Assembly: GCA_000002445.1 (NCBI GenBank)
Contig: CP000068.1
Location: 1,216,001-1,280,000, forward strand
Reading direction: 5' to 3'
DNA length: 64,000 nucleotides
From: Trypanosoma brucei
Taxonomy: Eukaryota
Shown: positions 1-64,000 of the stretch, in pieces
How the letters are laid out: each line of letters opens with the position of its first letter
Position numbering within the stretch: position 1 is the stretch's first letter
Translations under genes and position numbers: made by a program
The notes under the pieces: generated by a model
What the model was told of the DNA's origin: nothing
What the model saw: the letters and a program-made list of their open reading frames with translations, nothing else
Database searches by the model: none

Positions 1-216
1 TGCATGCACTTTAAGAGTGACATTTCCCTAAAACTTTCTGCAGAAGATATGATGGCGTGTTTGTTGGCTTTCAAGGGTGAGGTGTTCGGAGAGGTGGGTG
101 GACTGCGGTTTATTGAGCGCGCGTTTTTGCCGAAGAATAGGACCTATGCACTGAAGGCCACAGACTTCATGGCTAAAAGAGAGGGCAAGAAACATAAACT
201 GGATGAAGAAGTTTGA
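1..216 (+). CDS. Possible 3' end of a CDS that begins upstream of the window; product unknown. Stop codon at 214-216.
   Basis: Frame +1 is open from the window edge to the stop at 214-216. It is followed by a pyrimidine-rich spacer before the next gene. No recognisable motif. Confidence 0.25.
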   Translation, partial: CMHFKSDISLKLSAEDMMACLLAFKGEVFGEVGGLRFIERAFLPKNRTYALKATDFMAKREGKKHKLDEEV

Positions 217-750
217 GGTGCCTGGGGGCGATCAAAAATAAAGGAGCATAGTGCCAAGTAATGTGATTATCATGCACAATATATCACTGTTCCTCACCTT
301 GCGCGCACTCGCATATGAACTTGCTGTTGCGCCATATCTATGTGTGCTTGGGTGTTACTGAGAACCCTCGCTTTCCTTTGCTTGTTTGCCGATGCTGTTG
401 CTGCTGCGGTTCCTCCTGTCCATTTGTGTGAGTACTGCGTATAAATTAATGCGTAAATATATACGGCACTGAGGAGTTTGTATGTTTGTCTCTGTAGTTT
501 ATCTCACTGGGACTGAGTGTTTGATATTGTATGTTTTGTGTATTAGCGTGACAGACTTCCAACTGAGGCACGTTGCTCGGTACTTCACTAGGATCTATTT
601 TTCTCTTTTACCTATCCTACTACCACATTCCGTTCGTAGGGAATCAGTGAGGTAAATTAATTTGTTCATTATTATTTTTTAAATAGCGAGAAGGGAATCG
701 AACGAAGGCCTTTTAAGGAAAAGGAAGGGATTTTTTTTTCTGTTTGTGGA

Positions 751-3699
751 ATGATGTCACGGACCGTTGAGCTCGAGCGTTGTATCCTGCGCACCAAAAC
801 GTACGAAGCATACAAGAATGTTCTGCAGCAGAGCACATCCATGACCGATAACGCGCAGTCGTTAGTGAACACCTTAATTCAAACACATGGTGAGATACAC
901 CTTGGCGAGAAGATTCCATCCGGTGATGGTCGTCCTGTTGAGTTCGTGGTGGTTGACTTGGTTCCTGCAACAGTCGGTACCTTAACAGAATCGACTACTG
1001 TTATTGTCCTTCCACCTTCCTCGGATGGGAAGGAGCTGCCGCCTACCGCTGCCATGGGAACGACGGGGAGCTCCGCTGAGGGCACCGGCGCCGATGGGGT
1101 GAGTACAAATAATGAATTGGAGAGAGGCGGTATATGTTCCGTTAGGTTAGACTACTCGCTTTCGGGTTCCTCCACGGCTGCATCGGAGGCTTTTCTTCTA
1201 AGCACACTTCTGCAAGACGGCAGTATTGTGTGTGTGGGCGACGAGGAATACACGACTGCGTTTACACTCGTGAGGCAAAGGGATGACCCAGTGCCTACGA
1301 CAGAGCAGCAGGAGCAAGCAGAAACACAACGAAGAAAACAGCAGTGCGATACGCTACCCACCTTGTATGCTTCACCAAGTGTCTTTCGCAACATTCGGGC
1401 CTTTCTCATGCTTGACGTGCTTCCTACAATCATGAAATCGCGTTTCCAATACAATGATGATCAGTTGTGTGTACCTGTGTCGCTTTTTCGAGAGGTGCAC
1501 AACGGAAGTGGCGCCCCAATAACTATTGAGGCGGTTAGTAGCGGAAGCCGAAAGGAGTTGCATCTAAGTGCTGTTGCAGTTACACCTGCATGGCCGGTGT
1601 TTATTTTAACGGAAGTGTTTGGTGAAAGCTACGAAACTCTTCTCACCGCAACTCTAAAAGCTTCCGAGAGAGCCCTTCATGGGCGGATTGTAGCTGAGGG
1701 GGATGTTATTGTTCTTTCTGTCACCCCGACTCAACTTGTTGAAATGCAGTTAGAGCCTAATACTGCTGTGGAGGCGGTGCTGGTGCAGGTTATCCATGCT
1801 GTACAGAGCGGTTGTGCCCTACCAGCGGTGGTTACATCTGTGCTGCACGACGGCGCAATCGCTATCCCCTTCCGAGTTCTTGAAGTGAACACGCTGTCAG
1901 GCGCTGCATACGGCCGCATTGAGCTAGAAGACAAGGGCAACGGTACGGAGCTGCTCTTGTTATTACAAAATGCTCTGGCTTCTCCCGACACTACGCCGCT
2001 CTTTCCGCCCCCTCCCACCCCTCCGACGTTCTTCCCACAGCTGTCTCTGACAATGAACATCCGCAGCGCATTGGAGCGTTGTTACGTGCCAAGCAATGCA
2101 GGCACCACCAGTGTGTTTGTGGTGCATGCAACTAAGGAAAACTTGCCAGTTGAGTGTGTTTCGATGGTTATGGCACTTCTTGGCGTGGAGTGTCTTCTTG
2201 TTGACATGGAACGGAAGAGCGACGAAGAAGTGCAGAGGCTTCTGGGGGCGTATATGAGCTGTTCTGGGGAAGTCGCTCTGGTTATTCGTAATGCGCAGAA
2301 GCTTGATCAACGCACCGAACTGTTGCGCTTGTTTGACGCAGACAACTCAGGCAATGGAGTTGATGGCACTTGTAGCGACGGTGATTGCTTAAATGGTATT
2401 CGTGTCATATTTCTTGTTTGTGAGTGCGTGGAAGCTCCCCCACCTGCAGTGGCTGCGCAGGCGCGCAACGTCGAGGGGGTGTTGAAGGGTACACATCCTT
2501 CTGAGAAGGATCGTCGCTTCATCGTTGAAAATATTTTCACAGGAGCCCAGCGGTCCCGTGGCTTTTGCAAGAGTTTACTACTATCATTTGATTCTGTTGC
2601 GTCGTGGACCGTTGGTCTAAGTACCGTCGATGTGGTGGCGTATGCTGAAGAATGCGTGTCTGTCTTGGCGTCCATGTCACTTCCGGACGGCGTTCTACCG
2701 GTTCTATCCGAGTCCCTGTGCAGCAGCATTTTGGAAAAATTTCAGAAGGCTCACGGACACAATCTGGTGTCAACAAAACTACAACCTGTACGCTGGAGTG
2801 ATGTTGGTGGTCTCGAGGACGCCAAGCGCGAGTTGCGTGAAATGATTCAACTGCCGCTGCTCTACCCGGAGCTGCTGGGAAACGGTGGTAACGCAAAACA
2901 TGGGGCCGGCATTCTTTTCTACGGCCCGCCCGGCTGCGGCAAGACGCTCTTGGCGAAGGCCGTAGCCACCGAAATGAACATGAATTTTATGGCTGTGAAG
3001 GGCCCCGAGTTGATCAATCAGTATGTCGGTGAAAGTGAGAAAAATATACGTCTACTGTTCCAGCGTGCGCGCGACAACTCGCCGTGTATTATATTCTTTG
3101 ATGAACTGGACGCATTGGCTCCGGCGCGTGGAGCCAAAGGTGACGCCGGTGGAGCAATGGATCGCGTCGTGGCACAGCTGCTCGTGGAGGTTGATGGTGT
3201 TGGCCACAGTCGCAGCGATGGAACTGCAGCCGGGAAGGTGTTTATTATCGCCGCCACCAACCGCCCAGATTTGCTTGACCCCGCACTACTGCGGCCCGGC
3301 CGCTTTGACAAACTTTGTTACCTAGGTATTCCTTCCACACGCAGTGAGCAATTGGTTGCATTACGAGCACTGACACGCAAATTTCACCTCGCTGAAGATG
3401 TTGATCTGGAAGCTCTACTGCAGCCAATGACTTTGGATTACACAGGCGCTGATCTGTTTGCATTGTGCTCTGACGCTATGATGTTTGCGGTCGAGGCTAT
3501 GCTGCAGGAATCTCTAACTTTTAACGAGGAGGGTTCCCCCTCTATGCTGGCAGAGCCGGCTAAAAACTTGGTCGTCCGCATGAACGACTTTGTGAGGGCA
3601 CGTGACCAACTGAAGCCATCGGTGACTGCTGAAGACCTTCGCCGATACGAAAGCCTTCGCACCAAATTTACCGCTAATTCGGGTCGTGTGGCTGATTGA
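751..3699 (+). CDS. PEX6: AAA-family ATPase, peroxin-6 (PEX6)-like. The first ATPase domain is degenerate; the second is canonical.
   Basis: 982-aa ORF with an ATG at 751. One canonical AAA module sits in the C-terminal third: Walker [14 protein letters not shown] (near nt 2920-2960), Walker [11 protein letters not shown], and second region of homology [20 protein letters not shown]. The preceding D1-like region has no P-loop, which is the PEX6 architecture. The length matches what I recall for trypanosome PEX6, but I cannot verify that. Confidence 0.55.
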
Positions 3700-3960
3700 A
3701 AACTCCGTACTGTTACTGTTCAACGTGTGTTCGAAACGGTGGCTGTGAGACGAGACAACCCGCAGGATGAGGGTTGCGGAGCCGGCAGAAGGAGATATCA
3801 CTTCGGCGAGGAGCACTAGTAATGAACCCTTTTTTCAAAAAAAAAAAGTTGTTTTGTTTGTGGCGCAAGCTGTTTTTTCCTTTTTTTAAAAAAAAAGGCG
3901 TAACGAATGGTATTATACGCTGGCGCTGCGTAGGCGTCGGTGGGGCTGGTGTTGTTAAAG

Positions 3961-4040
3961 TCGTTCTTTTCTCCCCGTCTAAGCGTTGGGGTTTTCTTTT
4001 CGGTGTCATTCCCATTCCCCTTCCCGGACATTTTTTTTGT
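3961..4040 (+). promoter_or_regulatory. Polypyrimidine tract and likely spliced-leader acceptor region upstream of the transporter gene.
   Basis: C/T-rich run (tcgttcttttctccccgtct...ttcccggacattttttttgt) followed by AG dinucleotides before the ATG at 4130. This is the standard kinetoplastid trans-splicing signal arrangement. Confidence 0.4.
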
Positions 4041-4129
4041 ACATGAACTTCAATGAACCGGCCGACACACGCAACTAACGGTTTGTTGGAGGGTGCTAGA
4101 AACAAGGTGCAGCCCAACGCGCGGCAGAA

Positions 4130-5497
4130 ATGACGGGAAAAAATCACTCGGTCGACAGGAGTAGCGGATTTAGCTTATTAATTGATGGGAACGAGCAGGA
4201 AAATGCCGAGCTCACCTCCGCAGCCGCCTCCTCCCCCTCCTCCTTTACCGTGAGGCGTCGCATGAGCATGCGGGAGCACCTTAGTCTATTCGCCATGTCC
4301 TTTAGCTACGGATTGTGCTTTAACACTCTTAATAACATTGTTATTCCCAAGACTGTCGCAAGAATAACACACGGCAAGGAAAGTCTCTGGGTTGGTGTGC
4401 TAATGGGTATTGGGGCCCTGTGTCAAATCACTTCCCCTCTGTTTGGCGCCTGCAGCGACCGACTGGGTAACCGAACCATGTTCTTGACGAATGGAGCCAT
4501 GCTGACAGTTGTTGGCCTCGTCTTATTTACCTTCGTTGAGATTACGAATTCAATGTTAGTTTTGTGTATCGCACACTTCGTCTCCTCGGTGGGTCTCTCA
4601 GTTGCGTACAGCATGGTAGTTGCTCTCCTGAATGATTATGTTGCTAAGGAGGAGACTGGAAAGGGGAGCAGTGCCATGGCACTGCTAGCAATTATAGGAA
4701 GTGGTGTTGGCTACACGATGTTGGCTGTCGGTGTCTCCACAGTTTTCTGTCTCGGGACGTATGCGCTTGCAACCATCTTTTGTTTAGTAATCACATTAAA
4801 TTCTATTCCATCGGAACCACTGAGACAGCCGCCTCAAGCGTTGCACTTCAGTGACACGATACTGAACTCCTTCACCATTCCATCCTTTCGAATTTTCCCC
4901 GACTTTGGCTTTGCGTGCGTCGGGAGGGGGCTTTTTAACTGCGGTCTGGCAGTACAAGTATATATCATATTTTTCCTGCGAGACATTGTGCAGTTGGCGA
5001 GCCCCGCAGAGGTAACCTCGGCGCTGTCTGTTGCAGCTCTCCTCGGTGGCCTGTTGGGAGCCGGGTTGAGCGGTCCCGTCTCCGACCGTGTGGGACGTAA
5101 GTCACTGATATATCTTGCAGCGGTGACATGCTCCCTATCGCTGCTCATGTTATTAGAGGTAAGAAGTTTGGAGTTTCTGTACATTATTGGGTTTGTGCAT
5201 GGAATGGGAAGCGCGTCATTCCTTTCGGTGGACTACGCGATTGGTGTGGAAACGTTACCGCGGAAGGACGGCATGCCGATTGATACAGCAAAGGATTTGG
5301 GCATCTTCGGTGTGAGTGCGACAATTGGCACGTTTGCCGGACAGCTACTGTACGGTATGCTGCTTCACATGTATGTGTCTAAGGGGGAAGGCAACACCCA
5401 GCGCTACAGCAGTATCGGGTTTGTTGCCGTCTACAGTGTGTCGTGCATGGCTTTTATTTGCAGTGGGATTACACTAGCGTTTATTAACACGAAGTAA
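4130..5497 (+). CDS. Polytopic membrane protein, major-facilitator-superfamily (MFS) type transporter candidate.
   Basis: 455-aa ORF with about 12 hydrophobic segments in a 6+6 layout and a central loop. It has glycine-rich helices and short hydrophilic termini. The family call rests on topology only. Confidence 0.55.
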   Translation: MTGKNHSVDRSSGFSLLIDGNEQENAELTSAAASSPSSFTVRRRMSMREHLSLFAMSFSYGLCFNTLNNIVIPKTVARITHGKESLWVGVLMGIGALCQITSPLFGACSDRLGNRTMFLTNGAMLTVVGLVLFTFVEITNSMLVLCIAHFVSSVGLSVAYSMVVALLNDYVAKEETGKGSSAMALLAIIGSGVGYTMLAVGVSTVFCLGTYALATIFCLVITLNSIPSEPLRQPPQALHFSDTILNSFTIPSFRIFPDFGFACVGRGLFNCGLAVQVYIIFFLRDIVQLASPAEVTSALSVAALLGGLLGAGLSGPVSDRVGRKSLIYLAAVTCSLSLLMLLEVRSLEFLYIIGFVHGMGSASFLSVDYAIGVETLPRKDGMPIDTAKDLGIFGVSATIGTFAGQLLYGMLLHMYVSKGEGNTQRYSSIGFVAVYSVSCMAFICSGITLAFINTK

Positions 5498-6319
5498 AGG
5501 ATTTGACACTGGCGCAACCATATCTCGAGCCGGAGTGTGGTTCAGGGAACAGGTAACAGCGGAAATTGAAGCAGGTGAAGTCCCACGATGTGTTTGCTAA
5601 GTTGCTGCTTGATGCGGTTCCACCCGCAGGTAGCCTCCATGAAGTTCACGAGCAGCCGAAAGAGTCCGCGTATGACAAATAGATGAGTGGCTTGCCACAG
5701 ATAATTTTTTTCCCTCTCTTTTGTGTTGGTCGTTTAAATAACGGTCACAAGGTGCGTTTGTCTGCGTAGCACTCCGGTGGAAATAATCTTATGTTGTGGC
5801 ACATATGGGGTGAAGTTGCTGAGCATTTGTATGAACAGTCCCGCGTAACGCTGGTTTTGAACTTGCCGTGTGTTGTCTTTTTTTTTTTTTTGAAGGTTTT
5901 GTTTATTCTACCCATTTTCCTTTATCGGTGATGTGGGCCAAGGTTCTCTTAGAAGATGCAATTCCGCTCAATCTCTTCTCTCTTTTTTTTTCGGTTTTTA
6001 CATGACTTTTTATCCGTTTATACGTGCACAGGGGTCCTGGCAGAGACGGAGCCGTGTGGTAGACTTCTGAGACGTTACTTTCTTTTGCCGCGGCTTCACA
6101 TTGTTATGCACCAATAAGATGGTATTTGGAATGTACCTAAATTGCAAGTCGTGTTTGCCACTGGCGCTACTCTTGTGTTTGTGCTTCGTGTGGAACGAAA
6201 GGACTGGAGAAGTGGCTTTGGTTCCATCTCTAGACCCTCTTCCAAATATTTAATCATTCAAGTTACTCCTTCATCTTCACCCACTGTGACTAACCAACAA
6301 AACAAAGAAACATAAAGAC

Positions 6320-8335
6320 ATGTCGTCTTCAGACATCGCGGTAAAGCGGATCCGTCGCCAATGGGAACCTGAAGATAAGGCATGGCGCGATGAGGCGCTG
6401 CAGCTGCCATGGGAGGAGGTCTCACCGCCGCTGCACAGCACCACCTTATTTGCCTTACGTAACGTCTTTTTCTTTTCTCACGCTACAGCAGTCCAGGCGC
6501 GCACAATTAGTGTCTTTTGTTCTTCGGGAAACAGTACCATAGTTGAAGCACCAACTGGTAGCGGGAAGACACTTGCCGTGCTCATTCCACTGATGGAACG
6601 TACAGTACGGGCGTGTGATGCTTTTGTTGCAGCGCACAACTTTCCGTTGCTACGGCGCGATATTATCGGCATCGTTCTGGCCCCGTCGCGCGTCCTTGCG
6701 GAACAAACGTTTGTGGTCGGTCGCAACCTTGCCGCACGCCTGCCGCATACAATACGGTTCGCCCTGTGCGACGGGGCGGTACAGTCAGCGGATGTAGTTC
6801 TAAAGAGTTTAAAGGCTGCGGCGCGTGGTGCGGGAACTTTTCTGGTGACAACGCCACGTGACTTAGTTGACTTTATTGCTGCTTTAAATACAAAGCGTCC
6901 TACAGAACACCCACCTGTAGCGAGAAGTGACGCCGAAACTAGCGAGGGCGGCCGGTCAGTGCACAACGAACCGGATGAACGGGAGGAGCTTCTGGCCGCA
7001 CAAGACGAGGAAACACTGCGACGCTACTATGAGAAGCGCGGTAGGCGTAAGGACACGAGCGAGAAAGACACTGGACACAACGTACAGCTGCGTGGCTGTC
7101 ACAATGAGCGGTTTGTACTTGTAGTGGATGAAGCGGATCTTGTCTTTCATTCAGTTGAGATGCGTGGAATCGTGACTGAGTTTGTGGCGACGCACGCTTA
7201 TTTGCAGCAACCACTGGACAAGCGCCTGAAGGAAGAGCGTGGTGAATCCACGTCAACATCGACAAATTCCTCGGAGAAAACCTTATCGATGGATTTGTCA
7301 TTTGTCGGCGCAACTGTGTCAACTTCGACGGAGGTACAGACTTATGCTGAGAGGGCGTGTGCTGCTCTCCAGTCCAAGTTACACAAAGTGGTGCTTAATA
7401 GCAATGAAGACTTTGTAACCCAACTGCAGAACCGCTATCTGCTTTGTGAGGCACATGACTTTTTACCGATATTGATTCAGCTAATGAACTTACACTCATC
7501 CAAGAAGCATTTTATCTTCTTTAACAGTCCCAAAACGCTCCGTTTTGTTGAAAAGTTGTTTTCCCGTTTGGTGGAGAGCCATCAAATGTTGTTGTGCATC
7601 AACCATGTGTTTGTTATGTACGAGGGAATGAACGAGCGCACCCGACTGGACCAGTACAATGCTTTCCTCAATCACAAAGCGGAGGTGAAGGCGGGCGCTA
7701 CAGATGGGAAGAAGGCTGCACTGCTCTCCGCAACTGAAAAAAAAAACCAGTTTTACACCAGCGGTTGGAAACGGGAAGGTCGACAACCCGGTGGCAGGGG
7801 TGCGATTCTTCTTTGCACGGATGTGGCTGCGTTTGGCTTGGATGTACGTGATGTAGATTATGTCTATCACTTTGAACCTCCAACAACTGTGCAATCGTAC
7901 GTGCACCGCATTGGACGTGTTGGGCGGATGGGTATGAGAGGAAGCAGTATACTGATTCTTCCTTGCTTCAGTACAGATTCCTCACTGACAGAAGCTCCCG
8001 AACGAAAGTCAACGAGCACGAGGTTTAACACATTAATCAACACGAAGAGCGCAACGTCCAGCATTCAGACACAGCAGGTATCAGAGGCTGACCTTAGCGA
8101 AGAGCGACGCCAGTATCTGAAAGAGTTGGGCGAGCGAAGTGAGTTGCAGCCGTGTTCCATTCCCCCTTTCGCCCCCATCGCGGCAACTGTACGAAACGTG
8201 ATTTCCCAGCACAATAAAATTAAGACATTGGCTCAGCAGGCGGCCATGTCCATGTGCACCGCTCCATCTTCTGTGGAAGGGGTGAAATCATGGTTTGACC
8301 CTAAACTCGCTCTCCACGCCCTCCTGCTTAACTGA
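6320..8335 (+). CDS. DEAD-box ATP-dependent RNA helicase, divergent, with long insertions.
   Basis: Motif I APTGSGKTLA, Ia LAPSRVLAEQ, II VVDEAD, SAT-like GATVST, V LLCTDVAAFGLDV, and VI HRIGRVGRMG are all present in the correct order. A large acidic/basic insertion lies between motifs Ib and II, and there is a long C-terminal tail. Confidence 0.85.
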   Translation: MSSSDIAVKRIRRQWEPEDKAWRDEALQLPWEEVSPPLHSTTLFALRNVFFFSHATAVQARTISVFCSSGNSTIVEAPTGSGKTLAVLIPLMERTVRACDAFVAAHNFPLLRRDIIGIVLAPSRVLAEQTFVVGRNLAARLPHTIRFALCDGAVQSADVVLKSLKAAARGAGTFLVTTPRDLVDFIAALNTKRPTEHPPVARSDAETSEGGRSVHNEPDEREELLAAQDEETLRRYYEKRGRRKDTSEKDTGHNVQLRGCHNERFVLVVDEADLVFHSVEMRGIVTEFVATHAYLQQPLDKRLKEERGESTSTSTNSSEKTLSMDLSFVGATVSTSTEVQTYAERACAALQSKLHKVVLNSNEDFVTQLQNRYLLCEAHDFLPILIQLMNLHSSKKHFIFFNSPKTLRFVEKLFSRLVESHQMLLCINHVFVMYEGMNERTRLDQYNAFLNHKAEVKAGATDGKKAALLSATEKKNQFYTSGWKREGRQPGGRGAILLCTDVAAFGLDVRDVDYVYHFEPPTTVQSYVHRIGRVGRMGMRGSSILILPCFSTDSSLTEAPERKSTSTRFNTLINTKSATSSIQTQQVSEADLSEERRQYLKELGERSELQPCSIPPFAPIAATVRNVISQHNKIKTLAQQAAMSMCTAPSSVEGVKSWFDPKLALHALLLN

Positions 8336-8648
8336 TGTGTCAGTGCTTCCAATGTGCACAAAAGACTGGCACAATAAGTGTTTGTCGTCTTGTTACTACT
8401 CTGTGAGGCTCGCCTCGCGCCTATTTCGATTAAAAAACTACACACCTCTTTCACGGTATGATAACGGTACTAAACACCTTGTTTTTCCTAATAACTCTTT
8501 TTTTCCCTACCAATATACCACCTCCCGTTGTAGCGGTTGCCAGTGAGTTGTGCCTAATACATATTCTTAACTGGGGGTGTGGTTTTTTGATTTTAATTTC
8601 ATCTTCTTTCACATAATATTTGTGTGATCAACATTAGAGCCAGATGTG

Positions 8649-9605
8649 ATGTACAGCTATAACAACATTATTGAAAAAAATGAGCCATGCAAAAAGGATG
8701 TGATTGAGAACCTTCAACTGAGCCTCTCACCAACCGGAGCGGTCAGACAATTTCGTGTGGACGAGCGCGTGGATGTGGTGGTGGTGGAGGGTTTTTTGTC
8801 GAATGACGAGTGCGACCAGCTCATCGCTGCATGTGAAAAGGTTGGATACACATTCTGGCGGCAAAAGGATCCTAACGCTGAAGGGGAAGAAGCTGGATGT
8901 TGCGGGGAAGCTGAAGCCCGTGCCTTCCGTGTGGTGGACACTATCGAAGCGAATTTCCCTACGTTGTCGCAGGTTCTCTCCTCACGAATAGAGAAGGTAG
9001 TGAAGCTGGATCCAAAAACGTTTTCTCCCTCTATGGAAGGGGCTGAGGAGTTATTTGCACGTGACCTTGAGGGTACATGGGTTCCCCAACAACTAGCACA
9101 AAACCTTTTGTTCGCGCGCTACGGTGCGGGTGGTCACTTCTCTCCGCATATCGACGGCTCCACCATCGTTGATATTAACACTCGGTCCCTTTACACTTTG
9201 CTTATTTATCTTAATGATTGTGAAGCAGGTGGAGAAACGGTGTTGTTTGACGGGGAACAGGCGGAGGTGCTGAAACGTGATGCAGAAAGTGGGAAATATA
9301 TTGGGAGGCGGGAGAACCGCATAGGTGCTGTGAAACCTACGAAAGGCACCGCTGCTTTCTTTTACTATGATGTGTTGCACGAGGGATCGCCTGTGGGAGA
9401 GGGCCACTCCAAGTACATCATTCGCGGTGATTTTCTGTACCGTCGTAACCCACCGATCCTAACAGCGGAGAACGATATGAAGGCGTTTGAATTGTATGAA
9501 AAGGCGCGCGTAGCCGAAAGTAATGGAGACGTTTTCGCAGCGTGTGAAATGTTTCAGCGGGTGCGAAAGCTCTCCAAAGGAGTAGCAGAGTTATACCAAC
9601 TGTGA
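8649..9605 (+). CDS. 2-oxoglutarate/Fe(II)-dependent oxygenase, prolyl-4-hydroxylase-like.
   Basis: HxD...H iron-binding triad: GGHFSPHIDGS (H-x-D) and a distal His in YYDVLHEGSP, followed by a basic residue (KYIIRGDFLY) positioned for 2OG binding. The ORF-track start at 8646 is GTG; the first ATG is at 8649. Confidence 0.6.
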   Translation: MYSYNNIIEKNEPCKKDVIENLQLSLSPTGAVRQFRVDERVDVVVVEGFLSNDECDQLIAACEKVGYTFWRQKDPNAEGEEAGCCGEAEARAFRVVDTIEANFPTLSQVLSSRIEKVVKLDPKTFSPSMEGAEELFARDLEGTWVPQQLAQNLLFARYGAGGHFSPHIDGSTIVDINTRSLYTLLIYLNDCEAGGETVLFDGEQAEVLKRDAESGKYIGRRENRIGAVKPTKGTAAFFYYDVLHEGSPVGEGHSKYIIRGDFLYRRNPPILTAENDMKAFELYEKARVAESNGDVFAACEMFQRVRKLSKGVAELYQL

Positions 9606-9949
9606 GCTAAGGAGCCGCTTCACTACTTTGTTTTATTTTTCGTTTCGGCGCGGCCGTCCGGGTGGGGTACAAGATATATTGCTGGTAGCCCACCCTCACA
9701 CGTTTTACAAAGCAAGTTTACGAGTAACAATGGGTGGGAACCGCCCAAAAAATGGAAAGAAGACTTACATGCGGCGGGCGGAAAGGGGGTTTTATGTTGT
9801 TTTTTTTTTTGCACTTTAGCGTGGTGTTAAGAGTCAATCAAGGGGGTTCTGTGAACGGTTTTAACGAGAACATATTACAGCACTAAGACAAGTCTAAATA
9901 GTGAACCCCGTAAGTTTTTAAAGGACTGTTATTTGATCCTCCAATCCCT

Positions 9950-9956
<7 letters not shown>

Positions 9957-9989
<33 letters not shown>
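9957..9989. repeat. (TA)n microsatellite, about 16 units.
   Basis: Perfect tatata... run in the spacer upstream of the methyltransferase gene. Confidence 0.95.
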
Positions 9990-9991
<2 letters not shown>

Positions 9992-10065
9992 TCGCCTTCT
10001 GATTATGAGGTTCGCGCATTACTTTGCTTACATTCCTTCACCACAACCCTATCGTCAACCACAAG

Positions 10066-11172
10066 ATGGAGTCCGGGGGGTTTGCAGAAGACTATGACCC
10101 AAATAGCTCTTTGCATCATCAGTACTATGAAAGTTATTCAGATCTTGCTGTGCACCGCTTGATGCTGGAGGATGCGCAACGCATGTCGTTTTATCGCAAA
10201 TCCATAGAGCAAAGTGCATCCATTGAAGGAAAAGTGGTGGTAGACGTGGGTTCCGGCACGGGGATTCTCTCGATGTGGGCGGCACGCGCTGGAGCGAAGC
10301 ACGTCTTTTCCATTGAAGCATCATCGCTGAGTGAATTTCAAATCGGAGTCGTCGAAGACAATGATCTTTCGACGAAGATAACGGTACTCGGAGACACAGT
10401 GGAGAATATTATTGCCGGTGGTGTAGCGAATTTCGTGAACCGTCACAAGGCTAAATTGGGGAAATGTGGCGTAGCAGTGCTTCTATCCGAATGGATGGGG
10501 TTTTATCTGTTCCATGAAGGTATGCTTCCCTCCGTCATCCGTGCGAGGAACTTCTTTCAAGATGTCAACGCCGCCCTGGGGGTTTTGCAGCCTATTGAAA
10601 TGATCCCTGAGCGCGCCACTGTTTTCGTCGCCCCTATTACTTGCAAACCGTATTATGTGCAGCGATACAAAAACTTTTGGCGTGATGTTGACGGCTTGGA
10701 TTTTAGTCGCTATGGACGGATAGAATATGAAGTATATCTCGAACAGGCGTCACCTCTCGTTGAGTGTTTACCACCCTTGTGCCTTCTCCACGAAGGTCTT
10801 TCCCTGATTGAGTTGAATTTATCAACAGTTCAGGAGGAGGTACTCACATCATTGCATAATACCGTCCATTTCGACTTGAAGGAATCCGCTGAGTTTCAGC
10901 AACACGCCAGGGAAGCGGGTAGTGAAGGACGGGTTTCTGTGGACGGTTTTACCGTATGGTTTGATGTAAGTTATGGTGCCCACACACTTAGCACATCACC
11001 TCGCAGCCCTTCCACTCACTGGAAACAAACCACCATCCTTCTTCCAAGAGAAGCCCGAAACGAAGAACTCGTGTCCTTCCCCGTAGAGGGTGGCGAGCTC
11101 GGTGTGGAGATGCATATTAGTGCATCAGATAAAACCCTTCGCTTCTACACCATTGAGCTCGAGTTAAAATAA
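10066..11172 (+). CDS. PRMT6: Type-I protein arginine N-methyltransferase, probably PRMT6.
   Basis: AdoMet motif I VVVDVGSGTGILSMWAARAGA; post-I HVFSIEAS; double-E loop and THW-like LLSEWMGFYLFHEGM. The ORF-track start at 10024 is a TTG; the first ATG is 10066, giving 368 aa. The PRMT6 assignment rests on my memory of a 368-aa trypanosome PRMT6 and is not verifiable here. Confidence 0.75.
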   Translation: MESGGFAEDYDPNSSLHHQYYESYSDLAVHRLMLEDAQRMSFYRKSIEQSASIEGKVVVDVGSGTGILSMWAARAGAKHVFSIEASSLSEFQIGVVEDNDLSTKITVLGDTVENIIAGGVANFVNRHKAKLGKCGVAVLLSEWMGFYLFHEGMLPSVIRARNFFQDVNAALGVLQPIEMIPERATVFVAPITCKPYYVQRYKNFWRDVDGLDFSRYGRIEYEVYLEQASPLVECLPPLCLLHEGLSLIELNLSTVQEEVLTSLHNTVHFDLKESAEFQQHAREAGSEGRVSVDGFTVWFDVSYGAHTLSTSPRSPSTHWKQTTILLPREARNEELVSFPVEGGELGVEMHISASDKTLRFYTIELELK

Positions 11173-11538
11173 CGTCGTAATCAATCTTTTTTGTTTTGCT
11201 TACAAATGCGTGGTGGAGCTGATGGTCGAAGGAGTGCTTACGCAAATGAGGATGGTTGTATGCATACAGAAAAGGATTGTACATGAGACATCGCACTCGG
11301 CTATTAATACATGATCCCCTCACCCCTTCTTTTCTCCTTTTGCTCCATTCTCTCCTTTTCCCCTCATGTCATGGCCTTTCAATATGTGTTCGTTCGTGCA
11401 GTTTGTACAAGAGGAGCAAGTACACAAGGAAATTTTATAGCTCGGCAAGAAACTGAAGAAAAAATATATAGAAAAACAAAACAGGAAATAAACCAGGCGG
11501 AAACATTTATTTTTTTTCTTTTCTAGAGAGGGCAGCAT

Positions 11539-12321
11539 ATGTCCACCGGCCAACTTTCAGCGGATGCGGTGAAATACCTTGAGGAGAAGCGTGTCACTTA
11601 CCTGCTGGAGGAACTCTTTCACGATGTGCTGCGGAACCTTCCCGAAAACCCCTTAGAGTTCCTTCTTAAAGCGCTGGAACGTAAAACCACATTGCATCTC
11701 ATAATTGTGGGCCCTCCGGGCAGTGGCAAACAGACGCAGGCCCGTCGCATCGCAAAGAGGTATGATGCGGTACATGTTCGCGCACAGGATATTTTCCTCA
11801 ACGAAGTAAAGAGACGCACACCCGAGGGAGAAATCATAGAGCGCTGCATGCGAGATGGCGAGCAGGTGCCCTCACATATTTCCTCAGAACTTGTCATTAG
11901 ACGGCTTCGCGAGGATGATGTTGTCAAAAGGGGGTGGGTGCTTGACGGATTCCCGCAAACGCGCTCACAGGCACTGCGTCTTCAGACAGCGGGACTTTCA
12001 CCTCTTCTTTTCATTATGCTCGATGTTGGGAACGAGGTGTCGGTAAAACGCTGCGCAGGCCGGCGGTACGAACCCATAACGCGGAATATTTATCATATCG
12101 AGTATTTGCCGGCACCAAGCGGCATGCATTTGGAGCTCATGTCTCCCGATGACGAATCGAGGGCTGCTGTGGCGAGCAGGTGGAAATACTTCGATGCTAG
12201 GCGGGGTGAACTCGTTGGTTGTTATGAACCAATGTACGTTCGCATCGATGGTGACCGACCATTTGACACTGTATTCGCTGAGGTATGCGAGCAGGTGGAC
12301 TCGAGGTTTGTTTCAGTGTAA
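11539..12321 (+). CDS. Adenylate kinase with a 50-residue N-terminal extension (flagellar ADK type).
   Basis: P-loop IIVGPPGSGKQTQ at residues 55-67 instead of the N-terminus; NMP-binding/LID region DGFPQTRSQA; 260 aa. A 45-55 residue extension ahead of the P-loop is the architecture of trypanosome flagellar adenylate kinases. Confidence 0.8.
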   Translation: MSTGQLSADAVKYLEEKRVTYLLEELFHDVLRNLPENPLEFLLKALERKTTLHLIIVGPPGSGKQTQARRIAKRYDAVHVRAQDIFLNEVKRRTPEGEIIERCMRDGEQVPSHISSELVIRRLREDDVVKRGWVLDGFPQTRSQALRLQTAGLSPLLFIMLDVGNEVSVKRCAGRRYEPITRNIYHIEYLPAPSGMHLELMSPDDESRAAVASRWKYFDARRGELVGCYEPMYVRIDGDRPFDTVFAEVCEQVDSRFVSV

Positions 12322-12863
12322 TGTTGGCGCGTGAGGCAAGAAATAATGGTGAATTAAAGAACCGCGCAACGTTCTTTGGGCTCTTGGTGGGAATACTCTC
12401 GAATGCACAAAGAAAAGGGAACATATGTATTGTAGAAGGATGGAAATGAAAGGAGGAAACAATGGATGTTTGCGGCGCCTGCAAGTCCCGCCAGAGACAT
12501 GCAACCGCCTGCGGTGGATTTGGCCGCGCATGTCGGTTGGATATATTGTTTCTCTACCATCTCCCTTCCTAGCTTAGGTATTTGGTTGTGGATGCTCTAC
12601 TTTTTCTTTCTTCCCCCCTTTTAAAAATAATTACAATCCTTAAATGGTGGCGAAGACTAATTTCTTTTTCTTTTCCTTCTTCTTAGGGCTCACTACTTGT
12701 TTCAGTGTGGCCAAGCTGTTTTGAAGACTTCAAAACAAAGAGGAATAATAAAGAAAGACACTGAAAGAAGTAAGCATTAGCCTCCCGTTGTGGTGAGTAC
12801 GCGCCAGCTCGGGTTCCAAGCTGTAGTAACTTAAACGATTTCCGCGTTGTTGGTAGATACGAA

Positions 12864-13988
12864 ATGCTCTCTGTGAGTCCGCCACTTCGGCGTTACCGCC
12901 TTTTCCATCCGCGGCGGGAGGCGATACCGATGCATATGTGCCCTGCTAAGACAATATTTCCGCTCATTAACAGCAACAATCTCCTTGTGAAGACGCGTAA
13001 CAGTTGGGAGGACTTCACTGGGAGAAAAGAGTTCGATGAAGATCACCCACTTCCAGTTGTTGGGTCGCGACTAAATGGCCGCACTACCCAACATAAATGG
13101 AATCACTGGGATCAATACCTCAACCCACAAATCACACAGTCGATTAAAGACTTAACACCAACTCCCGAATATGTGGGAATGCGCTGCGGCCACAATATGA
13201 TCAAAATGGGATGGATGAAAATAGGCGGGAGCTGGAAGTATTCAAGGGGATACAATGACAGACGCCGAGTGTTCGCAAGAGGGCAATGGCAGGAACGTAA
13301 AATGACTCCCCGCTTCATGCTTGCCCCTCGTGTCTCAGCCGGTGGCCCTCGCAATCGTTACGAAGGAAAGTTGGTGTTTTCCCCACTGAGGCTCAGCAAA
13401 CTTCTTTGGGCCATCGATACAGGTCGAATAAACCCCAATGAAGTGATAACACTGTACCACCTGCGGCAGGCCAATGTTGTGGGGGAACGCGAAATTGTGT
13501 GGCCTGGATTTGTGCTTATAAGCAATGGTGTGCGCCGTGTACCTTACCCCATTCATATCGAATTACAAAATGCATCGGCTGAGAGCATTCGTCTTATTGA
13601 AGAAGCGGGTGGTTCCTTCACGTGTGTATATATGACGCATGAAGGTCTATACCAGGAACTGCATCCCGAGGAATATCCAATATTTATGGACCAGGAACTG
13701 CCGGAGCGCCGCGGCCTCGAGAGTTTAGCGACAAACCCCAGCAAACGTGGTTGGTTGACACGCTGGTATGAAGACAGCAGTAAATACGCACATCCCGCCG
13801 CGGGGCGCCGCTATTCTCATTATCTGAAACCGCCGACCGAACGAGATTTCCCCGCCACAGTGGAGGAATATGAAATGGTGAAACATCATCAAAAATGGCA
13901 CCTCAATCAACCGGGAACCGGAACGTTGCTTCCTTGGCATTCTTACAACACGGCGGATTTGGTAAAGCGAGCGGCAGGTCGTTTGTAG
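12864..13988 (+). CDS. Mitochondrial ribosomal protein uL15m-like.
   Basis: C-terminal block NASAESIRLIEEAGGSF resembles the bacterial L15 C-terminus (…ARAAIEAAGGKIE). The central LSKLLWAIDTGRINPNEVITLYHLRQANVVG resembles the L15 core. There is an N-terminal basic, presequence-like region. Overall similarity is weak. Confidence 0.5.
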   Translation: MLSVSPPLRRYRLFHPRREAIPMHMCPAKTIFPLINSNNLLVKTRNSWEDFTGRKEFDEDHPLPVVGSRLNGRTTQHKWNHWDQYLNPQITQSIKDLTPTPEYVGMRCGHNMIKMGWMKIGGSWKYSRGYNDRRRVFARGQWQERKMTPRFMLAPRVSAGGPRNRYEGKLVFSPLRLSKLLWAIDTGRINPNEVITLYHLRQANVVGEREIVWPGFVLISNGVRRVPYPIHIELQNASAESIRLIEEAGGSFTCVYMTHEGLYQELHPEEYPIFMDQELPERRGLESLATNPSKRGWLTRWYEDSSKYAHPAAGRRYSHYLKPPTERDFPATVEEYEMVKHHQKWHLNQPGTGTLLPWHSYNTADLVKRAAGRL

Positions 13989-16900
13989 AGATAGATGCCG
14001 CCGATTTTTTCTTCTTTTTGCGTTTCGCCTTGCCACAATATGCGCGGCTGGGCAGTCTACACATGGAACTGAAAGGAACTTTTGCGCTTTGGGAGGGTTT
14101 GGGGTTGTTGACACTTGGTTTGTTGTCGTTGTTGTCGTTGGTATGGCGAAATAATGTGTTTAATTGTTTTCGGTCGTTCGCTCACATTCCCATATCCTTT
14201 CGGCAAAAAAGTACAGGAGTGGTGCGGGAAGAAATCTTTGTTTTTTTTTTTTTGAAAACTTGCGTCGGGAATGCTTTGGGCTTACGTTTTTTCTCGGATT
14301 GGTAACCTTCACCCCTCTTTTTTTCTATTACTCAGCAGTCGTCTGCAAGAGGGTGTAACTTTTAAGTGCCAAACATGCTTGACTCCGTACGTCCACCGCT
14401 AACGGAAGTCGAGTGGTTGACCAGTGTCAGAGCTTTTATGGAGTTTGTTCGACAAAAGGGGCCAACTCCTTTCCAATTTGATTTTTGACCTGCTCGAAAC
14501 CCCAGACTAATTTATCACGTGGATGGTCAACTGACCATTGAAAACGGGAATCTAATGGTTTATTTTGACCAACAGCATAAAATGGAGATGGCTTCATGAA
14601 GACAATCAATGGTAAGCTTCACATTTCCAAGGAATGCGGATTTCCCCATGGAAAGCGAAGAGGCGCGAGCAGCTCTACAGACGGAGTGGGCGACAACATT
14701 GGGAGCCACAGAATCAGCGCTTTATTATCAGTTTGAAAGTGCATGTGCCCAAATGGCTGATGAAAATTTTCGGGTGCAACCGAATGCAAGCGAACTGCTG
14801 CTTTGGTGCATGCAGCAACAACTAACGCAAATGCAAGAAAAAATAAAACGGCAGGCCTAAACGATTGAAGCGTTGCAGAAACAGATGACGGCTCCAGAAG
14901 GGAAAAAAAGCTAAAGAAGAAAAGAGCCAGCAACGTCCCGGAAATAATGATGATGGAAAGTTTAAACTTATGGACCAATGGGTATTGGAGGGACACACGG
15001 AACAACAGGCGACAACAACTGCTCCTCTTCCCAGAGTGGTAAGTATGAGAGGTGCTTTCCAGGGCTTACGAGAGAAGGCGTCGCCGTTTGGGATAAGAAG
15101 AGAGGAAAAGATGCGCTCCTTTGATGGCGCAGTGGATTACACGAAGCGCAGGGGTCCCAATCAACTTATCACGGCTTACCAATATGTGTTCCCCGCGACT
15201 GTATCACCGGACCCAGTGTACAGGGAAACACGGAAAATCTTTGTGTCATGGCTTATGGGACCGCAGAATGGAATTATATCAGAGGGGTATTAACGATTGG
15301 GAAAACACTTTTATACGCAGTTGCGCTTGATTCAAACTGTTTAAGACAACCCTGGGGTGAGAATGCAGGATATCCGCGATGCTATAGAATTCCCTCACAA
15401 AAAGGACTACATATTCCTGCAATCCGCTCTAAAAGCAAAGAAACAGAAACAATCGATTCTACTGAACCAGTAACGATGTTACACATGCGGTCGAGTGGGG
15501 CATTACAGTGCAACCTTTAGGATAAACAAGACGGCATCAGAAAAGAGACCAAAAAGATACAACAGACCCCCGAAGCAATGAACTCAAACGCCCTTCATGA
15601 TAGCGTAGCTAAAGTTTCACAAAATAAATGCCTTGTGGACCATTTTGCAGTGGAAAAACATAAGCCGTGCAGGAGGAAATAACCCGAAAAAAGGCGAGAG
15701 CAGCATGGCACATGAAAATAAAACATTCCGCAACAGCCGATCAACGGATGGGGAGGGGTTTTCCACAAGGAGGTAGAGTGGCTCTGCTAACGGTTTTACA
15801 CCGAAAAACAGCAGCAAAATCTATCAACGGAGTAACTATTGTTATTCCAGTTCCCACGCGAAATGATCCATACATCTTGGCGTTGGCCTCAGAAGCCAAC
15901 AGAATAGCAATGTGAATGTGGGAATGATTTCCCTTCCGTGGATTTGACAGAGGATGATGCAAGCAGCGAGTAAACAATTTGATGAGGTTTGGAGCATTAT
16001 GAATAGCACAGATGATGTGGAAAGAGAGAAAGTATCAAACAAGGAGTCTGAAATTGCACATTGCAGAAAAGTATGCCCAAATAATGAAGCAGCCGCGTAT
16101 CATTGGCCCAGTTTCAGAGAGACACGACAGGATGAGTTGTGTGCCATTATTTGTGATGGAAGAAAAACAGAATTGGAAGAAGGCGTTTGTTTATTGCATG
16201 ACCAAAGGCTAAAAAGAGCAGGGATGATTATGAGGCATATCTCCCATTGGGTCACTTTTCCCAGTATTTAAATACTCTCCATGACCAGTCTGTGGCATTG
16301 TTTGATCTAAAGTCATTCCTCTCCCAAGTGAAGTTACCTGAGGATATTCGGGCAGGGTTCCGATACGTTAGCAAAAATGAGGAATTAGTGAATTTGAATC
16401 GACTCCCCATCAGTTAATAAAGAGAGCCCTGGAATTTTACACACCATTACAAAGCTCTTTTTAGAAGGCGCCGATGTCGTGAAGCTGCAGCAGGCGACCC
16501 CTGAAAGATTGAGGACTCAAACATGGATATGCAACATATGTATTAGTGTGAGGCGCATGACGTGGTTAAATGTCGTGGAAACAAAATAGTTACGAGCATG
16601 GAGGAATGTGGGGCACACTATCATTGGTGACTCACAAAAGATGACACAACAATGCGATTTTATTGGAGTTTTAGTTTAAACATGAAAACCAGACAGTATG
16701 GCTGGGACAACGAAAGTGATACAACAATTCCGAGTATCCCTTGCTATGTGAAAAAAACTACCATAGAATAAATGGAAACTGTTGTATCACGCATGATGTA
16801 CGTGACAGCAGTGAGAAAACAATAGCTTTCTTAATACTACTGCTACTTATTTTTTTAAATGGTAGCATGATATTTGTCATTATGCAATATGGTCCTGATG

Positions 16901-18180
16901 CGACCCAATAATTTAACCGTGCCACCACACACAGACACATACACATACACATATGCGCTACAGCTAAAAAAAAAATGGATGTGCATTTTGATAAAGAAAA
17001 CACCAATGAATTCGCCGCGAGTTGTAGCAACTGTGACCATGATGGTAACGGATTCTTCCACGCAAAGATGATGGGGACGGTTTTACAATTCCTCAATTCG
17101 GAAAAGAAGTTCTTAACTGAAAGTGGTGCTTGTGAAACTGCGGTCCAGTTGTGAATATTTGCCTTCTGAAAGAGATGGAAGAGTCTCGCACATGTATGCG
17201 TGAACGACACGGCGGTGATGCATAATATTATTATTATTAAAAATATGGTGGGAATTGCAACACACATTCCAATGCCATGGTTCATGAGGCTTTAGCCATA
17301 GATGGAGTGTGTTGCAAAATGGAAAGATTAATTTTTCACAGAGTTACGTGACCTCAGGAGGATAACCTCGCGGGTGCCCAAAGGTCAAGCAAAGTGGAGC
17401 ACGGGAAGTGAGTGAAGTGCGCTTTCAGACACTTCCACATCGTAAATCATAGTGGTGGTTAAATGATTATATCGTTTTCTCTTTTTTTTTTTCAGATATG
17501 ACTCACATCTAATCAAAGCACATTGTTTGAGAGGAAACATTTTTTTTTCTCTTCCTTGTTATTCTTTCTATTAACTCTGTTAGAGGGAAATCAGGCTAGA
17601 CCATTCCTTCTATTTGATACTAGAAGCCATTGACCGGTTTTGTCGATTGTCATCTCCTCTTCATGCTCTTTTCCTATTATTATTTTTCTTTTTTTTTCAG
17701 GGCGGGATGTGCGTCTGCAGCGTCATTTAGGCCGTCTTTAACCACTGAACGAGGCAAAAGAGGTTTTGAAACAAGGTTAAACGCAGACAACCTTCTTCGC
17801 AATGGGAAAAAAAAAATTGAACACCACCGAGTGGCGTCAGTGATGACGCTGCACTTTGGAAAACCGGTGCATTATATTTGGGAACAAGGGTAGAAGGCGA
17901 CATAGAGCTTATTTGTTTGTTTTTAGTGCCCTGTTCCTTTTTGTGCAGTGGCAACAACTCTTCACTTGGTAGGAATACTCCACCAATTCACACAAGCACA
18001 TTAGCCTCCGGTAGAGAAGGTGACGAGACTCATTTAACCAACAAGTGACGTATTCCTGTAGCGGCTGCCGCATTTTTCGCAGCTCTGATCGTGGCGGTGC
18101 AAACGTGGTTTAGTGTAACCACATCTTTTCTGCAACATTCAGAAAAAGAAAGAGAGATAGTGAAAGCATGTTCTTTATCT

Positions 18181-18190
18181 GGGGGGGGGG
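18181..18190. repeat. G10 homopolymer followed by aGGGaGG.
   Basis: Direct read; it sits inside the gene-poor interval. Confidence 0.9.
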
Positions 18191-20330
18191 AGGGAGGCGT
18201 CCGGTGACGCCTTCATGCTTCTCCCAGTTTCTTCGGGCTTCTATATTTAAGCAGGTTGATCTACAAAGTACCAAAAGTCTAGCGGTGGCCGCTTGTGTGC
18301 GTTATCCCCTCTTAACCCAAGTTGTTTTGTTTACTGGTTTTGGTGCAGTGTGAGAGTTTGTGGATGTATGCGCACGTCTTCCACTTAACCTCACTTCCAT
18401 GAGGAAGTTACCGCTGCGGCCAGCTGGCTTCGGGATCGAGCTTCCTCGTGCAACATTTGTGTGGTCTTAGTTTCCTATAATTTTCCAAAGTTTGCGTGTT
18501 CCGTAACGTTGCCCCTAGCAGTCGGTAGCGGATTTTCCTTTGTCTCTTCATCCTCTTCCGGGTTAACTGCTGCGTTTTCCTCATCATCATATTTATGTTC
18601 TGTTGCGCTTTTCTTCCTAACGCAGCCGACCTATTTCCGCTGCCTGCAGCATCACTTTTAACTGCTCCCCGACATCTCCTTGGAACATTGAAATCGATGC
18701 GAGAACTCAAACCTCGCGCTGGGAATTACCTCCACAACGTTGGGCATTTAATCCTTCCCTCACCCGGGGTTTTGCGGTCGTCTCGTAATCCTTCCTTGCT
18801 ACCAACCATTGATGGAAGCCGCGTTTCAACAACTGATCGTGTGTGAGATCTTTCGTTTTTTTTTTGTTCCTTAGTGTTCCCATCGAAGCTGCGACGCGAC
18901 CGCTGGGCTAATGTTAGCGCGAGCCCCACCACAGCCGTCGCTTCCGTCTCCCGCCTCCCCCCGTTTGAGCATATCTGAACCACTTTTCGCTGCGCCTAAT
19001 CTCCTCCAAATTGACCCCCATGAACCAGGTGTCGCTCCTTGTTTCCTCATCCAGTGGCCGCAGCGTGTCTGCGGTAATCGCTTAAAACGGACCTCATCCA
19101 GGGACTTTTCCTTTCGCGCGTTGAAAATTTGGGCCCCTTGTCTGCCAATGTTTCTTCCGCTCGTTCCCGCACATTGGATAAGGAACAAACCGTTCGGTTA
19201 TTTCAGCTGCGTTCTTCCCTGTGCGGTGCCGGTTTGTCCAACGAGTGGTGTGGGAGCCCAATTGACATGTCCGATAGGTCTCTTGTAACAGCTGCGATGC
19301 TATGAAATTAGGCTGATGAAAAACGCCTAAGCAAGGTCTGTAGCGAGTCACCCTTCGTGGCCAGGAGCACATACGCATTCGTTGCCACATTGTTGACAAT
19401 ATTACGAACTTCTCAACAAAACGTCCCCAGCCCTCACTTCAGTTTGTCACACGGGACCGTTCGTCTCGATACTAGTCTGGATGTTCCCATCATGCTCGAC
19501 GAAGAGCGATAAGCAAAGACCGACGTCGGGAGGAATGAAAGGGCCACGTCGCATCTCGGCGTTTTTTTCGGGAGGGGGAGCCCTGCGTGCTCACGGGGCG
19601 TTAACTATTTCGACAGCTGCACCGCCGACGCTGTCACCATTTTTTAAAAAACCTACAGGGTTTTAGCTGCCGGTTCGCGCCGGCGAAAATGGCCCCGGCG
19701 CCGATGTGAGATAGTTGCTTTAGGGGAGATGATTTATTGCTGAAAAGGAATGTGGGTGGAAACAAAAGGATCGTCTAAATTTCAAAGGGTATAATCAACA
19801 AAGCATGAGAATGAAAAATTTATCAGAATGTCCTTTCAACCCCTTAGATCGGAATTTGCTTTTTTTCAGGACTCACGTTTGTACGAATGGCCGCGCCCGA
19901 AAACGAAAAGGAGTTTTAGTTACAGGCTGTAAGGGCACGGGCATTCGCTGAGTTGACAAACAGCGAATGGGGACGAAGGGTCTATTTGGCCTTTAATTCT
20001 CCAATTTTTTAAATTCGTTTGTGCACGTGTGCAAGGCACATTTTTTTCCTTTTTCCTGGCACCGCGCAGCGCAGCAAATACTTGAGCGGTGCTTCAGGGG
20101 AGGTAAATCCTCCCGAGAAGATAAAGAAGAAGGCCTCTGTTTCATCTGAGAACATAAATTAAGTGCAAGCAAGTGCAAAATAAATACATGGCGAGGCGCC
20201 ACAACTAGAGCACACACTGGAAGAAGGAGGGGCATGTATCCTGTTAGTCTAACCCATCATTTTCCTCTCTTTTTTTCCGGTATGGTTTTAGAGAGTCTTC
20301 AAAAAGGTCGTAAAGGCGAAGGTGTGAAAC

Positions 20331-21764
20331 ATGGCACAGGGCAAAGCTGCTTTTTTACTAATATTGTGTGTTTGCTCCTGCTGGCACCTCTCTTCAGCGG
20401 ACACAGAAGCGATCAAGGAAACAGCAATCAGAGAAGTGTGTGAGCTTTCAAAAACATTGAAAGGCACACCCTTTGCCATAACTCAGAGATGGAAACATAT
20501 CGAGGCCTTGATTTCGACCTTTGAGAGGTTGCTGCGAAGACTGGAGTTAATTAACCTTCTGTGCTGTGAAGACGAAGATAGCGTAAGCATTTTGAAACTC
20601 TACACCCAAAGCCAGATTGCAAGTTTAGAAGTGCTAATGAAGGCTCTTATGGAAAGGGGACCGAACGCCGCGGCGTTCGCGGCATACGCAGCAGGGAGGT
20701 TGGATGAGTTTGTTGCCGTATTCACGCAGTCGGTGGGGAAGACACCGCGAACAAACGCGTGCGTAATTGCGGATTCCGGCATGAGAAGGTGGGACCAGGC
20801 AGCGGCGAATGGATGTGAGCATAACGTAGTGGGAAACGCGGCTCAGAATTTCCTTGATTTGGAAGTCTTATTGAAAACGACATTGTTGACAAGAGGAAAC
20901 CAAAAGGGAGAAAGCAAGCAGTGCCCACTAACAAAGAGCGATTTGAGTGGCTATGCGACGGTGGACGACGCCCCTGACAGAATAAAGTGGGCAGGCGGGC
21001 TTTTGACCGTACACAAAATGTATGGATGGAAAGAAGACGGATGGTCTACAAACGGAAGGAACGTCGAATTCATCAAAGAGGCGGCAGAACAATTCAAAGA
21101 AATTAAAAAAGTCCTCGAGAAACAGCTGCCGAACGGCCTTGACAGCATCGACGCACTAAACGCTTTTTTGAAAAGGGAAGAGCCGGACGCGATGATGAAA
21201 GATGCAATCAAAACGCACCAGGGGTGGGAAGAAGAGAAAGACGATAAAACGATAATTGAGAAAATCAAGGAGATATTTGGAATTGGGGAACCATGTGCAA
21301 AGATTGAATTTATCGAAACGCTTATAAGGACTAATGTTTCTGCTAGAGAATCGGGCTGCACAAAGCAAATTGACTTGTTTCAACTCACTACTCGGCAAAT
21401 GGAAGAAGTAAAGGAACGCCGCCTCGATCAATTACGTAAAACGAAGACAGAAGCGGAGAATTATCCACGGGACATGGCAAAATTGTCGGCATTAAAAACT
21501 AATACAAACACAAAGCAAGGTGAGTACGGAGAGTGCCAGTTTCTATGCAAGCGATACAAGAACGCTAAAGCAGAAAACGAGGCAACGGATGCCGCACCCA
21601 ACTCTCCGGCAGCAGCAAGGAAGTGTCGTGGGAAAACGGAAAACGATTGCAAAGATGAGTGCAAATGGGACGGAAATGTCTGCAAAAATTCGGACGAAAC
21701 ATCAGATTACTCCAGAGTGTGTTACTCCCCTCTTTTTCCAGTCTTACTTCTTTCCTTATTTTAG
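20331..21764 (+). CDS. VSG-related (variant-surface-glycoprotein-like) protein in a chromosome-internal position.
   Basis: N-terminal signal peptide MAQGKAAFLLILCVCSCWHLSSA. A long helical N-domain with scattered Cys. A C-terminal Cys motif CRGKTENDCKDECKWDGNVCKNS typical of VSG type-2 C-terminal domains. It ends in the hydrophobic tail SPLFPVLLLSLF, like a GPI-addition signal. 477 aa. Confidence 0.6.
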   Translation: MAQGKAAFLLILCVCSCWHLSSADTEAIKETAIREVCELSKTLKGTPFAITQRWKHIEALISTFERLLRRLELINLLCCEDEDSVSILKLYTQSQIASLEVLMKALMERGPNAAAFAAYAAGRLDEFVAVFTQSVGKTPRTNACVIADSGMRRWDQAAANGCEHNVVGNAAQNFLDLEVLLKTTLLTRGNQKGESKQCPLTKSDLSGYATVDDAPDRIKWAGGLLTVHKMYGWKEDGWSTNGRNVEFIKEAAEQFKEIKKVLEKQLPNGLDSIDALNAFLKREEPDAMMKDAIKTHQGWEEEKDDKTIIEKIKEIFGIGEPCAKIEFIETLIRTNVSARESGCTKQIDLFQLTTRQMEEVKERRLDQLRKTKTEAENYPRDMAKLSALKTNTNTKQGEYGECQFLCKRYKNAKAENEATDAAPNSPAAARKCRGKTENDCKDECKWDGNVCKNSDETSDYSRVCYSPLFPVLLLSLF

Positions 21765-31630: not shown

Positions 31631-33784
31631 CTATACTGCAGGTGTTTTCCTCAAACACCTATTCAAGTATAAATAACCCAACACACACGTTAAAACGCTT
31701 GCAGCAAAGAAAACAACGGATTCCCAATAGGGCCCAATCATCGCGCCCCGCGCACCAAAACTCATTTGTGGCCCGCTTACCACGTGCAGAGCATAACGCG
31801 CACTCCTATACACAGTTTGATTAAGCCAATCCTCATCCAATTTCCATAAAGGTTCCTTCTCTTCATCTCGAAACTTCAGCCCCCGAGGCACAGCAGCGGA
31901 AAGCATCGGTTGTTCCCATCCAATATGCTTCAAACTTGCCTGAATTGCCTCCTCCACGGCAGTAGGGTTAGTTGTGACACTGTTGCCCAACACACCGACG
32001 CTGTAATCGGGGATGCCCACCGGGGATCCGGATTCCACGGCACGCCGCTCCAGGAAACTGCACTTCGTGTTTACAGTAAAGCATTCCCACAACTGGTGCA
32101 CAAGGGTGCGGTCAACCCCAACCGCGACACCCGGTAGAACGACGCGAAGTAATGCATCAGCCGCCTCTGCAATGGACTCAGCGCTAAGAGAGACACTGTC
32201 GTTGTGGGACATGGAGTCTCTTACCGTAAAAACGTTAGGATTTGCATACGTTGTGTTGTAGCGTGTCAGCGTTAAGAAAGTTTTTTTCACTATCGTTGAT
32301 TTACCCAGAAGGTCGAGAACTGTCGTGATGGGTGAGTACGGCAATTGGCGGGTTGCTGCGCGGGAAACAGAAGCCTTTTCGAGCGCCGCTTCTGCCTCCG
32401 CTTGTGCAGTGACTTGACTACGTGATGCAGCAGACGCTCTGCTGTCTACATGGTAAAACAGTGGGGACCCGTCTGTTGCCACTTGGTCGAATGAAACAAA
32501 CGTGTCCACAGAGTCAAAGTCTACGGTTGTGAAGTTCAGGTTACCTCCGTATGCTACTGAACATGACTTCAGGCCCTTATACGCGCATGCCAGCTGCATA
32601 GCGTCGGATACGAAACGTGAGCTGCCAATGCTCCCAACGTGTTCACCAGGGAAGAAAAATGCATACACATCACGCGAAGGGGCTTTGATGCCGTCCAAAA
32701 CCCGCTTCAGCACGTCCATTACTGCCAACGCTGCGACAATACCGCTGGCAGGGCAGTCAGCACCAGGCGTCGTGCCATGCACGAGCGACACCGCTGTTGA
32801 CGCCACCATGATAGCAATAGCGCCCTTCCGCGTTTTCTTCACAAACGATGGCTTCCTTGTGTTGCCGCCGCTCCACTCCCATTTTGTGTCTGCATTACTT
32901 GCCCACACAGTCCAACCACCTAATGGACTGCACCTCGGCAACGAGGCGCCATTCAAACAATCAGTTAAGGCTGAAATGGACGTCATGTGTGGAGCCAACT
33001 CCCCTCCACTCCGTGTTTCTACAACGTTGTATGGATGCGGTGTCTTCACCCACCGCTGGCGGTTAAACGTGGCGGCCTCCACAAGGGCTGCCCACTCGCC
33101 CCTGTCGGAAGCGCTCCTTCTCTCCACAGATGGGGAATTGCTGGCGATATAGAGCACTTCAAAGTCGTAGGAACTCCTCACAACGTGTGGTATCAACAGT
33201 GGATCCCCGCTTCCGCAGGAAGTATTACACGAGGATGAACATTGTTGAGTATCATCGGAGTAGAGTACCGCAGTGATGTTCAGTAAGCGATTCCTTTCGG
33301 TGAGCTGCAATGTGTTGTATTGTTTGGCGGCATCGAGGAGACACTTTATGTCACATTCACTCCTAACCTTTCCCTCTCCCAGAGCCACGATACCGAAACC
33401 TTTTACTCCAGATTCAAGTGGGGGCTTCATTGCACCGAGCAGCGAAACGAGCATGGTGGGCCTACACTCAGCCAATTTCAACTGTTCCAGTTCATCTGCT
33501 TTAAGAAGGAGTAGTGAATGGGCACCCTCTCTCCCACCTCCACCTGCACAACCCCAATACTCCCCCATTATACCACCTCTCGACGCTTCAGTTGGTGTTA
33601 TGACATCCCTGAGGATGCAGTGACCCGCAGTATCATAATTTCTGAAGTAAGCACGGTACGCCATGTCGTATGGCTGTTGCGGAACATCTCTAGAGAAGCT
33701 CTGCGTTGCGACGGCGGCAGGAATCTGTGAGAACAACAACAGCAGCACTGCTACTGCAAGAAAGTGATCAACACCTTGTAACAT
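31631..33784 (-). CDS. Nicastrin-like type-I membrane glycoprotein (M28/aminopeptidase-like ectodomain).
   Basis: Signal peptide LQGVDHFLAVAVLLLLFSQIPAAVATQ; a large ectodomain with many N-x-S/T sequons; FFFPGEHVGSIGSSRFVSD resembles the nicastrin DYIGS/GSSR motif region; a single C-terminal transmembrane helix VVFFAASVLTCVLGYLYL and a short basic tail. The ORF-track start at 33787 is TTG; the ATG is at 33784. Confidence 0.5.
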   Translation of the reverse strand: MLQGVDHFLAVAVLLLLFSQIPAAVATQSFSRDVPQQPYDMAYRAYFRNYDTAGHCILRDVITPTEASRGGIMGEYWGCAGGGGREGAHSLLLLKADELEQLKLAECRPTMLVSLLGAMKPPLESGVKGFGIVALGEGKVRSECDIKCLLDAAKQYNTLQLTERNRLLNITAVLYSDDTQQCSSSCNTSCGSGDPLLIPHVVRSSYDFEVLYIASNSPSVERRSASDRGEWAALVEAATFNRQRWVKTPHPYNVVETRSGGELAPHMTSISALTDCLNGASLPRCSPLGGWTVWASNADTKWEWSGGNTRKPSFVKKTRKGAIAIMVASTAVSLVHGTTPGADCPASGIVAALAVMDVLKRVLDGIKAPSRDVYAFFFPGEHVGSIGSSRFVSDAMQLACAYKGLKSCSVAYGGNLNFTTVDFDSVDTFVSFDQVATDGSPLFYHVDSRASAASRSQVTAQAEAEAALEKASVSRAATRQLPYSPITTVLDLLGKSTIVKKTFLTLTRYNTTYANPNVFTVRDSMSHNDSVSLSAESIAEAADALLRVVLPGVAVGVDRTLVHQLWECFTVNTKCSFLERRAVESGSPVGIPDYSVGVLGNSVTTNPTAVEEAIQASLKHIGWEQPMLSAAVPRGLKFRDEEKEPLWKLDEDWLNQTVYRSARYALHVVSGPQMSFGARGAMIGPYWESVVFFAASVLTCVLGYLYLNRCLRKTPAV

Positions 33785-33864
33785 CAATATTCTGAACTAA
33801 AACAGGAAGCGTTCCTTTCCACCTTGAAGTTAATGTCTGCAAATGTAAGAGAGGTGGTGGTAAA

Positions 33865-33896
33865 ATATACATATACATATATATATATATTATAAT
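33865..33896. repeat. (ATAC)/(AT)n simple repeat.
   Basis: atacatatacatatatatatatattata, read directly. Confidence 0.85.
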
Positions 33897-34137
33897 AATG
33901 CCCAAGCAAAGTGCTTTGACCGAAGAGATAATGTGTGAGCTGGAGGTTACACCTTTTGTATTACTCAAATGCAGTAAAAGTTGTAGTGATTACAGACTGG
34001 AGTGGGGACTGCAGCACATAGCTTGTGGCTCCTAATCAGTAACAAAACAAGAGAAAACATCAATACATCATTCCCCCAGGTGACTGACGCGGGATTCCCA
34101 CCCTATCAGGAAAATTTATTTCGACTCGCTCTTCATT

Positions 34138-35964
34138 CTAAGCGTCCTGCGACGGACGGAAAGGAGTCCTCATAGAGGCGTGTGATGCGAGGGAAACAGC
34201 CCGGTTTCCACCAGTCCCTTCAACCACGTTTGGCGCCCCGCAGCACTGGTTTCCAACTAGTGGCGGTAGAGGTTGCGGTGGTCCTCTGTATCCTGCGCAC
34301 TCAGGGTCGAAACATTTCTGAACCCACATCCCGCAATGAAGATCAACACTTATGTAAACGTTGTTGGATCGGTGCTGGCGCCCAATGTTGCCGCAGTAGC
34401 GGGACCCCTTCAACATGAATAGTAGGTAACGGTCGCCACAGCGGCGAATGGAGCTCACACCGCACTCAACGCCACCCGCAGAACTCCACTGTTCGCCAAT
34501 GTATTTGGCGAGTGCACTGTACCTCTCGGCCTCTTCAAGAGGCAGTTGCTTACTCAACAAATTGCCTCCCTTAGTAGAAGCATTTGGTGTACCACTGACA
34601 CTACGTGGCGGTGACACGTCAGGTACAGTAACAACTCGTTGGGTCCCATGTGGCAAAGTAATGAGCGATGCAAAGAATAGCGAAACCGCATCCGTCATCC
34701 GCTCTGTTGTCTTCTCCAAAGCGAGAATGCTTGTCTTATGAAGCTTGCAGCTCCCAAGGCACCGCATTGTACGGTTCCGACTGTATACAGCCGAATCAAT
34801 AACGCACCTCAGGGGCAAAAAGGGCAGGTTGGGTGCGTCCTCCGAGGGAAGCACAGGGAAATGCTTCGGCACGTCATGGTAAAACAAAGCTGTGTGAAGT
34901 TGTACATCACTTTCCACCCGCTCATACAGGTAGTCGATGAACTGCGAAACAAGTCGTCCAACATCTCCGTTGCTCCCAAACCAGTGTCCATCAAACTTCA
35001 CAACATAGTGCTGTGAGAACTTTGCACTACCTTTGCCATCGTATTGGTGTTGCTGAACCGATCGCATAACTAATACGCTTACGCCCAAACCAAGCGGCCA
35101 CTCTTCAAAGAATGTATCGTGTTCACTAGGGGTAGTGGGGCACCCGGAAACGTCCCTTTTAAGCTGCAGATGATCCTGCTTGAGACCCGACAGTAGCTCA
35201 GGATATACCTCACGAAGAAACGTATAAAGTTCCCTCAGCAATAGTGTGGTGGTCTTACTGTTGTCAGCTCGAATCCTACAATTCCACGGGCAGCAGCGAG
35301 GGGGCCTCCAGAGAGCTGTTTCCAGCGCTGAAGCGTATGTTGTACTTTCACATTCATATACGTCGGCCACGCATTTGTTCGAATCGTTATCGCCGCACGA
35401 GCTGTCGCTGTCACTGTCTACAACATGCACAACGGGGCGCCAAGCTGAGTAATCCCTCTCCCGCTCAACATCCAAATACATGTGGCATGCCGCTTTTTCT
35501 CGTATTACTTCATAGAGGTGCTGTTGTAGCGGCTCGATGTCTTCAACTATTTGCGCTAACCCTTCAACAGTGGCAGCCAGAAACATCCGCGACTGGCCCG
35601 AGAGCGGCGTTTCACCGTAAAGTATTGAATAATCTTCACGAAGTGCAAGTTTGGGTCGTCCTGCGTTGGAGTACTCCATCTTTACATCCCCATCACTGGA
35701 ACGCTTGCGAAACAACCGCCCCGCAGCACTCGCCGAACTGGAAGGTGCGGAACGAATACTGCGCGAGGCGAGAATGTGGACGGCCTCCTCTTCTGATGGA
35801 AACTCCACGCTGAAGGGCAGCCATCGCTGGCCTCCCTCGATGTCGAGCTTGTCCTCACCATTATTCCTCGAGTCAATGAAATCAAAAAGTTGTTGCTGCG
35901 TTGGAAAGAGGCGGCACTTCTCACTATCAAAGTGCTCCGTGAACGTTGCCCTACACCAGAGCAT
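34138..35964 (-). CDS. PrimPol-like primase-polymerase (archaeo-eukaryotic primase fold with a UL52-type zinc finger).
   Basis: AEP motif I MYLDVERE (D165/E167), motif II KFSQHYVVKF (S317/H319; compare human PrimPol KFSRHLIF), and motif III VIDSAVYSRNRTMRCLGSCK (D390). Zinc finger C524-x6-H531-x19-C551-x4-C556, the same spacing as human PrimPol C419/H426/C446/C451. Confidence 0.75.
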   Translation of the reverse strand: MLWCRATFTEHFDSEKCRLFPTQQQLFDFIDSRNNGEDKLDIEGGQRWLPFSVEFPSEEEAVHILASRSIRSAPSSSASAAGRLFRKRSSDGDVKMEYSNAGRPKLALREDYSILYGETPLSGQSRMFLAATVEGLAQIVEDIEPLQQHLYEVIREKAACHMYLDVERERDYSAWRPVVHVVDSDSDSSCGDNDSNKCVADVYECESTTYASALETALWRPPRCCPWNCRIRADNSKTTTLLLRELYTFLREVYPELLSGLKQDHLQLKRDVSGCPTTPSEHDTFFEEWPLGLGVSVLVMRSVQQHQYDGKGSAKFSQHYVVKFDGHWFGSNGDVGRLVSQFIDYLYERVESDVQLHTALFYHDVPKHFPVLPSEDAPNLPFLPLRCVIDSAVYSRNRTMRCLGSCKLHKTSILALEKTTERMTDAVSLFFASLITLPHGTQRVVTVPDVSPPRSVSGTPNASTKGGNLLSKQLPLEEAERYSALAKYIGEQWSSAGGVECGVSSIRRCGDRYLLFMLKGSRYCGNIGRQHRSNNVYISVDLHCGMWVQKCFDPECAGYRGPPQPLPPLVGNQCCGAPNVVEGTGGNRAVSLASHASMRTPFRPSQDA

Positions 35965-36261
35965 CTGCCTCTACAGTTTGCGCATTGACTTTACTACAAA
36001 CTTCACTTTTGATATCGGGCCAAGAAGGGTAATGACCATGATACAAACAGTGTGAAAATAAAGCAGGTGACTAAAGCAACAATGATAAAAAGGGTGCAAA
36101 TAAACGTCGAGGGAGCCCAACAACATGCTCACAGAAGTGTTGGAAACAGCCTCACACGCACGATACTTCATACCACGTATGCGATAAAACTAAAACCTCC
36201 CCCCACACACCCCTTGTTTCCTTCTCCCAATCTCCCTGTAGTTTTGTCCTGAGAGGCGGTT

Positions 36262-37863
36262 TCACACATTCGTGTGGGGGCTCTCATCATTATCATCGCT
36301 CTTATTGCCGCTACAACTACGTTCTCTCATGAGTTGTAAATCATGAAGCACAGCACCCAAAAACGCCTTGCACGCCGACTCCCGGGCGCTTGTGTACCGC
36401 CATGAAATTGCCCTTCCAGCCGCACGCCCACCGACAACAAGGGACACTTCGAAAAGTCTTGCGTGCGGTTGGTTGAGCCCGTCAAGATAGCTACTCACTG
36501 GCTCACCATCTGTGGATAGGGGAACACCGTTCCGCATGTCAGACTGTGTATCATAAAAAACAGGGTCACGCACAGGATCCTTGAATTTCAGCCGCGCAAT
36601 TTTCTGCCCGTTCACAGGCTGCTTCTGCCCGTAGGAATCGGCAAAGTAATTGGCCACAGTGGAAAAGTCAACCGAATTACGGGATGCAGCACCGCGCTTG
36701 CACTGTTCCCATTCATCTGACGGTAGCCAACCGCTTCCATCATTTACACCGCCATGATCATCAACACCTGCCGTCTGCAGAAACTTTTTCTCCCGTTCCA
36801 CACGCTGTTTCCACATATCGACGGCATCTAAGCCCCTGGGCCCGGTTGCTATTGATGAGAGAATGTCTTTAACGTTCCCAGAGGTATTTCCCTCATCACC
36901 TCTTTCCACTAACTCGTCAATTGTTAGTGTGTCAGTCGCAGGATTACTTATCCCGAAACCTGAGCAAAGAACCACATCACCGTTAGCGGCACTCCCGTCT
37001 TTTACATGTACATCATCATCATTACAACTCCCGCCACCACCTTGGCCGTTGCTGTTGGAATCGCTACCGACATCGCGAGGGGTGCAGCACCCCGCTGAGA
37101 GACTTCTCGTCCTTGAGACAAACTGCGCCTGCAGTCCTTGAGCGGCGAGAATAGCCTCCGCAACGTTCATTGGTGGAAAATGCTGCAGTGTCCTCAGGAG
37201 AAGTTTAGTGGCAGCATTTGGGAGACCCGTATTAAGCCGGTTGCCATACACATGCAACAGCAGTTCCCGGGTTGCGTCTCGCCCTAAGTGGTGGTGCACG
37301 GCCCCAACGAAGTGCGAGAAAACCCAACCAAGTGGGCTTTGGCCACAACGAAGGGGTGTCATGTGGAATGATGTGCCCAATGTGTCACGACCGCGCAGCC
37401 CCACGTGTTTGGGAGTAAGAAACTCAAGTTTTGCTGTCCCCACCGACTCATTATCCTGATCTCTCGCAAGGTCATTGACGCCGAGGGGAACAGCTAGTTC
37501 GTCGAAATGGAGATCTTTAGCGAAAAGACGAAGTGTAAAGTGATTATGCAACACTGCGTTCAGTTGCTTGCAAGCATTCGCTGTTAGTACTAAACCCGCG
37601 TGCATCGCGTACTGCAGCACCTCTGTGGAAAGGAAATCGTCAATAGCTATGTCGCCCAGCATCGTGAAGTGGTGATTCTCTATCGTAAAATGAGGTGTGA
37701 ACAGTGGCATGAACGCCTGCAGCACAGCACGGTCGCCAAACTGCGCCGCATTATTTTCCACAACATTGCGTAATCCGCACCGCAGAAACAGCTCGCGCAA
37801 TCGATCCACAGGAACTGCCACGCGTCGGGGGGCAAGTAGAAGTCCCCAAAAGCAACAGAACAT
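36262..37863 (-). CDS. Hypothetical protein with an Arg-rich N-terminus (possible mitochondrial presequence) and a low-complexity Gly/Ser/Asn/Asp-rich C-terminal half.
   Basis: The ORF-track start at 37890 is GTG; the first ATG is 37863 (MFCCFWGLLLAPRRVAVP...). There is a weak, unconvincing resemblance to nucleotidyltransferase head motifs (LGDIAIDDF). Confidence 0.45.
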   Translation of the reverse strand: MFCCFWGLLLAPRRVAVPVDRLRELFLRCGLRNVVENNAAQFGDRAVLQAFMPLFTPHFTIENHHFTMLGDIAIDDFLSTEVLQYAMHAGLVLTANACKQLNAVLHNHFTLRLFAKDLHFDELAVPLGVNDLARDQDNESVGTAKLEFLTPKHVGLRGRDTLGTSFHMTPLRCGQSPLGWVFSHFVGAVHHHLGRDATRELLLHVYGNRLNTGLPNAATKLLLRTLQHFPPMNVAEAILAAQGLQAQFVSRTRSLSAGCCTPRDVGSDSNSNGQGGGGSCNDDDVHVKDGSAANGDVVLCSGFGISNPATDTLTIDELVERGDEGNTSGNVKDILSSIATGPRGLDAVDMWKQRVEREKKFLQTAGVDDHGGVNDGSGWLPSDEWEQCKRGAASRNSVDFSTVANYFADSYGQKQPVNGQKIARLKFKDPVRDPVFYDTQSDMRNGVPLSTDGEPVSSYLDGLNQPHARLFEVSLVVGGRAAGRAISWRYTSARESACKAFLGAVLHDLQLMRERSCSGNKSDDNDESPHTNV

Positions 37864-38437
37864 GCTCCGCGTCCGGCAACACCTTCCCACTTCACAGACG
37901 CGTAATGAGGGCTAGGGCGTTTGAACCACACATGTAAATTCGACAAAAAAGATGATCGGTAACAAAAAGAAAAAGAGGGACAGTTTTAACTGGCGCGTAG
38001 TTGCGCACACTCGGCATCAAAAGGTGGCTTCACTTCGGTAAGTTACAACGTTAAAAGCACGTCAATGAATAGAGCACGAGGATTGGAACAAACCGGAACA
38101 CTTCATTTTTTTCACTTACTCTCTGCAAACCTTCCCCATTCTATCACTTCAGTGCTCTCAGGATGCCGAACCACCGCGACTCTCGCAACAGTTCAAAATC
38201 ACGCTAAGAAGCAATGACCGCTACCACTGATGTACAAACTCAAGAGAAAAAGGAATGGCCTACTTTTCACATCGGCAGCAAGCGCAAAAGCGCACACCAG
38301 GGCGGAGCATGCCGCAAGAAAGAAAATGAGAGACACAAGCATAACAGACGGTCCCATACAAACAAGGCCAGAGACACGAAAGAAAAAACTCATGAAGAGG
38401 CACCAGCGTTCCAGTGTTGGTGTCGCTGTTGATTTTT

Positions 38438-39163
38438 TTACAAATGAATCACGGCGTCGAATATTTGTTCATCCACACAAGGCATGTCCTCGAGTGATGA
38501 GTCACTAAAATCCACAGAATCTTCGTATTCTTTTAACCACGCGGTAATCTCTGAGCGCCCCTGTACTTCGAGAGGCACAGAAAGCTCTGCAGCTGGCCTC
38601 CTTCGCTCACGTTTGACGGTGTGCGTCGTGGAAGTCGCTGCCGCAGGTGAAGGGGCCACGGATTGTCCTAAATGAGGTAATGCATGTGCGACGGGAGCTG
38701 CACCCGTTTTTTGTTGCTGCAGCTGCTGACACTCGCGCGGATCTATTACCCTCGCCAACAGTGACTCCAGTAAAGAGCTGCGAGGAGTTCCTTGGCTCGG
38801 TTGATACTGTCGTTGCTGCTCCACTATATGGCGCTCAGCCTCCCCCACCATGCTAATGTTGCACTCTTCTTCAAACACACCGCCCGCTAATTTCAATCCA
38901 TGCGTTCGCAAAAAGTCTTCAATCAACAGCAACGCTACACGGCCCTCTAACGGCAACTCTGCCGGCTGCAACACCGTTCCCAAGGCGGAATCGCGTAAAC
39001 AAGGATCCGCTCGTATTACGCCAATGGCAGCTGCTCGCAGCTGCGCCCGCATTTTGCCCATCACACCCGACTCCCGCATGGCAGCCGCGAAGGCCTGTTG
39101 CAACCCTAGTAGAGTTGTGTTGATTTCATTCACATCATCCTCCATGGCATGGCCCTCTTCCAT
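38438..39163 (-). CDS. LisH/FOP-dimerisation-motif protein (candidate centrosome or basal-body protein).
   Basis: LLIEDFLRTHGLKLAGGVFEEE matches the LisH/FOP N-terminal pattern. The remainder is predicted helical with a Q-rich tract. 241 aa. Confidence 0.45.
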   Translation of the reverse strand: MEEGHAMEDDVNEINTTLLGLQQAFAAAMRESGVMGKMRAQLRAAAIGVIRADPCLRDSALGTVLQPAELPLEGRVALLLIEDFLRTHGLKLAGGVFEEECNISMVGEAERHIVEQQRQYQPSQGTPRSSLLESLLARVIDPRECQQLQQQKTGAAPVAHALPHLGQSVAPSPAAATSTTHTVKRERRRPAAELSVPLEVQGRSEITAWLKEYEDSVDFSDSSLEDMPCVDEQIFDAVIHL

Positions 39164-39841
39164 CTGATCAGGCTCCTCTCTTTGGCCTTCTCAACTCTAC
39201 ACTCTCTCTAACGTATGCTAAAGCTGATGCTTAGTCTTTTGTGGCTCAACGTCAACAAGAAACCTTTACGTTGTGAACGTTACCGCACGCGTGGGAGGGA
39301 GCCGGCCGCTCACTGATTTGTCGCAACTCCCCTCTCGCCAGGCGCCTTCAACTGCTGGGTCGCAGAGGCACCTGAGGGCTCCAAAGAGGAAGGCTCCTTA
39401 AAATGCAAAGAGGAAAAGGGGGAAAAAGAGGAAAACACCCACTTTTGAAGAGAGTCGGTAAGAAGGTACAAAACAAAAAAAAAAGAAAAAGGCCACAAAG
39501 ACGGCTGCTAAAACTATACACTTCAAGCATCGATCGTGATCACCAATTAATCTCGGAAGAATGCACAACACACTTGTGGCAACCGCGACACATAAATAAC
39601 TGCTCCTAAACACCATGTCGGGTATGAACAGTGCATCGCCTCCGCTCTACAATCAGCAACAGACCCCGCATAACGTTAAATTACCCGGTTAATTGCATAC
39701 ATTTGTGTACTTGTGTACGACAAACGGCGGTGTTAACACCTTCAGAACAGTCCTGTACAATTAGTCGATCCTTACGTCGAACGAATGGAGAGACATCCTC
39801 ACAGAGACGAATACGGACAGCGAGTCCCTTCATCCACGCCG

Positions 39842-41284
39842 TTAAAGGCTCAGTTTGAAAAAGCGAACGGTGCCATCGTCGCTGGTTGAAGCAACTACAC
39901 CGCTACTTTCAACTATCGCAAAACTTAATACCATTCGTCGGTGCCCCATAAGTCGGACGAGTGGTTCCTGCTGCTGAGACCTTCCATCCCACACCTTAAT
40001 CTCTCCATCGCTACAACCAGCAACAACAAAATAACCACTTGCCCAAGCAGCAGGAATAACGCTCTCCCCAACCTGAAACACTGTACGCAGTTTGAGGTCC
40101 GCGGCACTCCACACCGCTACACGGCAATCGCATGACGCTGAAAGAAGAAGCTGCGGCGGGGTCGTGTGACTTCCACGGCTACCAACGTTCACGTGTAGAC
40201 TTTCAATGGCTTGGGTGTGCACCTCCGGAAGGGAGGTCACCACGCGGCCGCTGTTGAGCGAAATAACGTGTAGCGTCCCGTCCGCGCAGCCCACCACACA
40301 CCGGTCATCGTAGTCACCCAACGGGGCTTCGCCACTGCTGTCACCTAAACAGCAGAGAGTTGTGACCGACGCCCTGTCAGCACTCAGACCTTTCGCAATG
40401 TGAAACTCCTGCTGCCCAGTTCGCGGCGCAAAAACCACAACGGCACCATCACTGGCACCTGCAACGAGGCGCTTGCGGCACGGCGTCCACGCTGTGCACG
40501 TTATGCCCCCGCCGTGGCCCGCGAAGTACATCGCAAGTGTTCCCTTTGATACGTTCCACATTGCCGCTTGTCCGTCGTCCGCCCCAGCCACGAGAACAAG
40601 ACCTGAGGGATGCCACAGGAGCGTGAGCAACTCACCACTTAAGTCACGCAGTGCGTGCCGCAGTTTCCAGGTTACTGTACACCATATGGCAACGACGCCA
40701 TCGAGACCTCCACTTGCGAGTGTTGTGCCATCCGGCGAGAAGGCCAAAATACTAATCGTATCGGCGTGAGCCTCCCGCAGTACAGCGAGGTTGTGCACCG
40801 AGCGGCTCTCTTCATCCAGCTTAAGTACGTACACCTCGTCACTCTGGCCACCTGCTACAAATAATCCAGAATCAGCGGGGTGTACAGCAACAGCATGCAC
40901 GGGAGAGGCATCACGCGCGGTAAAGAAGCACAATGCGTCATCACGCTCCGGCTCGCAGTCAGGCACCTCGTTAAGATCCTCAACATCGGCATCATCCTCT
41001 TCACCATCAGTACCCGCCCCATTTCCAACGCCATCGTCATCGTAGTTATCCTCTTCTCCGTTATTGAGGTCCGTTTCCGCCATGCGCTTCCGACTTCCAT
41101 GTGCAGGAACGTTGTAGGCTACGTTGTCGTCATCTTCTTCAATCTCTGCCATATTATCTTCATCAACGATCTCATTGTTTGGGTCGTCAAGGTCAATAAA
41201 GGCATCTTGTGCCATTTCAGGGTCAACAATGCCGTCCCTCATGGTTTGTTCCGGTAAGTTACCAGCCGTCAGGGGCCTCTGCAT
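39842..41284 (-). CDS. WD40-repeat protein with an acidic N-terminal region (AAMP/Sqt1-like or GRWD1/Rrb1-like ribosome-assembly chaperone family).
   Basis: Acidic block EIVDEDNMAEIEEDDDN...EEDNYDDDGVGNGAGTDGEEDDADVEDL, then about 7 WD repeats (repeated GH/WD dipeptide units, e.g. ...ASGGLDGVVAIW, ...AGADDGQAAMW, ...AGCSDGEIKVWD, ...STSDDGTVRFF). The ORF-track start at 41527 is GTG ahead of low-complexity junk. The ATG at 41284 is preceded by a polypyrimidine tract and an AG. Confidence 0.7.
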   Translation of the reverse strand: MQRPLTAGNLPEQTMRDGIVDPEMAQDAFIDLDDPNNEIVDEDNMAEIEEDDDNVAYNVPAHGSRKRMAETDLNNGEEDNYDDDGVGNGAGTDGEEDDADVEDLNEVPDCEPERDDALCFFTARDASPVHAVAVHPADSGLFVAGGQSDEVYVLKLDEESRSVHNLAVLREAHADTISILAFSPDGTTLASGGLDGVVAIWCTVTWKLRHALRDLSGELLTLLWHPSGLVLVAGADDGQAAMWNVSKGTLAMYFAGHGGGITCTAWTPCRKRLVAGASDGAVVVFAPRTGQQEFHIAKGLSADRASVTTLCCLGDSSGEAPLGDYDDRCVVGCADGTLHVISLNSGRVVTSLPEVHTQAIESLHVNVGSRGSHTTPPQLLLSASCDCRVAVWSAADLKLRTVFQVGESVIPAAWASGYFVVAGCSDGEIKVWDGRSQQQEPLVRLMGHRRMVLSFAIVESSGVVASTSDDGTVRFFKLSL

Positions 41285-42045
41285 TTTTAGTTGCTGCAAC
41301 GAAAGTTTTTCTCCCCAGAACAAACAATTTTCTTTCTTTGTAGCGAGAAGAAAAAGAATGGAAAAAAATACGGGTAGAAAAGTCATACGTGCATATGAAT
41401 AGGTTAAAACGTATATACGCACACGCACGTTGAGGGCAAAACATACAACCAAAACTTGTAAAGATACATGAACACTCCTGTACGTAAGGTGTGAATTAGA
41501 TGGCTCGCGTACAAGCAGCGAACACACGCATCTACGTATCCAGTGGGAAGGCAGGTACTACCCCACTTCCGTGCGCATATATTTGTAGTCAAACAAATAA
41601 ACATATATATTTATATATTCATGCTTGCTGCACCTCGCAGTGGGAGATTCAGACACCAACATGCACTTGTATCTCCCTTGTGTATAAAAACATGACCATG
41701 GAGAGTCAAAAGAAGCTCAGAGCACGGCTTCATACGATACACCACCATTAACCCACGTGGTCAACGGCCTGTCCATCAAGGACAAACAACAACAATAATA
41801 AAAGGAAACACTGGTATCAATCTTACAAACGTATAATCGAAGAAGCAAACGGGTAGGAGAATGGAGAGGTATCCCCCCAATAAACACATATGCAGCAAAG
41901 AAAGAGGAAACAAACTCACGCTCTGACATAAATGGAAACACGCGTAAAATGTAATCGTAAACACACAGACGTTAACAAACAAATACAAACACGCACCTGA
42001 TTGCAATGGCACAGCTTCTTCAGTTTGAAAACAGACACCTGAAGG

Positions 42046-44631
42046 CTATACTTGTCGTTCCTGTGCCTTTGGGGCTTTTCTGCATTTCTTTCCTAGTGCT
42101 TTCTCAGGTTTCACGTTAGGTGTGCGCTGCCGCATCGAAAACGGCGTGAAAGCTGCTGCAGAGTTGGGTGAAGACGGTGCCTCACCGTCCCTTTGAGCTC
42201 TCAACAGCTCTGCGGCTGCCTTGAGTTGATCACGAATAGACACGTTGTCAATTTCGCCAGCTCGCCTTTTCGTTAAAACGAGTTTTTCCTCACTGATAAG
42301 GTAGGAGGCAGTTGACACAGCAAGATCCCTTACCTCTGAGCTTTGGTGATTCAAGCACGGTTGCAGCAGGCGGGACCACGCATTTTCGTTGTGTTTGCCC
42401 ATGCTCCCAGCGCTGCCACGCACCTGTAGACCCCCATTCGCCGCAAGGTCCTTCAGTACACTGAGGCGTGCAAGCTGCGTACGTGCATGGGTGTGAGACA
42501 GCCGCCGCCGATCCTTGTCAACTGGGTCGGCTAGTACCGCAGAAAGTATAACGCCCTTTCCGATCTCTGGTTTGCGCACAAATAACGCTAGTGTCGACAT
42601 GGCTTCTTCCCGTAAGCGCGGATTATAATCTGCCGCGCAACAGAGCAACCGTGGGAGCAGATTGACCACTGGGCACATAACCTCCTCGAATACATTGGCT
42701 TCATCCTCTAGAACACTACGGACAAACGCGCAGGCAGCATTAGCAACGGCCGGAATATGATCCTGCAACCCATATCCACTCAGGTCTAAGTAGCGTAGTA
42801 CTCCCTCCTCAATTGAGACAGGGCTTGATTCGTAAAGAGTTGTCATTTTGGAGGCCAAAACACTAAGCGCTGACTCACGAAGCTTAAAGTTGCTGCTATA
42901 CAGGCACGCTGTAGTGAATAAGCCCACAACATTGTTGAGGTTTTGCATCTCCGAGAACTTACGCCCACCTACGTCCGGTAATTTTGGCATGTCAGTTTCC
43001 CCAGATGCCTCCATAATTTCACGTACTACACCTTCTTCCCACGGTTGCAATCTGCCCCCAATGGCGTACTCATCAGTGCCGTCACTCACGCTTACATCCT
43101 GATTGGCACCGGGGGGCCTTTCCTGCGCATTCCAATCGTCATTATTGCACTTAGCATCCGCGATCTCCTGCCCCTTTTGGTGCCAGATATTCTGTGCATC
43201 CAACTTCTGACCCGTATCTTTGTCAAAATCATCAAAGATAGAGGGACCCAAGTCAGAACCGGCACCGTCGAAGGGTGACATTCCACTGTCACCGGTGGGG
43301 CCGCTGGGCAAGTCCTGATATTCCCCTTCCGGTGCTAACTTTTGCCTTTCCGCACTCCAGCACATCTTCTCATTCCTCTCGCCACACATGCCATACCTAT
43401 CCCCACTGCAACCAATAGATAGGCCTATCGCCTCTGCCCCGCTTCTTCGGCCATCCTGAGGTGCGTCCTCGCTGAACGTATCACTACTGTACTCAAGTGG
43501 GTCTGGCACCTGTCGCAATTGTGGAACCTGAACATCGTTGTACACTTTTTCAATCATCGTATCCATTTGCTGCTTTGCCTCCTTCGCGGCATCGAAGTCC
43601 TCGTCAATGATGGCCTGTACCTTGTCCTGTTCTGCTTGATATATGCGCTTCGACCGGCGGTTCATCAGTTTAATTCGATCCTGGCACGCCTTTGCGGTAT
43701 CAAAGTCATCCATTGATATCGCTTGATTCTTCAGCATTAGTAACTCAGCAGAGCGGCGGACAAAAAAATCTTCAAACTCCAATATGCGCACAGAACGGAA
43801 GGCAGGCATTCCTTCATCCTGAGTGATGATGTTTCTAACAGGAGTTTCTACAGGTGACCGCTCACCCTCTCCTTGTCTGTCTTGCTCCTGCAGCAGATGC
43901 TGCAACTGATATTGCTGCTGCTCCAATTGCAAGGGCGGCAACTTGACGCCACTCCCGTTGTAGTTGCTTGACTCCCTGGTGTGATCCCTTTCTACAGGTG
44001 TCTGGGAAACAATACATGAACTAACTACCGCATGATCAACGTGCCTCGGTATGCGTTTGCTAATCTGACCGCTACATTCAATGGAATACACGCCAATTTG
44101 CTTGAAACGGTTAAAAGCATTCTGGTGCGGCGCATGAAAGAGAAGTTTCAAGAAGTACGCTTTGGCGTGCAGATGCACAGTCTTACGCTCCTTTGAGCGG
44201 TAGTTCGTGTGCTCGTTACTGCTGAAGTTGACCGAACCTAGCTTAAGAAAGCGCACTTCACGGAAAGACGGTGCTTCAAGTCCATAATGGCCACCAACTC
44301 CGTTAACTTCGTCGCCGTCGTCAAGAGCATACAAGCGCACCTCCATTTTTGACATAATTTTACTCTCGTGACTCAGTATGCGCAAATTCACCAACTCCGC
44401 GTTTCCGGGAAAGCGAAGTACAAGTTCCTGAGGCATGGAAGCAAAACGCGCACTTTGCCAACCCTTACCACTACAGTGCTGCTCTGCAACCGCGTGGTTG
44501 CTGGGATTGGTAGTGGAAAAACATTCAACATTCTCAGATGATGTTGCCAACCCATTCCCAAGTCCAGTGATAGGGAACTCATTGTCCTCACTGCTTCTAT
44601 ATACTATGTCATACGGGATCAAACCTACCAT
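42046..44631 (-). CDS. CEP104-like ciliary/centrosomal protein: N-terminal jelly-roll domain, paired UVR-like motifs, C-terminal HEAT/TOG-like region.
   Basis: N-terminus GKGWQSARFASMPQELVLRFPGNAELVNLRILSHESKIMSKMEVRLYA matches the conserved CEP104 N-domain pattern (…RF…PQE…L…I.KLQ.L.H…I.K.E…). Two D(D/E)DFD(T/A)AK motifs lie about 40 residues apart (UvrB/C-like). HEAT-like helical repeats are present in the last 350 residues. Confidence 0.55.
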   Translation of the reverse strand: MVGLIPYDIVYRSSEDNEFPITGLGNGLATSSENVECFSTTNPSNHAVAEQHCSGKGWQSARFASMPQELVLRFPGNAELVNLRILSHESKIMSKMEVRLYALDDGDEVNGVGGHYGLEAPSFREVRFLKLGSVNFSSNEHTNYRSKERKTVHLHAKAYFLKLLFHAPHQNAFNRFKQIGVYSIECSGQISKRIPRHVDHAVVSSCIVSQTPVERDHTRESSNYNGSGVKLPPLQLEQQQYQLQHLLQEQDRQGEGERSPVETPVRNIITQDEGMPAFRSVRILEFEDFFVRRSAELLMLKNQAISMDDFDTAKACQDRIKLMNRRSKRIYQAEQDKVQAIIDEDFDAAKEAKQQMDTMIEKVYNDVQVPQLRQVPDPLEYSSDTFSEDAPQDGRRSGAEAIGLSIGCSGDRYGMCGERNEKMCWSAERQKLAPEGEYQDLPSGPTGDSGMSPFDGAGSDLGPSIFDDFDKDTGQKLDAQNIWHQKGQEIADAKCNNDDWNAQERPPGANQDVSVSDGTDEYAIGGRLQPWEEGVVREIMEASGETDMPKLPDVGGRKFSEMQNLNNVVGLFTTACLYSSNFKLRESALSVLASKMTTLYESSPVSIEEGVLRYLDLSGYGLQDHIPAVANAACAFVRSVLEDEANVFEEVMCPVVNLLPRLLCCAADYNPRLREEAMSTLALFVRKPEIGKGVILSAVLADPVDKDRRRLSHTHARTQLARLSVLKDLAANGGLQVRGSAGSMGKHNENAWSRLLQPCLNHQSSEVRDLAVSTASYLISEEKLVLTKRRAGEIDNVSIRDQLKAAAELLRAQRDGEAPSSPNSAAAFTPFSMRQRTPNVKPEKALGKKCRKAPKAQERQV

Positions 44632-45070
44632 TCCCCGTCGTTTGGGAACCTAACTCCTCACTCGACCTTCGCCCTTTTCCTCTTTTCTCTATTTCACCCC
44701 TTTACCGTGAAAACGTCAAATAACACAAATACACAAACAGAGAAATTTAATGTTATAGCTCTGACATGAACATAGCAAAAGCAAAGTTGAGATGACAGGC
44801 ATCGCAACTGTCGGGCGCGGAAACCCTATGGTGTAACACCTCACACTGGAACACCACCAAAATTAACGGAAGTTTCCCACCAGTGAATTTATGAACAACC
44901 TAACGCCTCCCCCCACAACCTCGGTAAACGTGCGGTTGTATCGCACCATAACTGCTCTTTTATCCCCACGGATGGTACACGACGACACAGCATAGCATGA
45001 ACCGAGCCCGCTAATCCATTCGTTTTGGTGCACTGCATGGCCACACCCTCAACCGCAACGCACAATCGAG

Positions 45071-45646
45071 TCAAGCTGCTCCGTTCCCCCTCTCTTCTCC
45101 TATGAAGAACTCCCTTTGTCCCCGTATGAGCGGTGTGTCTGGGAGGTTTGCTATATCCACCTCATAATGAGAGCGCATCGACCGCAAGAAGTTGGGGTTC
45201 AGTGGGCCCTTCGACTCGTCGTACCACTCGGACGGTGTCGGGTTTTTTTTCTGAAGCTCCGCACGCTGTTCTGCTAACGCCTCTTCGGCCCTTTTCTCCA
45301 ACTCCATGCGGCGAAGTATCACCAGCTCCGCCACTCGCATCGCCCCAGTTGTTGTTGTTAGCGGGTATTTCTCCACCTGTACACCACGCCGCTCCAACTC
45401 TCGCTCAAAGGCACCACGGCCGGTGTGGTGAAGCCCCCGGTTGTTGTTGTGGCTCTGCGTCGCGCGGCGTGCGTTAAGGCTGTTTCGGGTTTGATGACGC
45501 TCCATTTCCTGGTACCACCGCATTGTAGCGCGAGCTGAGAGATAACGGTTTGTCTTGTAGTCGTTAACGTGATCCTCATCCCAGAGGCCGGTGCCTTTTT
45601 TATACTTCATCGTGAAGCCACCACGAGCGGGGATACATCGCCTCAT
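45071..45646 (-). CDS. Hypothetical basic protein, 191 aa.
   Basis: ATG ORF in unit orientation; Arg/Lys/Glu-rich helical segment (ELERRGVQVEKY...RRMELEKRAEEALAEQRAELQKK). No recognisable family. Confidence 0.4.
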   Translation of the reverse strand: MRRCIPARGGFTMKYKKGTGLWDEDHVNDYKTNRYLSARATMRWYQEMERHQTRNSLNARRATQSHNNNRGLHHTGRGAFERELERRGVQVEKYPLTTTTGAMRVAELVILRRMELEKRAEEALAEQRAELQKKNPTPSEWYDESKGPLNPNFLRSMRSHYEVDIANLPDTPLIRGQREFFIGEERGNGAA

Positions 45647-46063
45647 GGTCCCTACTGCCTAATGGAAGATTATCCCGTCCTTGGCCCAGGTGTTGGACTC
45701 CACTTGGGTTTGAAGACACCCTATGAGATTCCTAACCCTTTCAACTGACATAGTTGAGTTCATTTGCAGAAGAGAATTTACAACTGGAAGGTGGTACCAA
45801 AAGGCAGAGCAAAGAGGCCTCTCGCGCGTGGCAACCAACAGCGCGATCAGCGTTCAGTAGCAGCATGCTTACCCACCGAAATCACGGACGAACGCTAGAA
45901 AAACCAGCATGAGACGCCCCAGCGGCTCCCGCAGTATGAACACAAACTAAAAATGAGATTAGGAAATAATACAAAGTCGCAGACAGATGCAAAAGTACTA
46001 GAACCACCTCTCAATCGGATAAAAAGGGCTTAATCATACAAAAAATCAGGTAAGGGCAACACA

Positions 46064-49000
46064 TCAACACTTCTGGTTGTTATCCCACCAACGGAAAGAA
46101 TCCTCAAGATGCATTTTGACGACAAGCCTCTTCACCCTAGTCGGCATCGCATGATGTCGAAAAGGTTTTCGAGATCCTCTCCTACCACCTGACTTAAGAA
46201 ACCGATCCTTCCGCTTTTCCTCGGCACCGCCTGTGCTAATATTGCCGTCGCTGAGGCGTATCGCATGTTCCTGCGCACAGCGAAGCAACGGTGGAAGGTC
46301 AGTGGCACCTAACGGAAGAATGCGAAGCGCCACTTCCCATGCGCCACGCGCCGTTAACGCACCTACGATGCACCCAAGCGTTGTCACGAGCGTGGCGTCA
46401 TCAGCCCTCTTGAGGCGACGCCGTGAAAACGCTAGTTCTTGCTTCCCCTCGTGCTTCGGGAGTGCTACAAGACACTGCAGCAATGTGGCATTACTCGTGG
46501 ACCCGAATGCAGCAAGTCTGATCGCATGATGCGCATCAACGTTGCTCACATCTCTGCCACTGTGTGCAAAACTCCTGTGCAGGCTCTGTAGTGCCACGTA
46601 CCAAAGTCCGACGGCCTGGCGCCTGTAAAGTGCAGTAGCCACAGGTATACCTACTGCTAACTCGCTCGATGACCACCACGTGACCCTCGCTGTATTGATG
46701 TTAGAAGGAGGAACCGCAAACGCATCAGCGACCACATGAAGACCAGTTGATTGTGCGGAGCGCAACAGAGACTGAAGTGCCGCTACCTCCAGTGGGAGGG
46801 GAGAAAGGTTTAAAGGAAAATGATTGCGCACATGGTTGTCAGCTCTACGCGTGGTGTCCAACATCTGAAGCATGGAGAACGCGGCAACTGCGGGGGCGCT
46901 CGTTGCAACTAACTCCATGCAATTACGTGGGTAGTGCATAAGACCGAGATCATTAACAGCAGATAGAATCCGAAGGGCAGAATCCCACGGAAGCGACGAC
47001 GTAGTGTCGATGTCCAACTGCACTGCTATGCGCTCGACAAACGCGCGAAAGACGGTTTGCGCACAATACGGAAACAGCGTTCGTATATTTTCTACAACTG
47101 ATTGCAGAACACTAACGCCTTTCTGCTCATTTGGCACACCGTTCCCGCCCCTTCCAATATTCCTATAAGCTTTCTCGAGAATTTCAACAAGAACCTCCAT
47201 TTCAGGAGAAACACCGCGCCCCGCTGCTACACGTAGTAGTGTGAAGATGGTGTTCCATTGGTTATGATATAATACCCCTCTAATCCACTGCGAAAGAAGT
47301 GTGCCCGAAAGTTGTGGCAGAGCAACAGCGATCTGTTGAGCGTATTCCGCTGATAAAGACCATACAGCACACCCACCACCCAACTGCAGCAGAAGTCGTT
47401 GCCGATGTTGACGAACCGCGTTTTCAACAAACTGCCATGACTCCAAGACATTTTTCGGAGGGTTCAATACGACGTCCCCTCCTCTTTCCCCCCCTGGCGC
47501 CCTTGCCTCAAAAAGGAAAGTGCAGGAACCTTTGCTTTGGCTATTTTTTTCAATATATCCACGACTGTGAGGGAAACAGAGCCGTACGATGGCATAGTAA
47601 CATCCTGTTGGTGTCAGTTCGATCATTGCGGAGAGTGCATTTAACGCAACACCTAAGCCGGCCTGCCTTGTACGTTGCAGTATGTAAGCTATTCCATTCC
47701 AATTATTGTTGTAACACGACAAGAGCACTGCGGCAGTTGACGGCGTCCCGCACTTGACGTCGAAGTGAAGCCACGCCGCGGCCGCCAACTCCCTCTCTTT
47801 CTTGTGCTTTTGATCAGCATTCCAAAGATAATGCAGCGCACTCGGATAATTGTCAGCAAGAAAAGCACTATTACTCTCCATCCGTGCAAGTTCAACTGCA
47901 ACGCTTTGTTTAGTAAAGTTAGCAACACACGGGGACATCCGACAGCGGAGAAATTCAATTGCAGCGATGTGACTGGCAGCCGCCCCTTTCCTCATCCTTA
48001 GAAACTGAAGAAGCAGCAATACGAGCCCACCGAACCCAATGTCCTCCGATGTGGTGCTCATTAAACAGAATTCTTTACCATCAGTTCCTGGCGACGGTCG
48101 GTTCAATCCCATCAACACTCCAGATACTGCAGTGCGATATGCCGCGCTCTCATACCATAAACCACACAAATCACAACGAGATGCCAACTCATCGAAGCCC
48201 AACACACGCTCGCCACACGCCAGAGTCGCCGCAACCAGTTCTCGCCTCTGGGAAGCATTACTATTTGCACTCTTCTTTGATAACACGCAGTGGATGCCCT
48301 CAGAAAAGCACATGGTGCTCACCGGCAAGCCGTCAGCACGAGCCTTATCAATCACCTGTAGCAGACTATACGCAGCCTCTTGGGAGAGGCATTCGTCGCT
48401 GAAAACAGATAACAGCATCTCCTCCAAGACTACGGGTTGGGTCTTCACAAAAGGAGTGGTAGCAATAGTGCTTATGACCTCAACACGCTCAGAAACGGAT
48501 AGTAAGTTCAGCACATCCTGCGGGCAGCACTCGCAGCTGCTTGAGCCCAAAGCATTTGTTAGGAATCCCACAACCAAAGCGACTCGCCGTCCATAGCGCT
48601 GCATGCGTTCTTCACGACACAGCCGTTTCATACTTTCGAAGTCAACGAGCGATAACTGTGCTCGAGAGCCGTACCATCTGGTCATGCATACTTGTGCGGT
48701 TGCAATGGTTGGGGTAACAAAAAAACCGGTGGCAGTGGCTTGGCAATACCCTTCCTCCCCAAGGTGTCTTTTCGCTACATGCATGAAATCCATGCGAAGA
48801 GGGAGGGCCCGAGGTTGCCTCCAACTGCGCGAAAACAGGGGTTGGGGCCGAGAAATAGCGGCAAGTGGGCGCGAAGGGGTAGTCCAACAACCCGCGGAAG
48901 CACGACGACCGATAGTGTTTGCATTTCTGCTAGTGTGCCAAACTAGACACGTAGCATTGGACGAAACGACCACTGCGTTCTGCCAGCTGCATCTGATCCT

Positions 49001-49258
49001 ACCCAGCAACTGCTCCACTCTCTCTCGCCTGAAAGCTTGCCAGAAATAAGCCCACTGCATGTTGATGAAAGCGGTCCAAAGCGAAGGCCGCAAAGACGCA
49101 CGACATCTTATCATGCCGGGGAGCTGAATCGTTTCGATACACGTGATCCCGCTGACACCACCAACAGCAGCTGCACTGCAGCGAAGTGGAATAACTTTTG
49201 TTTGTCCGACGCCTCGTGTCTGAAAGACGGTCCCAATACGAGTATTGGGGTGCAGCAT
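46064..49258 (-). CDS. Large hypothetical helical-repeat protein (1064 aa) with a presequence-like N-terminus; possibly mitochondrial.
   Basis: The ORF-track start at 49273 is TTG; the ATG is at 49258 (MLHPNTRIGTVFQTRGVGQTKVIPLRCSAAAVGG...). The body is Leu/Ala-rich with predicted helices throughout. No catalytic motif seen. Confidence 0.55.
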   Translation of the reverse strand: MLHPNTRIGTVFQTRGVGQTKVIPLRCSAAAVGGVSGITCIETIQLPGMIRCRASLRPSLWTAFINMQWAYFWQAFRRERVEQLLGRIRCSWQNAVVVSSNATCLVWHTSRNANTIGRRASAGCWTTPSRPLAAISRPQPLFSRSWRQPRALPLRMDFMHVAKRHLGEEGYCQATATGFFVTPTIATAQVCMTRWYGSRAQLSLVDFESMKRLCREERMQRYGRRVALVVGFLTNALGSSSCECCPQDVLNLLSVSERVEVISTIATTPFVKTQPVVLEEMLLSVFSDECLSQEAAYSLLQVIDKARADGLPVSTMCFSEGIHCVLSKKSANSNASQRRELVAATLACGERVLGFDELASRCDLCGLWYESAAYRTAVSGVLMGLNRPSPGTDGKEFCLMSTTSEDIGFGGLVLLLLQFLRMRKGAAASHIAAIEFLRCRMSPCVANFTKQSVAVELARMESNSAFLADNYPSALHYLWNADQKHKKERELAAAAWLHFDVKCGTPSTAAVLLSCYNNNWNGIAYILQRTRQAGLGVALNALSAMIELTPTGCYYAIVRLCFPHSRGYIEKNSQSKGSCTFLFEARAPGGERGGDVVLNPPKNVLESWQFVENAVRQHRQRLLLQLGGGCAVWSLSAEYAQQIAVALPQLSGTLLSQWIRGVLYHNQWNTIFTLLRVAAGRGVSPEMEVLVEILEKAYRNIGRGGNGVPNEQKGVSVLQSVVENIRTLFPYCAQTVFRAFVERIAVQLDIDTTSSLPWDSALRILSAVNDLGLMHYPRNCMELVATSAPAVAAFSMLQMLDTTRRADNHVRNHFPLNLSPLPLEVAALQSLLRSAQSTGLHVVADAFAVPPSNINTARVTWWSSSELAVGIPVATALYRRQAVGLWYVALQSLHRSFAHSGRDVSNVDAHHAIRLAAFGSTSNATLLQCLVALPKHEGKQELAFSRRRLKRADDATLVTTLGCIVGALTARGAWEVALRILPLGATDLPPLLRCAQEHAIRLSDGNISTGGAEEKRKDRFLKSGGRRGSRKPFRHHAMPTRVKRLVVKMHLEDSFRWWDNNQKC

Positions 49259-49957
49259 TGCTGCAGCCCACAAGCGTTATTCACCCTTCCACTAAGGAGA
49301 ACACTGCGAAGTCTACGCCGTAAGGAAGTGACAAGTGAAGGAAACTGATACGAACAAGCGCACCAACGTACAAACACGCGACGCCACTGCTCAATTACAA
49401 ACCCCACTGTTCCTCGGGAAGCAAATATCTGGATAGCTAACGAAACAACAAGATCTTCCGTAAAGAGCAACCTACCACAGTTTGCCAGTGGGTCGCGCGG
49501 CTTCACCACCGCGCAGCATCCCGGTGCAATACAATAATTCTGACGTTCGTTTAGGAGTGTACGATGTTAAACGCGCGAAGTTATGTACACAAGAGGGGAA
49601 ACGAAAAATTTTAAAAGCGTTAAACGCTTTTACGTGTGCACGGGCATATGCACGCACAGGTGCGTGCGACCACCCACCTTTTCTCCTCCCCCCAGGGAGG
49701 AAAAAAAAAAGCATCGTTACTCTTTCGCTCCACAAATTGCACCATTACATCCCATCCCGAAAATAAGGAACACAAGTACCATTCCCTTCATGCTGCCGCT
49801 GGCATTCCTATGGCCAGGTCACGCAGCATCTACTCCATTGAGGAATTTATGTGAATAAGAACCGAAAGTACAGCAGCGAGCACTGGTGATAAACGAATTA
49901 AGGTGAAACACAAAGCTATCGTAAAAGCGTCAGCCCTTCCCCAAACTGTAATGTATA

Positions 49958-51055
49958 TCATATTTCAATTCGCCCAAGGAGCAGCGTTACCAGCACCCCC
50001 AGTAGGAGGGAAACACACGCCGCCAAACCATGCACTTCCTCACGCAGTATTGTCATCAGACCAGCAAAAAGAAAAAGACCACCGCCTGCGGCCCCAACAA
50101 GAGAATTCAAAGATCCAATCCCGCGGATATGTTCGCTTTTAAATAACTCCCTAGTGTCGTTATGGGGAATTGGCCGATGCCCCTTGCAATACCGGTCCCT
50201 GTGTTTCCCCACGCAGTGTCCTCCAGCGGCATCGGAAGAGGAACTGCACAGAACCGCAGAAATCAAAGCCACAGCGGGTGTTATGGCCAACCAAAGCAAC
50301 ACGGGCCACCTCCAAAGTTCGTCCCTTAGTTTTCGGTCAAATTTTCGCACCAAGCACATTTCAGTGGAGGCAACGCCCCCGTGCAAGCGGCCGGCGTTAT
50401 GAGTACATTCTCCTATCCCATCAGCATGAAGGAGTAAAAGCTCCTCAGAACTGCAACTAGTAGCGAGAAACAACTTCTTTGATATCGCTACACCAATGGC
50501 AACACCATCAAGGAGGCGATGAACGCACAGCGGCACGACTATGGTTAACAGTGATGGGTCATCTGGCTCAAGACCCAACACAGCACCCTCCATGGCAGCA
50601 TGAAAGAACATGAGCAGCAGAACGAGTGGGACACCACACCTCCCACCTTGGTGAATGTCATCTTGTGCCAACAGAGCGCCGTGACCATGGCAACAACCGT
50701 TGCTGCGATTTCTCTCACTTTCCTCTCCATCTTTCTTGTCAACGATGCGGTCAAGAACAGTGGGGAGGAGAATACCACTAAGCATAATTAAAGATACCAG
50801 TGAGGGATCGGCGTTTCGTGCTGCAGCATCCTCGAGCGCGTGCAAAAAGAAATGTGAAACGGCAATAGTGATCAGCATTCCTGCAGCAAAACAGTTCGCT
50901 AACGAAAGTGTATGTGGAAACGTTGTATGCGTTCCACCACCAAACAGCGTCGTGCATTTATTCGATAGACAAAGGAGTGGTGACACAACACCTGACACTC
51001 CAAATAATGTAACAACCAGCGCCGCAACTACCCGCAGGGCAACAAAGGGTAGCAT
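49958..51055 (-). CDS. ZIP-family (ZRT/IRT-like, ZupT-like) divalent metal transporter.
   Basis: About 8 transmembrane segments; His-rich cytosolic loop NGCCHGHGALL; metal-binding helices with HAAMEGAVLGLE and CVHRLLDGVAIGVAIS (compare ZIP motifs HNxxEGLAxG and HExPHExGD). The ORF-track start at 51130 is TTG; the first ATG is 51055. Confidence 0.6.
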   Translation of the reverse strand: MLPFVALRVVAALVVTLFGVSGVVSPLLCLSNKCTTLFGGGTHTTFPHTLSLANCFAAGMLITIAVSHFFLHALEDAAARNADPSLVSLIMLSGILLPTVLDRIVDKKDGEESERNRSNGCCHGHGALLAQDDIHQGGRCGVPLVLLLMFFHAAMEGAVLGLEPDDPSLLTIVVPLCVHRLLDGVAIGVAISKKLFLATSCSSEELLLLHADGIGECTHNAGRLHGGVASTEMCLVRKFDRKLRDELWRWPVLLWLAITPAVALISAVLCSSSSDAAGGHCVGKHRDRYCKGHRPIPHNDTRELFKSEHIRGIGSLNSLVGAAGGGLFLFAGLMTILREEVHGLAACVSLLLGVLVTLLLGRIEI

Positions 51056-51762
51056 GTGCCTCACGGTTACTCGGTTGAGAGTACACACTAAGAAGTGATT
51101 TCCTTCCTTCCCCTGTGGAGAGAGAGGCAACTACGCGCGTCTGTTATATTGAAATTATACAAGCAAGGGGAGATGGTATGAGCAATAAAACCACTCTTAC
51201 AGCACCGTGGATTGTACCATAGCAGCAAACACTAAGAGGGCGCGATATAACTGAAGAAGAGGACACACATCCCCGCAGGTTGCCATAGCGTGAGGGAACG
51301 AAGATAATGAGTTACGTTTTGGTGTGAAACAACAAAAACATGCGCAACTTTGCCTACTGCCAAGTTGTCCAAGCCTTATCTTCGTTTTTGTCACCAAGGG
51401 CCTACACGCCTGTTGGTGACAAAGTCGCTTTAATTCATAAACACCGAACTCAAAATGATAGCAGCCGAGCACGCTGCAGGAACAGCAACGAAACCTCACT
51501 CACGGCCTCCATAACATTACGCTATGAGATGGAATAATTCTTAGATGCTTTGGGATAAAAACAGAGAGCAAAGGATGAATACATAAACACGGTCGAAGAG
51601 CAACAAAGACGAGAGCATTAAAAATGAGCACAAGTCAATGGAGGTTAAAACAGCACCCACTTCCTCACCACATCACCACACTCTCAACTTAATACAAGAG
51701 CTGCTGGTCCAGGAGGGAAAAGAAAGAAAAAAGAGGTGAAGATGTACATTTAATTCTATCGA

Positions 51763-51777
51763 TATATATATATATAT
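51763..51777. repeat. (TA)n microsatellite.
   Basis: gatatatatatatatatc, read directly. Confidence 0.85.
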
Positions 51778-52146
51778 CTTGAGATACATTTCAGTGGAAA
51801 AGGAAAAAGGAAATTATGAAAAGGTATGTAGTGTACTCGCGTTGAAGAGACGCCTCCGTATTTGAGCAAACACAAACAAACAAACAAAATAACTTCAACA
51901 CTGCGGCCGGCCGAGCCAAATGCAACACCTTATTGACAAGGTTCACAATAGCAGCAGGAAAAGAGTAGGGGAAACCTTTGGAGAAAAAGAAGTACACTTG
52001 TACAGTTACATCTGTGAGGGAGACATCATTTACCCGCTACTTGCATTCTCTCTGCGATTCCCGTTTATGAAATCTCTTTGTATCCCCAACCTCTCTACCT
52101 TCAACAAATCCTCCCTTGCATCTGCGCTCATCTAGTGAAATCTTCC

Positions 52147-53307
52147 CTAAAAAAGTTTCCTTGGTTTCTTATCCACACGAGTGTTGAGCGTTTGCTCCGC
52201 ATCCGTCAACTGTGTAAGCGTCGTCTGCAGCATTGAGCCCTCAACCGTCATTTTTATTACTTCACTAGTTTTCGGCTTCATTGGTTTTGTTTCTGGGGCT
52301 TTGGTACCGCTGCGATTACGCACCAATGGGTTTTTGTTCCGTCTACCAGCATCGGTGCCACAACCGACCGTCGCCAGCGTTACGTATGACTTGCTCCACT
52401 TCCGCAGGGGACAGGTGTCGTTGCCATGAAGAGCATCCACATTGCGCGGGAAGGACGGTACGTGTCCTGCATAGCGCGGGATGGCATACTTTTGCACCTT
52501 TGCGGTACCCGCAAAGAGCGGCATTGAAGAACTCATGTCTGTGATTAGACGTTGCTGCACGGCGAGCGCCGGTGATACGGGCAGCTTTGGAGCGAGACGG
52601 TCCAATGGGGCGTATTCAAACCCCAAGTGGTTCTCGCTTGGTGGTGCAAGTCGCTGACAGTCCACGATATCCAGGCAACTGCGGGCACACCGGCCATCAG
52701 CGTCAGTATCCAGCAACCGTCGCTGCGCGGGAAAGACAGGGAACACGTCAGGATTGGGGCACAACGTTGGGCTTGTCGCACGCTTTCGCATAATATCTAC
52801 GGTACGCTGCGTGTTACCGACCAAACCGCTGCGCATGTCATCGTCAATGCGCTCCACTCGCCGAGCCGTACTGTAAAAGTCCCGTTGCGCCACTGGCCGC
52901 ACCGATTGGCTGCTCGCCTGCTGTTCGGTGATCCACTCACTCGGGCTGTGTCGGGTGGCAACCCCATCGAACAAAGACGCCACGGAACTTTTCATAGTTC
53001 CCTCCAAATGCCCTCGTGGCTTCATTTCCCCTCCACATGCCTTGTCATCAACTGTGGTCTTTGTATCAGCAGTCGCCTCGTTGGTTTTGTTGGCACCACA
53101 CCGCACTGAGCGAAGCAGTGTCAGGTAATGGTTGCCTTGTGACGGGTCCGTCCGCGCTGGAGCGGAGCCATATGCCTCATCAAAAGTCGTATAAATGCCA
53201 TGATGCAGCGATGACTGCGACGGCACTAGACGTTTGTCCCGGTCAAGTGGAACCGCCCGCTCGCGCAGAGGGGCGCGGGTGTTTACAGCAGTCTTTAGTG
53301 TTATCAT
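52147..53307 (-). CDS. Hypothetical protein, Ser/Thr/Arg-rich.
   Basis: Long ORF in unit orientation. The ORF-track start at 53334 is TTG; the first ATG is 53307. No recognisable motif. Confidence 0.4.
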   Translation of the reverse strand: MITLKTAVNTRAPLRERAVPLDRDKRLVPSQSSLHHGIYTTFDEAYGSAPARTDPSQGNHYLTLLRSVRCGANKTNEATADTKTTVDDKACGGEMKPRGHLEGTMKSSVASLFDGVATRHSPSEWITEQQASSQSVRPVAQRDFYSTARRVERIDDDMRSGLVGNTQRTVDIMRKRATSPTLCPNPDVFPVFPAQRRLLDTDADGRCARSCLDIVDCQRLAPPSENHLGFEYAPLDRLAPKLPVSPALAVQQRLITDMSSSMPLFAGTAKVQKYAIPRYAGHVPSFPRNVDALHGNDTCPLRKWSKSYVTLATVGCGTDAGRRNKNPLVRNRSGTKAPETKPMKPKTSEVIKMTVEGSMLQTTLTQLTDAEQTLNTRVDKKPRKLF

Positions 53308-53601
53308 TGGCACCGTGCAGCGGACTCCCCTCAATATTTTACTCTAATAATTCTTATACTTTTGAGGTACAATGCTTTTTAAACAGCCCCCAATTAAAGG
53401 CTGCGTTCAGCTTTATTAAAAAGGAGAGAGGTAGAACAAGAACGTTACGGATTTCTTTAAACAAACGAAAGGCTTCATCTATGCAGAAAACAAACATTGA
53501 CTGAGTAATATTTCAGTGACTCCGTATATCACACTTGAAACGAACAAAACTTAACGATGGTCCCCACGACGCAGCACCAACTTGAGACACCTACAATAAC
53601 C

Positions 53602-54750
53602 TCAAAGGAAACGGCCGATGAGTTCCTTGAAGGGACAATCGGGGGCGGTAACTTCATCTGCTGCTACTCTTGCAACCACAAGCTCACCACTCTGAGGTTT
53701 CCGCACCGCTGCAGGAACCGCTGGTCCCAGACCACTTGCACACACTTTCGCTACTTGAATAACACGCGCAGCGGGGAAAGTACTACAAAAGGAAGAAAAA
53801 TGAGTTACCCCGCACTCCTCACTCCTGGGTTCCTCCCTTCCAGATATCGGTTGCTCCGGATTTTTACGCAAATTCTCTAATCCTATGCGAAGTGATTCCA
53901 AGGAGCCCAACAGTGCCACGCCTATGAATCCACCAGACTCATGAAGAACAATCCCCATTGAGGACTCCACAACCTCCGGGCTACAGCCACACTCCGCATC
54001 ACGGCATCGCCACCACAGCTTTTGGACTTCCACTACAAGACCAAACAGTGGAAGCGACCTCAAAAGTAATAAAGGGTGGGGTATTTTCTCGCCACTATTT
54101 AATTTATCGTTCCATATCACACACAACCTTCTTTTGTATAGATCACGATATCTGACAACTGACGCAACGGCACCCCAAAAAAGAGTGTCGAGTCCCGCGC
54201 TTGCGGCTGAATGGTCAAAACTACCAAGTACACTAGCCTCTTTCTTCAGCATCCGTTTCCTATAACATCTCACTCGCTTCGATCCACCAGGCAGCGATTC
54301 CGCCTTAAACAGTTTAAACAAAAGAACTGCCTTAGTTATGCCGCGACAAGCTGCAAATACCTTTCTACCAGTAATTGCTCTACCAGGCGCTACGACAGAT
54401 GCCCCATGAGACATTACGGGCAAGACATTACCAACCTTGCACGAAAACAACGAGTTCTTCGGCTCAACGGAAGATTTTGCACTAACATTAGAAGGAACAA
54501 TGTATTTACAACGTTTCCTTCTTCTAAACCTAGCAGACGACCGCACATTAACGTAAAAAGGATTAACACCCCTTTTAACTGAGTTCACCAAACTATCGTG
54601 TGCCACATTTCTATTCTTCTTACGAAGCACAACAGAAGAACCATCACCCCCACAACTCCTATATAAAGAAAGTTTATCAATAATTTCATCAACAACATCA
54701 CCTACAGAACACTCATTCCCATCCTTATCAAAAACAAGAGAAGAATTCAT
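53602..54750 (-). CDS. Hypothetical protein, 382 aa.
   Basis: ATG at 54748-54750; a long ORF immediately downstream (in the transcription sense) of the histone array. Basic and Cys-rich in places. No confident family. Confidence 0.45.
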   Translation of the reverse strand: MNSSLVFDKDGNECSVGDVVDEIIDKLSLYRSCGGDGSSVVLRKKNRNVAHDSLVNSVKRGVNPFYVNVRSSARFRRRKRCKYIVPSNVSAKSSVEPKNSLFSCKVGNVLPVMSHGASVVAPGRAITGRKVFAACRGITKAVLLFKLFKAESLPGGSKRVRCYRKRMLKKEASVLGSFDHSAASAGLDTLFWGAVASVVRYRDLYKRRLCVIWNDKLNSGEKIPHPLLLLRSLPLFGLVVEVQKLWWRCRDAECGCSPEVVESSMGIVLHESGGFIGVALLGSLESLRIGLENLRKNPEQPISGREEPRSEECGVTHFSSFCSTFPAARVIQVAKVCASGLGPAVPAAVRKPQSGELVVARVAADEVTAPDCPFKELIGRFL

Positions 54751-54988
54751 CTAAACAAAAAAAAATAAATAAAGAAGCTAATCGCATCTCCAGATGATCT
54801 AGTGAGGAGTGTATGGCACAGAAGGGAAGTTAAAATAAAGTAAAGTGAGAAAAATGGAAAGAAAAAAGATATATCTTTGGTGAGGCAGAGGAGGGATGTT
54901 ACCATTACGGTGTATCAACCTCCTGGCCATCTGCTATCTAAGTGCGGAGCGGCAATAACGCCGTCTCAACGAACACACGTCTTGTGCA

Positions 54989-55291
54989 TTATGCATAACC
55001 GTACAGAATCTTGCCGCGCTTGCGAAGCGCATTGACCACGTCAACAGCCGTTACAGTTTTTTTGCGGGAGTACTCAGTGTATGCCGTCGCATCACGAACA
55101 ACACCCTCCACAAATGACTTTAGCACACCACGCACCTCGTCGTAGATAACGCCAGAGATGCGTTTCACTCCACCACGGCGGGCGAGGCGGCGGATGGAAC
55201 CGCGGGTGATTCCGCGCACATTCTCACGGAGGACCTTCTTCTGGCGCTTCTGCGATCCCTTAGCCTCACCACTCTTCTTACCCTTCGCCAT
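54989..55291 (-). CDS. H4: Histone H4 (copy 1).
   Basis: 100-aa product [100 protein letters not shown]. This is the trypanosomatid H4 signature with a conserved histone-fold core. The ATG is at 55289-55291. The 170-aa ORF-track entry is an upstream in-frame extension through the spacer. Confidence 0.95.
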
Positions 55292-55353
55292 ATTGTATGT
55301 GCTGTTTGTGCTTGTAGTTTGCTTTCTGTACATCAGAACATACACATGTAACG

Positions 55354-55386
55354 TAAGAGAAAGGGATGAAGAAGGAGGAGTTGAAA
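55354..55386 (-). promoter_or_regulatory. Representative polypyrimidine tract (read on the - strand) plus downstream AG acceptors upstream of each H4 CDS. It repeats at +736 n in most units.
   Basis: The reverse complement reads ttcaactcctccttcttcatccctttctcttac, followed by ...acAGaaagcaaactacaAGcacaaacagcacatacaatATG. This is the kinetoplastid trans-splicing signal arrangement, implying a 5' UTR of about 30-45 nt. Confidence 0.5.
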
Positions 55387-55724
55387 TGGGAATAGTAGAA
55401 TCACTAAAAGAAATGGCAGAGTGTGGTGGCACGGCACAGGCCCGCATTCGGATATTTGTGCCCGCGCAACTCACACAGAGAGATTTGTGCGGCCACAACA
55501 AGAAAATGGCACCGCAATCGCATCTCCAGATGATCTAGTGAGGAGTGTATGGCACAGAAGGGAAGTTAAAATAAAGTAAAGTGAGAAAAATGGAAAGAAA
55601 AAAGATATATCTTTGGTGAGGCAGAGGAGGGATGTTACCATTACGGTGTATCAACCTCCTGGCCATCTGCTATCTAAGTGCGGAGCGGCAACAACGCCGT
55701 CTCAACGAACACACCTCTTGTGCA

Positions 55725-56027
55725 TTATGCATAACCGTACAGAATCTTGCCGCGCTTGCGAAGCGCATTGACCACGTCAACAGCCGTTACAGTTTTTTTG
55801 CGGGAGTACTCAGTGTATGCCGTCGCATCACGAACAACACCCTCCACGAATGACTTTAGCACACCACGCACCTCGTCGTAGATAACGCCAGAGATGCGTT
55901 TCACTCCACCACGGCGGGCGAGGCGGCGGATGGAACCGCGGGTGATTCCGCGCACATTCTCACGGAGGACCTTCTTCTGGCGCTTCTGCGATCCCTTAGC
56001 CTCACCACTCTTCTTACCCTTCGCCAT
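55725..56027 (-). CDS. H4: Histone H4 (copy 2).
   Basis: Identical 100-aa product; 736-bp offset. Confidence 0.95.
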
Positions 56028-56460
56028 ATTGTATGTGCTGTTTGTGCTTGTAGTTTGCTTTCTGTACATCAGAACATACACATGTAACGTAAGAGAAAGG
56101 GATGAAGAAGGAGGAGTTGAAATGGGAACAGTAGAATCACTAAAAGAAATGGCAGAGTGTGATGGCACGGCACAGGCCCGCATTCGGATATTTGTGCCCG
56201 CGCAACTCACACAGAGAGATTTGTGCGGCCACAACAAGAAAATGGCACCGCAATCGCATCTCCAGATGATCTAGTGAGGAGTGTATGGCACAGAAGGGAA
56301 GTTAAAATAAAGTAAAGTGAGAAAAATGGAAAGAAAAAAGATATATCTTTGGTGAGGCAGAGGAGGGATGTTACCATTACGGTGTATCAACCTCCTGGCC
56401 ATCTGCTATCTAAGTGCGGAGCGGCAATAACGCCGTCTCAACGAACACACGTCTTGTGCA

Positions 56461-56763
56461 TTATGCATAACCGTACAGAATCTTGCCGCGCTTGCGAAGC
56501 GCATTGACCACGTCAACAGCCGTTACAGTCTTTTTGCGGGAGTACTCAGTGTATGCCGTCGCATCACGAACAACACCCTCCACAAATGACTTTAGCACAC
56601 CACGCACCTCGTCGTAGATAACGCCAGAGATGCGTTTCACTCCACCACGGCGGGCGAGGCGGCGGATGGAACCGCGGGTGATTCCGCGCACATTCTCACG
56701 GAGGACCTTCTTCTGGCGCTTCTGCGATCCCTTAGCCTCACCACTCTTCTTACCCTTCGCCAT
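56461..56763 (-). CDS. H4: Histone H4 (copy 3).
   Basis: Identical 100-aa product. It carries the synonymous aaa to aag variant (the + strand reads cagtcttttt instead of cagttttttt). Confidence 0.95.
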
Positions 56764-57196
56764 ATTGTATGTGCTGTTTGTGCTTGTAGTTTGCTTTCTG
56801 TACATCAGAACATACACATGTAACGTAAGAGAAAGGGATGAAGAAGGAGGAGTTGAAATGGGAACAGTAGAATCACTAAAAGAAATGGCAGAGTGTGGTG
56901 GCACGGCACAGGCCCGCATTCGGATATTTGTGCCCGCGCAACTCACACAGAGAGATTTGTGCGGCCACAACAAGAAAATGGCACCGCAATCGCATCTCCA
57001 GATGATCTAGTGAGGAGTGTATGGCACAGAAGGGAAGTTAAAATAAAGTAAAGTGAGAAAAATGGAAAGAAAAAAGATATATCTTTGGTGAGGCAGAGGA
57101 GGGATGTTACCATTACGGTGTATCAACCTCCTGGCCATCTGCTATCTAAGTGCGGAGCGGCAACAACGCCGTCTCAACGAACACACCTCTTGTGCA

Positions 57197-57499
57197 TTAT
57201 GCATAACCGTACAGAATCTTGCCGCGCTTGCGAAGCGCATTGACCACGTCAACAGCCGTTACAGTTTTTTTGCGGGAGTACTCAGTGTATGCCGTCGCAT
57301 CACGAACAACACCCTCCACAAATGACTTTAGCACACCACGCACCTCGTCGTAGATAACGCCAGAGATGCGTTTCACTCCACCACGGCGGGCGAGGCGGCG
57401 GATGGAACCGCGGGTGATTCCGCGCACATTCTCACGGAGGACCTTCTTCTGGCGCTTCTGCGATCCCTTAGCCTCACCACTCTTCTTACCCTTCGCCAT
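57197..57499 (-). CDS. H4: Histone H4 (copy 4).
   Basis: Identical 100-aa product; 736-bp offset. Confidence 0.95.
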
Positions 57500-57932
57500 A
57501 TTGTATGTGCTGTTTGTGCTTGTAGTTTGCTTTCTGTACATCAGAACATACACATGTAACGTAAGAGAAAGGGATGAAGAAGGAGGAGTTGAAATGGGAA
57601 TAGTAGAATCACTAAAAGAAATGGCAGAGTGTGATGGCACGGCACAGGCCCGCATTCGGATATTTGTGCCCGCGCAACTCACACAGAGAGATTTGTGCGG
57701 CCACAACAAGAAAATGGCACCGCAATCGCATCTCCAGATGATCTAGTGAGGAGTGTATGGCACAGAAGGGAAGTTAAAATAAAGTAAAGTGAGAAAAATG
57801 GAAAGAAAAAAGATATATCTTTGGTGAGGCAGAGGAGGGATGTTACCATTACGGTGTATCAACCTCCTGGCCATCTGCTATCTAAGTGCGGAGCGGCAAT
57901 AACGCCGTCTCAACGAACACACCTCTTGTGCA

Positions 57933-58235
57933 TTATGCATAACCGTACAGAATCTTGCCGCGCTTGCGAAGCGCATTGACCACGTCAACAGCCGTTACAG
58001 TCTTTTTGCGGGAGTACTCAGTGTATGCCGTCGCATCACGAACAACACCCTCCACAAATGACTTTAGCACACCACGCACCTCGTCGTAGATAACGCCAGA
58101 GATGCGTTTCACTCCACCACGGCGGGCGAGGCGGCGGATGGAACCGCGGGTGATTCCGCGCACATTCTCACGGAGGACCTTCTTCTGGCGCTTCTGCGAT
58201 CCCTTAGCCTCACCACTCTTCTTACCCTTCGCCAT
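57933..58235 (-). CDS. H4: Histone H4 (copy 5).
   Basis: Identical 100-aa product; synonymous variant as in copy 3; a unit-specific spacer SNP (ggctac instead of ggccac, near 58437). Confidence 0.95.
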
Positions 58236-58668
58236 ATTGTATGTGCTGTTTGTGCTTGTAGTTTGCTTTCTGTACATCAGAACATACACATGTAACGTAA
58301 GAGAAAGGGATGAAGAAGGAGGAGTTGAAATGGGAATAGTAGAATCACTAAAAGAAATGGCAGAGTGTGGTGGCACGGCACAGGCCCGCATTCGGATATT
58401 TGTGCCCGCGCAACTCACACAGAGAGATTTGTGCGGCTACAACAAGAAAATGGCACCGCAATCGCATCTCCAGATGATCTAGTGAGGAGTGTATGGCACA
58501 GAAGGGAAGTTAAAATAAAGTAAAGTGAGAAAAATGGAAAGAAAAAAGATATATCTTTGGTGAGGCAGAGGAGGGATGTTACCATTACGGTGTATCAACC
58601 TCCTGGCCATCTGCTATCTAAGTGCGGAGCGGCAATAACGCCGTCTCAACGAACACACGTCTTGTGCA

Positions 58669-58971
58669 TTATGCATAACCGTACAGAATCTTGCCGCGCT
58701 TGCGAAGCGCATTGACCACGTCAACAGCCGTTACAGTCTTTTTGCGGGAGTACTCAGTGTATGCCGTCGCATCACGAACAACACCCTCCACAAATGACTT
58801 TAGCACACCACGCACCTCGTCGTAGATAACGCCAGAGATGCGTTTCACTCCACCACGGCGGGCGAGGCGGCGGATGGAACCGCGGGTGATTCCGCGCACA
58901 TTCTCACGGAGGACCTTCTTCTGGCGCTTCTGCGATCCCTTAGCCTCACCACTCTTCTTACCCTTCGCCAT
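58669..58971 (-). CDS. H4: Histone H4 (copy 6).
   Basis: Identical 100-aa product; synonymous variant as in copy 3. Confidence 0.95.
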
Positions 58972-59404
58972 ATTGTATGTGCTGTTTGTGCTTGTAGTTT
59001 GCTTTCTGTACATCAGAACATACACATGTAACGTAAGAGAAAGGGATGAAGAAGGAGGAGTTGAAATGGGAATAGTAGAATCACTAAAAGAAATGGCAGA
59101 GTGTGATGGCACGGCACAGGCCCGCATTCGGATATTTGTGCCCGCGCAACTCACACAGAGAGATTTGTGCGGCCACAACAAGAAAATGGCACCGCAATCG
59201 CATCTCCAGATGATCTAGTGAGGAGTGTATGGCACAGAAGGGAAGTTAAAATAAAGTAAAGTGAGAAAAATGGAAAGAAAAAAGATATATCTTTGGTGAG
59301 GCAGAGGAGGGATGTTACCATTACGGTGTATCAACCTCCTGGCCATCTGCTATCTAAGTGCGGAGCGGCAATAACGCCGTCTCAACGAACACACCTCTTG
59401 TGCA

Positions 59405-59707
59405 TTATGCATAACCGTACAGAATCTTGCCGCGCTTGCGAAGCGCATTGACCACGTCAACAGCCGTTACAGTCTTTTTGCGGGAGTACTCAGTGTATGC
59501 CGTCGCATCACGAACAACACCCTCCACAAATGACTTTAGCACACCACGCACCTCGTCGTAGATAACGCCAGAGATGCGTTTCACTCCACCACGGCGGGCG
59601 AGGCGGCGGATGGAACCGCGGGTGATTCCGCGCACATTCTCACGGAGGACCTTCTTCTGGCGCTTCTGCGATCCCTTAGCCTCACCACTCTTCTTACCCT
59701 TCGCCAT
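59405..59707 (-). CDS. H4: Histone H4 (copy 7).
   Basis: Identical 100-aa product; synonymous variant as in copy 3. Confidence 0.95.
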
Positions 59708-60140
59708 ATTGTATGTGCTGTTTGTGCTTGTAGTTTGCTTTCTGTACATCAGAACATACACATGTAACGTAAGAGAAAGGGATGAAGAAGGAGGAGTTGA
59801 AATGGGAATAGTAGAATCACTAAAAGAAATGGCAGAGTGTGATGGCACGGCACAGGCCCGCATTCGGATATTTGTGCCCGCGCAACTCACACAGAGAGAT
59901 TTGTGCGGCCACAACAAGAAAATGGCACCGCAATCGCATCTCCAGATGATCTAGTGAGGAGTGTATGGCACAGAAGGGAAGTTAAAATAAAGTAAAGTGA
60001 GAAAAATGGAAAGAAAAAAGATATATCTTTGGTGAGGCAGAGGAGGGATGTTACCATTACGGTGTATCAACCTCCTGGCCATCTGCTATCTAAGTGCGGA
60101 GCGGCAATAACGCCGTCTCAACGAACACACCTCTTGTGCA

Positions 60141-60443
60141 TTATGCATAACCGTACAGAATCTTGCCGCGCTTGCGAAGCGCATTGACCACGTCAACAGC
60201 CGTTACAGTTTTTTTGCGGGAGTACTCAGTGTATGCCGTCGCATCACGAACAACACCCTCCACAAATGACTTTAGCACACCACGCACCTCGTCGTAGATA
60301 ACGCCAGAGATGCGTTTCACTCCACCACGGCGGGCGAGGCGGCGGATGGAACCGCGGGTGATTCCGCGCACATTCTCACGGAGGACCTTCTTCTGGCGCT
60401 TCTGCGATCCCTTAGCCTCACCACTCTTCTTACCCTTCGCCAT
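60141..60443 (-). CDS. H4: Histone H4 (copy 8).
   Basis: Identical 100-aa product; 736-bp offset. Confidence 0.95.
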
Positions 60444-60876
60444 ATTGTATGTGCTGTTTGTGCTTGTAGTTTGCTTTCTGTACATCAGAACATACACATG
60501 TAACGTAAGAGAAAGGGATGAAGAAGGAGGAGTTGAAATGGGAATAGTAGAATCACTAAAAGAAATGGCAGAGTGTGGTGGCACGGCACAGGCCCGCATT
60601 CGGATATTTGTGCCCGCGCAACTCACACAGAGAGATTTGTGCGGCCACAACAAGAAAATGGCACCGCAATCGCATCTCCAGATGATCTAGTGAGGAGTGT
60701 ATGGCACAGAAGGGAAGTTAAAATAAAGTAAAGTGAGAAAAATGGAAAGAAAAAAGACATATCTTTGGTGAGGCAGAGGAGGGATGTTACCATTACGGTG
60801 TATCAACCTCCTGGCCATCTGCTATCTAAGTGCGGAGCGGCAATAACGCCGTCTCAACGAACACACCTCTTGTGCA

Positions 60877-61179
60877 TTATGCATAACCGTACAGAATCTT
60901 GCCGCGCTTGCGAAGCGCATTGACCACGTCAACAGCCGTTACAGTTTTTTTGCGGGAGTACTCAGTGTATGCCGTCGCATCACGAACAACACCCTCCACA
61001 AATGACTTTAGCACACCACGCACCTCGTCGTAGATAACGCCAGAGATGCGTTTCACTCCACCACGGCGGGCGAGGCGGCGGATGGAACCGCGGGTGATTC
61101 CGCGCACATTCTCACGGAGGACCTTCTTCTGGCGCTTCTGCGATCCCTTAGCCTCACCACTCTTCTTACCCTTCGCCAT
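60877..61179 (-). CDS. H4: Histone H4 (copy 9).
   Basis: Identical 100-aa product; 736-bp offset. Confidence 0.95.
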
Positions 61180-61612
61180 ATTGTATGTGCTGTTTGTGCT
61201 TGTAGTTTGCTTTCTGTACATCAGAACATACACATGTAACGTAAGAGAAAGGGATGAAGAAGGAGGAGTTGAAATGGGAATAGTAGAATCACTAAAAGAA
61301 ATGGCAGAGTGTGGTGGCACGGCACAGGCCCGCATTCGGATATTTGTGCCCGCGCAACTCACACAGAGAGATTTGTGCGGCCACAACAAGAAAATGGCAC
61401 CGCAATCGCATCTCCAGATGATCTAGTGAGGAGTGTATGGCACAGAAGGGAAGTTAAAATAAAGTAAAGTGAGAAAAATGGAAAGAAAAAAGATATATCT
61501 TTGGTGAGGCAGAGGAGGGATGTTACCATTACGGTGTATCAACCTCCTGGCCATCTGCTATCTAAGTGCGGAGCGGCAATAACGCCGTCTCAACGAACAC
61601 ACCTCTTGTGCA

Positions 61613-61915
61613 TTATGCATAACCGTACAGAATCTTGCCGCGCTTGCGAAGCGCATTGACCACGTCAACAGCCGTTACAGTTTTTTTGCGGGAGTACTCA
61701 GTGTATGCCGTCGCATCACGAACAACACCCTCCACAAATGACTTTAGCACACCACGCACCTCGTCGTAGATAACGCCAGAGATGCGTTTCACTCCACCAC
61801 GGCGGGCGAGGCGGCGGATGGAACCGCGGGTGATTCCGCGCACATTCTCACGGAGGACCTTCTTCTGGCGCTTCTGCGATCCCTTAGCCTCACCACTCTT
61901 CTTACCCTTCGCCAT
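61613..61915 (-). CDS. H4: Histone H4 (copy 10, the promoter-proximal and most upstream unit).
   Basis: Identical 100-aa product. The distal 5' flank diverges from the other units beyond about 61990. Confidence 0.95.
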
Positions 61916-62092
61916 ATTGTATGTGCTTTTTGTGCTTGTAGTTTGCTTTCTGTACATCAGAACATACACATGTAACGTAAGAGAAAGGGATTAAAAAAGG
62001 CATACGTGCTGTGTAGAAAGTTTCATTAATTAACTTTTTTTGATACTTATGTTTGGATTTGTTTTTTTCTTTTCGTTGCGGTATTGGTTATT

Positions 62093-64000
62093 TTATTTAC
62101 TTTTTTGTGGGGTGGGATTATTTTTTATTTTTTTTAAACGTTTTTCTTCTTTTTTCTTTTTTATTTTTTTCTTCTTTTTCTTTTCCGTTTCGAAGTTGCC
62201 GTTGTCGCTACTGCTGATGTCTTCATCTTCATTGTCTGAGAATAGTTCTCCCTTTGCTGCCTTGATAAGACGTGTGAAGGAGTCAGAGCTGTGTACGCTG
62301 ATGTCTCCATCGTCATAGTCGTTGCTGCTCTGTTGAGGGCTGTTGTCATCTGTATGATCGTCACTGTCCACTGCATCTGTCGTTCCCTTTGGTGCGCTGA
62401 TGTCTTCAAGAGCCGTTTTGCGTGAAATCTTTCCACTACGCTGAAGACGTCGAAGGCGACGAAGTTTCTTTGCTCGCTCATTATCTGCAGCGGAGTCTTG
62501 TGTAACGCGTTGTCTTAACCGTTCAGCAAATTTCTCGGGCACGTCGCCAAGGTCATTATCACTTCCACTGCCACCTTCGACATTAATACTGATGTCTTGC
62601 CCTTCATTTGCTACGCGCATATTGATTTCATCCTCTTCCGCATCGTCATCCTCATCGTAGACAACTCTCTTACTGAGGCCAAGGTCACGCACACGAAGGT
62701 CAGCAGACTCAATATACTTCCGAACCTTGCGTTTAGAAAGCCCTGCCATTCGTTCGGTAAATGTCAACTGCATCCCTTCATCCAGATGATCCTCGTTGCC
62801 TTTTTCGTGCGGCTTTTTGACTAGAAAAGGGTCATTTTTCTCTTCGTCTTCTCCGTTGATGTTTGCATCGGCAGCTAAATCAACATCCGTGCTGTCGGTT
62901 GTTGCATACCGCTGTTTCTGTTGAAGCGTGCGGAACATGTCGGAGGCAGTCAAGTGCCTTTCACGTCGTGACTTTGCATCTGCTACCTCTTTCGCGTCAC
63001 GTTTCGCCATGAAGTTAACAACATCCCACGGAAGATTCTTCGCTCCCCGCTGCAAATTCCCCAACTCTGACATGTCCGGAACCTTCATCAAACCAAGGGA
63101 ATGGGCAAATGGTGCTACATCGATAGATTTCACATCAAAAACAAGTTTATTCGCTGCAAAGTACACAGAGCGTAGATAAGCAATAAATGCCTTCTGGGCC
63201 TCATACTTGAGGCCCTGTACTACGAGTGCAACAAATATCTCCTTCGATTCCCGGAGCATTTGGGGACGTACCGCAATCTCCCGTAGTGGAATGTGCTTGT
63301 GGGCCAAAAAGGACAGCATTGGTACCTCCCGCGGGGTTAGGAAAAGTAGACTGACGCCCCGAGCACCCGCCCGCGCCGTACGACCTGCTCGATGAATATA
63401 AGTTTGAGCGCTGTCTGGACAATCGAACTGCACAGACCAGTGAATAAGTGGGAAATCAAGCCCACGTGCTGCGACATCGGTGCAAAACAGGACCGCATTC
63501 TTGCAACGACAGAACGTGAGGAATACCTCTTCACGGCGGAACTGTTTCATTTTACTAGTAAGGCACATACATGGCAGGTGCATCTTCTTCAGTATTTTAG
63601 CGAAGGCGAGATACATGTACCGCACTTGGTTGCACGTACTGACGAACACAACAAACTTGTCATTCGGGTGGCGCTTCAGGAAGAGCAGCAGTACGTCCAA
63701 CTTGCGATGCAGTTCCACAACGACGAAGTTCTGACAAAGTGTGGATGGGGTTGGGGCGGCGCACTCAGCATGCGCCGACACGTACCGTTGATTCCGCAGA
63801 GACATCTGCCCGAGCATTTGCACATCCGTTGTTTGTGTCGCCGAGAACATCAAAGTCTGACGCTGCGTTGGAAGTTGCTTGAGAATGCCACTCAGCACCT
63901 CGCGGAACCCCATGTCAAGCAGCCGATCAGCTTCGTCCATAACAAGCATTTGAAGATTATCAGTCACAAGGCTATCGTCATCCTCAAGGTGGTGCAATAC
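62093..64000 (-). CDS. DEAD-box ATP-dependent RNA helicase, 5'-truncated by the window end, nucleolar Dbp4/DDX10-like or Spb4-like with a long charged C-terminal tail.
   Basis: Motif II VMDEADRLLDMGF, III MFSATQT, V LFCTDVAARGLDFP, and VI YIHRAGRTARAG. A DUF4217-like segment follows (KSIDVAPFAHSLGLMKVP), then an acidic tail and a Lys-rich terminus (KKKKKKIKKKKEEKRLKKIKN). Motifs Q, I and Ia must lie beyond nt 64000. Confidence 0.85.
   Translation of the reverse strand, partial: VLHHLEDDDSLVTDNLQMLVMDEADRLLDMGFREVLSGILKQLPTQRQTLMFSATQTTDVQMLGQMSLRNQRYVSAHAECAAPTPSTLCQNFVVVELHRKLDVLLLFLKRHPNDKFVVFVSTCNQVRYMYLAFAKILKKMHLPCMCLTSKMKQFRREEVFLTFCRCKNAVLFCTDVAARGLDFPLIHWSVQFDCPDSAQTYIHRAGRTARAGARGVSLLFLTPREVPMLSFLAHKHIPLREIAVRPQMLRESKEIFVALVVQGLKYEAQKAFIAYLRSVYFAANKLVFDVKSIDVAPFAHSLGLMKVPDMSELGNLQRGAKNLPWDVVNFMAKRDAKEVADAKSRRERHLTASDMFRTLQQKQRYATTDSTDVDLAADANINGEDEEKNDPFLVKKPHEKGNEDHLDEGMQLTFTERMAGLSKRKVRKYIESADLRVRDLGLSKRVVYDEDDDAEEDEINMRVANEGQDISINVEGGSGSDNDLGDVPEKFAERLRQRVTQDSAADNERAKKLRRLRRLQRSGKISRKTALEDISAPKGTTDAVDSDDHTDDNSPQQSSNDYDDGDISVHSSDSFTRLIKAAKGELFSDNEDEDISSSDNGNFETEKKKKKKIKKKKEEKRLKKIKNNPTPQKSK

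What the first reader, a model, noticed from the sequence alone, without database searches (positions are those of the whole stretch)
13989..20330. A 6.3-kb interval without a convincing gene inside an otherwise gene-dense polycistron
Gene density elsewhere is roughly one gene per 2 kb. Between the uL15m-like gene and the VSG-related gene there is no ORF longer than 175 aa, and those that exist are low-complexity or hydrophobic junk. The segment 14400-16300 is purine-rich on + and reads like decayed coding sequence, with many short in-frame runs broken by stops. Further on there is a G10 run (18181) and CA-rich or AT-rich patches (16921-16950 and 16800-17300). Candidates are a degraded surface-gene or retroposon relic, a long non-coding RNA, or an unusually long UTR. 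Relics of a VSG or ESAG pseudogene next to the intact VSG-related gene would be coherent.
Basis: seen in the sequence. Interest (0 to 1): 0.5.

Follow-up and report, generated by a model that had tools for sequence, protein, structure and literature searches.

The report
Dead VIPER retroelement plus known terminator
The 6.3-kb "empty" stretch on Trypanosoma brucei chromosome 5 holds the decayed remains of a VIPER retrotransposon followed by non-coding DNA that contains an already published RNA polymerase II stop site, marked by base J and histone H3.V, which keeps the downstream VSG-related gene silent.

Summary
Window 13989-20330 has no ORF above 175 aa, lies between Tb927.5.3980 (mitochondrial uL15) and Tb927.5.3990 (atypical VSG) of T. 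b. brucei TREU927 chromosome 5, and is kept at the same length in T. b. gambiense and T. equiperdum.

The interval has two parts.

1. 14375 to about 17430 (+ strand) is a degenerate VIPER retroelement.
- The gag-like ORF1 (14375-15581) carries six premature stops, one frameshift and a broken CCHC box.
- The tyrosine-recombinase ORF is missing, through a deletion of about 945 bp near 15910.
- Fragments of reverse transcriptase and RNase H follow, spread over many frames.
- Homology to VIPER copies of T. congolense, T. grayi, T. theileri, Crithidia and Leptomonas is strong (E 1e-13 to 1e-49).
- There is no similarity to VSG or ESAG genes.

2. 17431-20330 shows no coding signal.
- Published "TTS" RT-PCR primers map at 18616-19524.
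- This makes the interval the Sabatini laboratory's model PTU-internal Pol II termination site, dependent on base J, H3.V and the PJW/PP1 complex, which silences Tb927.5.3990 and Tb927.5.4000.

One point appears to be new. The RT/RH part of the relic is 11-12% divergent between subspecies, against about 2.5% for its flanks. This suggests ectopic gene conversion.

The main function is already known, so interest is low to moderate.

The parts
13989..14374 (+). Sequence downstream of uL15m (Tb927.5.3980). It is probably 3'UTR followed by polypyrimidine tracts (T13 at 14241-14253; CT-rich 14305-14332) and an AG just upstream of the relic's ATG.
   Evidence: Sequence read directly; T runs. The roles as UTR and splice acceptor are inferred, not shown.
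14375..15581 (+). Relic of VIPER ORF1 (gag-like). ATG at 14375; premature stops at 14486, 14597, 14858, 15291, 15342 and 15471; frameshift in the A7 run at about 14901-14907; terminal stop at 15579.
   Evidence: phmmer of 14901-15290 against 1.84 billion proteins: T. congolense P0055 at 3.5e-10 and T. theileri CCHC protein P0056 at 3.8e-7. tblastn: P0055 40% identity over 230 aa, E 4e-49; P0056 aa 1-106 on 14375-14692 and aa 270-416 on 15093-15515. T. grayi L014 440-1646 is collinear. Stop depletion reached by 0 of 300 shuffles. Lesion coordinates.
15477..15518 (+). Broken CH-box (zinc knuckle), CYTCGRVGHYSATF. The pattern CX2CX4HX4 is kept, but the last Cys is replaced by Phe.
   Evidence: Pfam zf-CCHC E 0.009, below the family cut-off. 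Intact homologues read CYRCGRIGHYSSTC and CFRCGRIGHYSTTC. The same broken motif is present in gambiense and equiperdum.
15900..15920 (+). Deletion junction. About 945 bp that encode the tyrosine recombinase in T. congolense and T. grayi VIPER copies are missing here.
   Evidence: Collinear blocks: window 15706-15909 matches L012 2312-2494, and window 15912 matches L012 3441. In T. grayi, window 15921 matches L014 1925 and window 16175 matches L014 3119. The YR HMM hits the extra segments of L012, L013 and L014 (1e-11 to 7e-26) but nothing in the window (best E about 17-24 in the gap).
15706..17065 (+). Relic of the VIPER reverse transcriptase, broken across at least six reading-frame changes.
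   Evidence: T. congolense ORF265 (52% identity over 80 aa at 16175-16414, E 3.5e-26) and ORF145 (16748-17065, E 2.7e-13). T. theileri and T. grayi blocks. HMM built from Leptomonas VIPER RT/RH rows of PMC6681497 file 12: iE 8e-14 at 16163-16417 and 0.015 at 16506-16676. RT translated from the C. fasciculata 'putative complete VIPER copy': E 3e-19.
17122..17430 (+). Remnant of the VIPER RNase H domain and the 3' end of detectable element homology.
   Evidence: T. grayi L014 4042-4179, which lies inside its RH domain (HMM positions 220-335, iE 5e-16), matches 17122-17280 at E 5.8e-4. blastn: 17389-17428 matches L014 4329-4368, 82.5% over 40 nt. This is weaker evidence than for gag and RT.
15991..17430 (.). 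Hyperdivergent tract that coincides with the RT/RH part of the relic. TREU927 differs from gambiense and equiperdum by 11.3-11.7% here. The gag relic differs by 2.3-2.6%, the post-relic DNA by 2.5% and the CDS by 0.4-1.4%.
   Evidence: Three-way MAFFT alignment and counts. Boundaries are sharp in 100-bp bins, at about 16000 and 17450.
17431..18615 (+). Non-coding zone after the relic. It holds three strong polypyrimidine-AG tracts (17470-17495, 17537-17560, 17675-17700), an A10 run (17807-17816) and the G10AGGGAGG run (18181-18197).
   Evidence: No Pfam, Rfam or tRNA hit. No significant stop-codon depletion on either strand; top-5 open-frame sum on the - strand P=0.03, uncorrected for multiple tests.
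18616..19524 (+). Published 'RT PCR TTS' amplicon (primers DLR5+ and DLR7-), used to detect nascent read-through RNA at the chromosome 5 PTU-internal termination site. It lies in the most pyrimidine-rich + strand segment of the gap (61-63% C+T).
   Evidence: Primer sequences come from PMC11229358 supplementary file 7. They map exactly at 18616-18636 (+) and 19501-19524 (-). Composition. The termination function is taken from PMC4150806, PMC7055916 and PMC11229358.
19525..20330 (+). Region upstream of the VSG-related gene, with polypyrimidine tracts (19851-19866, 20043-20057, 20260-20278) before the ATG at 20331.
   Evidence: The role in trans-splicing of Tb927.5.3990 is inferred.
20331..21764 (+). 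Tb927.5.3990, the atypical/VSG-related gene. It is the first gene silenced by the upstream termination site.
   Evidence: Pfam Trypan_glycop 7.5e-76. Accessions AAZ11510/XP_845069. qPCR primers for 3990 map at 20839-20936. De-repression on loss of J, H3.V, PNUTS or PP1-1 is reported in PMC4150806, PMC7055916 and PMC11229358.
22342..22853 (+). Tb927.5.4000, a hypothetical protein gene. It is the last gene of the unit and is also silenced. The convergent strand-switch lies directly after it.
   Evidence: qPCR primers for 4000 map at 22763-22853. ORF. The next gene, 23171-24085, is on the - strand.

Best explanation
The interval is a composite of two things, and neither is a hidden gene.

(1) A decayed VIPER retroelement. 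At the end of the synteny block that stops at uL15m, a VIPER retrotransposon inserted on the + strand before the Trypanozoon subspecies diverged. Its order is gag-like ORF1, tyrosine recombinase, then reverse transcriptase/RNase H. It has since decayed. ORF1 has six stops and a frameshift, the recombinase was removed by a deletion of about 945 bp, and RT/RH is shattered over many frames. What remains (14375 to about 17430) is transcribed passively, if at all, as part of the polycistron.

(2) A known terminator. The remaining 2.9 kb of non-coding, pyrimidine-rich DNA contains the termination zone where RNA polymerase II stops before the last two genes of the unit. According to the published experiments, thymines here are converted to base J and the nucleosomes carry H3.V. 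JBP3 of the PNUTS-Wdr82-PP1-1 complex reads base J. PP1-1 is then proposed to dephosphorylate Pol II, elongation stops, and Tb927.5.3990 (VSG-related) and Tb927.5.4000 stay nearly silent in bloodstream forms. Loss of J, H3.V or any complex subunit gives read-through RNA across 18616-19524 and de-represses the two genes.

Shown here: the anatomy and homology of the relic, its age, the absence of any other coding signal, and the identity of the locus with the published site. Taken from the literature: J and H3.V occupancy and the termination function. Inferred: the exact stop position at or just upstream of 18.6 kb, and the reading that the 11-12% divergence of the RT/RH tract reflects ectopic gene conversion with other VIPER RT/RH copies of the genome.
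For: Identity of the locus:
- Exact protein look-ups give T. b. brucei TREU927 chromosome 5, with consecutive accessions AAZ11509 (uL15m) and AAZ11510 (VSG, atypical).
- Published primers for Tb427.05.3980.3990.4000 and the 'TTS' amplicon all map collinearly, at 12864-12998, 20839-20936, 22763-22853 and 18616-19524.

Termination function, from the literature:
- The same site is used for PNUTS, Wdr82 and JBP3 (PMC7055916) and for PP1-1 (PMC11229358).

Relic:
- Stop depletion is confined to the + strand.
- gag homologues were found by exhaustive phmmer and come from T. congolense, T. theileri and T. melophagium.
- Collinear gag-RT-RH blocks match T. congolense, T. theileri and T. grayi elements, which themselves carry YR and RT/RH by VIPER HMMs.
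- Independent VIPER references hit the RT: Leptomonas HMM at 8e-14 and C. fasciculata at 3e-19.
- Four of the six premature gag stops and a frameshift near 14900 are shared by three Trypanozoon assemblies, and the gap length is conserved at 6342, 6369 and 6359 bp.

Synteny end:
- Leishmania has ASF1 after uL15m, close to one end of the assembled chromosome record.
- T. vivax has other ORFs, with RVT_1 and RNase_H fragments.
- The T. cruzi contig ends there.
Against: - Base J, H3.V, Pol II occupancy and transcript ends could not be read with these tools, so the stop position inside the gap rests on primer positions and on figure legends. The two papers describe the amplicon slightly differently: 'flanking' the site in 2020 and 'immediately downstream' of it in 2024.
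- The experiments were done in Lister 427, while the window is TREU927. The primers match with 0-1 mismatch.
- The relic shows no 3-base periodicity and only weak host-like codon usage. The coding-relic call therefore rests on stop statistics and homology.
- The RNase H remnant is weakly supported (E 6e-4).
- VIPER split direct repeats were not found, so the true element ends are unknown.
- The donor for the proposed gene conversion was not identified.
Confidence: 0.85

Rival explanations
1. The dead VIPER element, perhaps together with the sense-strand G run, is itself the cis-element that nucleates base J and H3.V. This could work through repeat recognition or small RNAs. The terminator would then be an exapted retroelement rather than merely its neighbour.
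For: - The relic ends about 1.2 kb upstream of the TTS amplicon.
- H3.V is reported to be enriched at other retroelements and siRNA loci such as SLACS and ingi (PMC4721609).
- Genes silenced by PTU-internal termination are typically VSG, ESAG, RHS and pseudogenes, that is, regions rich in repeats (PMC4150806).
- In Leishmania, J insertion occurs near G-rich, G4-prone sequence (PMC4344527).
- G10AGGGAGG at 18181 is the longest + strand G run in 64 kb. The only other G/C runs of 10 or more (22944, 26031) place G on the sense strand of the convergent unit near its end.
Against: - No occupancy data were read, so the J/H3.V summit could lie entirely in the unique pyrimidine-rich DNA.
- No paper in the searchable library links VIPER with H3.V.
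- Three G runs are too few for statistics.
- The G run varies in length between subspecies (G10 against G8).
- Many TTS in T. brucei have no known retroelement.
Confidence: 0.15
2. The interval encodes one or more functional long non-coding RNAs, or an unusually long regulatory UTR, and that is why it is retained at constant length.
For: - Several strong polypyrimidine-AG signals lie inside the gap (14241-14335, 17470-17700, 18845-18874, 19851-19866). These could give trans-spliced, polyadenylated RNAs.
- Gap length is conserved among three Trypanozoon genomes.
Against: - There is no Rfam family and no tRNA.
- Sequence divergence across the gap (2.3-11.7%) is at or above the intergenic level and well above the CDS level, so there is no sign of constraint.
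- The subspecies are too close for length conservation to mean much.
- Transcription is reported to stop inside the interval in wild-type cells.
Confidence: 0.1
3. The interval holds a VSG, ESAG or RHS pseudogene, or an ingi/RIME/DIRE relic.
For: The neighbour is a VSG-related gene, and such regions often carry these pseudogenes (PMC4150806).
Against: - tblastn of the VSG-related protein and of all long window frames (stop-to-stop, 120 aa or more) against the gap gives nothing below E 0.027, and blastn of the gap against the rest of the window gives nothing.
- Pfam finds no Trypan_glycop, ESAG, RHSP, RVT_1, RNase_H or endonuclease domain in any frame tested.
- The coding relic is fully accounted for by VIPER gag and RT/RH.
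Confidence: 0.05
4. An intact gene is present but masked by sequencing errors in the reference.
For: Two of the TREU927 stops (14858, 15471) are sense codons in gambiense, and the frameshift lies in a homopolymer run.
Against: - Four gag stops are shared by TREU927, gambiense and equiperdum.
- All three assemblies need a frameshift near 14900.
- The RT part changes frame at least six times and lacks the recombinase ORF.
Confidence: 0.01

Closest known systems
PTU-internal RNA polymerase II termination sites of T. brucei (base J / H3.V / PJW-PP1; Reynolds 2014, Reynolds 2016, Kieft 2020, Kieft 2024)
   Same: It is the same locus, not just a similar one. The termination site upstream of Tb927.5.3990 and Tb927.5.4000 on chromosome 5 is the representative example in those papers, and their primers map inside the interval. 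Like the other examples (cSSR 3.3, 7.3, 7.7, 9.2), it lies before the last genes of a unit, and the silenced genes are VSG-like or hypothetical.
   Different: Nothing differs in kind. The papers read here do not describe the sequence content of the interval (the VIPER relic, the G run, the pyrimidine-rich zone).
VIPER (vestigial interposed retroelement), the tyrosine-recombinase retrotransposon of trypanosomatids (Vazquez 2000; Lorenzi 2006; Ribeiro 2019, PMC6681497)
   Same: - The gag-like ORF1 ends in a CX2CX4HX4C box and is followed on the same strand by RT and RNase H.
- RT motifs match (IAWPKAK..YEA.LPL.H.S.YL....LFDLK..F.QV.LP, then W-I-x-N-I).
- The relic is collinear with the T. grayi, T. 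congolense and T. theileri copies.
- It is degenerate, like the T. brucei copies that Ribeiro et al. tabulate, each of which they mark 'degenerated'.
   Different: - The recombinase ORF is deleted and no split direct repeats are detectable.
- The last Cys of the CH-box is mutated.
- Ribeiro et al. found 0 Gag hits in T. brucei using VIPER Gag protein queries. Here a nearly full-length ORF1 relic is recognisable through T. congolense, T. theileri and T. grayi homologues.
T. congolense truncated VIPER copies embedded in the cathepsin-L (congopain-like) tandem array (contig CAEQ01001928, locus L012)
   Same: Closest sequence relatives found: 40-52% amino-acid and about 64% nucleotide identity in gag and RT.
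   Different: They keep the recombinase segment, are repeated at least twice in tandem together with a Peptidase_C1 gene, and are much less decayed. They are not orthologous in position.
Retroelement accumulation at trypanosomatid synteny breaks and strand-switch regions (general knowledge from the TriTryp comparative genome papers)
   Same: uL15m is the last gene shared with Leishmania, T. cruzi and T. vivax. After it, each lineage has different content, and T. vivax carries RVT_1 and RNase_H fragments of another element.
   Different: This is a context, not a mechanism. It does not explain termination.

Membership tests
VIPER retroelement (DIRS-order, tyrosine-recombinase retrotransposon) | gag-like ORF1 with a CX2CX4HX4C box | tested here: met
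   14375-15581 is homologous over its full length to T. theileri P0056 (421 aa) and to ORF1 of the T. grayi and T. congolense copies (E 1e-15 to 4e-49). The box is at 15477-15518 with its last Cys changed to Phe. The ORF is non-functional: 6 stops and 1 frameshift.
VIPER retroelement (DIRS-order, tyrosine-recombinase retrotransposon) | Tyrosine recombinase ORF2 between gag and RT | tested here: not met
   An HMM built from 8 VIPER YR rows (PMC6681497 file 13) gives no hit in the gap (E about 17-24 or worse there; best anywhere in the window 2.7). It does hit the T. congolense, T. theileri and T. grayi relatives at 1e-11 to 7e-26. The collinear maps show about 945 bp missing at about 15910. The window copy is therefore a recombinase-deleted derivative and is not filed as a complete member.
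VIPER retroelement (DIRS-order, tyrosine-recombinase retrotransposon) | VIPER-type reverse transcriptase | tested here: met
   Leptomonas VIPER RT/RH HMM: iE 8e-14 at 16163-16417 and 0.015 at 16506-16676. C. fasciculata VIPER RT: 42% identity over 85 aa, E 3e-19. T. congolense ORF265 and ORF145: E 3.5e-26 and 2.7e-13.
VIPER retroelement (DIRS-order, tyrosine-recombinase retrotransposon) | RNase H domain after RT | tested here: inconclusive
   Only T. grayi RH (L014 4042-4179) matches 17122-17280, at E 5.8e-4. The Leptomonas HMM gives a collinear but non-significant hit (E 45). Pfam RNase_H does not hit, but it also misses the RH segment of the T. grayi relative (L014 3937-4284).
VIPER retroelement (DIRS-order, tyrosine-recombinase retrotransposon) | Split direct repeats (A1 at the 5' end; B1-A2-B2 at the 3' end) | tested here: not met
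   The repeat finder and self-blastn of the gap give only low-complexity T-rich matches. This is expected for an old copy but leaves the element ends undefined.
PTU-internal Pol II termination site (base J / H3.V dependent) | Identity of the locus with the published chromosome 5 site upstream of Tb927.5.3990 and Tb927.5.4000 | tested here: met
   Accessions. Eight published primers map collinearly, with the 'RT PCR TTS' pair at 18616-19524. The Fig 5 legend of PMC4150806 names genes 3980, 3990, 4000 and 4010.
PTU-internal Pol II termination site (base J / H3.V dependent) | Enrichment of base J and H3.V at the site | not testable with these tools
   Reported in PMC4150806 Fig 5 and repeated in PMC7055916 and PMC11229358. 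No track data are available here.
PTU-internal Pol II termination site (base J / H3.V dependent) | Loss of J, H3.V, PNUTS, Wdr82, JBP3 or PP1-1 causes read-through and de-repression of downstream genes | not testable with these tools
   Experimental results in PMC4150806 (run-on, RT-PCR, qPCR), PMC7055916 and PMC11229358.
VSG / ESAG / RHS pseudogene | Detectable similarity to VSG, ESAG or RHS proteins or Pfam domains | tested here: not met
   tblastn of the neighbouring VSG-related protein and of all other long window frames (stop-to-stop, 120 aa or more) finds nothing. Pfam finds nothing in the stitched 14375-16270 + strand reading, the three + frames of 16250-20330 and the ten open frames tested (eight of them on the - strand).
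ingi / RIME / DIRE non-LTR retroposons | APE, RVT_1 or RNase_H domains, or RIME/ingi terminal sequences | tested here: inconclusive
   No Pfam RVT_1, RNase_H or endonuclease hit.
Known structured RNA genes (snoRNA, tRNA and others) | Match to an Rfam covariance model or a tRNA fold | tested here: not met
   cmscan at gathering thresholds gives 0 hits in the 64 kb. ARAGORN finds 0 genes.

The most novel reading that the evidence does not exclude
A fossil VIPER retrotransposon, possibly together with the adjacent sense-strand G10 run, has been co-opted as the signal that attracts base J and H3.V. It would thereby create a polymerase II terminator inside a polycistron, which keeps a VSG-related surface gene switched off. 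The 11-12% divergent RT/RH tract would then record continuing recombination between this terminator and other VIPER copies.
Probability: 0.15. Interest if true: 0.6.

Novelty: already known. Interest (0 to 1): 0.3.

Why it matters
How trypanosomes choose where to place base J and H3.V, and hence where Pol II stops, is still unresolved. This interval is the standard assay site for that question. Its sequence content can now be stated:
- a 3-kb recombinase-deleted VIPER fossil;
- three polypyrimidine-AG tracts;
- the longest + strand G run in the 64-kb window;
- a 1.2-kb pyrimidine-rich zone that contains the assay amplicon.

This gives concrete elements to delete or transplant.

The result also corrects a possible mis-annotation, because there is no hidden gene and no VSG/ESAG pseudogene. 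In addition, a T. brucei VIPER ORF1 relic is recognisable here, although a published survey found no Gag hits in this genome. Otherwise the finding is ordinary: junk plus a terminator that has already been published.

Tried and rejected
1. A word-indexed homologue search with a 631-aa stitched reading of 14375-16270 found nothing. Homologues appeared only with the exhaustive phmmer on a stop-free 130-aa piece.

2. I thought by eye that I could see VIPER tyrosine-recombinase motifs at about 15770 and 16400. The YR HMM did not support this. The 16400 region is in fact RT, and the recombinase is deleted.

3. Pfam on the stitched reading, on the + frames of 16250-20330 and on ten open frames gave only a sub-threshold zf-CCHC hit. 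Pfam also fails on the annotated ORFs and the RNase H segment of the related VIPER copies, so that negative was uninformative for VIPER.

4. Rfam and tRNA scans gave nothing.

5. Tandem, direct and inverted repeats gave only low-complexity matches, with no LTR or split direct repeats.

6. ORFs downstream of uL15m in T. vivax show no similarity to the gap.

7. The codon-usage log-odds profile and 3-base periodicity gave no clear coding signal in the relic.

8. Exact look-up of seven gap ORFs found none in the protein collection. The three small ORFs called in gambiense look like gene-caller noise.

9. There is a weak excess of open frames on the - strand of 18300-19500 (top-5 sum P=0.02, but stop count P=0.32). 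It was not pursued because no homologue search was left, and I treat it as chance.

Full report
**Observation**

Between the uL15-type gene (12864-13988; Pfam Ribosomal_L27A 1.6e-10) and the VSG-related gene (20331-21764; Trypan_glycop 7.5e-76) there is no ORF above 175 aa on either strand. The + strand of 14.4-16.3 kb is purine-rich. The G10 run at 18181, the (CA)n patch at 16926-16953 and the low-GC patch at 16.5-17.25 kb are all present.

Against dinucleotide-preserving shuffles, 14376-16300 has 76 stop codons in its three + frames where 96 +/- 6 are expected, a value reached by 0 of 300 shuffles. The - strand and the rest of the gap do not differ from shuffles.

**Where the window comes from**

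Exact-sequence look-ups identify T. b. brucei TREU927 chromosome 5. uL15m is AAZ11509 and the VSG (atypical) is AAZ11510, which are consecutive accessions, so nothing is annotated between them. The same interval is present in T. b. gambiense DAL972 (6369 bp) and T. b. equiperdum (6359 bp).

**What the coding relic is**

A word-indexed search with a stitched translation found nothing, and Pfam gave only a sub-threshold zinc knuckle. An exhaustive phmmer search with the longest stop-free piece (14901-15290) did find homologues: a multi-copy T. congolense protein (P0055, E 3.5e-10), a T. theileri 'CCHC-type domain-containing protein' (P0056, 421 aa), and T. melophagium proteins.

By tblastn, P0055 aligns to 14898-15578 at 40% identity over 230 aa (E 4e-49). 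P0056 aligns with its N terminus at 14375-14692 and its C terminus, including the CCHC box, at 15093-15515. The whole of 14375-15581 is therefore one decayed gene of about 400 codons. Its features are as follows:
- ATG at 14375, preceded by polypyrimidine tracts and an AG.
- Premature stops at 14486, 14597, 14858, 15291, 15342 and 15471.
- A frameshift in an A7 run near 14904.
- A CH-box, CYTCGRVGHYSATF, whose last Cys has become Phe.

In T. congolense the homologue is followed by two ORFs, of 265 and 145 aa. These match window 15912-16414 (52% identity over 80 aa, E 3.5e-26) and 16748-17065 (E 2.7e-13). A six-frame comparison with T. congolense, T. theileri and T. grayi loci gives one collinear series of blocks from 14372 to 17280, plus a 40-nt DNA match at 17389-17428.

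These relatives are bona fide VIPER elements. HMMs built from the published VIPER alignments (PMC6681497 files 12 and 13) hit them with YR at 1e-11 to 7e-26 and with RT/RH at up to 3e-64, in the order gag, YR, RT, RH. The same RT HMM hits the window at 16163-16417 (iE 8e-14) and 16506-16676 (0.015). RT translated from the C. fasciculata 'putative complete VIPER copy' hits 16160-16673 at E 3e-19.

The YR HMM finds nothing in the window. The collinear maps show that about 945 bp carrying the recombinase in T. congolense and T. grayi are missing at about 15910. My earlier by-eye match to recombinase motifs was wrong.

The RT part changes frame at least six times. The RNase H remnant (17122-17280) is supported only at E 6e-4. 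No split direct repeats are detectable.

Four of the six premature gag stops, and a frameshift near 14900, are shared by the three Trypanozoon genomes. The insertion and most of the decay therefore predate their divergence. There is no similarity to the neighbouring VSG-related gene or to any other gene of the window.

**The rest of the gap**

17431-20330 has no Pfam, Rfam or tRNA match and no significant stop-codon depletion. It contains:
- three strong polypyrimidine-AG tracts at 17470-17700;
- A10 and G10 runs;
- one of the most pyrimidine-rich + strand segments of the window, at 18250-19250.

**What the interval does**

A text search for Tb927.5.3990 led to the Sabatini laboratory papers.
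- Reynolds et al. [quoted passage not shown] The genes are labelled Tb427.05.3980.3990.4000 and .4010. Nuclear run-on signal is lost between two probes, and loss of J gives read-through and up-regulation of 3990 and 4000.
- Kieft et al. 2020 (PMC7055916) use the same 'representative PTU internal termination site' to show dependence on PNUTS, Wdr82 and JBP3.
- Kieft et al. 2024 (PMC11229358) use it to show dependence on PP1-1.

The 2024 oligonucleotide table gives the primers. In the window they map as follows:
- 3980 qPCR at 12864-12998.
- 'RT PCR TTS' primers DLR5+ and DLR7- at 18616-18636 and 19501-19524.
- 3990 qPCR at 20839-20936.
- 4000 qPCR at 22763-22853.

The interval under review is therefore that termination zone. 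The read-through amplicon lies in its pyrimidine-rich 3' part, about 1.2 kb after the end of the VIPER relic. J and H3.V occupancy and the exact stop position could not be checked here and are taken from the papers.

**Context**

uL15m is the last gene of a conserved block. In Leishmania it is followed by ASF1, about 16-26 kb from one end of the assembled chromosome record. The T. cruzi contig ends there. In T. vivax it is followed by unrelated ORFs that include RVT_1 and RNase_H fragments of a different element, and then by HpHbR genes on the other strand. The gap thus sits at a synteny break where lineage-specific surface genes and retroelements have accumulated.

**A point not found in the papers read**

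In a three-way alignment, TREU927 differs from gambiense and equiperdum by the following amounts:

| Region | Divergence |
|---|---|
| CDS | 0.4-1.4% |
| gag relic | 2.3-2.6% |
| Post-relic DNA | 2.5% |
| 15991-17430 (RT/RH relic) | 11.3-11.7% |

The boundaries of the divergent tract are sharp, and it coincides with the RT/RH part of the relic. A dead element should decay uniformly. RT/RH is the VIPER part with many paralogues in T. brucei: 58 tblastn hits, against 0 for Gag, in PMC6681497. Ectopic gene conversion is therefore the simplest reading, but the donor was not identified.

**Verdict**

The important function, a published base J/H3.V-dependent Pol II terminator that silences the VSG-related gene, is already known.

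The untested possibility that the VIPER fossil or the G run nucleates the terminator is the only reading that would raise interest. No paper in the searchable library links VIPER and H3.V.

Noticed in passing
window 15991-17430: Between TREU927 and gambiense or equiperdum there is a sharp 1.4-kb tract of 11-12% divergence, and gambiense differs from equiperdum by 3.5% there. The tract coincides exactly with the RT/RH part of the VIPER relic, while the flanking relic and spacer are at about 2.5%. Possible explanations are ectopic gene conversion, an old haplotype or an assembly effect.
   Followed up: partly
window 18181-18190, 22944-22954, 26031-26040: These are the only G/C homopolymer runs of 10 or more in the 64 kb. 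Each puts the G run on the sense strand of the polymerase approaching the end of a transcription unit: G10 before the TTS amplicon, and C11 and C10 (G on the - strand) in or next to the convergent strand-switch. Three cases are too few for statistics.
   Followed up: no
L012 (T. congolense CAEQ01001928) 1-11462: Truncated VIPER copies (gag, YR, partial RT) are repeated in tandem, at least twice on this contig, together with a cathepsin-L-type (Peptidase_C1) gene in a unit of about 6.1 kb. At least seven proteins at 90% identity or more lie on several contigs. A retroelement fragment is thus being amplified as a passenger of a protease gene array.
   Followed up: partly
L011 (T. theileri NBCO01000012) 8001-9266: An intact 421-aa VIPER-gag-like CCHC protein (TM35_000121560) sits alone between NTF2-domain and lipid-desaturase genes. 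No ORF is called in the 1.1 kb after it. It could be a solo or domesticated gag gene.
   Followed up: no
L001 14917-15252 and L002 13203-13808 (T. vivax): RVT_1 (E 2e-6, just under the cut-off) and RNase_H (E 2.5e-8) ORFs lie a few kb downstream of uL15m in T. vivax. They were not hit by the VIPER HMMs, so a different retroelement occupies the same synteny break. HpHbR genes follow on the opposite strand.
   Followed up: partly
window 54989-61969: A tandem array of about ten 736-bp units lies on the - strand. Each unit has a small ORF with a histone fold (weak CENP-T_C hit, E 2.7e-4), probably a histone gene array. It explains the other stretch of the window that lacks long ORFs.
   Followed up: partly
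window 26055-26873 (-): The second-to-last gene of the convergent unit belongs to the GARP family (PF16731, 4.4e-51). Both units therefore end in surface-protein genes around this strand-switch.
   Followed up: no
window 19255 (between 19250 and 19300): gambiense and equiperdum carry about 32 bp here that TREU927 lacks, inside the published TTS amplicon. The amplicon length should therefore differ slightly between strains.
   Followed up: no
window 18300-19500 (-): Four overlapping ORFs of 85-105 aa lie on the - strand, and there is a weak excess of open frames (top-5 sum P=0.02, but stop count P=0.32). Composition resembles - strand coding sequence. No Pfam hit was found and no homologue search was left. 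This is probably chance.
   Followed up: partly

What the first reader, a model, noticed from the sequence alone, without database searches (positions are those of the whole stretch)
20331..21764. Intact VSG-like gene embedded in a housekeeping polycistron rather than a subtelomeric array
The ORF has the hallmarks of a VSG: a cleavable signal peptide, a roughly 350-residue helical N-domain, a type-2-like C-terminal Cys motif C-x3-C-K-W-D-x3-C-K, and a hydrophobic GPI-type terminus LLLSLF. Yet it sits between a mitoribosomal gene and a strand-switch region in the chromosome core. Such VSG-related genes are thought to have acquired non-antigenic functions. The ORF is intact, with no frameshift or stop, which argues for selection.
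Basis: partly seen in the sequence, partly recalled or inferred. Interest (0 to 1): 0.6.

Follow-up and report, generated by a model that had tools for sequence, protein, structure and literature searches.

The report
Known core-chromosome atypical VSG gene Tb927.5.3990
The ORF is a real, intact, selectively maintained VSG-family gene of Trypanosoma brucei chromosome 5, but it is already annotated (Tb927.5.3990) and already used as a model locus for premature transcription termination, so the finding is correct and not new.

Summary

It is identical to T. b. brucei TREU927 XP_845069.1, "VSG, atypical, putative", Tb927.5.3990. Full-length syntenic orthologues occur in T. b. gambiense and T. equiperdum. 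dN/dS is about 0.2 (15 synonymous vs 12 non-synonymous sites, p = 1e-4).

It is a singleton: the nearest relative is 26% identical. It lacks 70-bp repeats, the VSG 3'UTR 16-mer and the canonical GPI signal.

It is not truly embedded in the housekeeping polycistron. It lies 6.3 kb beyond the last housekeeping gene (mitoribosomal uL15), next to a convergent strand switch. Published work shows that Pol II terminates upstream of it at base J/H3.V chromatin, and that loss of J, H3.V or PJW/PP1 derepresses it. A tsetse salivary-gland transcriptome singles it out as the one differentially expressed VSG.

Protein function is untested. Verdict: already known, low interest.

The parts
20331..21764 (+). 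Complete CDS of the atypical A-type VSG gene (477 aa plus stop). Identical to T. b. brucei TREU927 XP_845069.1 / AAZ11510.1, i.e. Tb927.5.3990.
   Evidence: ORF list. Exact sequence look-up. Pfam PF00913 E 7.5e-76. The gene number follows from the neighbour Tb927.5.4010 and from the gene order in PMC4150806.
20331..20399 (+). Predicted signal peptide, residues 1-23 (MAQGKAAFLLILCVCSCWHLSSA, cleavage before D24).
   Evidence: Hydropathy profile and -3/-1 small residues read from the sequence. No dedicated predictor was available, so the cleavage site is inferred.
20400..21485 (+). Class-A VSG N-terminal domain, about residues 24-385. It has long antiparallel helices plus lobes, the conserved Cys 37, 144, 162 and 198, and one N-glycosylation sequon at N335.
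21624..21689 (+). C-terminal 4-Cys subdomain, residues 432-453 (C-x7-C-x3-C-KWD-x3-C-KN).
   Evidence: phmmer hit to the ILTat1.24 C-terminal subdomain 2jwh, E 2.3e-4. Pfam PF10659 at 20.9 bits, just under the 21.4 cut-off. pLDDT 86-87 for residues 431-450. Same spacing as the canonical VSG tails listed.
21690..21761 (+). 24-residue C-terminal tail SDETSDYSRVCYSPLFPVLLLSLF. It occupies the position of the VSG GPI-addition signal but is diverged from the canonical SSILVNKKFALSVVSAAFVALLF.
   Evidence: Comparison with the C-termini of 41 VSG homologues, plus the hydropathy profile. GPI addition was not testable here.
20260..20291 (+). Polypyrimidine tract (TTTTCCTCTCTTTTTTTCC) followed by AG. 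This is the likely trans-splice acceptor, about 40 nt upstream of the ATG.
   Evidence: Sequence read directly. The function is inferred from the general trypanosome splice-signal architecture.
13989..20330 (.). 6.3-kb ORF-poor spacer between mitoribosomal uL15 and the VSG gene. According to published maps it holds the base J / H3.V 'PTU-internal termination' zone.
   Evidence: No ORF over 175 aa, no Pfam domain, tRNA, Rfam family or repeats. About 95% identical, with many indels, to the T. b. gambiense and T. b. equiperdum loci (97.6% over the 3.1 kb held for T. equiperdum OVI), against 98.6-98.8% (99.6% in OVI) for the CDS. Termination upstream of Tb927.5.3990 is reported in PMC4150806, PMC4721609, PMC7055916 and PMC11229358. 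The epigenetic marks themselves cannot be seen in sequence.
12864..13988 (+). Last housekeeping gene of the polycistron: mitochondrial ribosomal protein uL15 (Tb927.5.3980).
   Evidence: Exact look-up: it sits in one 90%-identity cluster with PDB 7AOI chain AP. Pfam Ribosomal_L27A.
22375..22845 (+). Small ORF, presumably Tb927.5.4000, the nominal last gene of the unit. Its coding status is doubtful.
   Evidence: Annotated as a 156-aa gene in T. b. gambiense. The frame is broken by 1-nt indels in both T. equiperdum assemblies. No Pfam hit.
22846..23170 (.). Convergent strand-switch region between the last plus-strand ORF and the first minus-strand gene (Tb927.5.4010).
   Evidence: ORF orientation map. 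GC-skew sign change around 22-24 kb.

Best explanation
This is Tb927.5.3990, a single-copy, chromosome-core, 'atypical' A-type VSG gene of Trypanosoma brucei chromosome 5.

Shown here. It encodes a secretory protein with a full class-A VSG N-domain fold, one intact VSG C-terminal 4-Cys subdomain and a hydrophobic C-terminal tail. It is conserved full-length, in synteny and under purifying selection across Trypanozoon genomes. It has no close paralogue. It lacks the cis-elements that make a VSG usable for antigenic variation: upstream 70-bp repeats, the 3'UTR 16-mer, the canonical GPI signal and a subtelomeric position.

Shown by others. It is the first gene beyond a 'PTU-internal' RNA polymerase II termination site. 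Base J and histone H3.V mark the DNA upstream of and over it. In bloodstream forms Pol II stops before it, so it is nearly silent. Removing J, H3.V, PNUTS, Wdr82, JBP3 or PP1-1 causes read-through and derepression.

Inferred. Base J is made only in bloodstream forms, so this arrangement could act as a stage gate. It would keep an invariant VSG-fold surface protein off in the mammal and allow expression in tsetse salivary-gland or pre-metacyclic stages, where its transcript has been reported. There the protein would serve a non-variant surface role, such as ligand binding or coat component, rather than antigenic variation.
For: Identity: exact match to XP_845069.1 'VSG, atypical, putative'.

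Family and fold:
- PF00913 E 7.5e-76, with no B-type hit.
- AF2 model pLDDT 80.3, pTM 0.73.

Conservation:
- 477-aa orthologues in the same gene order in T. b. gambiense and two T. equiperdum assemblies.
- At most 13 of 477 residues differ between any two of six strains or subspecies, with no indels.
- dN/dS 0.22, 0.19 and 0.13.
- 15 synonymous vs 12 non-synonymous segregating sites against a 21:79 neutral expectation, p = 1e-4.
- By contrast, the upstream spacer is only about 95% identical in two of the three genomes (97.6% in the third), and the downstream small ORF is frameshifted in both T. equiperdum assemblies.

Singleton status: an exhaustive phmmer search of 1.8 billion representatives finds a next-best hit at 26% identity. 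There is no other VSG fragment in the window.

Missing VSG cis-elements.

Termination and derepression: PMC4150806, PMC4721609, PMC7055916, PMC11229358.

Insect-stage transcript: it is the only VSG differentially expressed in the salivary-gland parasite library (PMC3998935). It is also listed among developmentally regulated transcripts in the RBP6 system (PMC7952579).
Against: - The protein has never been detected or localised in anything I could find.
- The reported derepression is from very low levels and modest in absolute terms (PMC7055916).
- The direction and size of the salivary-gland and RBP6 expression changes are not stated explicitly in the text I read.
- The GPI signal is atypical: with N453 as the attachment (omega) site, the residue two positions after it is Asp, and the hydrophobic stretch contains two prolines. 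Surface anchoring is therefore uncertain.
- The selection test rests on only 27 variable sites in four closely related, non-independent genomes, and it ignores transition bias.
- H3.V is not known to be stage-specific, so loss of J alone may not open the gate.
Confidence: 0.85

Rival explanations
1. Silent archive gene. The ORF is simply a VSG that was transposed into the core. It serves, if at all, as a sequence donor for gene conversion or mosaic VSG formation, and J/H3.V-regulated transcription modulates its use as a donor.
For: Reynolds et al. 2016 raise this possibility for VSG genes at the ends of internal PTUs (PMC4721609). The protein has a complete VSG architecture. It is catalogued in the Lister 427 and EATRO1125 VSG repertoires as VSG 625 and VSG 1125.382.
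Against: No 70-bp repeats or (TRR)n tracts lie upstream, and there is no conserved 3'UTR 16-mer. The nearest VSG is only 26% identical, too distant for segmental conversion. The locus is orthologous and nearly identical across subspecies. [quoted passage not shown]
Confidence: 0.06
2. Functionless relic. The gene is a recently immobilised VSG copy that is silenced and is drifting towards a pseudogene. Intactness would only reflect the short divergence time among Trypanozoon.
For: It is nearly silent in cultured bloodstream forms (PMC7055916). The GPI signal is diverged and the first C-terminal subdomain is degenerate, with only 2 Cys at 402 and 406. It is annotated 'atypical', a class defined as possibly unable to fold or be modified properly (PMC2854126). 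It is absent from the syntenic T. vivax locus.
Against: Non-synonymous changes are significantly depleted (p = 1e-4; dN/dS about 0.2). There are no indels or stops in six strains. Over the same evolutionary distance the adjacent spacer accumulated many indels and the adjacent small ORF was frameshifted. All four canonical N-domain cysteines are retained.
Confidence: 0.1
3. Low-abundance bloodstream-form surface protein. Leaky read-through gives enough mRNA for a minor invariant VSG-fold receptor in the mammalian stage, by analogy with the transferrin receptor or the VSG-related proteins.
Confidence: 0.12

Closest known systems
Canonical class-A variant surface glycoproteins (e.g. ILTat1.24, VSG2/MITat1.2, VSG1/MITat1.1, mVSG531)
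   Different: Core-chromosome position rather than subtelomeric, minichromosomal or expression-site. No 70-bp repeats. No 3'UTR 16-mer. Diverged GPI signal. Degenerate first C-terminal subdomain. Orthologous and nearly invariant across subspecies rather than part of a fast-turnover repertoire. Lies in a Pol II unit rather than a Pol I expression site.
VSG-related (VR) genes and core 'VSG/ESAG islands' of T. brucei (Marcello & Barry 2007 as cited in PMC2771046; Jackson et al. 2010, PMC2854126)
   Same: Chromosome-internal position at a strand-switch region, no 70-bp repeats, and orthologous conservation between T. b. brucei and T. b. gambiense.
   Different: The databases label it 'VSG, atypical' rather than VR. 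Its nearest relatives in my search are ordinary repertoire VSGs at 20-26% identity. I could not place it against named VR sequences. Many VR genes are bloodstream-upregulated, whereas this one is reported silent there.
Trypanosome transferrin receptor ESAG6/ESAG7
   Different: ESAG6/7 form a heterodimer of tandem paralogues, lack the VSG C-terminal domain and sit in expression sites. This gene is single-copy, keeps a C-terminal subdomain and aligns better (more residues, higher Z) with true VSGs.
Base J / H3.V 'PTU-internal termination' loci (Reynolds 2014, 2016; Kieft 2020, 2024)
   Same: This very locus is the published example. Pol II terminates before Tb927.5.3990 and Tb927.5.4000, and read-through and derepression follow loss of J, H3.V, PNUTS, Wdr82, JBP3 or PP1-1.
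   Different: Nothing differs. The sequence adds only that the spacer is 6.3 kb and lacks any recognisable gene, RNA family or repeat.
SRA and TgsGP (VSG-derived human-serum resistance proteins)
   Same: VSG-derived, non-variant proteins with acquired functions.

Membership tests
A-type VSG N-terminal domain (Pfam PF00913) | Significant match to the family profile above the curated threshold | tested here: met
   256.2 bits against a cut-off of 22.1, E 7.5e-76, residues 9-362 on profile positions 2-361 of 367.
A-type VSG N-terminal domain (Pfam PF00913) | Class-A VSG three-dimensional fold (long helical hairpin core with top and bottom lobes) | tested here: met
A-type VSG N-terminal domain (Pfam PF00913) | Conserved cysteine framework of the N-domain | tested here: met
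   C162 is invariant, C144 and C198 are at least 90% conserved, and C37 falls in a consensus Cys column in the 41-sequence alignment A1. The disulfide pairing itself was not checked.
VSG C-terminal domain (Pfam PF10659) | Match to the C-terminal domain profile; 4-Cys subdomain(s) | tested here: inconclusive
   20.9 bits, just below the 21.4 cut-off. One subdomain (C432, C440, C444, C451) matches ILTat1.24 2jwh at E 2.3e-4 and is modelled confidently. The preceding region has only two Cys (402, 406) and low pLDDT.
Functional antigenic-variation VSG | Canonical, highly conserved GPI-addition signal (17 or 23 residues ending ...LLF) | tested here: not met
   The tail is SDETSDYSRVCYSPLFPVLLLSLF, against SS[IF]L[VL]NKKFALSVVSAAFVALLF in homologues. 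It has the same position and similar length but a different sequence. Real GPI addition is not testable here.
Functional antigenic-variation VSG | Conserved 16-mer TGATATATTTTAACAC in the 3'UTR (motif recalled from my own knowledge) | tested here: not met
   No match within 3 mismatches anywhere near the gene. The only window hit is at 36050 on the other strand, at chance level.
Functional antigenic-variation VSG | Upstream 70-bp repeats; subtelomeric array, minichromosome or expression-site location | tested here: not met
   No tandem array or (TRR)n run in 13000-20330. A 70-bp core motif recalled from memory is absent. The flanks are housekeeping genes, and there is no other VSG fragment in 64 kb.
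VSG-related (VR) / core VSG island genes | Chromosome-internal position at a strand-switch region, without 70-bp repeats, orthologous between subspecies | tested here: met
   Definition taken from PMC2771046 and PMC2854126.
VSG-related (VR) / core VSG island genes | Phylogenetic placement within the named VR clusters of Marcello & Barry | not tested
The database name is 'VSG, atypical'.
PTU-internal termination locus | Base J and H3.V enrichment upstream of the gene, and read-through on their loss | not testable with these tools
   These are epigenetic marks and transcription assays. They are taken from PMC4150806, PMC4721609, PMC7055916 and PMC11229358.
Transferrin receptor ESAG6/7 | Tandem heterodimer-forming paralogues lacking the VSG C-terminal domain | tested here: not met
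   Single copy in the window. It retains a C-terminal subdomain. Structural similarity is lower than to VSGs.

The most novel reading that the evidence does not exclude
Tb927.5.3990 may be a developmentally gated, invariant VSG-fold surface protein. The bloodstream-specific base J terminator would keep it off in the mammal, hiding a non-variant epitope from antibody. It would be transcribed once J is lost in the fly, where the protein would act at the salivary-gland, epimastigote or pre-metacyclic surface, for example as a ligand-binding receptor or coat precursor. That would be a concrete case of Pol II termination serving as a life-cycle switch for a surface antigen.
Probability: 0.25. Interest if true: 0.5.

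Novelty: already known. Interest (0 to 1): 0.15.

Why it matters
As a discovery it matters little. The gene is in GenBank and TriTrypDB as an atypical VSG. Core VSG-like genes at strand-switch regions have been described as a class since 2005-2010. This exact locus is the standard reporter for base J/H3.V/PJW-PP1-dependent Pol II termination.

This re-examination adds three things:
- A quantified case for purifying selection.
- A confident class-A fold assignment.
- The point that the protein's function and stage of expression remain untested, even though the locus is heavily used.

If the stage-gate idea were confirmed, it would link epigenetic transcription termination to surface remodelling during transmission.

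Tried and rejected
- The single-sequence AlphaFold model was useless (pLDDT 37). It was replaced by a model built from a 41-sequence alignment.
- The word-indexed homologue search returned only the gene's own cluster. The exhaustive phmmer search was needed to see distant VSGs.
- I looked in the 6.3-kb upstream spacer for a decayed gene, retroelement, snoRNA or tRNA cluster, or repeats. I found nothing recognisable. The only repeat family was polypyrimidine tracts.
- tblastn of the protein against the whole window found no VSG pseudogene fragments.
- I tried to fetch the T. congolense syntenic locus through its uL15 protein. It was not on record.
- The T. vivax locus was retrieved and has no VSG-like gene there.
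- I tested whether Tb927.5.4010 is a paralogue of the neighbouring factor H receptor. There is no meaningful similarity.
- I considered filing the gene as a transferrin-receptor-like or SRA-like derivative and rejected both on structure scores and architecture.
Their absence is backed by the tandem-repeat scans but is not a curated test.

Full report
**1. The observation**

The window carries an uninterrupted 477-codon ORF at 20331-21764 on the plus strand. It is the only ORF longer than 175 aa between 13989 and 23170.

- An N-terminal signal-peptide-like segment, MAQGKAAFLLILCVCSCWHLSSA|D.
- A helix-rich domain of about 360 residues.
- The motif C432-x7-C440-x3-C444-KWD-x3-C451-K.
- A hydrophobic end, ...VCYSPLFPVLLLSLF.

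The upstream neighbour, 12864-13988, is mitochondrial ribosomal protein uL15. It belongs to the same 90%-identity cluster as PDB 7AOI chain AP and hits Pfam Ribosomal_L27A. Plus-strand ORFs stop at 22845 and minus-strand genes start at 23171, so there is a convergent strand switch about 1.1-1.4 kb downstream.

**2. What it is**

Sequence family:
- Pfam gives PF00913, the A-type VSG N-domain, at E 7.5e-76 over residues 9-362. No B-type VSG family is reported at E up to 1.
- The VSG C-terminal-domain profile scores 20.9 bits against a 21.4 cut-off.
- Residues 424-453 match the solved ILTat1.24 C-terminal subdomain 2jwh at E 2.3e-4.

Structure:
- A single-sequence AlphaFold run failed (pLDDT 37).
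- With an alignment of 40 distant VSG homologues the model reached pLDDT 80.3 and pTM 0.73, with most of the N-domain above 90.
- Foldseek gives the same set.
- The four cysteines that frame class-A N-domains (C37, C144, C162, C198) fall in conserved columns.

**3. Identity**

[quoted passage not shown] The next-but-one accession is Tb927.5.4010. Together with the gene order printed in Reynolds et al. 2014 (3980, 3990, 4000, 4010), this makes the gene Tb927.5.3990 on chromosome 5.

The same 90% cluster holds 477-aa proteins from T. b. gambiense DAL972, two T. equiperdum assemblies, Lister 427 ("VSG 625") and EATRO1125 ("VSG 1125.382").

**4. Conservation and selection**

I fetched the orthologous loci from T. 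b. gambiense, T. b. equiperdum and T. equiperdum OVI. Gene order is the same, and the ORF is 1434 nt with no indel or stop in each.

- Nei-Gojobori dN/dS is 0.22, 0.19 and 0.13.
- Across the four genomes there are 15 synonymous and 12 non-synonymous variable sites. Neutrality predicts about 21:79 (binomial p = 1e-4).
- As internal controls, the 6.3-kb upstream spacer is only about 95% identical, with dozens of indels, in two of the three genomes (97.6% over the part held for the third). The small ORF downstream (22375-22845, presumably Tb927.5.4000) is frameshifted in both T. equiperdum assemblies.
- No two of the six strain proteins differ at more than 13 of 477 positions.

The sample is small and the genomes are closely related, but the signal consistently points to purifying selection. 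The syntenic T. vivax locus has no VSG-like gene after uL15, so the gene was either acquired in the T. brucei lineage or lost in T. vivax.

**5. How it differs from a working antigenic VSG**

- It is a singleton. An exhaustive HMMER search of 1.84 billion representatives finds nothing closer than 26% identity, and the best hits are ordinary repertoire VSGs.
- There is no other VSG fragment in 64 kb.
- There are no tandem or triplet-repeat tracts upstream and no match to a 70-bp-repeat core.
- There is no 3'UTR 16-mer.
- The C-terminal tail occupies the position of the 23-residue VSG GPI signal, directly after CK[D/N], but reads SDETSDYSRVCYSPLFPVLLLSLF instead of the near-invariant SSILVNKKFALSVVSAAFVALLF.
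- The region where a first 4-Cys subdomain would lie has only two cysteines and low model confidence.

These departures fit the database label "atypical". The layout resembles VSGs with 23-residue signals.

**6. How it is expressed (literature)**

The gene is not functionally embedded in the housekeeping polycistron.

- Reynolds et al. 2014 show this chromosome 5 region (genes 3980, 3990, 4000, 4010) as a site where base J regulates Pol II transcription and J and H3.V co-localise. Across their data set, blocking J synthesis raises the transcripts of genes downstream of such J peaks (PMC4150806). Kieft et al. 2020, citing that work, state that at this site read-through follows inhibition of J synthesis or deletion of H3.V.
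- Kieft et al. [quoted passage not shown] They show read-through on depletion of PNUTS, Wdr82, JBP3 and PP1-1 (PMC7055916, PMC11229358).
- Reynolds et al. 2016 describe the general phenomenon (PMC4721609).

In the sequence, the corresponding interval is a 6.3-kb spacer (13989-20330). It has no recognisable gene, Pfam domain, tRNA, Rfam family or repeat. A polypyrimidine tract plus AG at 20260-20291 provides a plausible trans-splice acceptor for the gene.

**7. Likely role**

Base J is reported to be bloodstream-specific (PMC4150806). A tsetse salivary-gland transcriptome names Tb927.5.3990 as the single VSG differentially expressed in the salivary-gland parasite library (PMC3998935). It also appears in a table of developmentally regulated transcripts in the RBP6 differentiation system (PMC7952579), although the direction of change is not stated for it.

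My best reading is that this is an invariant VSG-fold secretory or surface protein. It is kept off in the mammal by a J/H3.V terminator and is available in fly stages. The first half of that reading is shown. The stage gate and the protein's function are inference.

Rival readings are set out with their evidence in the rivals section:
- A silent donor for mosaic VSG formation.
- A decaying relic.
- A minor bloodstream-form receptor.

**8. Comparison with what is known, and novelty**

VSG-like genes at chromosome-internal strand-switch regions without 70-bp repeats are an established class (PMC2771046; PMC2854126; PMC3605285). Some of their products have been found at the bloodstream surface (PMC4587319).

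This gene is annotated, catalogued in two VSG repertoires, and used as a reporter locus. The finding is therefore correct but already known. What remains open is the protein's function and stage of expression.

**9. Surroundings**

Across the strand switch lie two surface-protein genes:
- Tb927.5.4010 (23171-24085, minus strand), a fast-evolving protein with a signal peptide and a hydrophobic tail. dN/dS is 0.8-1.35.
- The factor H receptor Tb927.5.4020 (26055-26873, minus strand; PDB 6xz6 at E 1.4e-132; PMC7067766).

In T. vivax the equivalent region carries HpHbR-family genes. A tandem histone H4 array occupies about 54989-61389.

Noticed in passing
window 26055-26873 (-): 272-aa GARP-family ORF (PF16731, E 4e-51). 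It is the T. brucei complement factor H receptor, Tb927.5.4020: PDB 6xz6_A matches at E 1.4e-132. It lies just across the strand switch from the VSG-like gene.
   Followed up: yes
window 23171-24085 (-): Tb927.5.4010, a hypothetical protein with a signal peptide, an acidic low-complexity middle and a hydrophobic tail, and no Pfam hit. It evolves fast between Trypanozoon genomes: 92.8-96.9% nucleotide identity, with indels, and dN/dS 0.8-1.35. This suggests relaxed or diversifying selection on a surface protein. It shows no detectable similarity to the adjacent factor H receptor.
   Followed up: partly
window 22375-22845 (+): The small ORF annotated as the last gene of the unit, presumably Tb927.5.4000 (156 aa in T. 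b. gambiense). It is broken by 1-nt indels in both T. equiperdum assemblies, one of them in an A-run. It is probably not a conserved coding gene, or these are assembly homopolymer errors.
   Followed up: partly
window 13989-20330: A 6.3-kb spacer with no ORF over 175 aa and no Pfam, Rfam, tRNA or repeat feature. It diverges faster than the flanking genes: about 95% identity with many indels in two of three related genomes. According to the literature it holds the base J/H3.V termination zone. No sequence signature explaining J placement was found.
   Followed up: partly
window 54989-61389 (-): Head-to-tail array of nine near-identical ORFs spaced 736 bp apart (with one 960-bp gap), with a histone-fold hit. 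It is consistent with the chromosome 5 histone H4 tandem array. One copy (57933-58418) has a different ORF start.
   Followed up: no
L004 (T. vivax, syntenic locus) 13072-20573: Downstream of T. vivax uL15 there is no VSG-like gene. Instead there are retroelement-like ORFs, including a DVERNPG 2A-like motif, and then three HpHbR-family (PF20933) genes on the opposite strand. The convergent strand-switch region thus seems to be a niche for surface-protein genes in both species, filled by different families.
   Followed up: partly
window 22946-22958: A run of about 12 C residues lies in the middle of the convergent strand-switch region, between the last plus-strand ORF and Tb927.5.4010.
   Followed up: no

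What the first reader, a model, noticed from the sequence alone, without database searches (positions are those of the whole stretch)
54779..61992. Ten-unit histone H4 tandem array whose variants are shared between non-adjacent units
All ten H4 CDSs encode an identical protein. The only CDS polymorphism is a synonymous aaa/aag Lys codon, present in copies 3, 5, 6 and 7. Spacer SNPs are likewise shared among non-adjacent units. One variant (ggcaacaacg versus ggcaataacg, with acacacctcttg versus acacacgtcttg) occurs in units 2 and 4. Another (PP/PS and G/D on the two mirror ORFs, which are the same nucleotide) occurs in units 2, 4, 6 and 7. A third, T/I, occurs in units 2 and 3. This patchwork distribution, rather than a gradient along the array, points to gene conversion or unequal crossing-over homogenising the array, with purifying selection holding the protein invariant.
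Basis: seen in the sequence. Interest (0 to 1): 0.5.

Follow-up and report, generated by a model that had tools for sequence, protein, structure and literature searches.

The report
Trypanosoma brucei histone H4 gene array
This is the already catalogued ten-copy histone H4 gene array on Trypanosoma brucei TREU927 chromosome 5, whose few single-base variants are shuffled among copies as expected for a repeat kept uniform by unequal exchange and gene conversion; it is real but ordinary.

Summary
The array is real. It spans window 54780-61992 on the minus strand, with a period of exactly 736 bp and no indels: nine full units plus a 589-bp partial unit. There are ten 303-bp CDSs, all encoding the same 100-aa histone H4. 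The coordinates match Jackson 2007's array 'Tb39 histone H4' exactly (chr 5, 10 copies, 1270989-1277915), so the window is T. brucei TREU927 chr5:1,216,001-1,280,000.

It missed a second synonymous CDS SNP (F60 TTT/TTC, unit 2). It mis-scored the acacacC/Gtcttg site, whose G form is in units 1, 3 and 6. It also omitted three clear singleton variants plus a mismatch at the array edge.

Of five informative sites, 7 of 10 pairs fail the four-gamete test in either unit phase (Rm >= 3). A tree without exchange needs at least 4 parallel hits (P about 1e-5 to 1e-6). There is no positional gradient. Compared with the orthologous T. b. gambiense array, units group strictly by genome, with two fixed differences. 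Exchange among units is therefore supported.

Two caveats remain. Other assemblies show 6, 1 or 1 copies, or a contig break, at this locus, and the chr 5 array was never validated against reads. Purifying selection cannot be shown from two SNPs (P = 0.065). The finding is already known and of low interest.

The parts
54780..61992 (-). Histone H4 tandem array: nine complete 736-bp units plus a 589-bp partial unit. Unit 1 starts at 54780. Unit 10, the first in the direction of transcription, starts at 61404.
   Evidence: Self-match at lag 736 with sharp edges at 54780 and 61992 and only 32 lag mismatches. Unit table. The span from first to last CDS is 6927 bp, the same as Jackson 2007 Table S3.
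54989..55291 (-). H4 CDS, unit 1 (last in transcription order). The other nine CDSs lie at +736n: 55725-56027, 56461-56763, 57197-57499, 57933-58235, 58669-58971, 59405-59707, 60141-60443, 60877-61179 and 61613-61915.
   Evidence: All ten translate to the same 100-aa protein. Best solved-structure match is PDB 8com chain B, 'Histone H4', E = 8e-57 over residues 2-100; that entry is the T. brucei nucleosome core particle.
61613..61915 (-). H4 CDS, unit 10 (first in transcription order). Only 77 nt upstream of its ATG are shared with the internal spacers.
60444..60876 (-). Representative 433-bp intergenic spacer. It holds the 3' UTR of the upstream copy and two pyrimidine-rich tracts (about 60757-60705 and 60572-60504). 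The first AG after the second tract is at 60479-60478, the predicted trans-splice acceptor, which would give a 5' UTR of about 34 nt.
   Evidence: Read directly from the sequence. The acceptor and UTR assignments are inference from the general trypanosome rule (pyrimidine tract followed by AG) and have not been mapped.
55848..55848 (-). Synonymous CDS SNP F60 TTT->TTC (unit column 333), in unit 2 only. The TTC allele is fixed in DAL972 and present in T. b. equiperdum.
56530..59474 (-). Synonymous CDS SNP K78 AAA->AAG (unit column 279) at 56530, 58002, 58738 and 59474 (units 3, 5, 6, 7). The AAG allele is fixed in DAL972.
54979..58659 (-). 3'-UTR SNP 10 nt after the stop codon (unit column 200). 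It is G at 54979, 56451 and 58659 (units 1, 3, 6) and C elsewhere. G is the state of the 3'-terminal unit in all six assemblies examined.
55692..57164 (-). 3'-UTR SNP (unit column 177), C at 55692 and 57164 (units 2 and 4).
56129..56865 (-). Spacer SNP (unit column 614, 102 nt upstream of the ATG) at 56129 and 56865 (units 2 and 3).
56162..59842 (-). Spacer SNP (unit column 647, 135 nt upstream of the ATG) at 56162, 57634, 59106 and 59842 (units 2, 4, 6, 7). It lies 33 bp from column 614, and all four haplotypes of the two sites are present.
58438..61928 (-). Singleton SNPs: column 715 at 58438 (unit 5), column 91 at 60758 (unit 9) and column 525 at 61928 (unit 10, 13 nt upstream of the ATG). 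The column-525 T allele is the majority allele in DAL972.
53602..54750 (-). Downstream flanking gene, a conserved hypothetical protein of 382 aa. It anchors the locus across assemblies.
   Evidence: Exact match to XP_845086.1 / AAZ11527.1 (T. b. brucei TREU927) and to T. equiperdum OVI. No Pfam family.
62093..63997 (-). Upstream flanking gene, a DEAD-box (SPB4-like) RNA helicase. Its C-terminal part is in the window and the ORF runs off the window end.
   Evidence: Pfam Helicase_C, DEAD and CTE_SPB4. The same neighbour is present in L001, L003 and L004.

Best explanation
WHAT IT IS: the canonical histone H4 gene array of Trypanosoma brucei brucei TREU927, chromosome 5 (Tb927.5.4170-4260; 'Tb39' in Jackson 2007). 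It lies inside a long minus-strand polycistronic transcription unit.

HOW IT WORKS: trypanosome protein-coding genes have no individual promoters. Dosage of this abundant protein is therefore raised by repeating a 736-bp cassette. Each cassette holds the 303-bp CDS and a 433-bp spacer, and the spacer supplies every copy with its own polyadenylation region, pyrimidine tract and trans-splice acceptor.

HOW IT EVOLVES: misaligned homologous recombination between units keeps the copies about 99.6% identical. This can be unequal crossing-over between sister chromatids or homologues, and/or short-tract gene conversion. Because exchange breakpoints fall inside units, each new or inherited SNP spreads to its own subset of units. 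The result is a mosaic with no tree-like or positional structure. Edge units are less fully homogenised.

SHOWN HERE: the array anatomy, H4 identity, synteny, four-gamete failures, lack of a gradient, and clustering of units by genome.

INFERRED: the exchange mechanism and its type, the splice and poly(A) signals, and the role of selection.
For: Identity:
- The H4 protein matches PDB 8com_B at E = 8e-57.
- The flanking protein is identical to TREU927 XP_845086.1.
- Jackson 2007 Table S3 lists array 39 as histone H4, chr 5, 10 copies, 303 bp, 1270989-1277915. That span of 6927 bp equals 54989-61915 here.
- Tb927.5.4170 and Tb927.5.4260 are both used as H4 identifiers in papers.

Context:
- All large ORFs from 23171 to the window end are on the minus strand.

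Exchange:
- 7 of 10 informative pairs have four gametes in either unit phase, including pairs only 33 and 79 bp apart. Rm is at least 3.
- At least 4 homoplasies would otherwise be needed, P about 1e-5 to 1e-6.
- Mantel r = -0.02.
- Alleles 200G, 279C, 333G and 525T are shared with DAL972 and/or T. b. equiperdum, so they are inherited variants rather than recurrent mutations.
- With other strains included, CDS sites 180 and 234 (54 bp apart) also show all four haplotypes.

Concerted evolution:
- Mean differences are 2.9 within the window, 1.0 within DAL972 and 5.7 between them. Differences at columns 618 and 622 are fixed in every internal unit, and each unit's nearest neighbour is in its own genome.

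Edge effect:
- The 3'-terminal unit keeps 200G in all six assemblies.
- The 5'-terminal unit keeps 525T.

Independent corroboration of one recombinant type:
- The T. equiperdum OVI contig reproduces unit 1's 177T-200G-279T haplotype.

Literature:
- Jackson 2007 classes this array as 'invariant', evolving in concert by unequal crossing-over.
- Mulindwa et al. 2021 report H4 copy-number increases in cultured lines, estimated from read depth but not statistically significant, and note that tandem repeats facilitate recombination.
Against: - Unit order, copy number and within-unit haplotypes rest on a single 2005-era Sanger assembly of 99.6%-identical repeats. Jackson 2007 states that such arrays can be mis-assembled into chimaeric copies, and validated only chromosomes 9-11 with reads.
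- Other assemblies give 6, 1 and 1 copies or a break at this locus.
- Incompatibility shows no dependence on distance (PHI-type P = 0.8). That is what consensus chimaeras would also produce, although five sites give almost no power.
- Jackson's Table S1 shows no gene-conversion event for array 39.
- Nothing here separates gene conversion from unequal crossing-over, or mitotic from meiotic exchange.
Confidence: 0.72

Rival explanations
1. Assembly artefact. The array is real, but the order of units, their number and some within-unit SNP combinations are products of assembling near-identical 736-bp repeats from reads of about 0.5-1 kb. Reads from different units, or from the two homologues, were piled together and consensus bases were called column by column. 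This would create apparent recombinants and a patchwork.
For: - Jackson 2007 Methods describe exactly this risk for arrays with under 5% divergence. Voucher reads were available only for chromosomes 9-11.
- The TREU927 reference collapsed about 8 HSP70 repeats to one.
- The same H4 locus appears as 6 copies in DAL972 and 1 copy in T. b. equiperdum. It is 1 copy in a short-read Logan contig, and the contig breaks there in OVI.
- Incompatibility is independent of distance.
Against: - As assembled, the longest exact internal repeat is 1103 bp and only five repeat pairs reach 700 bp. Paired Sanger reads could therefore have ordered the units.
- Unit 1's haplotype is reproduced by an independent assembly, OVI.
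- The alleles themselves (200G, 279C, 333G, 525T) are confirmed in other strains.
- Sites 614 and 647 are 33 bp apart, within any single read, so a chimaera there needs mixed pile-ups rather than mis-joins.
- The concerted-evolution signal against DAL972 does not depend on unit order.
Confidence: 0.25
2. Hybrid-array origin. The mosaic arose mainly from meiotic recombination between two diverged parental arrays, a gambiense-like type (200G/279C/333G/525T) and a TREU927-consensus type. Ongoing intrachromosomal gene conversion would then play little part. This is a sub-case of 'exchange', but with a different timing and partner.
For: - Four of the nine variable sites carry alleles that are fixed or in the majority in DAL972 or T. 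b. equiperdum.
- Variation is concentrated in units 2-7, while units 8-10 and unit 1 are near consensus.
- Units two apart are slightly more alike than neighbours (2.4 vs 3.1 differences, P = 0.05). That would fit unequal exchange in a two-unit register.
Against: - No unit carries the full gambiense-like haplotype. 333G (unit 2) is never together with 279C or 200G, although those sites are only 54 and 133 bp away. Many fine-scale breakpoints are needed in any case.
- Five variable sites (91, 177, 614, 647, 715) are private to this array and are themselves shuffled.
Confidence: 0.25
3. Stepwise duplication with no exchange. The shared variants would reflect the duplication history plus recurrent mutation at the same sites.
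For: Three of ten site pairs are compatible. All changes are single-base substitutions.
Against: - The largest mutually compatible set has only two sites, and the minimum tree needs 9 steps for 5 sites, which means at least 4 homoplasies. Simulation gives P = 2.5e-6 and the Poisson approximation 1.5e-5.
- Several alleles are shared with other subspecies.
- The fixed differences from DAL972 in all units cannot arise without homogenisation.
Confidence: 0.01

Closest known systems
Array 'Tb39 histone H4' of Jackson 2007 (BMC Evol Biol 7:54, PMC1855330). T. brucei TREU927 chr 5, genes Tb927.5.4170-4260.
   Same: It is the same object. Chromosome, copy number (10), CDS length (303 bp) and span (6927 bp) match, as does GC3 (0.617 in the paper, 0.61 here). 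[quoted passage not shown] It concludes that the array evolves in concert by unequal crossing-over.
   Different: The paper's Table S1 shows no gene-conversion event for this array and gives no SNP map. The site-by-site mosaic found here (5 informative sites, 7 of 10 pairs incompatible) is a finer description, not a new phenomenon.
Other homogenised T. brucei tandem arrays: histones H2A, H2B and H3, alpha/beta-tubulin, HSP70 and others.
   Same: They are head-to-tail cassettes inside polycistronic units. They show near-identical copies, copy number that varies between strains and in culture, and clustering of units by species.
   Different: None in kind. H4 has a short unit (736 bp) and no length variation at all among units.
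Classical concerted evolution of repeated genes: rDNA arrays and the sea urchin and Drosophila histone repeats (from general knowledge; rDNA, globin and hsp examples are cited in Jackson 2007).
   Same: Paralogues within a genome are more alike than orthologues between genomes. Partial spread of variants produces mosaic units, and edge units are less homogenised.
   Different: In metazoan histone repeats, each unit carries all five histone genes with their own promoters. Here one histone gene is repeated on its own, and expression depends on polycistronic transcription plus trans-splicing.

Membership tests
Histone H4 | Sequence homology to H4 across the histone fold and the N-terminal tail | tested here: met
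   PDB 8com_B 'Histone H4', E = 8e-57 over residues 2-100. More than 90 further H4 chains match at E <= 1e-33. Pfam gave only a sub-threshold histone-fold hit (CENP-T_C, 22.6 bits against a 28.1 cut-off), consistent with the reported divergence of kinetoplastid histones (abstract listed).
Histone H4 | The protein is incorporated into nucleosomes | not testable with these tools
   Taken from the literature. The 8COM nucleosome core particle was built with Tb927.5.4170 H4.
Tandem gene array evolving in concert (Jackson 2007, 'invariant' class) | At least four head-to-tail copies with a constant period | tested here: met
   Ten CDSs, nine spacings of exactly 736 bp.
Tandem gene array evolving in concert (Jackson 2007, 'invariant' class) | Homoeology: the array sits at the same genomic position in related genomes | tested here: met
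   The same DEAD-box helicase and 382-aa flanking genes are present in DAL972 (L003), T. b. equiperdum (L001), OVI (L002) and a Logan contig (L004).
Tandem gene array evolving in concert (Jackson 2007, 'invariant' class) | Cladistic criterion: units within a genome are more alike than units between genomes | tested here: met
   Mean differences are 2.9 within the window, 1.0 within DAL972 and 5.7 between. Differences at columns 618 and 622 are fixed, and every nearest neighbour is in the unit's own genome. The comparison covers only two subspecies, and one of the assemblies may be collapsed.
Tandem gene array evolving in concert (Jackson 2007, 'invariant' class) | Copy number varies between strains (signature of unequal crossing-over) | tested here: inconclusive
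   Assemblies show 10, 6, 1 and 1 copies or a break, but these counts depend on the assembly. Read-depth copy-number differences for H4 are reported in the literature, though the culture-related increases were not statistically significant.
Gene conversion / intra-array recombination | Incompatible (four-gamete) site pairs or chimaeric units | tested here: met
   7 of 10 pairs are incompatible, Rm >= 3, and the result holds in either unit phase. Recurrent mutation is excluded at P about 1e-5.
Gene conversion / intra-array recombination | Compatibility depends on distance (PHI-type test) | tested here: inconclusive
   P = 0.8 with 5 informative sites and 120 permutations, so there is no power.
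Gene conversion / intra-array recombination | Recombinant haplotypes verified on single sequence reads (Jackson's voucher criterion) | not testable with these tools
   No read data are available here, and Jackson had reads only for chromosomes 9-11. Partial substitute: the OVI contig reproduces unit 1's 200G-279T haplotype.

The most novel reading that the evidence does not exclude
If the assembly is correct, breakpoints fall inside intervals of 33, 54 and 79 bp, and five sites in 736 bp are close to linkage equilibrium. That would mean exchange among core housekeeping repeats in T. brucei is dominated by very short conversion tracts, occurring far more often than mutation. The H4 array could then serve as a natural, selectively neutral reporter of the same segmental-conversion machinery that builds mosaic VSG genes. 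It could be measured directly in clonal lines or genetic crosses with long reads.
Probability: 0.25. Interest if true: 0.35.

Novelty: already known. Interest (0 to 1): 0.12.

Why it matters
It matters little beyond housekeeping. The finding re-identifies a catalogued array and shows the expected signature of concerted evolution. It has three practical uses.

1. It corrects the variant map, adding a second silent CDS SNP and fixing a mis-scored 3'-UTR site.
2. It shows that this array's copy number and unit order differ among public assemblies and were never validated against reads. SNP-level inferences from it, and read mapping or copy-number normalisation for H4, should therefore be treated with care.
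3. It flags over-extended H4 gene models in other annotations: 152 aa in DAL972 and 114 aa in DAL972 and a Logan contig.

Tried and rejected
- Tandem Repeats Finder returned nothing because its period limit is 500 bp. The array was mapped by lag-736 self-comparison instead.
- Pfam did not recognise the protein as a histone above threshold. Solved-structure sequence search did.
- I tried to verify the four 614/647 haplotypes independently through exact look-ups of the 152-, 161-, 170- and 118-aa extended ORF versions. None is on record. The bare 100-aa H4 is also absent from the cluster table, although one assembly encodes it.
- Logan short-read contigs only reach the terminal unit or collapse the array to one copy, so they cannot test internal haplotypes.
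- Literature searches for a long-read-resolved H4 copy number in TREU927 found none.
- No tRNA genes, no Rfam families and no other long direct repeats were found in the window.
- The 'mirror ORFs' were considered as possible genes and rejected. They have no family match. The in-frame upstream ATG (for example 60599-60597) lies upstream of the pyrimidine tract and AG, so trans-splicing would remove it (inference). The solved H4 chain is 99 aa.
- I did not run the large homologue searches or structure prediction. An outgroup would only polarise two saturated synonymous sites, and the protein's identity is not in doubt.

Full report
**Observation**

Tandem Repeats Finder found nothing because its maximum period is 500 bp. 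A lag-736 self-comparison shows near-perfect periodicity from 54780 to 61992, with sharp edges and only 32 lag mismatches.

- Ten 303-bp CDSs lie on the minus strand at 54989-55291 + 736n. All nine spacings are exactly 736 bp, and all ten translate to one 100-aa protein.
- The array holds nine full units plus a 589-bp partial unit. There are no indels.
- Full units are 99.2-99.9% identical pairwise, mean 99.6%.

**Variant map**

Positions are unit columns, with unit 1 starting at 54780 on the + strand. Ten columns vary.

| Column | Units with the minority allele | Region |
|---|---|---|
| 91 | 9 | 3' UTR |
| 177 | 2, 4 | 3' UTR |
| 200 | 1, 3, 6 (G) | 3' UTR |
| 279 | 3, 5, 6, 7 | CDS, K78 AAA/AAG |
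| 333 | 2 | CDS, F60 TTT/TTC |
| 525 | 10 | 13 nt upstream of the ATG |
| 589 | 10 | array edge |
| 614 | 2, 3 | spacer |
| 647 | 2, 4, 6, 7 | spacer |
| 715 | 5 | spacer |

Three things are not.

- The claim of a single CDS polymorphism is wrong, because of column 333.
- The acacacC/Gtcttg site (column 200) does not travel with units 2 and 4.
- Three singletons (columns 91, 525 and 715) were not reported.

The 'mirror ORFs' are a bacterial-code upstream extension of the H4 frame and an antisense ORF. Neither has a family match.

**Identity**

- The protein matches PDB 8com chain B, deposited as 'Histone H4', at E = 8e-57 over residues 2-100. It then matches H4 from many eukaryotes. Entry 8COM is the T. 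brucei nucleosome core particle, built with Tb927.5.4170 H4.
- The downstream 382-aa flanking protein is residue-identical to T. b. brucei TREU927 XP_845086.1.
- Jackson 2007 (PMC1855330), Table S3, lists array 39 as histone H4, chromosome 5, 10 copies, 303 bp, 1270989-1277915. That 6927-bp span equals 54989-61915 here, with an offset of exactly 1,216,000. The window is therefore TREU927 chr5:1,216,001-1,280,000.
- Tb927.5.4170 and Tb927.5.4260 are both cited as H4.

**Context and anatomy**

- Large ORFs lie on the + strand up to 21764 and on the minus strand from 23171 to the window end. The array therefore sits inside a long minus-strand polycistronic unit, between a DEAD-box/SPB4-like helicase and a conserved hypothetical gene.
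- Each 433-bp spacer contains two pyrimidine-rich tracts, followed by an AG about 34 nt upstream of the ATG. I infer that this AG is the trans-splice acceptor. If so, the upstream in-frame ATG used in the 152-aa models is removed from the mRNA.
- Function is inferred from established trypanosome biology and stated in Jackson 2007: repetition raises gene dosage where genes have no individual promoters.

**Test of the interpretation**

- *Four-gamete test.* Five sites are parsimony-informative. Seven of the ten pairs show all four haplotypes, including pairs 33 bp (614/647) and 79 bp (200/279) apart. The result is unchanged if pairs are taken across the unit boundary instead of within a unit. 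The Hudson-Kaplan minimum is 3 events.
- *Recurrent mutation.* The eight distinct haplotypes need a tree of at least 9 steps for 5 sites, which means at least 4 homoplasies. The probability of three or more same-site, same-type hits among 12 mutations on 736 sites is 2.5e-6 by simulation and 1.5e-5 by the Poisson approximation. Stepwise duplication without exchange is rejected, provided the assembly is right.
- *Gradient.* There is none (Mantel r = -0.02, P = 0.54). Units two apart are marginally more alike than neighbours (2.4 vs 3.1 differences, P = 0.05). This is a weak hint of unequal exchange in a two-unit register.

**Comparison with other assemblies**

The orthologous locus, with the same flanking genes, was found in five other places.

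| Locus | Source | H4 copies at the locus |
|---|---|---|
| L003 | T. b. gambiense DAL972 | 6, period 736 |
| L001 | T. b. equiperdum GCA_003543875.1 | 1 |
| L004 | short-read Logan contig (ERR7929162) | 1 |
| L002 | T. equiperdum OVI | contig ends inside the terminal unit |
| L005 | short-read Logan contig (ERR7929156) | contig ends inside the terminal unit |

- Mean unit differences are 2.9 within the window, 1.0 within DAL972 and 5.7 between the two. Columns 618 and 622 differ in every internal unit, and every unit's nearest neighbour lies in its own genome. This is direct evidence of concerted evolution.
- Four minority alleles of the window (200G, 279C, 333G, 525T) are fixed or in the majority in DAL972. 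Three of them (200G, 279C, 333G) are also carried by the single copies in L001 and L004. They are inherited variants at different stages of replacement, not recurrent mutations.
- With these strains included, CDS sites 180 and 234, which are 54 bp apart, also show all four haplotypes.
- Column 525 is polymorphic in both arrays.
- The 3'-terminal unit carries 200G in all six assemblies, and the 5'-terminal unit of the window keeps 525T. This fits weaker homogenisation at array edges.
- The OVI contig reproduces unit 1's 177T-200G-279T haplotype independently.

**Caveats**

- *Assembly.* Jackson 2007 states that for arrays under 5% divergent the number and order of copies are hard to determine, and that copies may appear chimaeric through mis-assembly. 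Voucher reads were available only for chromosomes 9-11, so this chromosome 5 array was never validated.
- The TREU927 reference is known to have collapsed about 8 HSP70 repeats to one.
- The differing copy numbers above show how strongly this locus depends on the assembly.
- Partly against the artefact reading: as assembled, the longest exact internal repeat is 1103 bp and only five repeat pairs reach 700 bp. Paired Sanger reads could therefore have ordered the units. Silent collapse of identical units remains possible.
- *Selection.* Two synonymous and no non-synonymous SNPs gives P = 0.065, and SNP density in the CDS versus the spacer gives P = 0.32. The array alone therefore does not demonstrate purifying selection. 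Jackson 2007 attributes the invariance to homogenisation, because non-coding parts are equally uniform.
- *Mechanism.* The data cannot separate gene conversion from unequal crossing-over, or mitotic from meiotic exchange.
- Mulindwa et al. 2021 report that core-histone gene copy number, H4 included, was higher in cultured lines than in the starting isolates. None of the increases was statistically significant. They note that tandem repeats facilitate inter- and intra-chromosomal recombination. This fits unequal exchange being active at such arrays.

**What is known, and novelty**

The object is array Tb39 of Jackson 2007. That paper classes it as 'invariant ... very occasional silent changes', with non-coding regions more variable than the CDS, evolving in concert by unequal crossing-over. 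The row for this array in its Table S1 shows no gene-conversion event. The SNP-level mosaic described here is therefore a finer description of a known array and a textbook process, not a new kind of feature.

**Verdict**

Exchange and concerted evolution are supported. The selection clause is not shown, and an assembly artefact is not excluded.
- The finding is already known and of low interest.

Noticed in passing
window 20331-21764 (+): An intact 477-aa ORF has a strong A-type VSG N-terminal domain (Pfam Trypan_glycop, E = 7.5e-76) and a sub-threshold VSG C-terminal domain. It is the last gene of the + strand unit and abuts the convergent strand-switch, so it is a chromosome-internal VSG or VSG-related gene in the core of chr 5.
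   Followed up: partly
window about 21765-23170: Convergent strand-switch region. Large ORFs are on the + strand up to 21764 and on the minus strand from 23171 onward, and cumulative GC skew turns in the 20-26 kb region. It is presumably a transcription termination region. No tRNA genes or Rfam RNAs were found there.
   Followed up: partly
window 26055-26873 (-): A 272-aa ORF matches Pfam GARP (glutamic acid/alanine-rich protein of Trypanosoma, the BARP/GARP surface-protein family) at E = 4e-51. It lies near the end of the minus-strand unit, close to the VSG-like gene on the other side of the strand switch.
   Followed up: partly
window 13988-20331 and 24085-26055: Two ORF-poor, AT-rich stretches. 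The first has no ORF of 250 aa or more, with GC down to 0.41 at 16-18 kb. The second has GC 0.37 at 24-26 kb and an (AAT)n microsatellite at 25284-25320. The small ORFs tested there have no Pfam match.
   Followed up: no
L003 5737-9761 (T. b. gambiense DAL972) and L004 2657-3001: H4 gene models are over-extended. DAL972 has five 152-aa models that start at an in-frame ATG 156 nt upstream in the spacer, plus one 114-aa model. A Logan contig also has a 114-aa model. True H4 is 100 aa, and the PDB 8com chain is 99 aa.
   Followed up: partly
L001 9925-10512 and L004 (about 2600-3240): T. b. equiperdum GCA_003543875.1 and a short-read Logan contig (ERR7929162) show a single H4 copy between the same flanking genes. 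This is most simply a collapsed array. T. equiperdum OVI contig CZPT02001737.1 ends inside the terminal unit.
   Followed up: partly
window 55158-55538 (+) and the equivalent position in each unit: A 126-aa ORF runs antisense to each H4 CDS and has no family match. It is probably a by-product of H4 codon usage, which leaves the opposite strand free of stop codons.
   Followed up: partly
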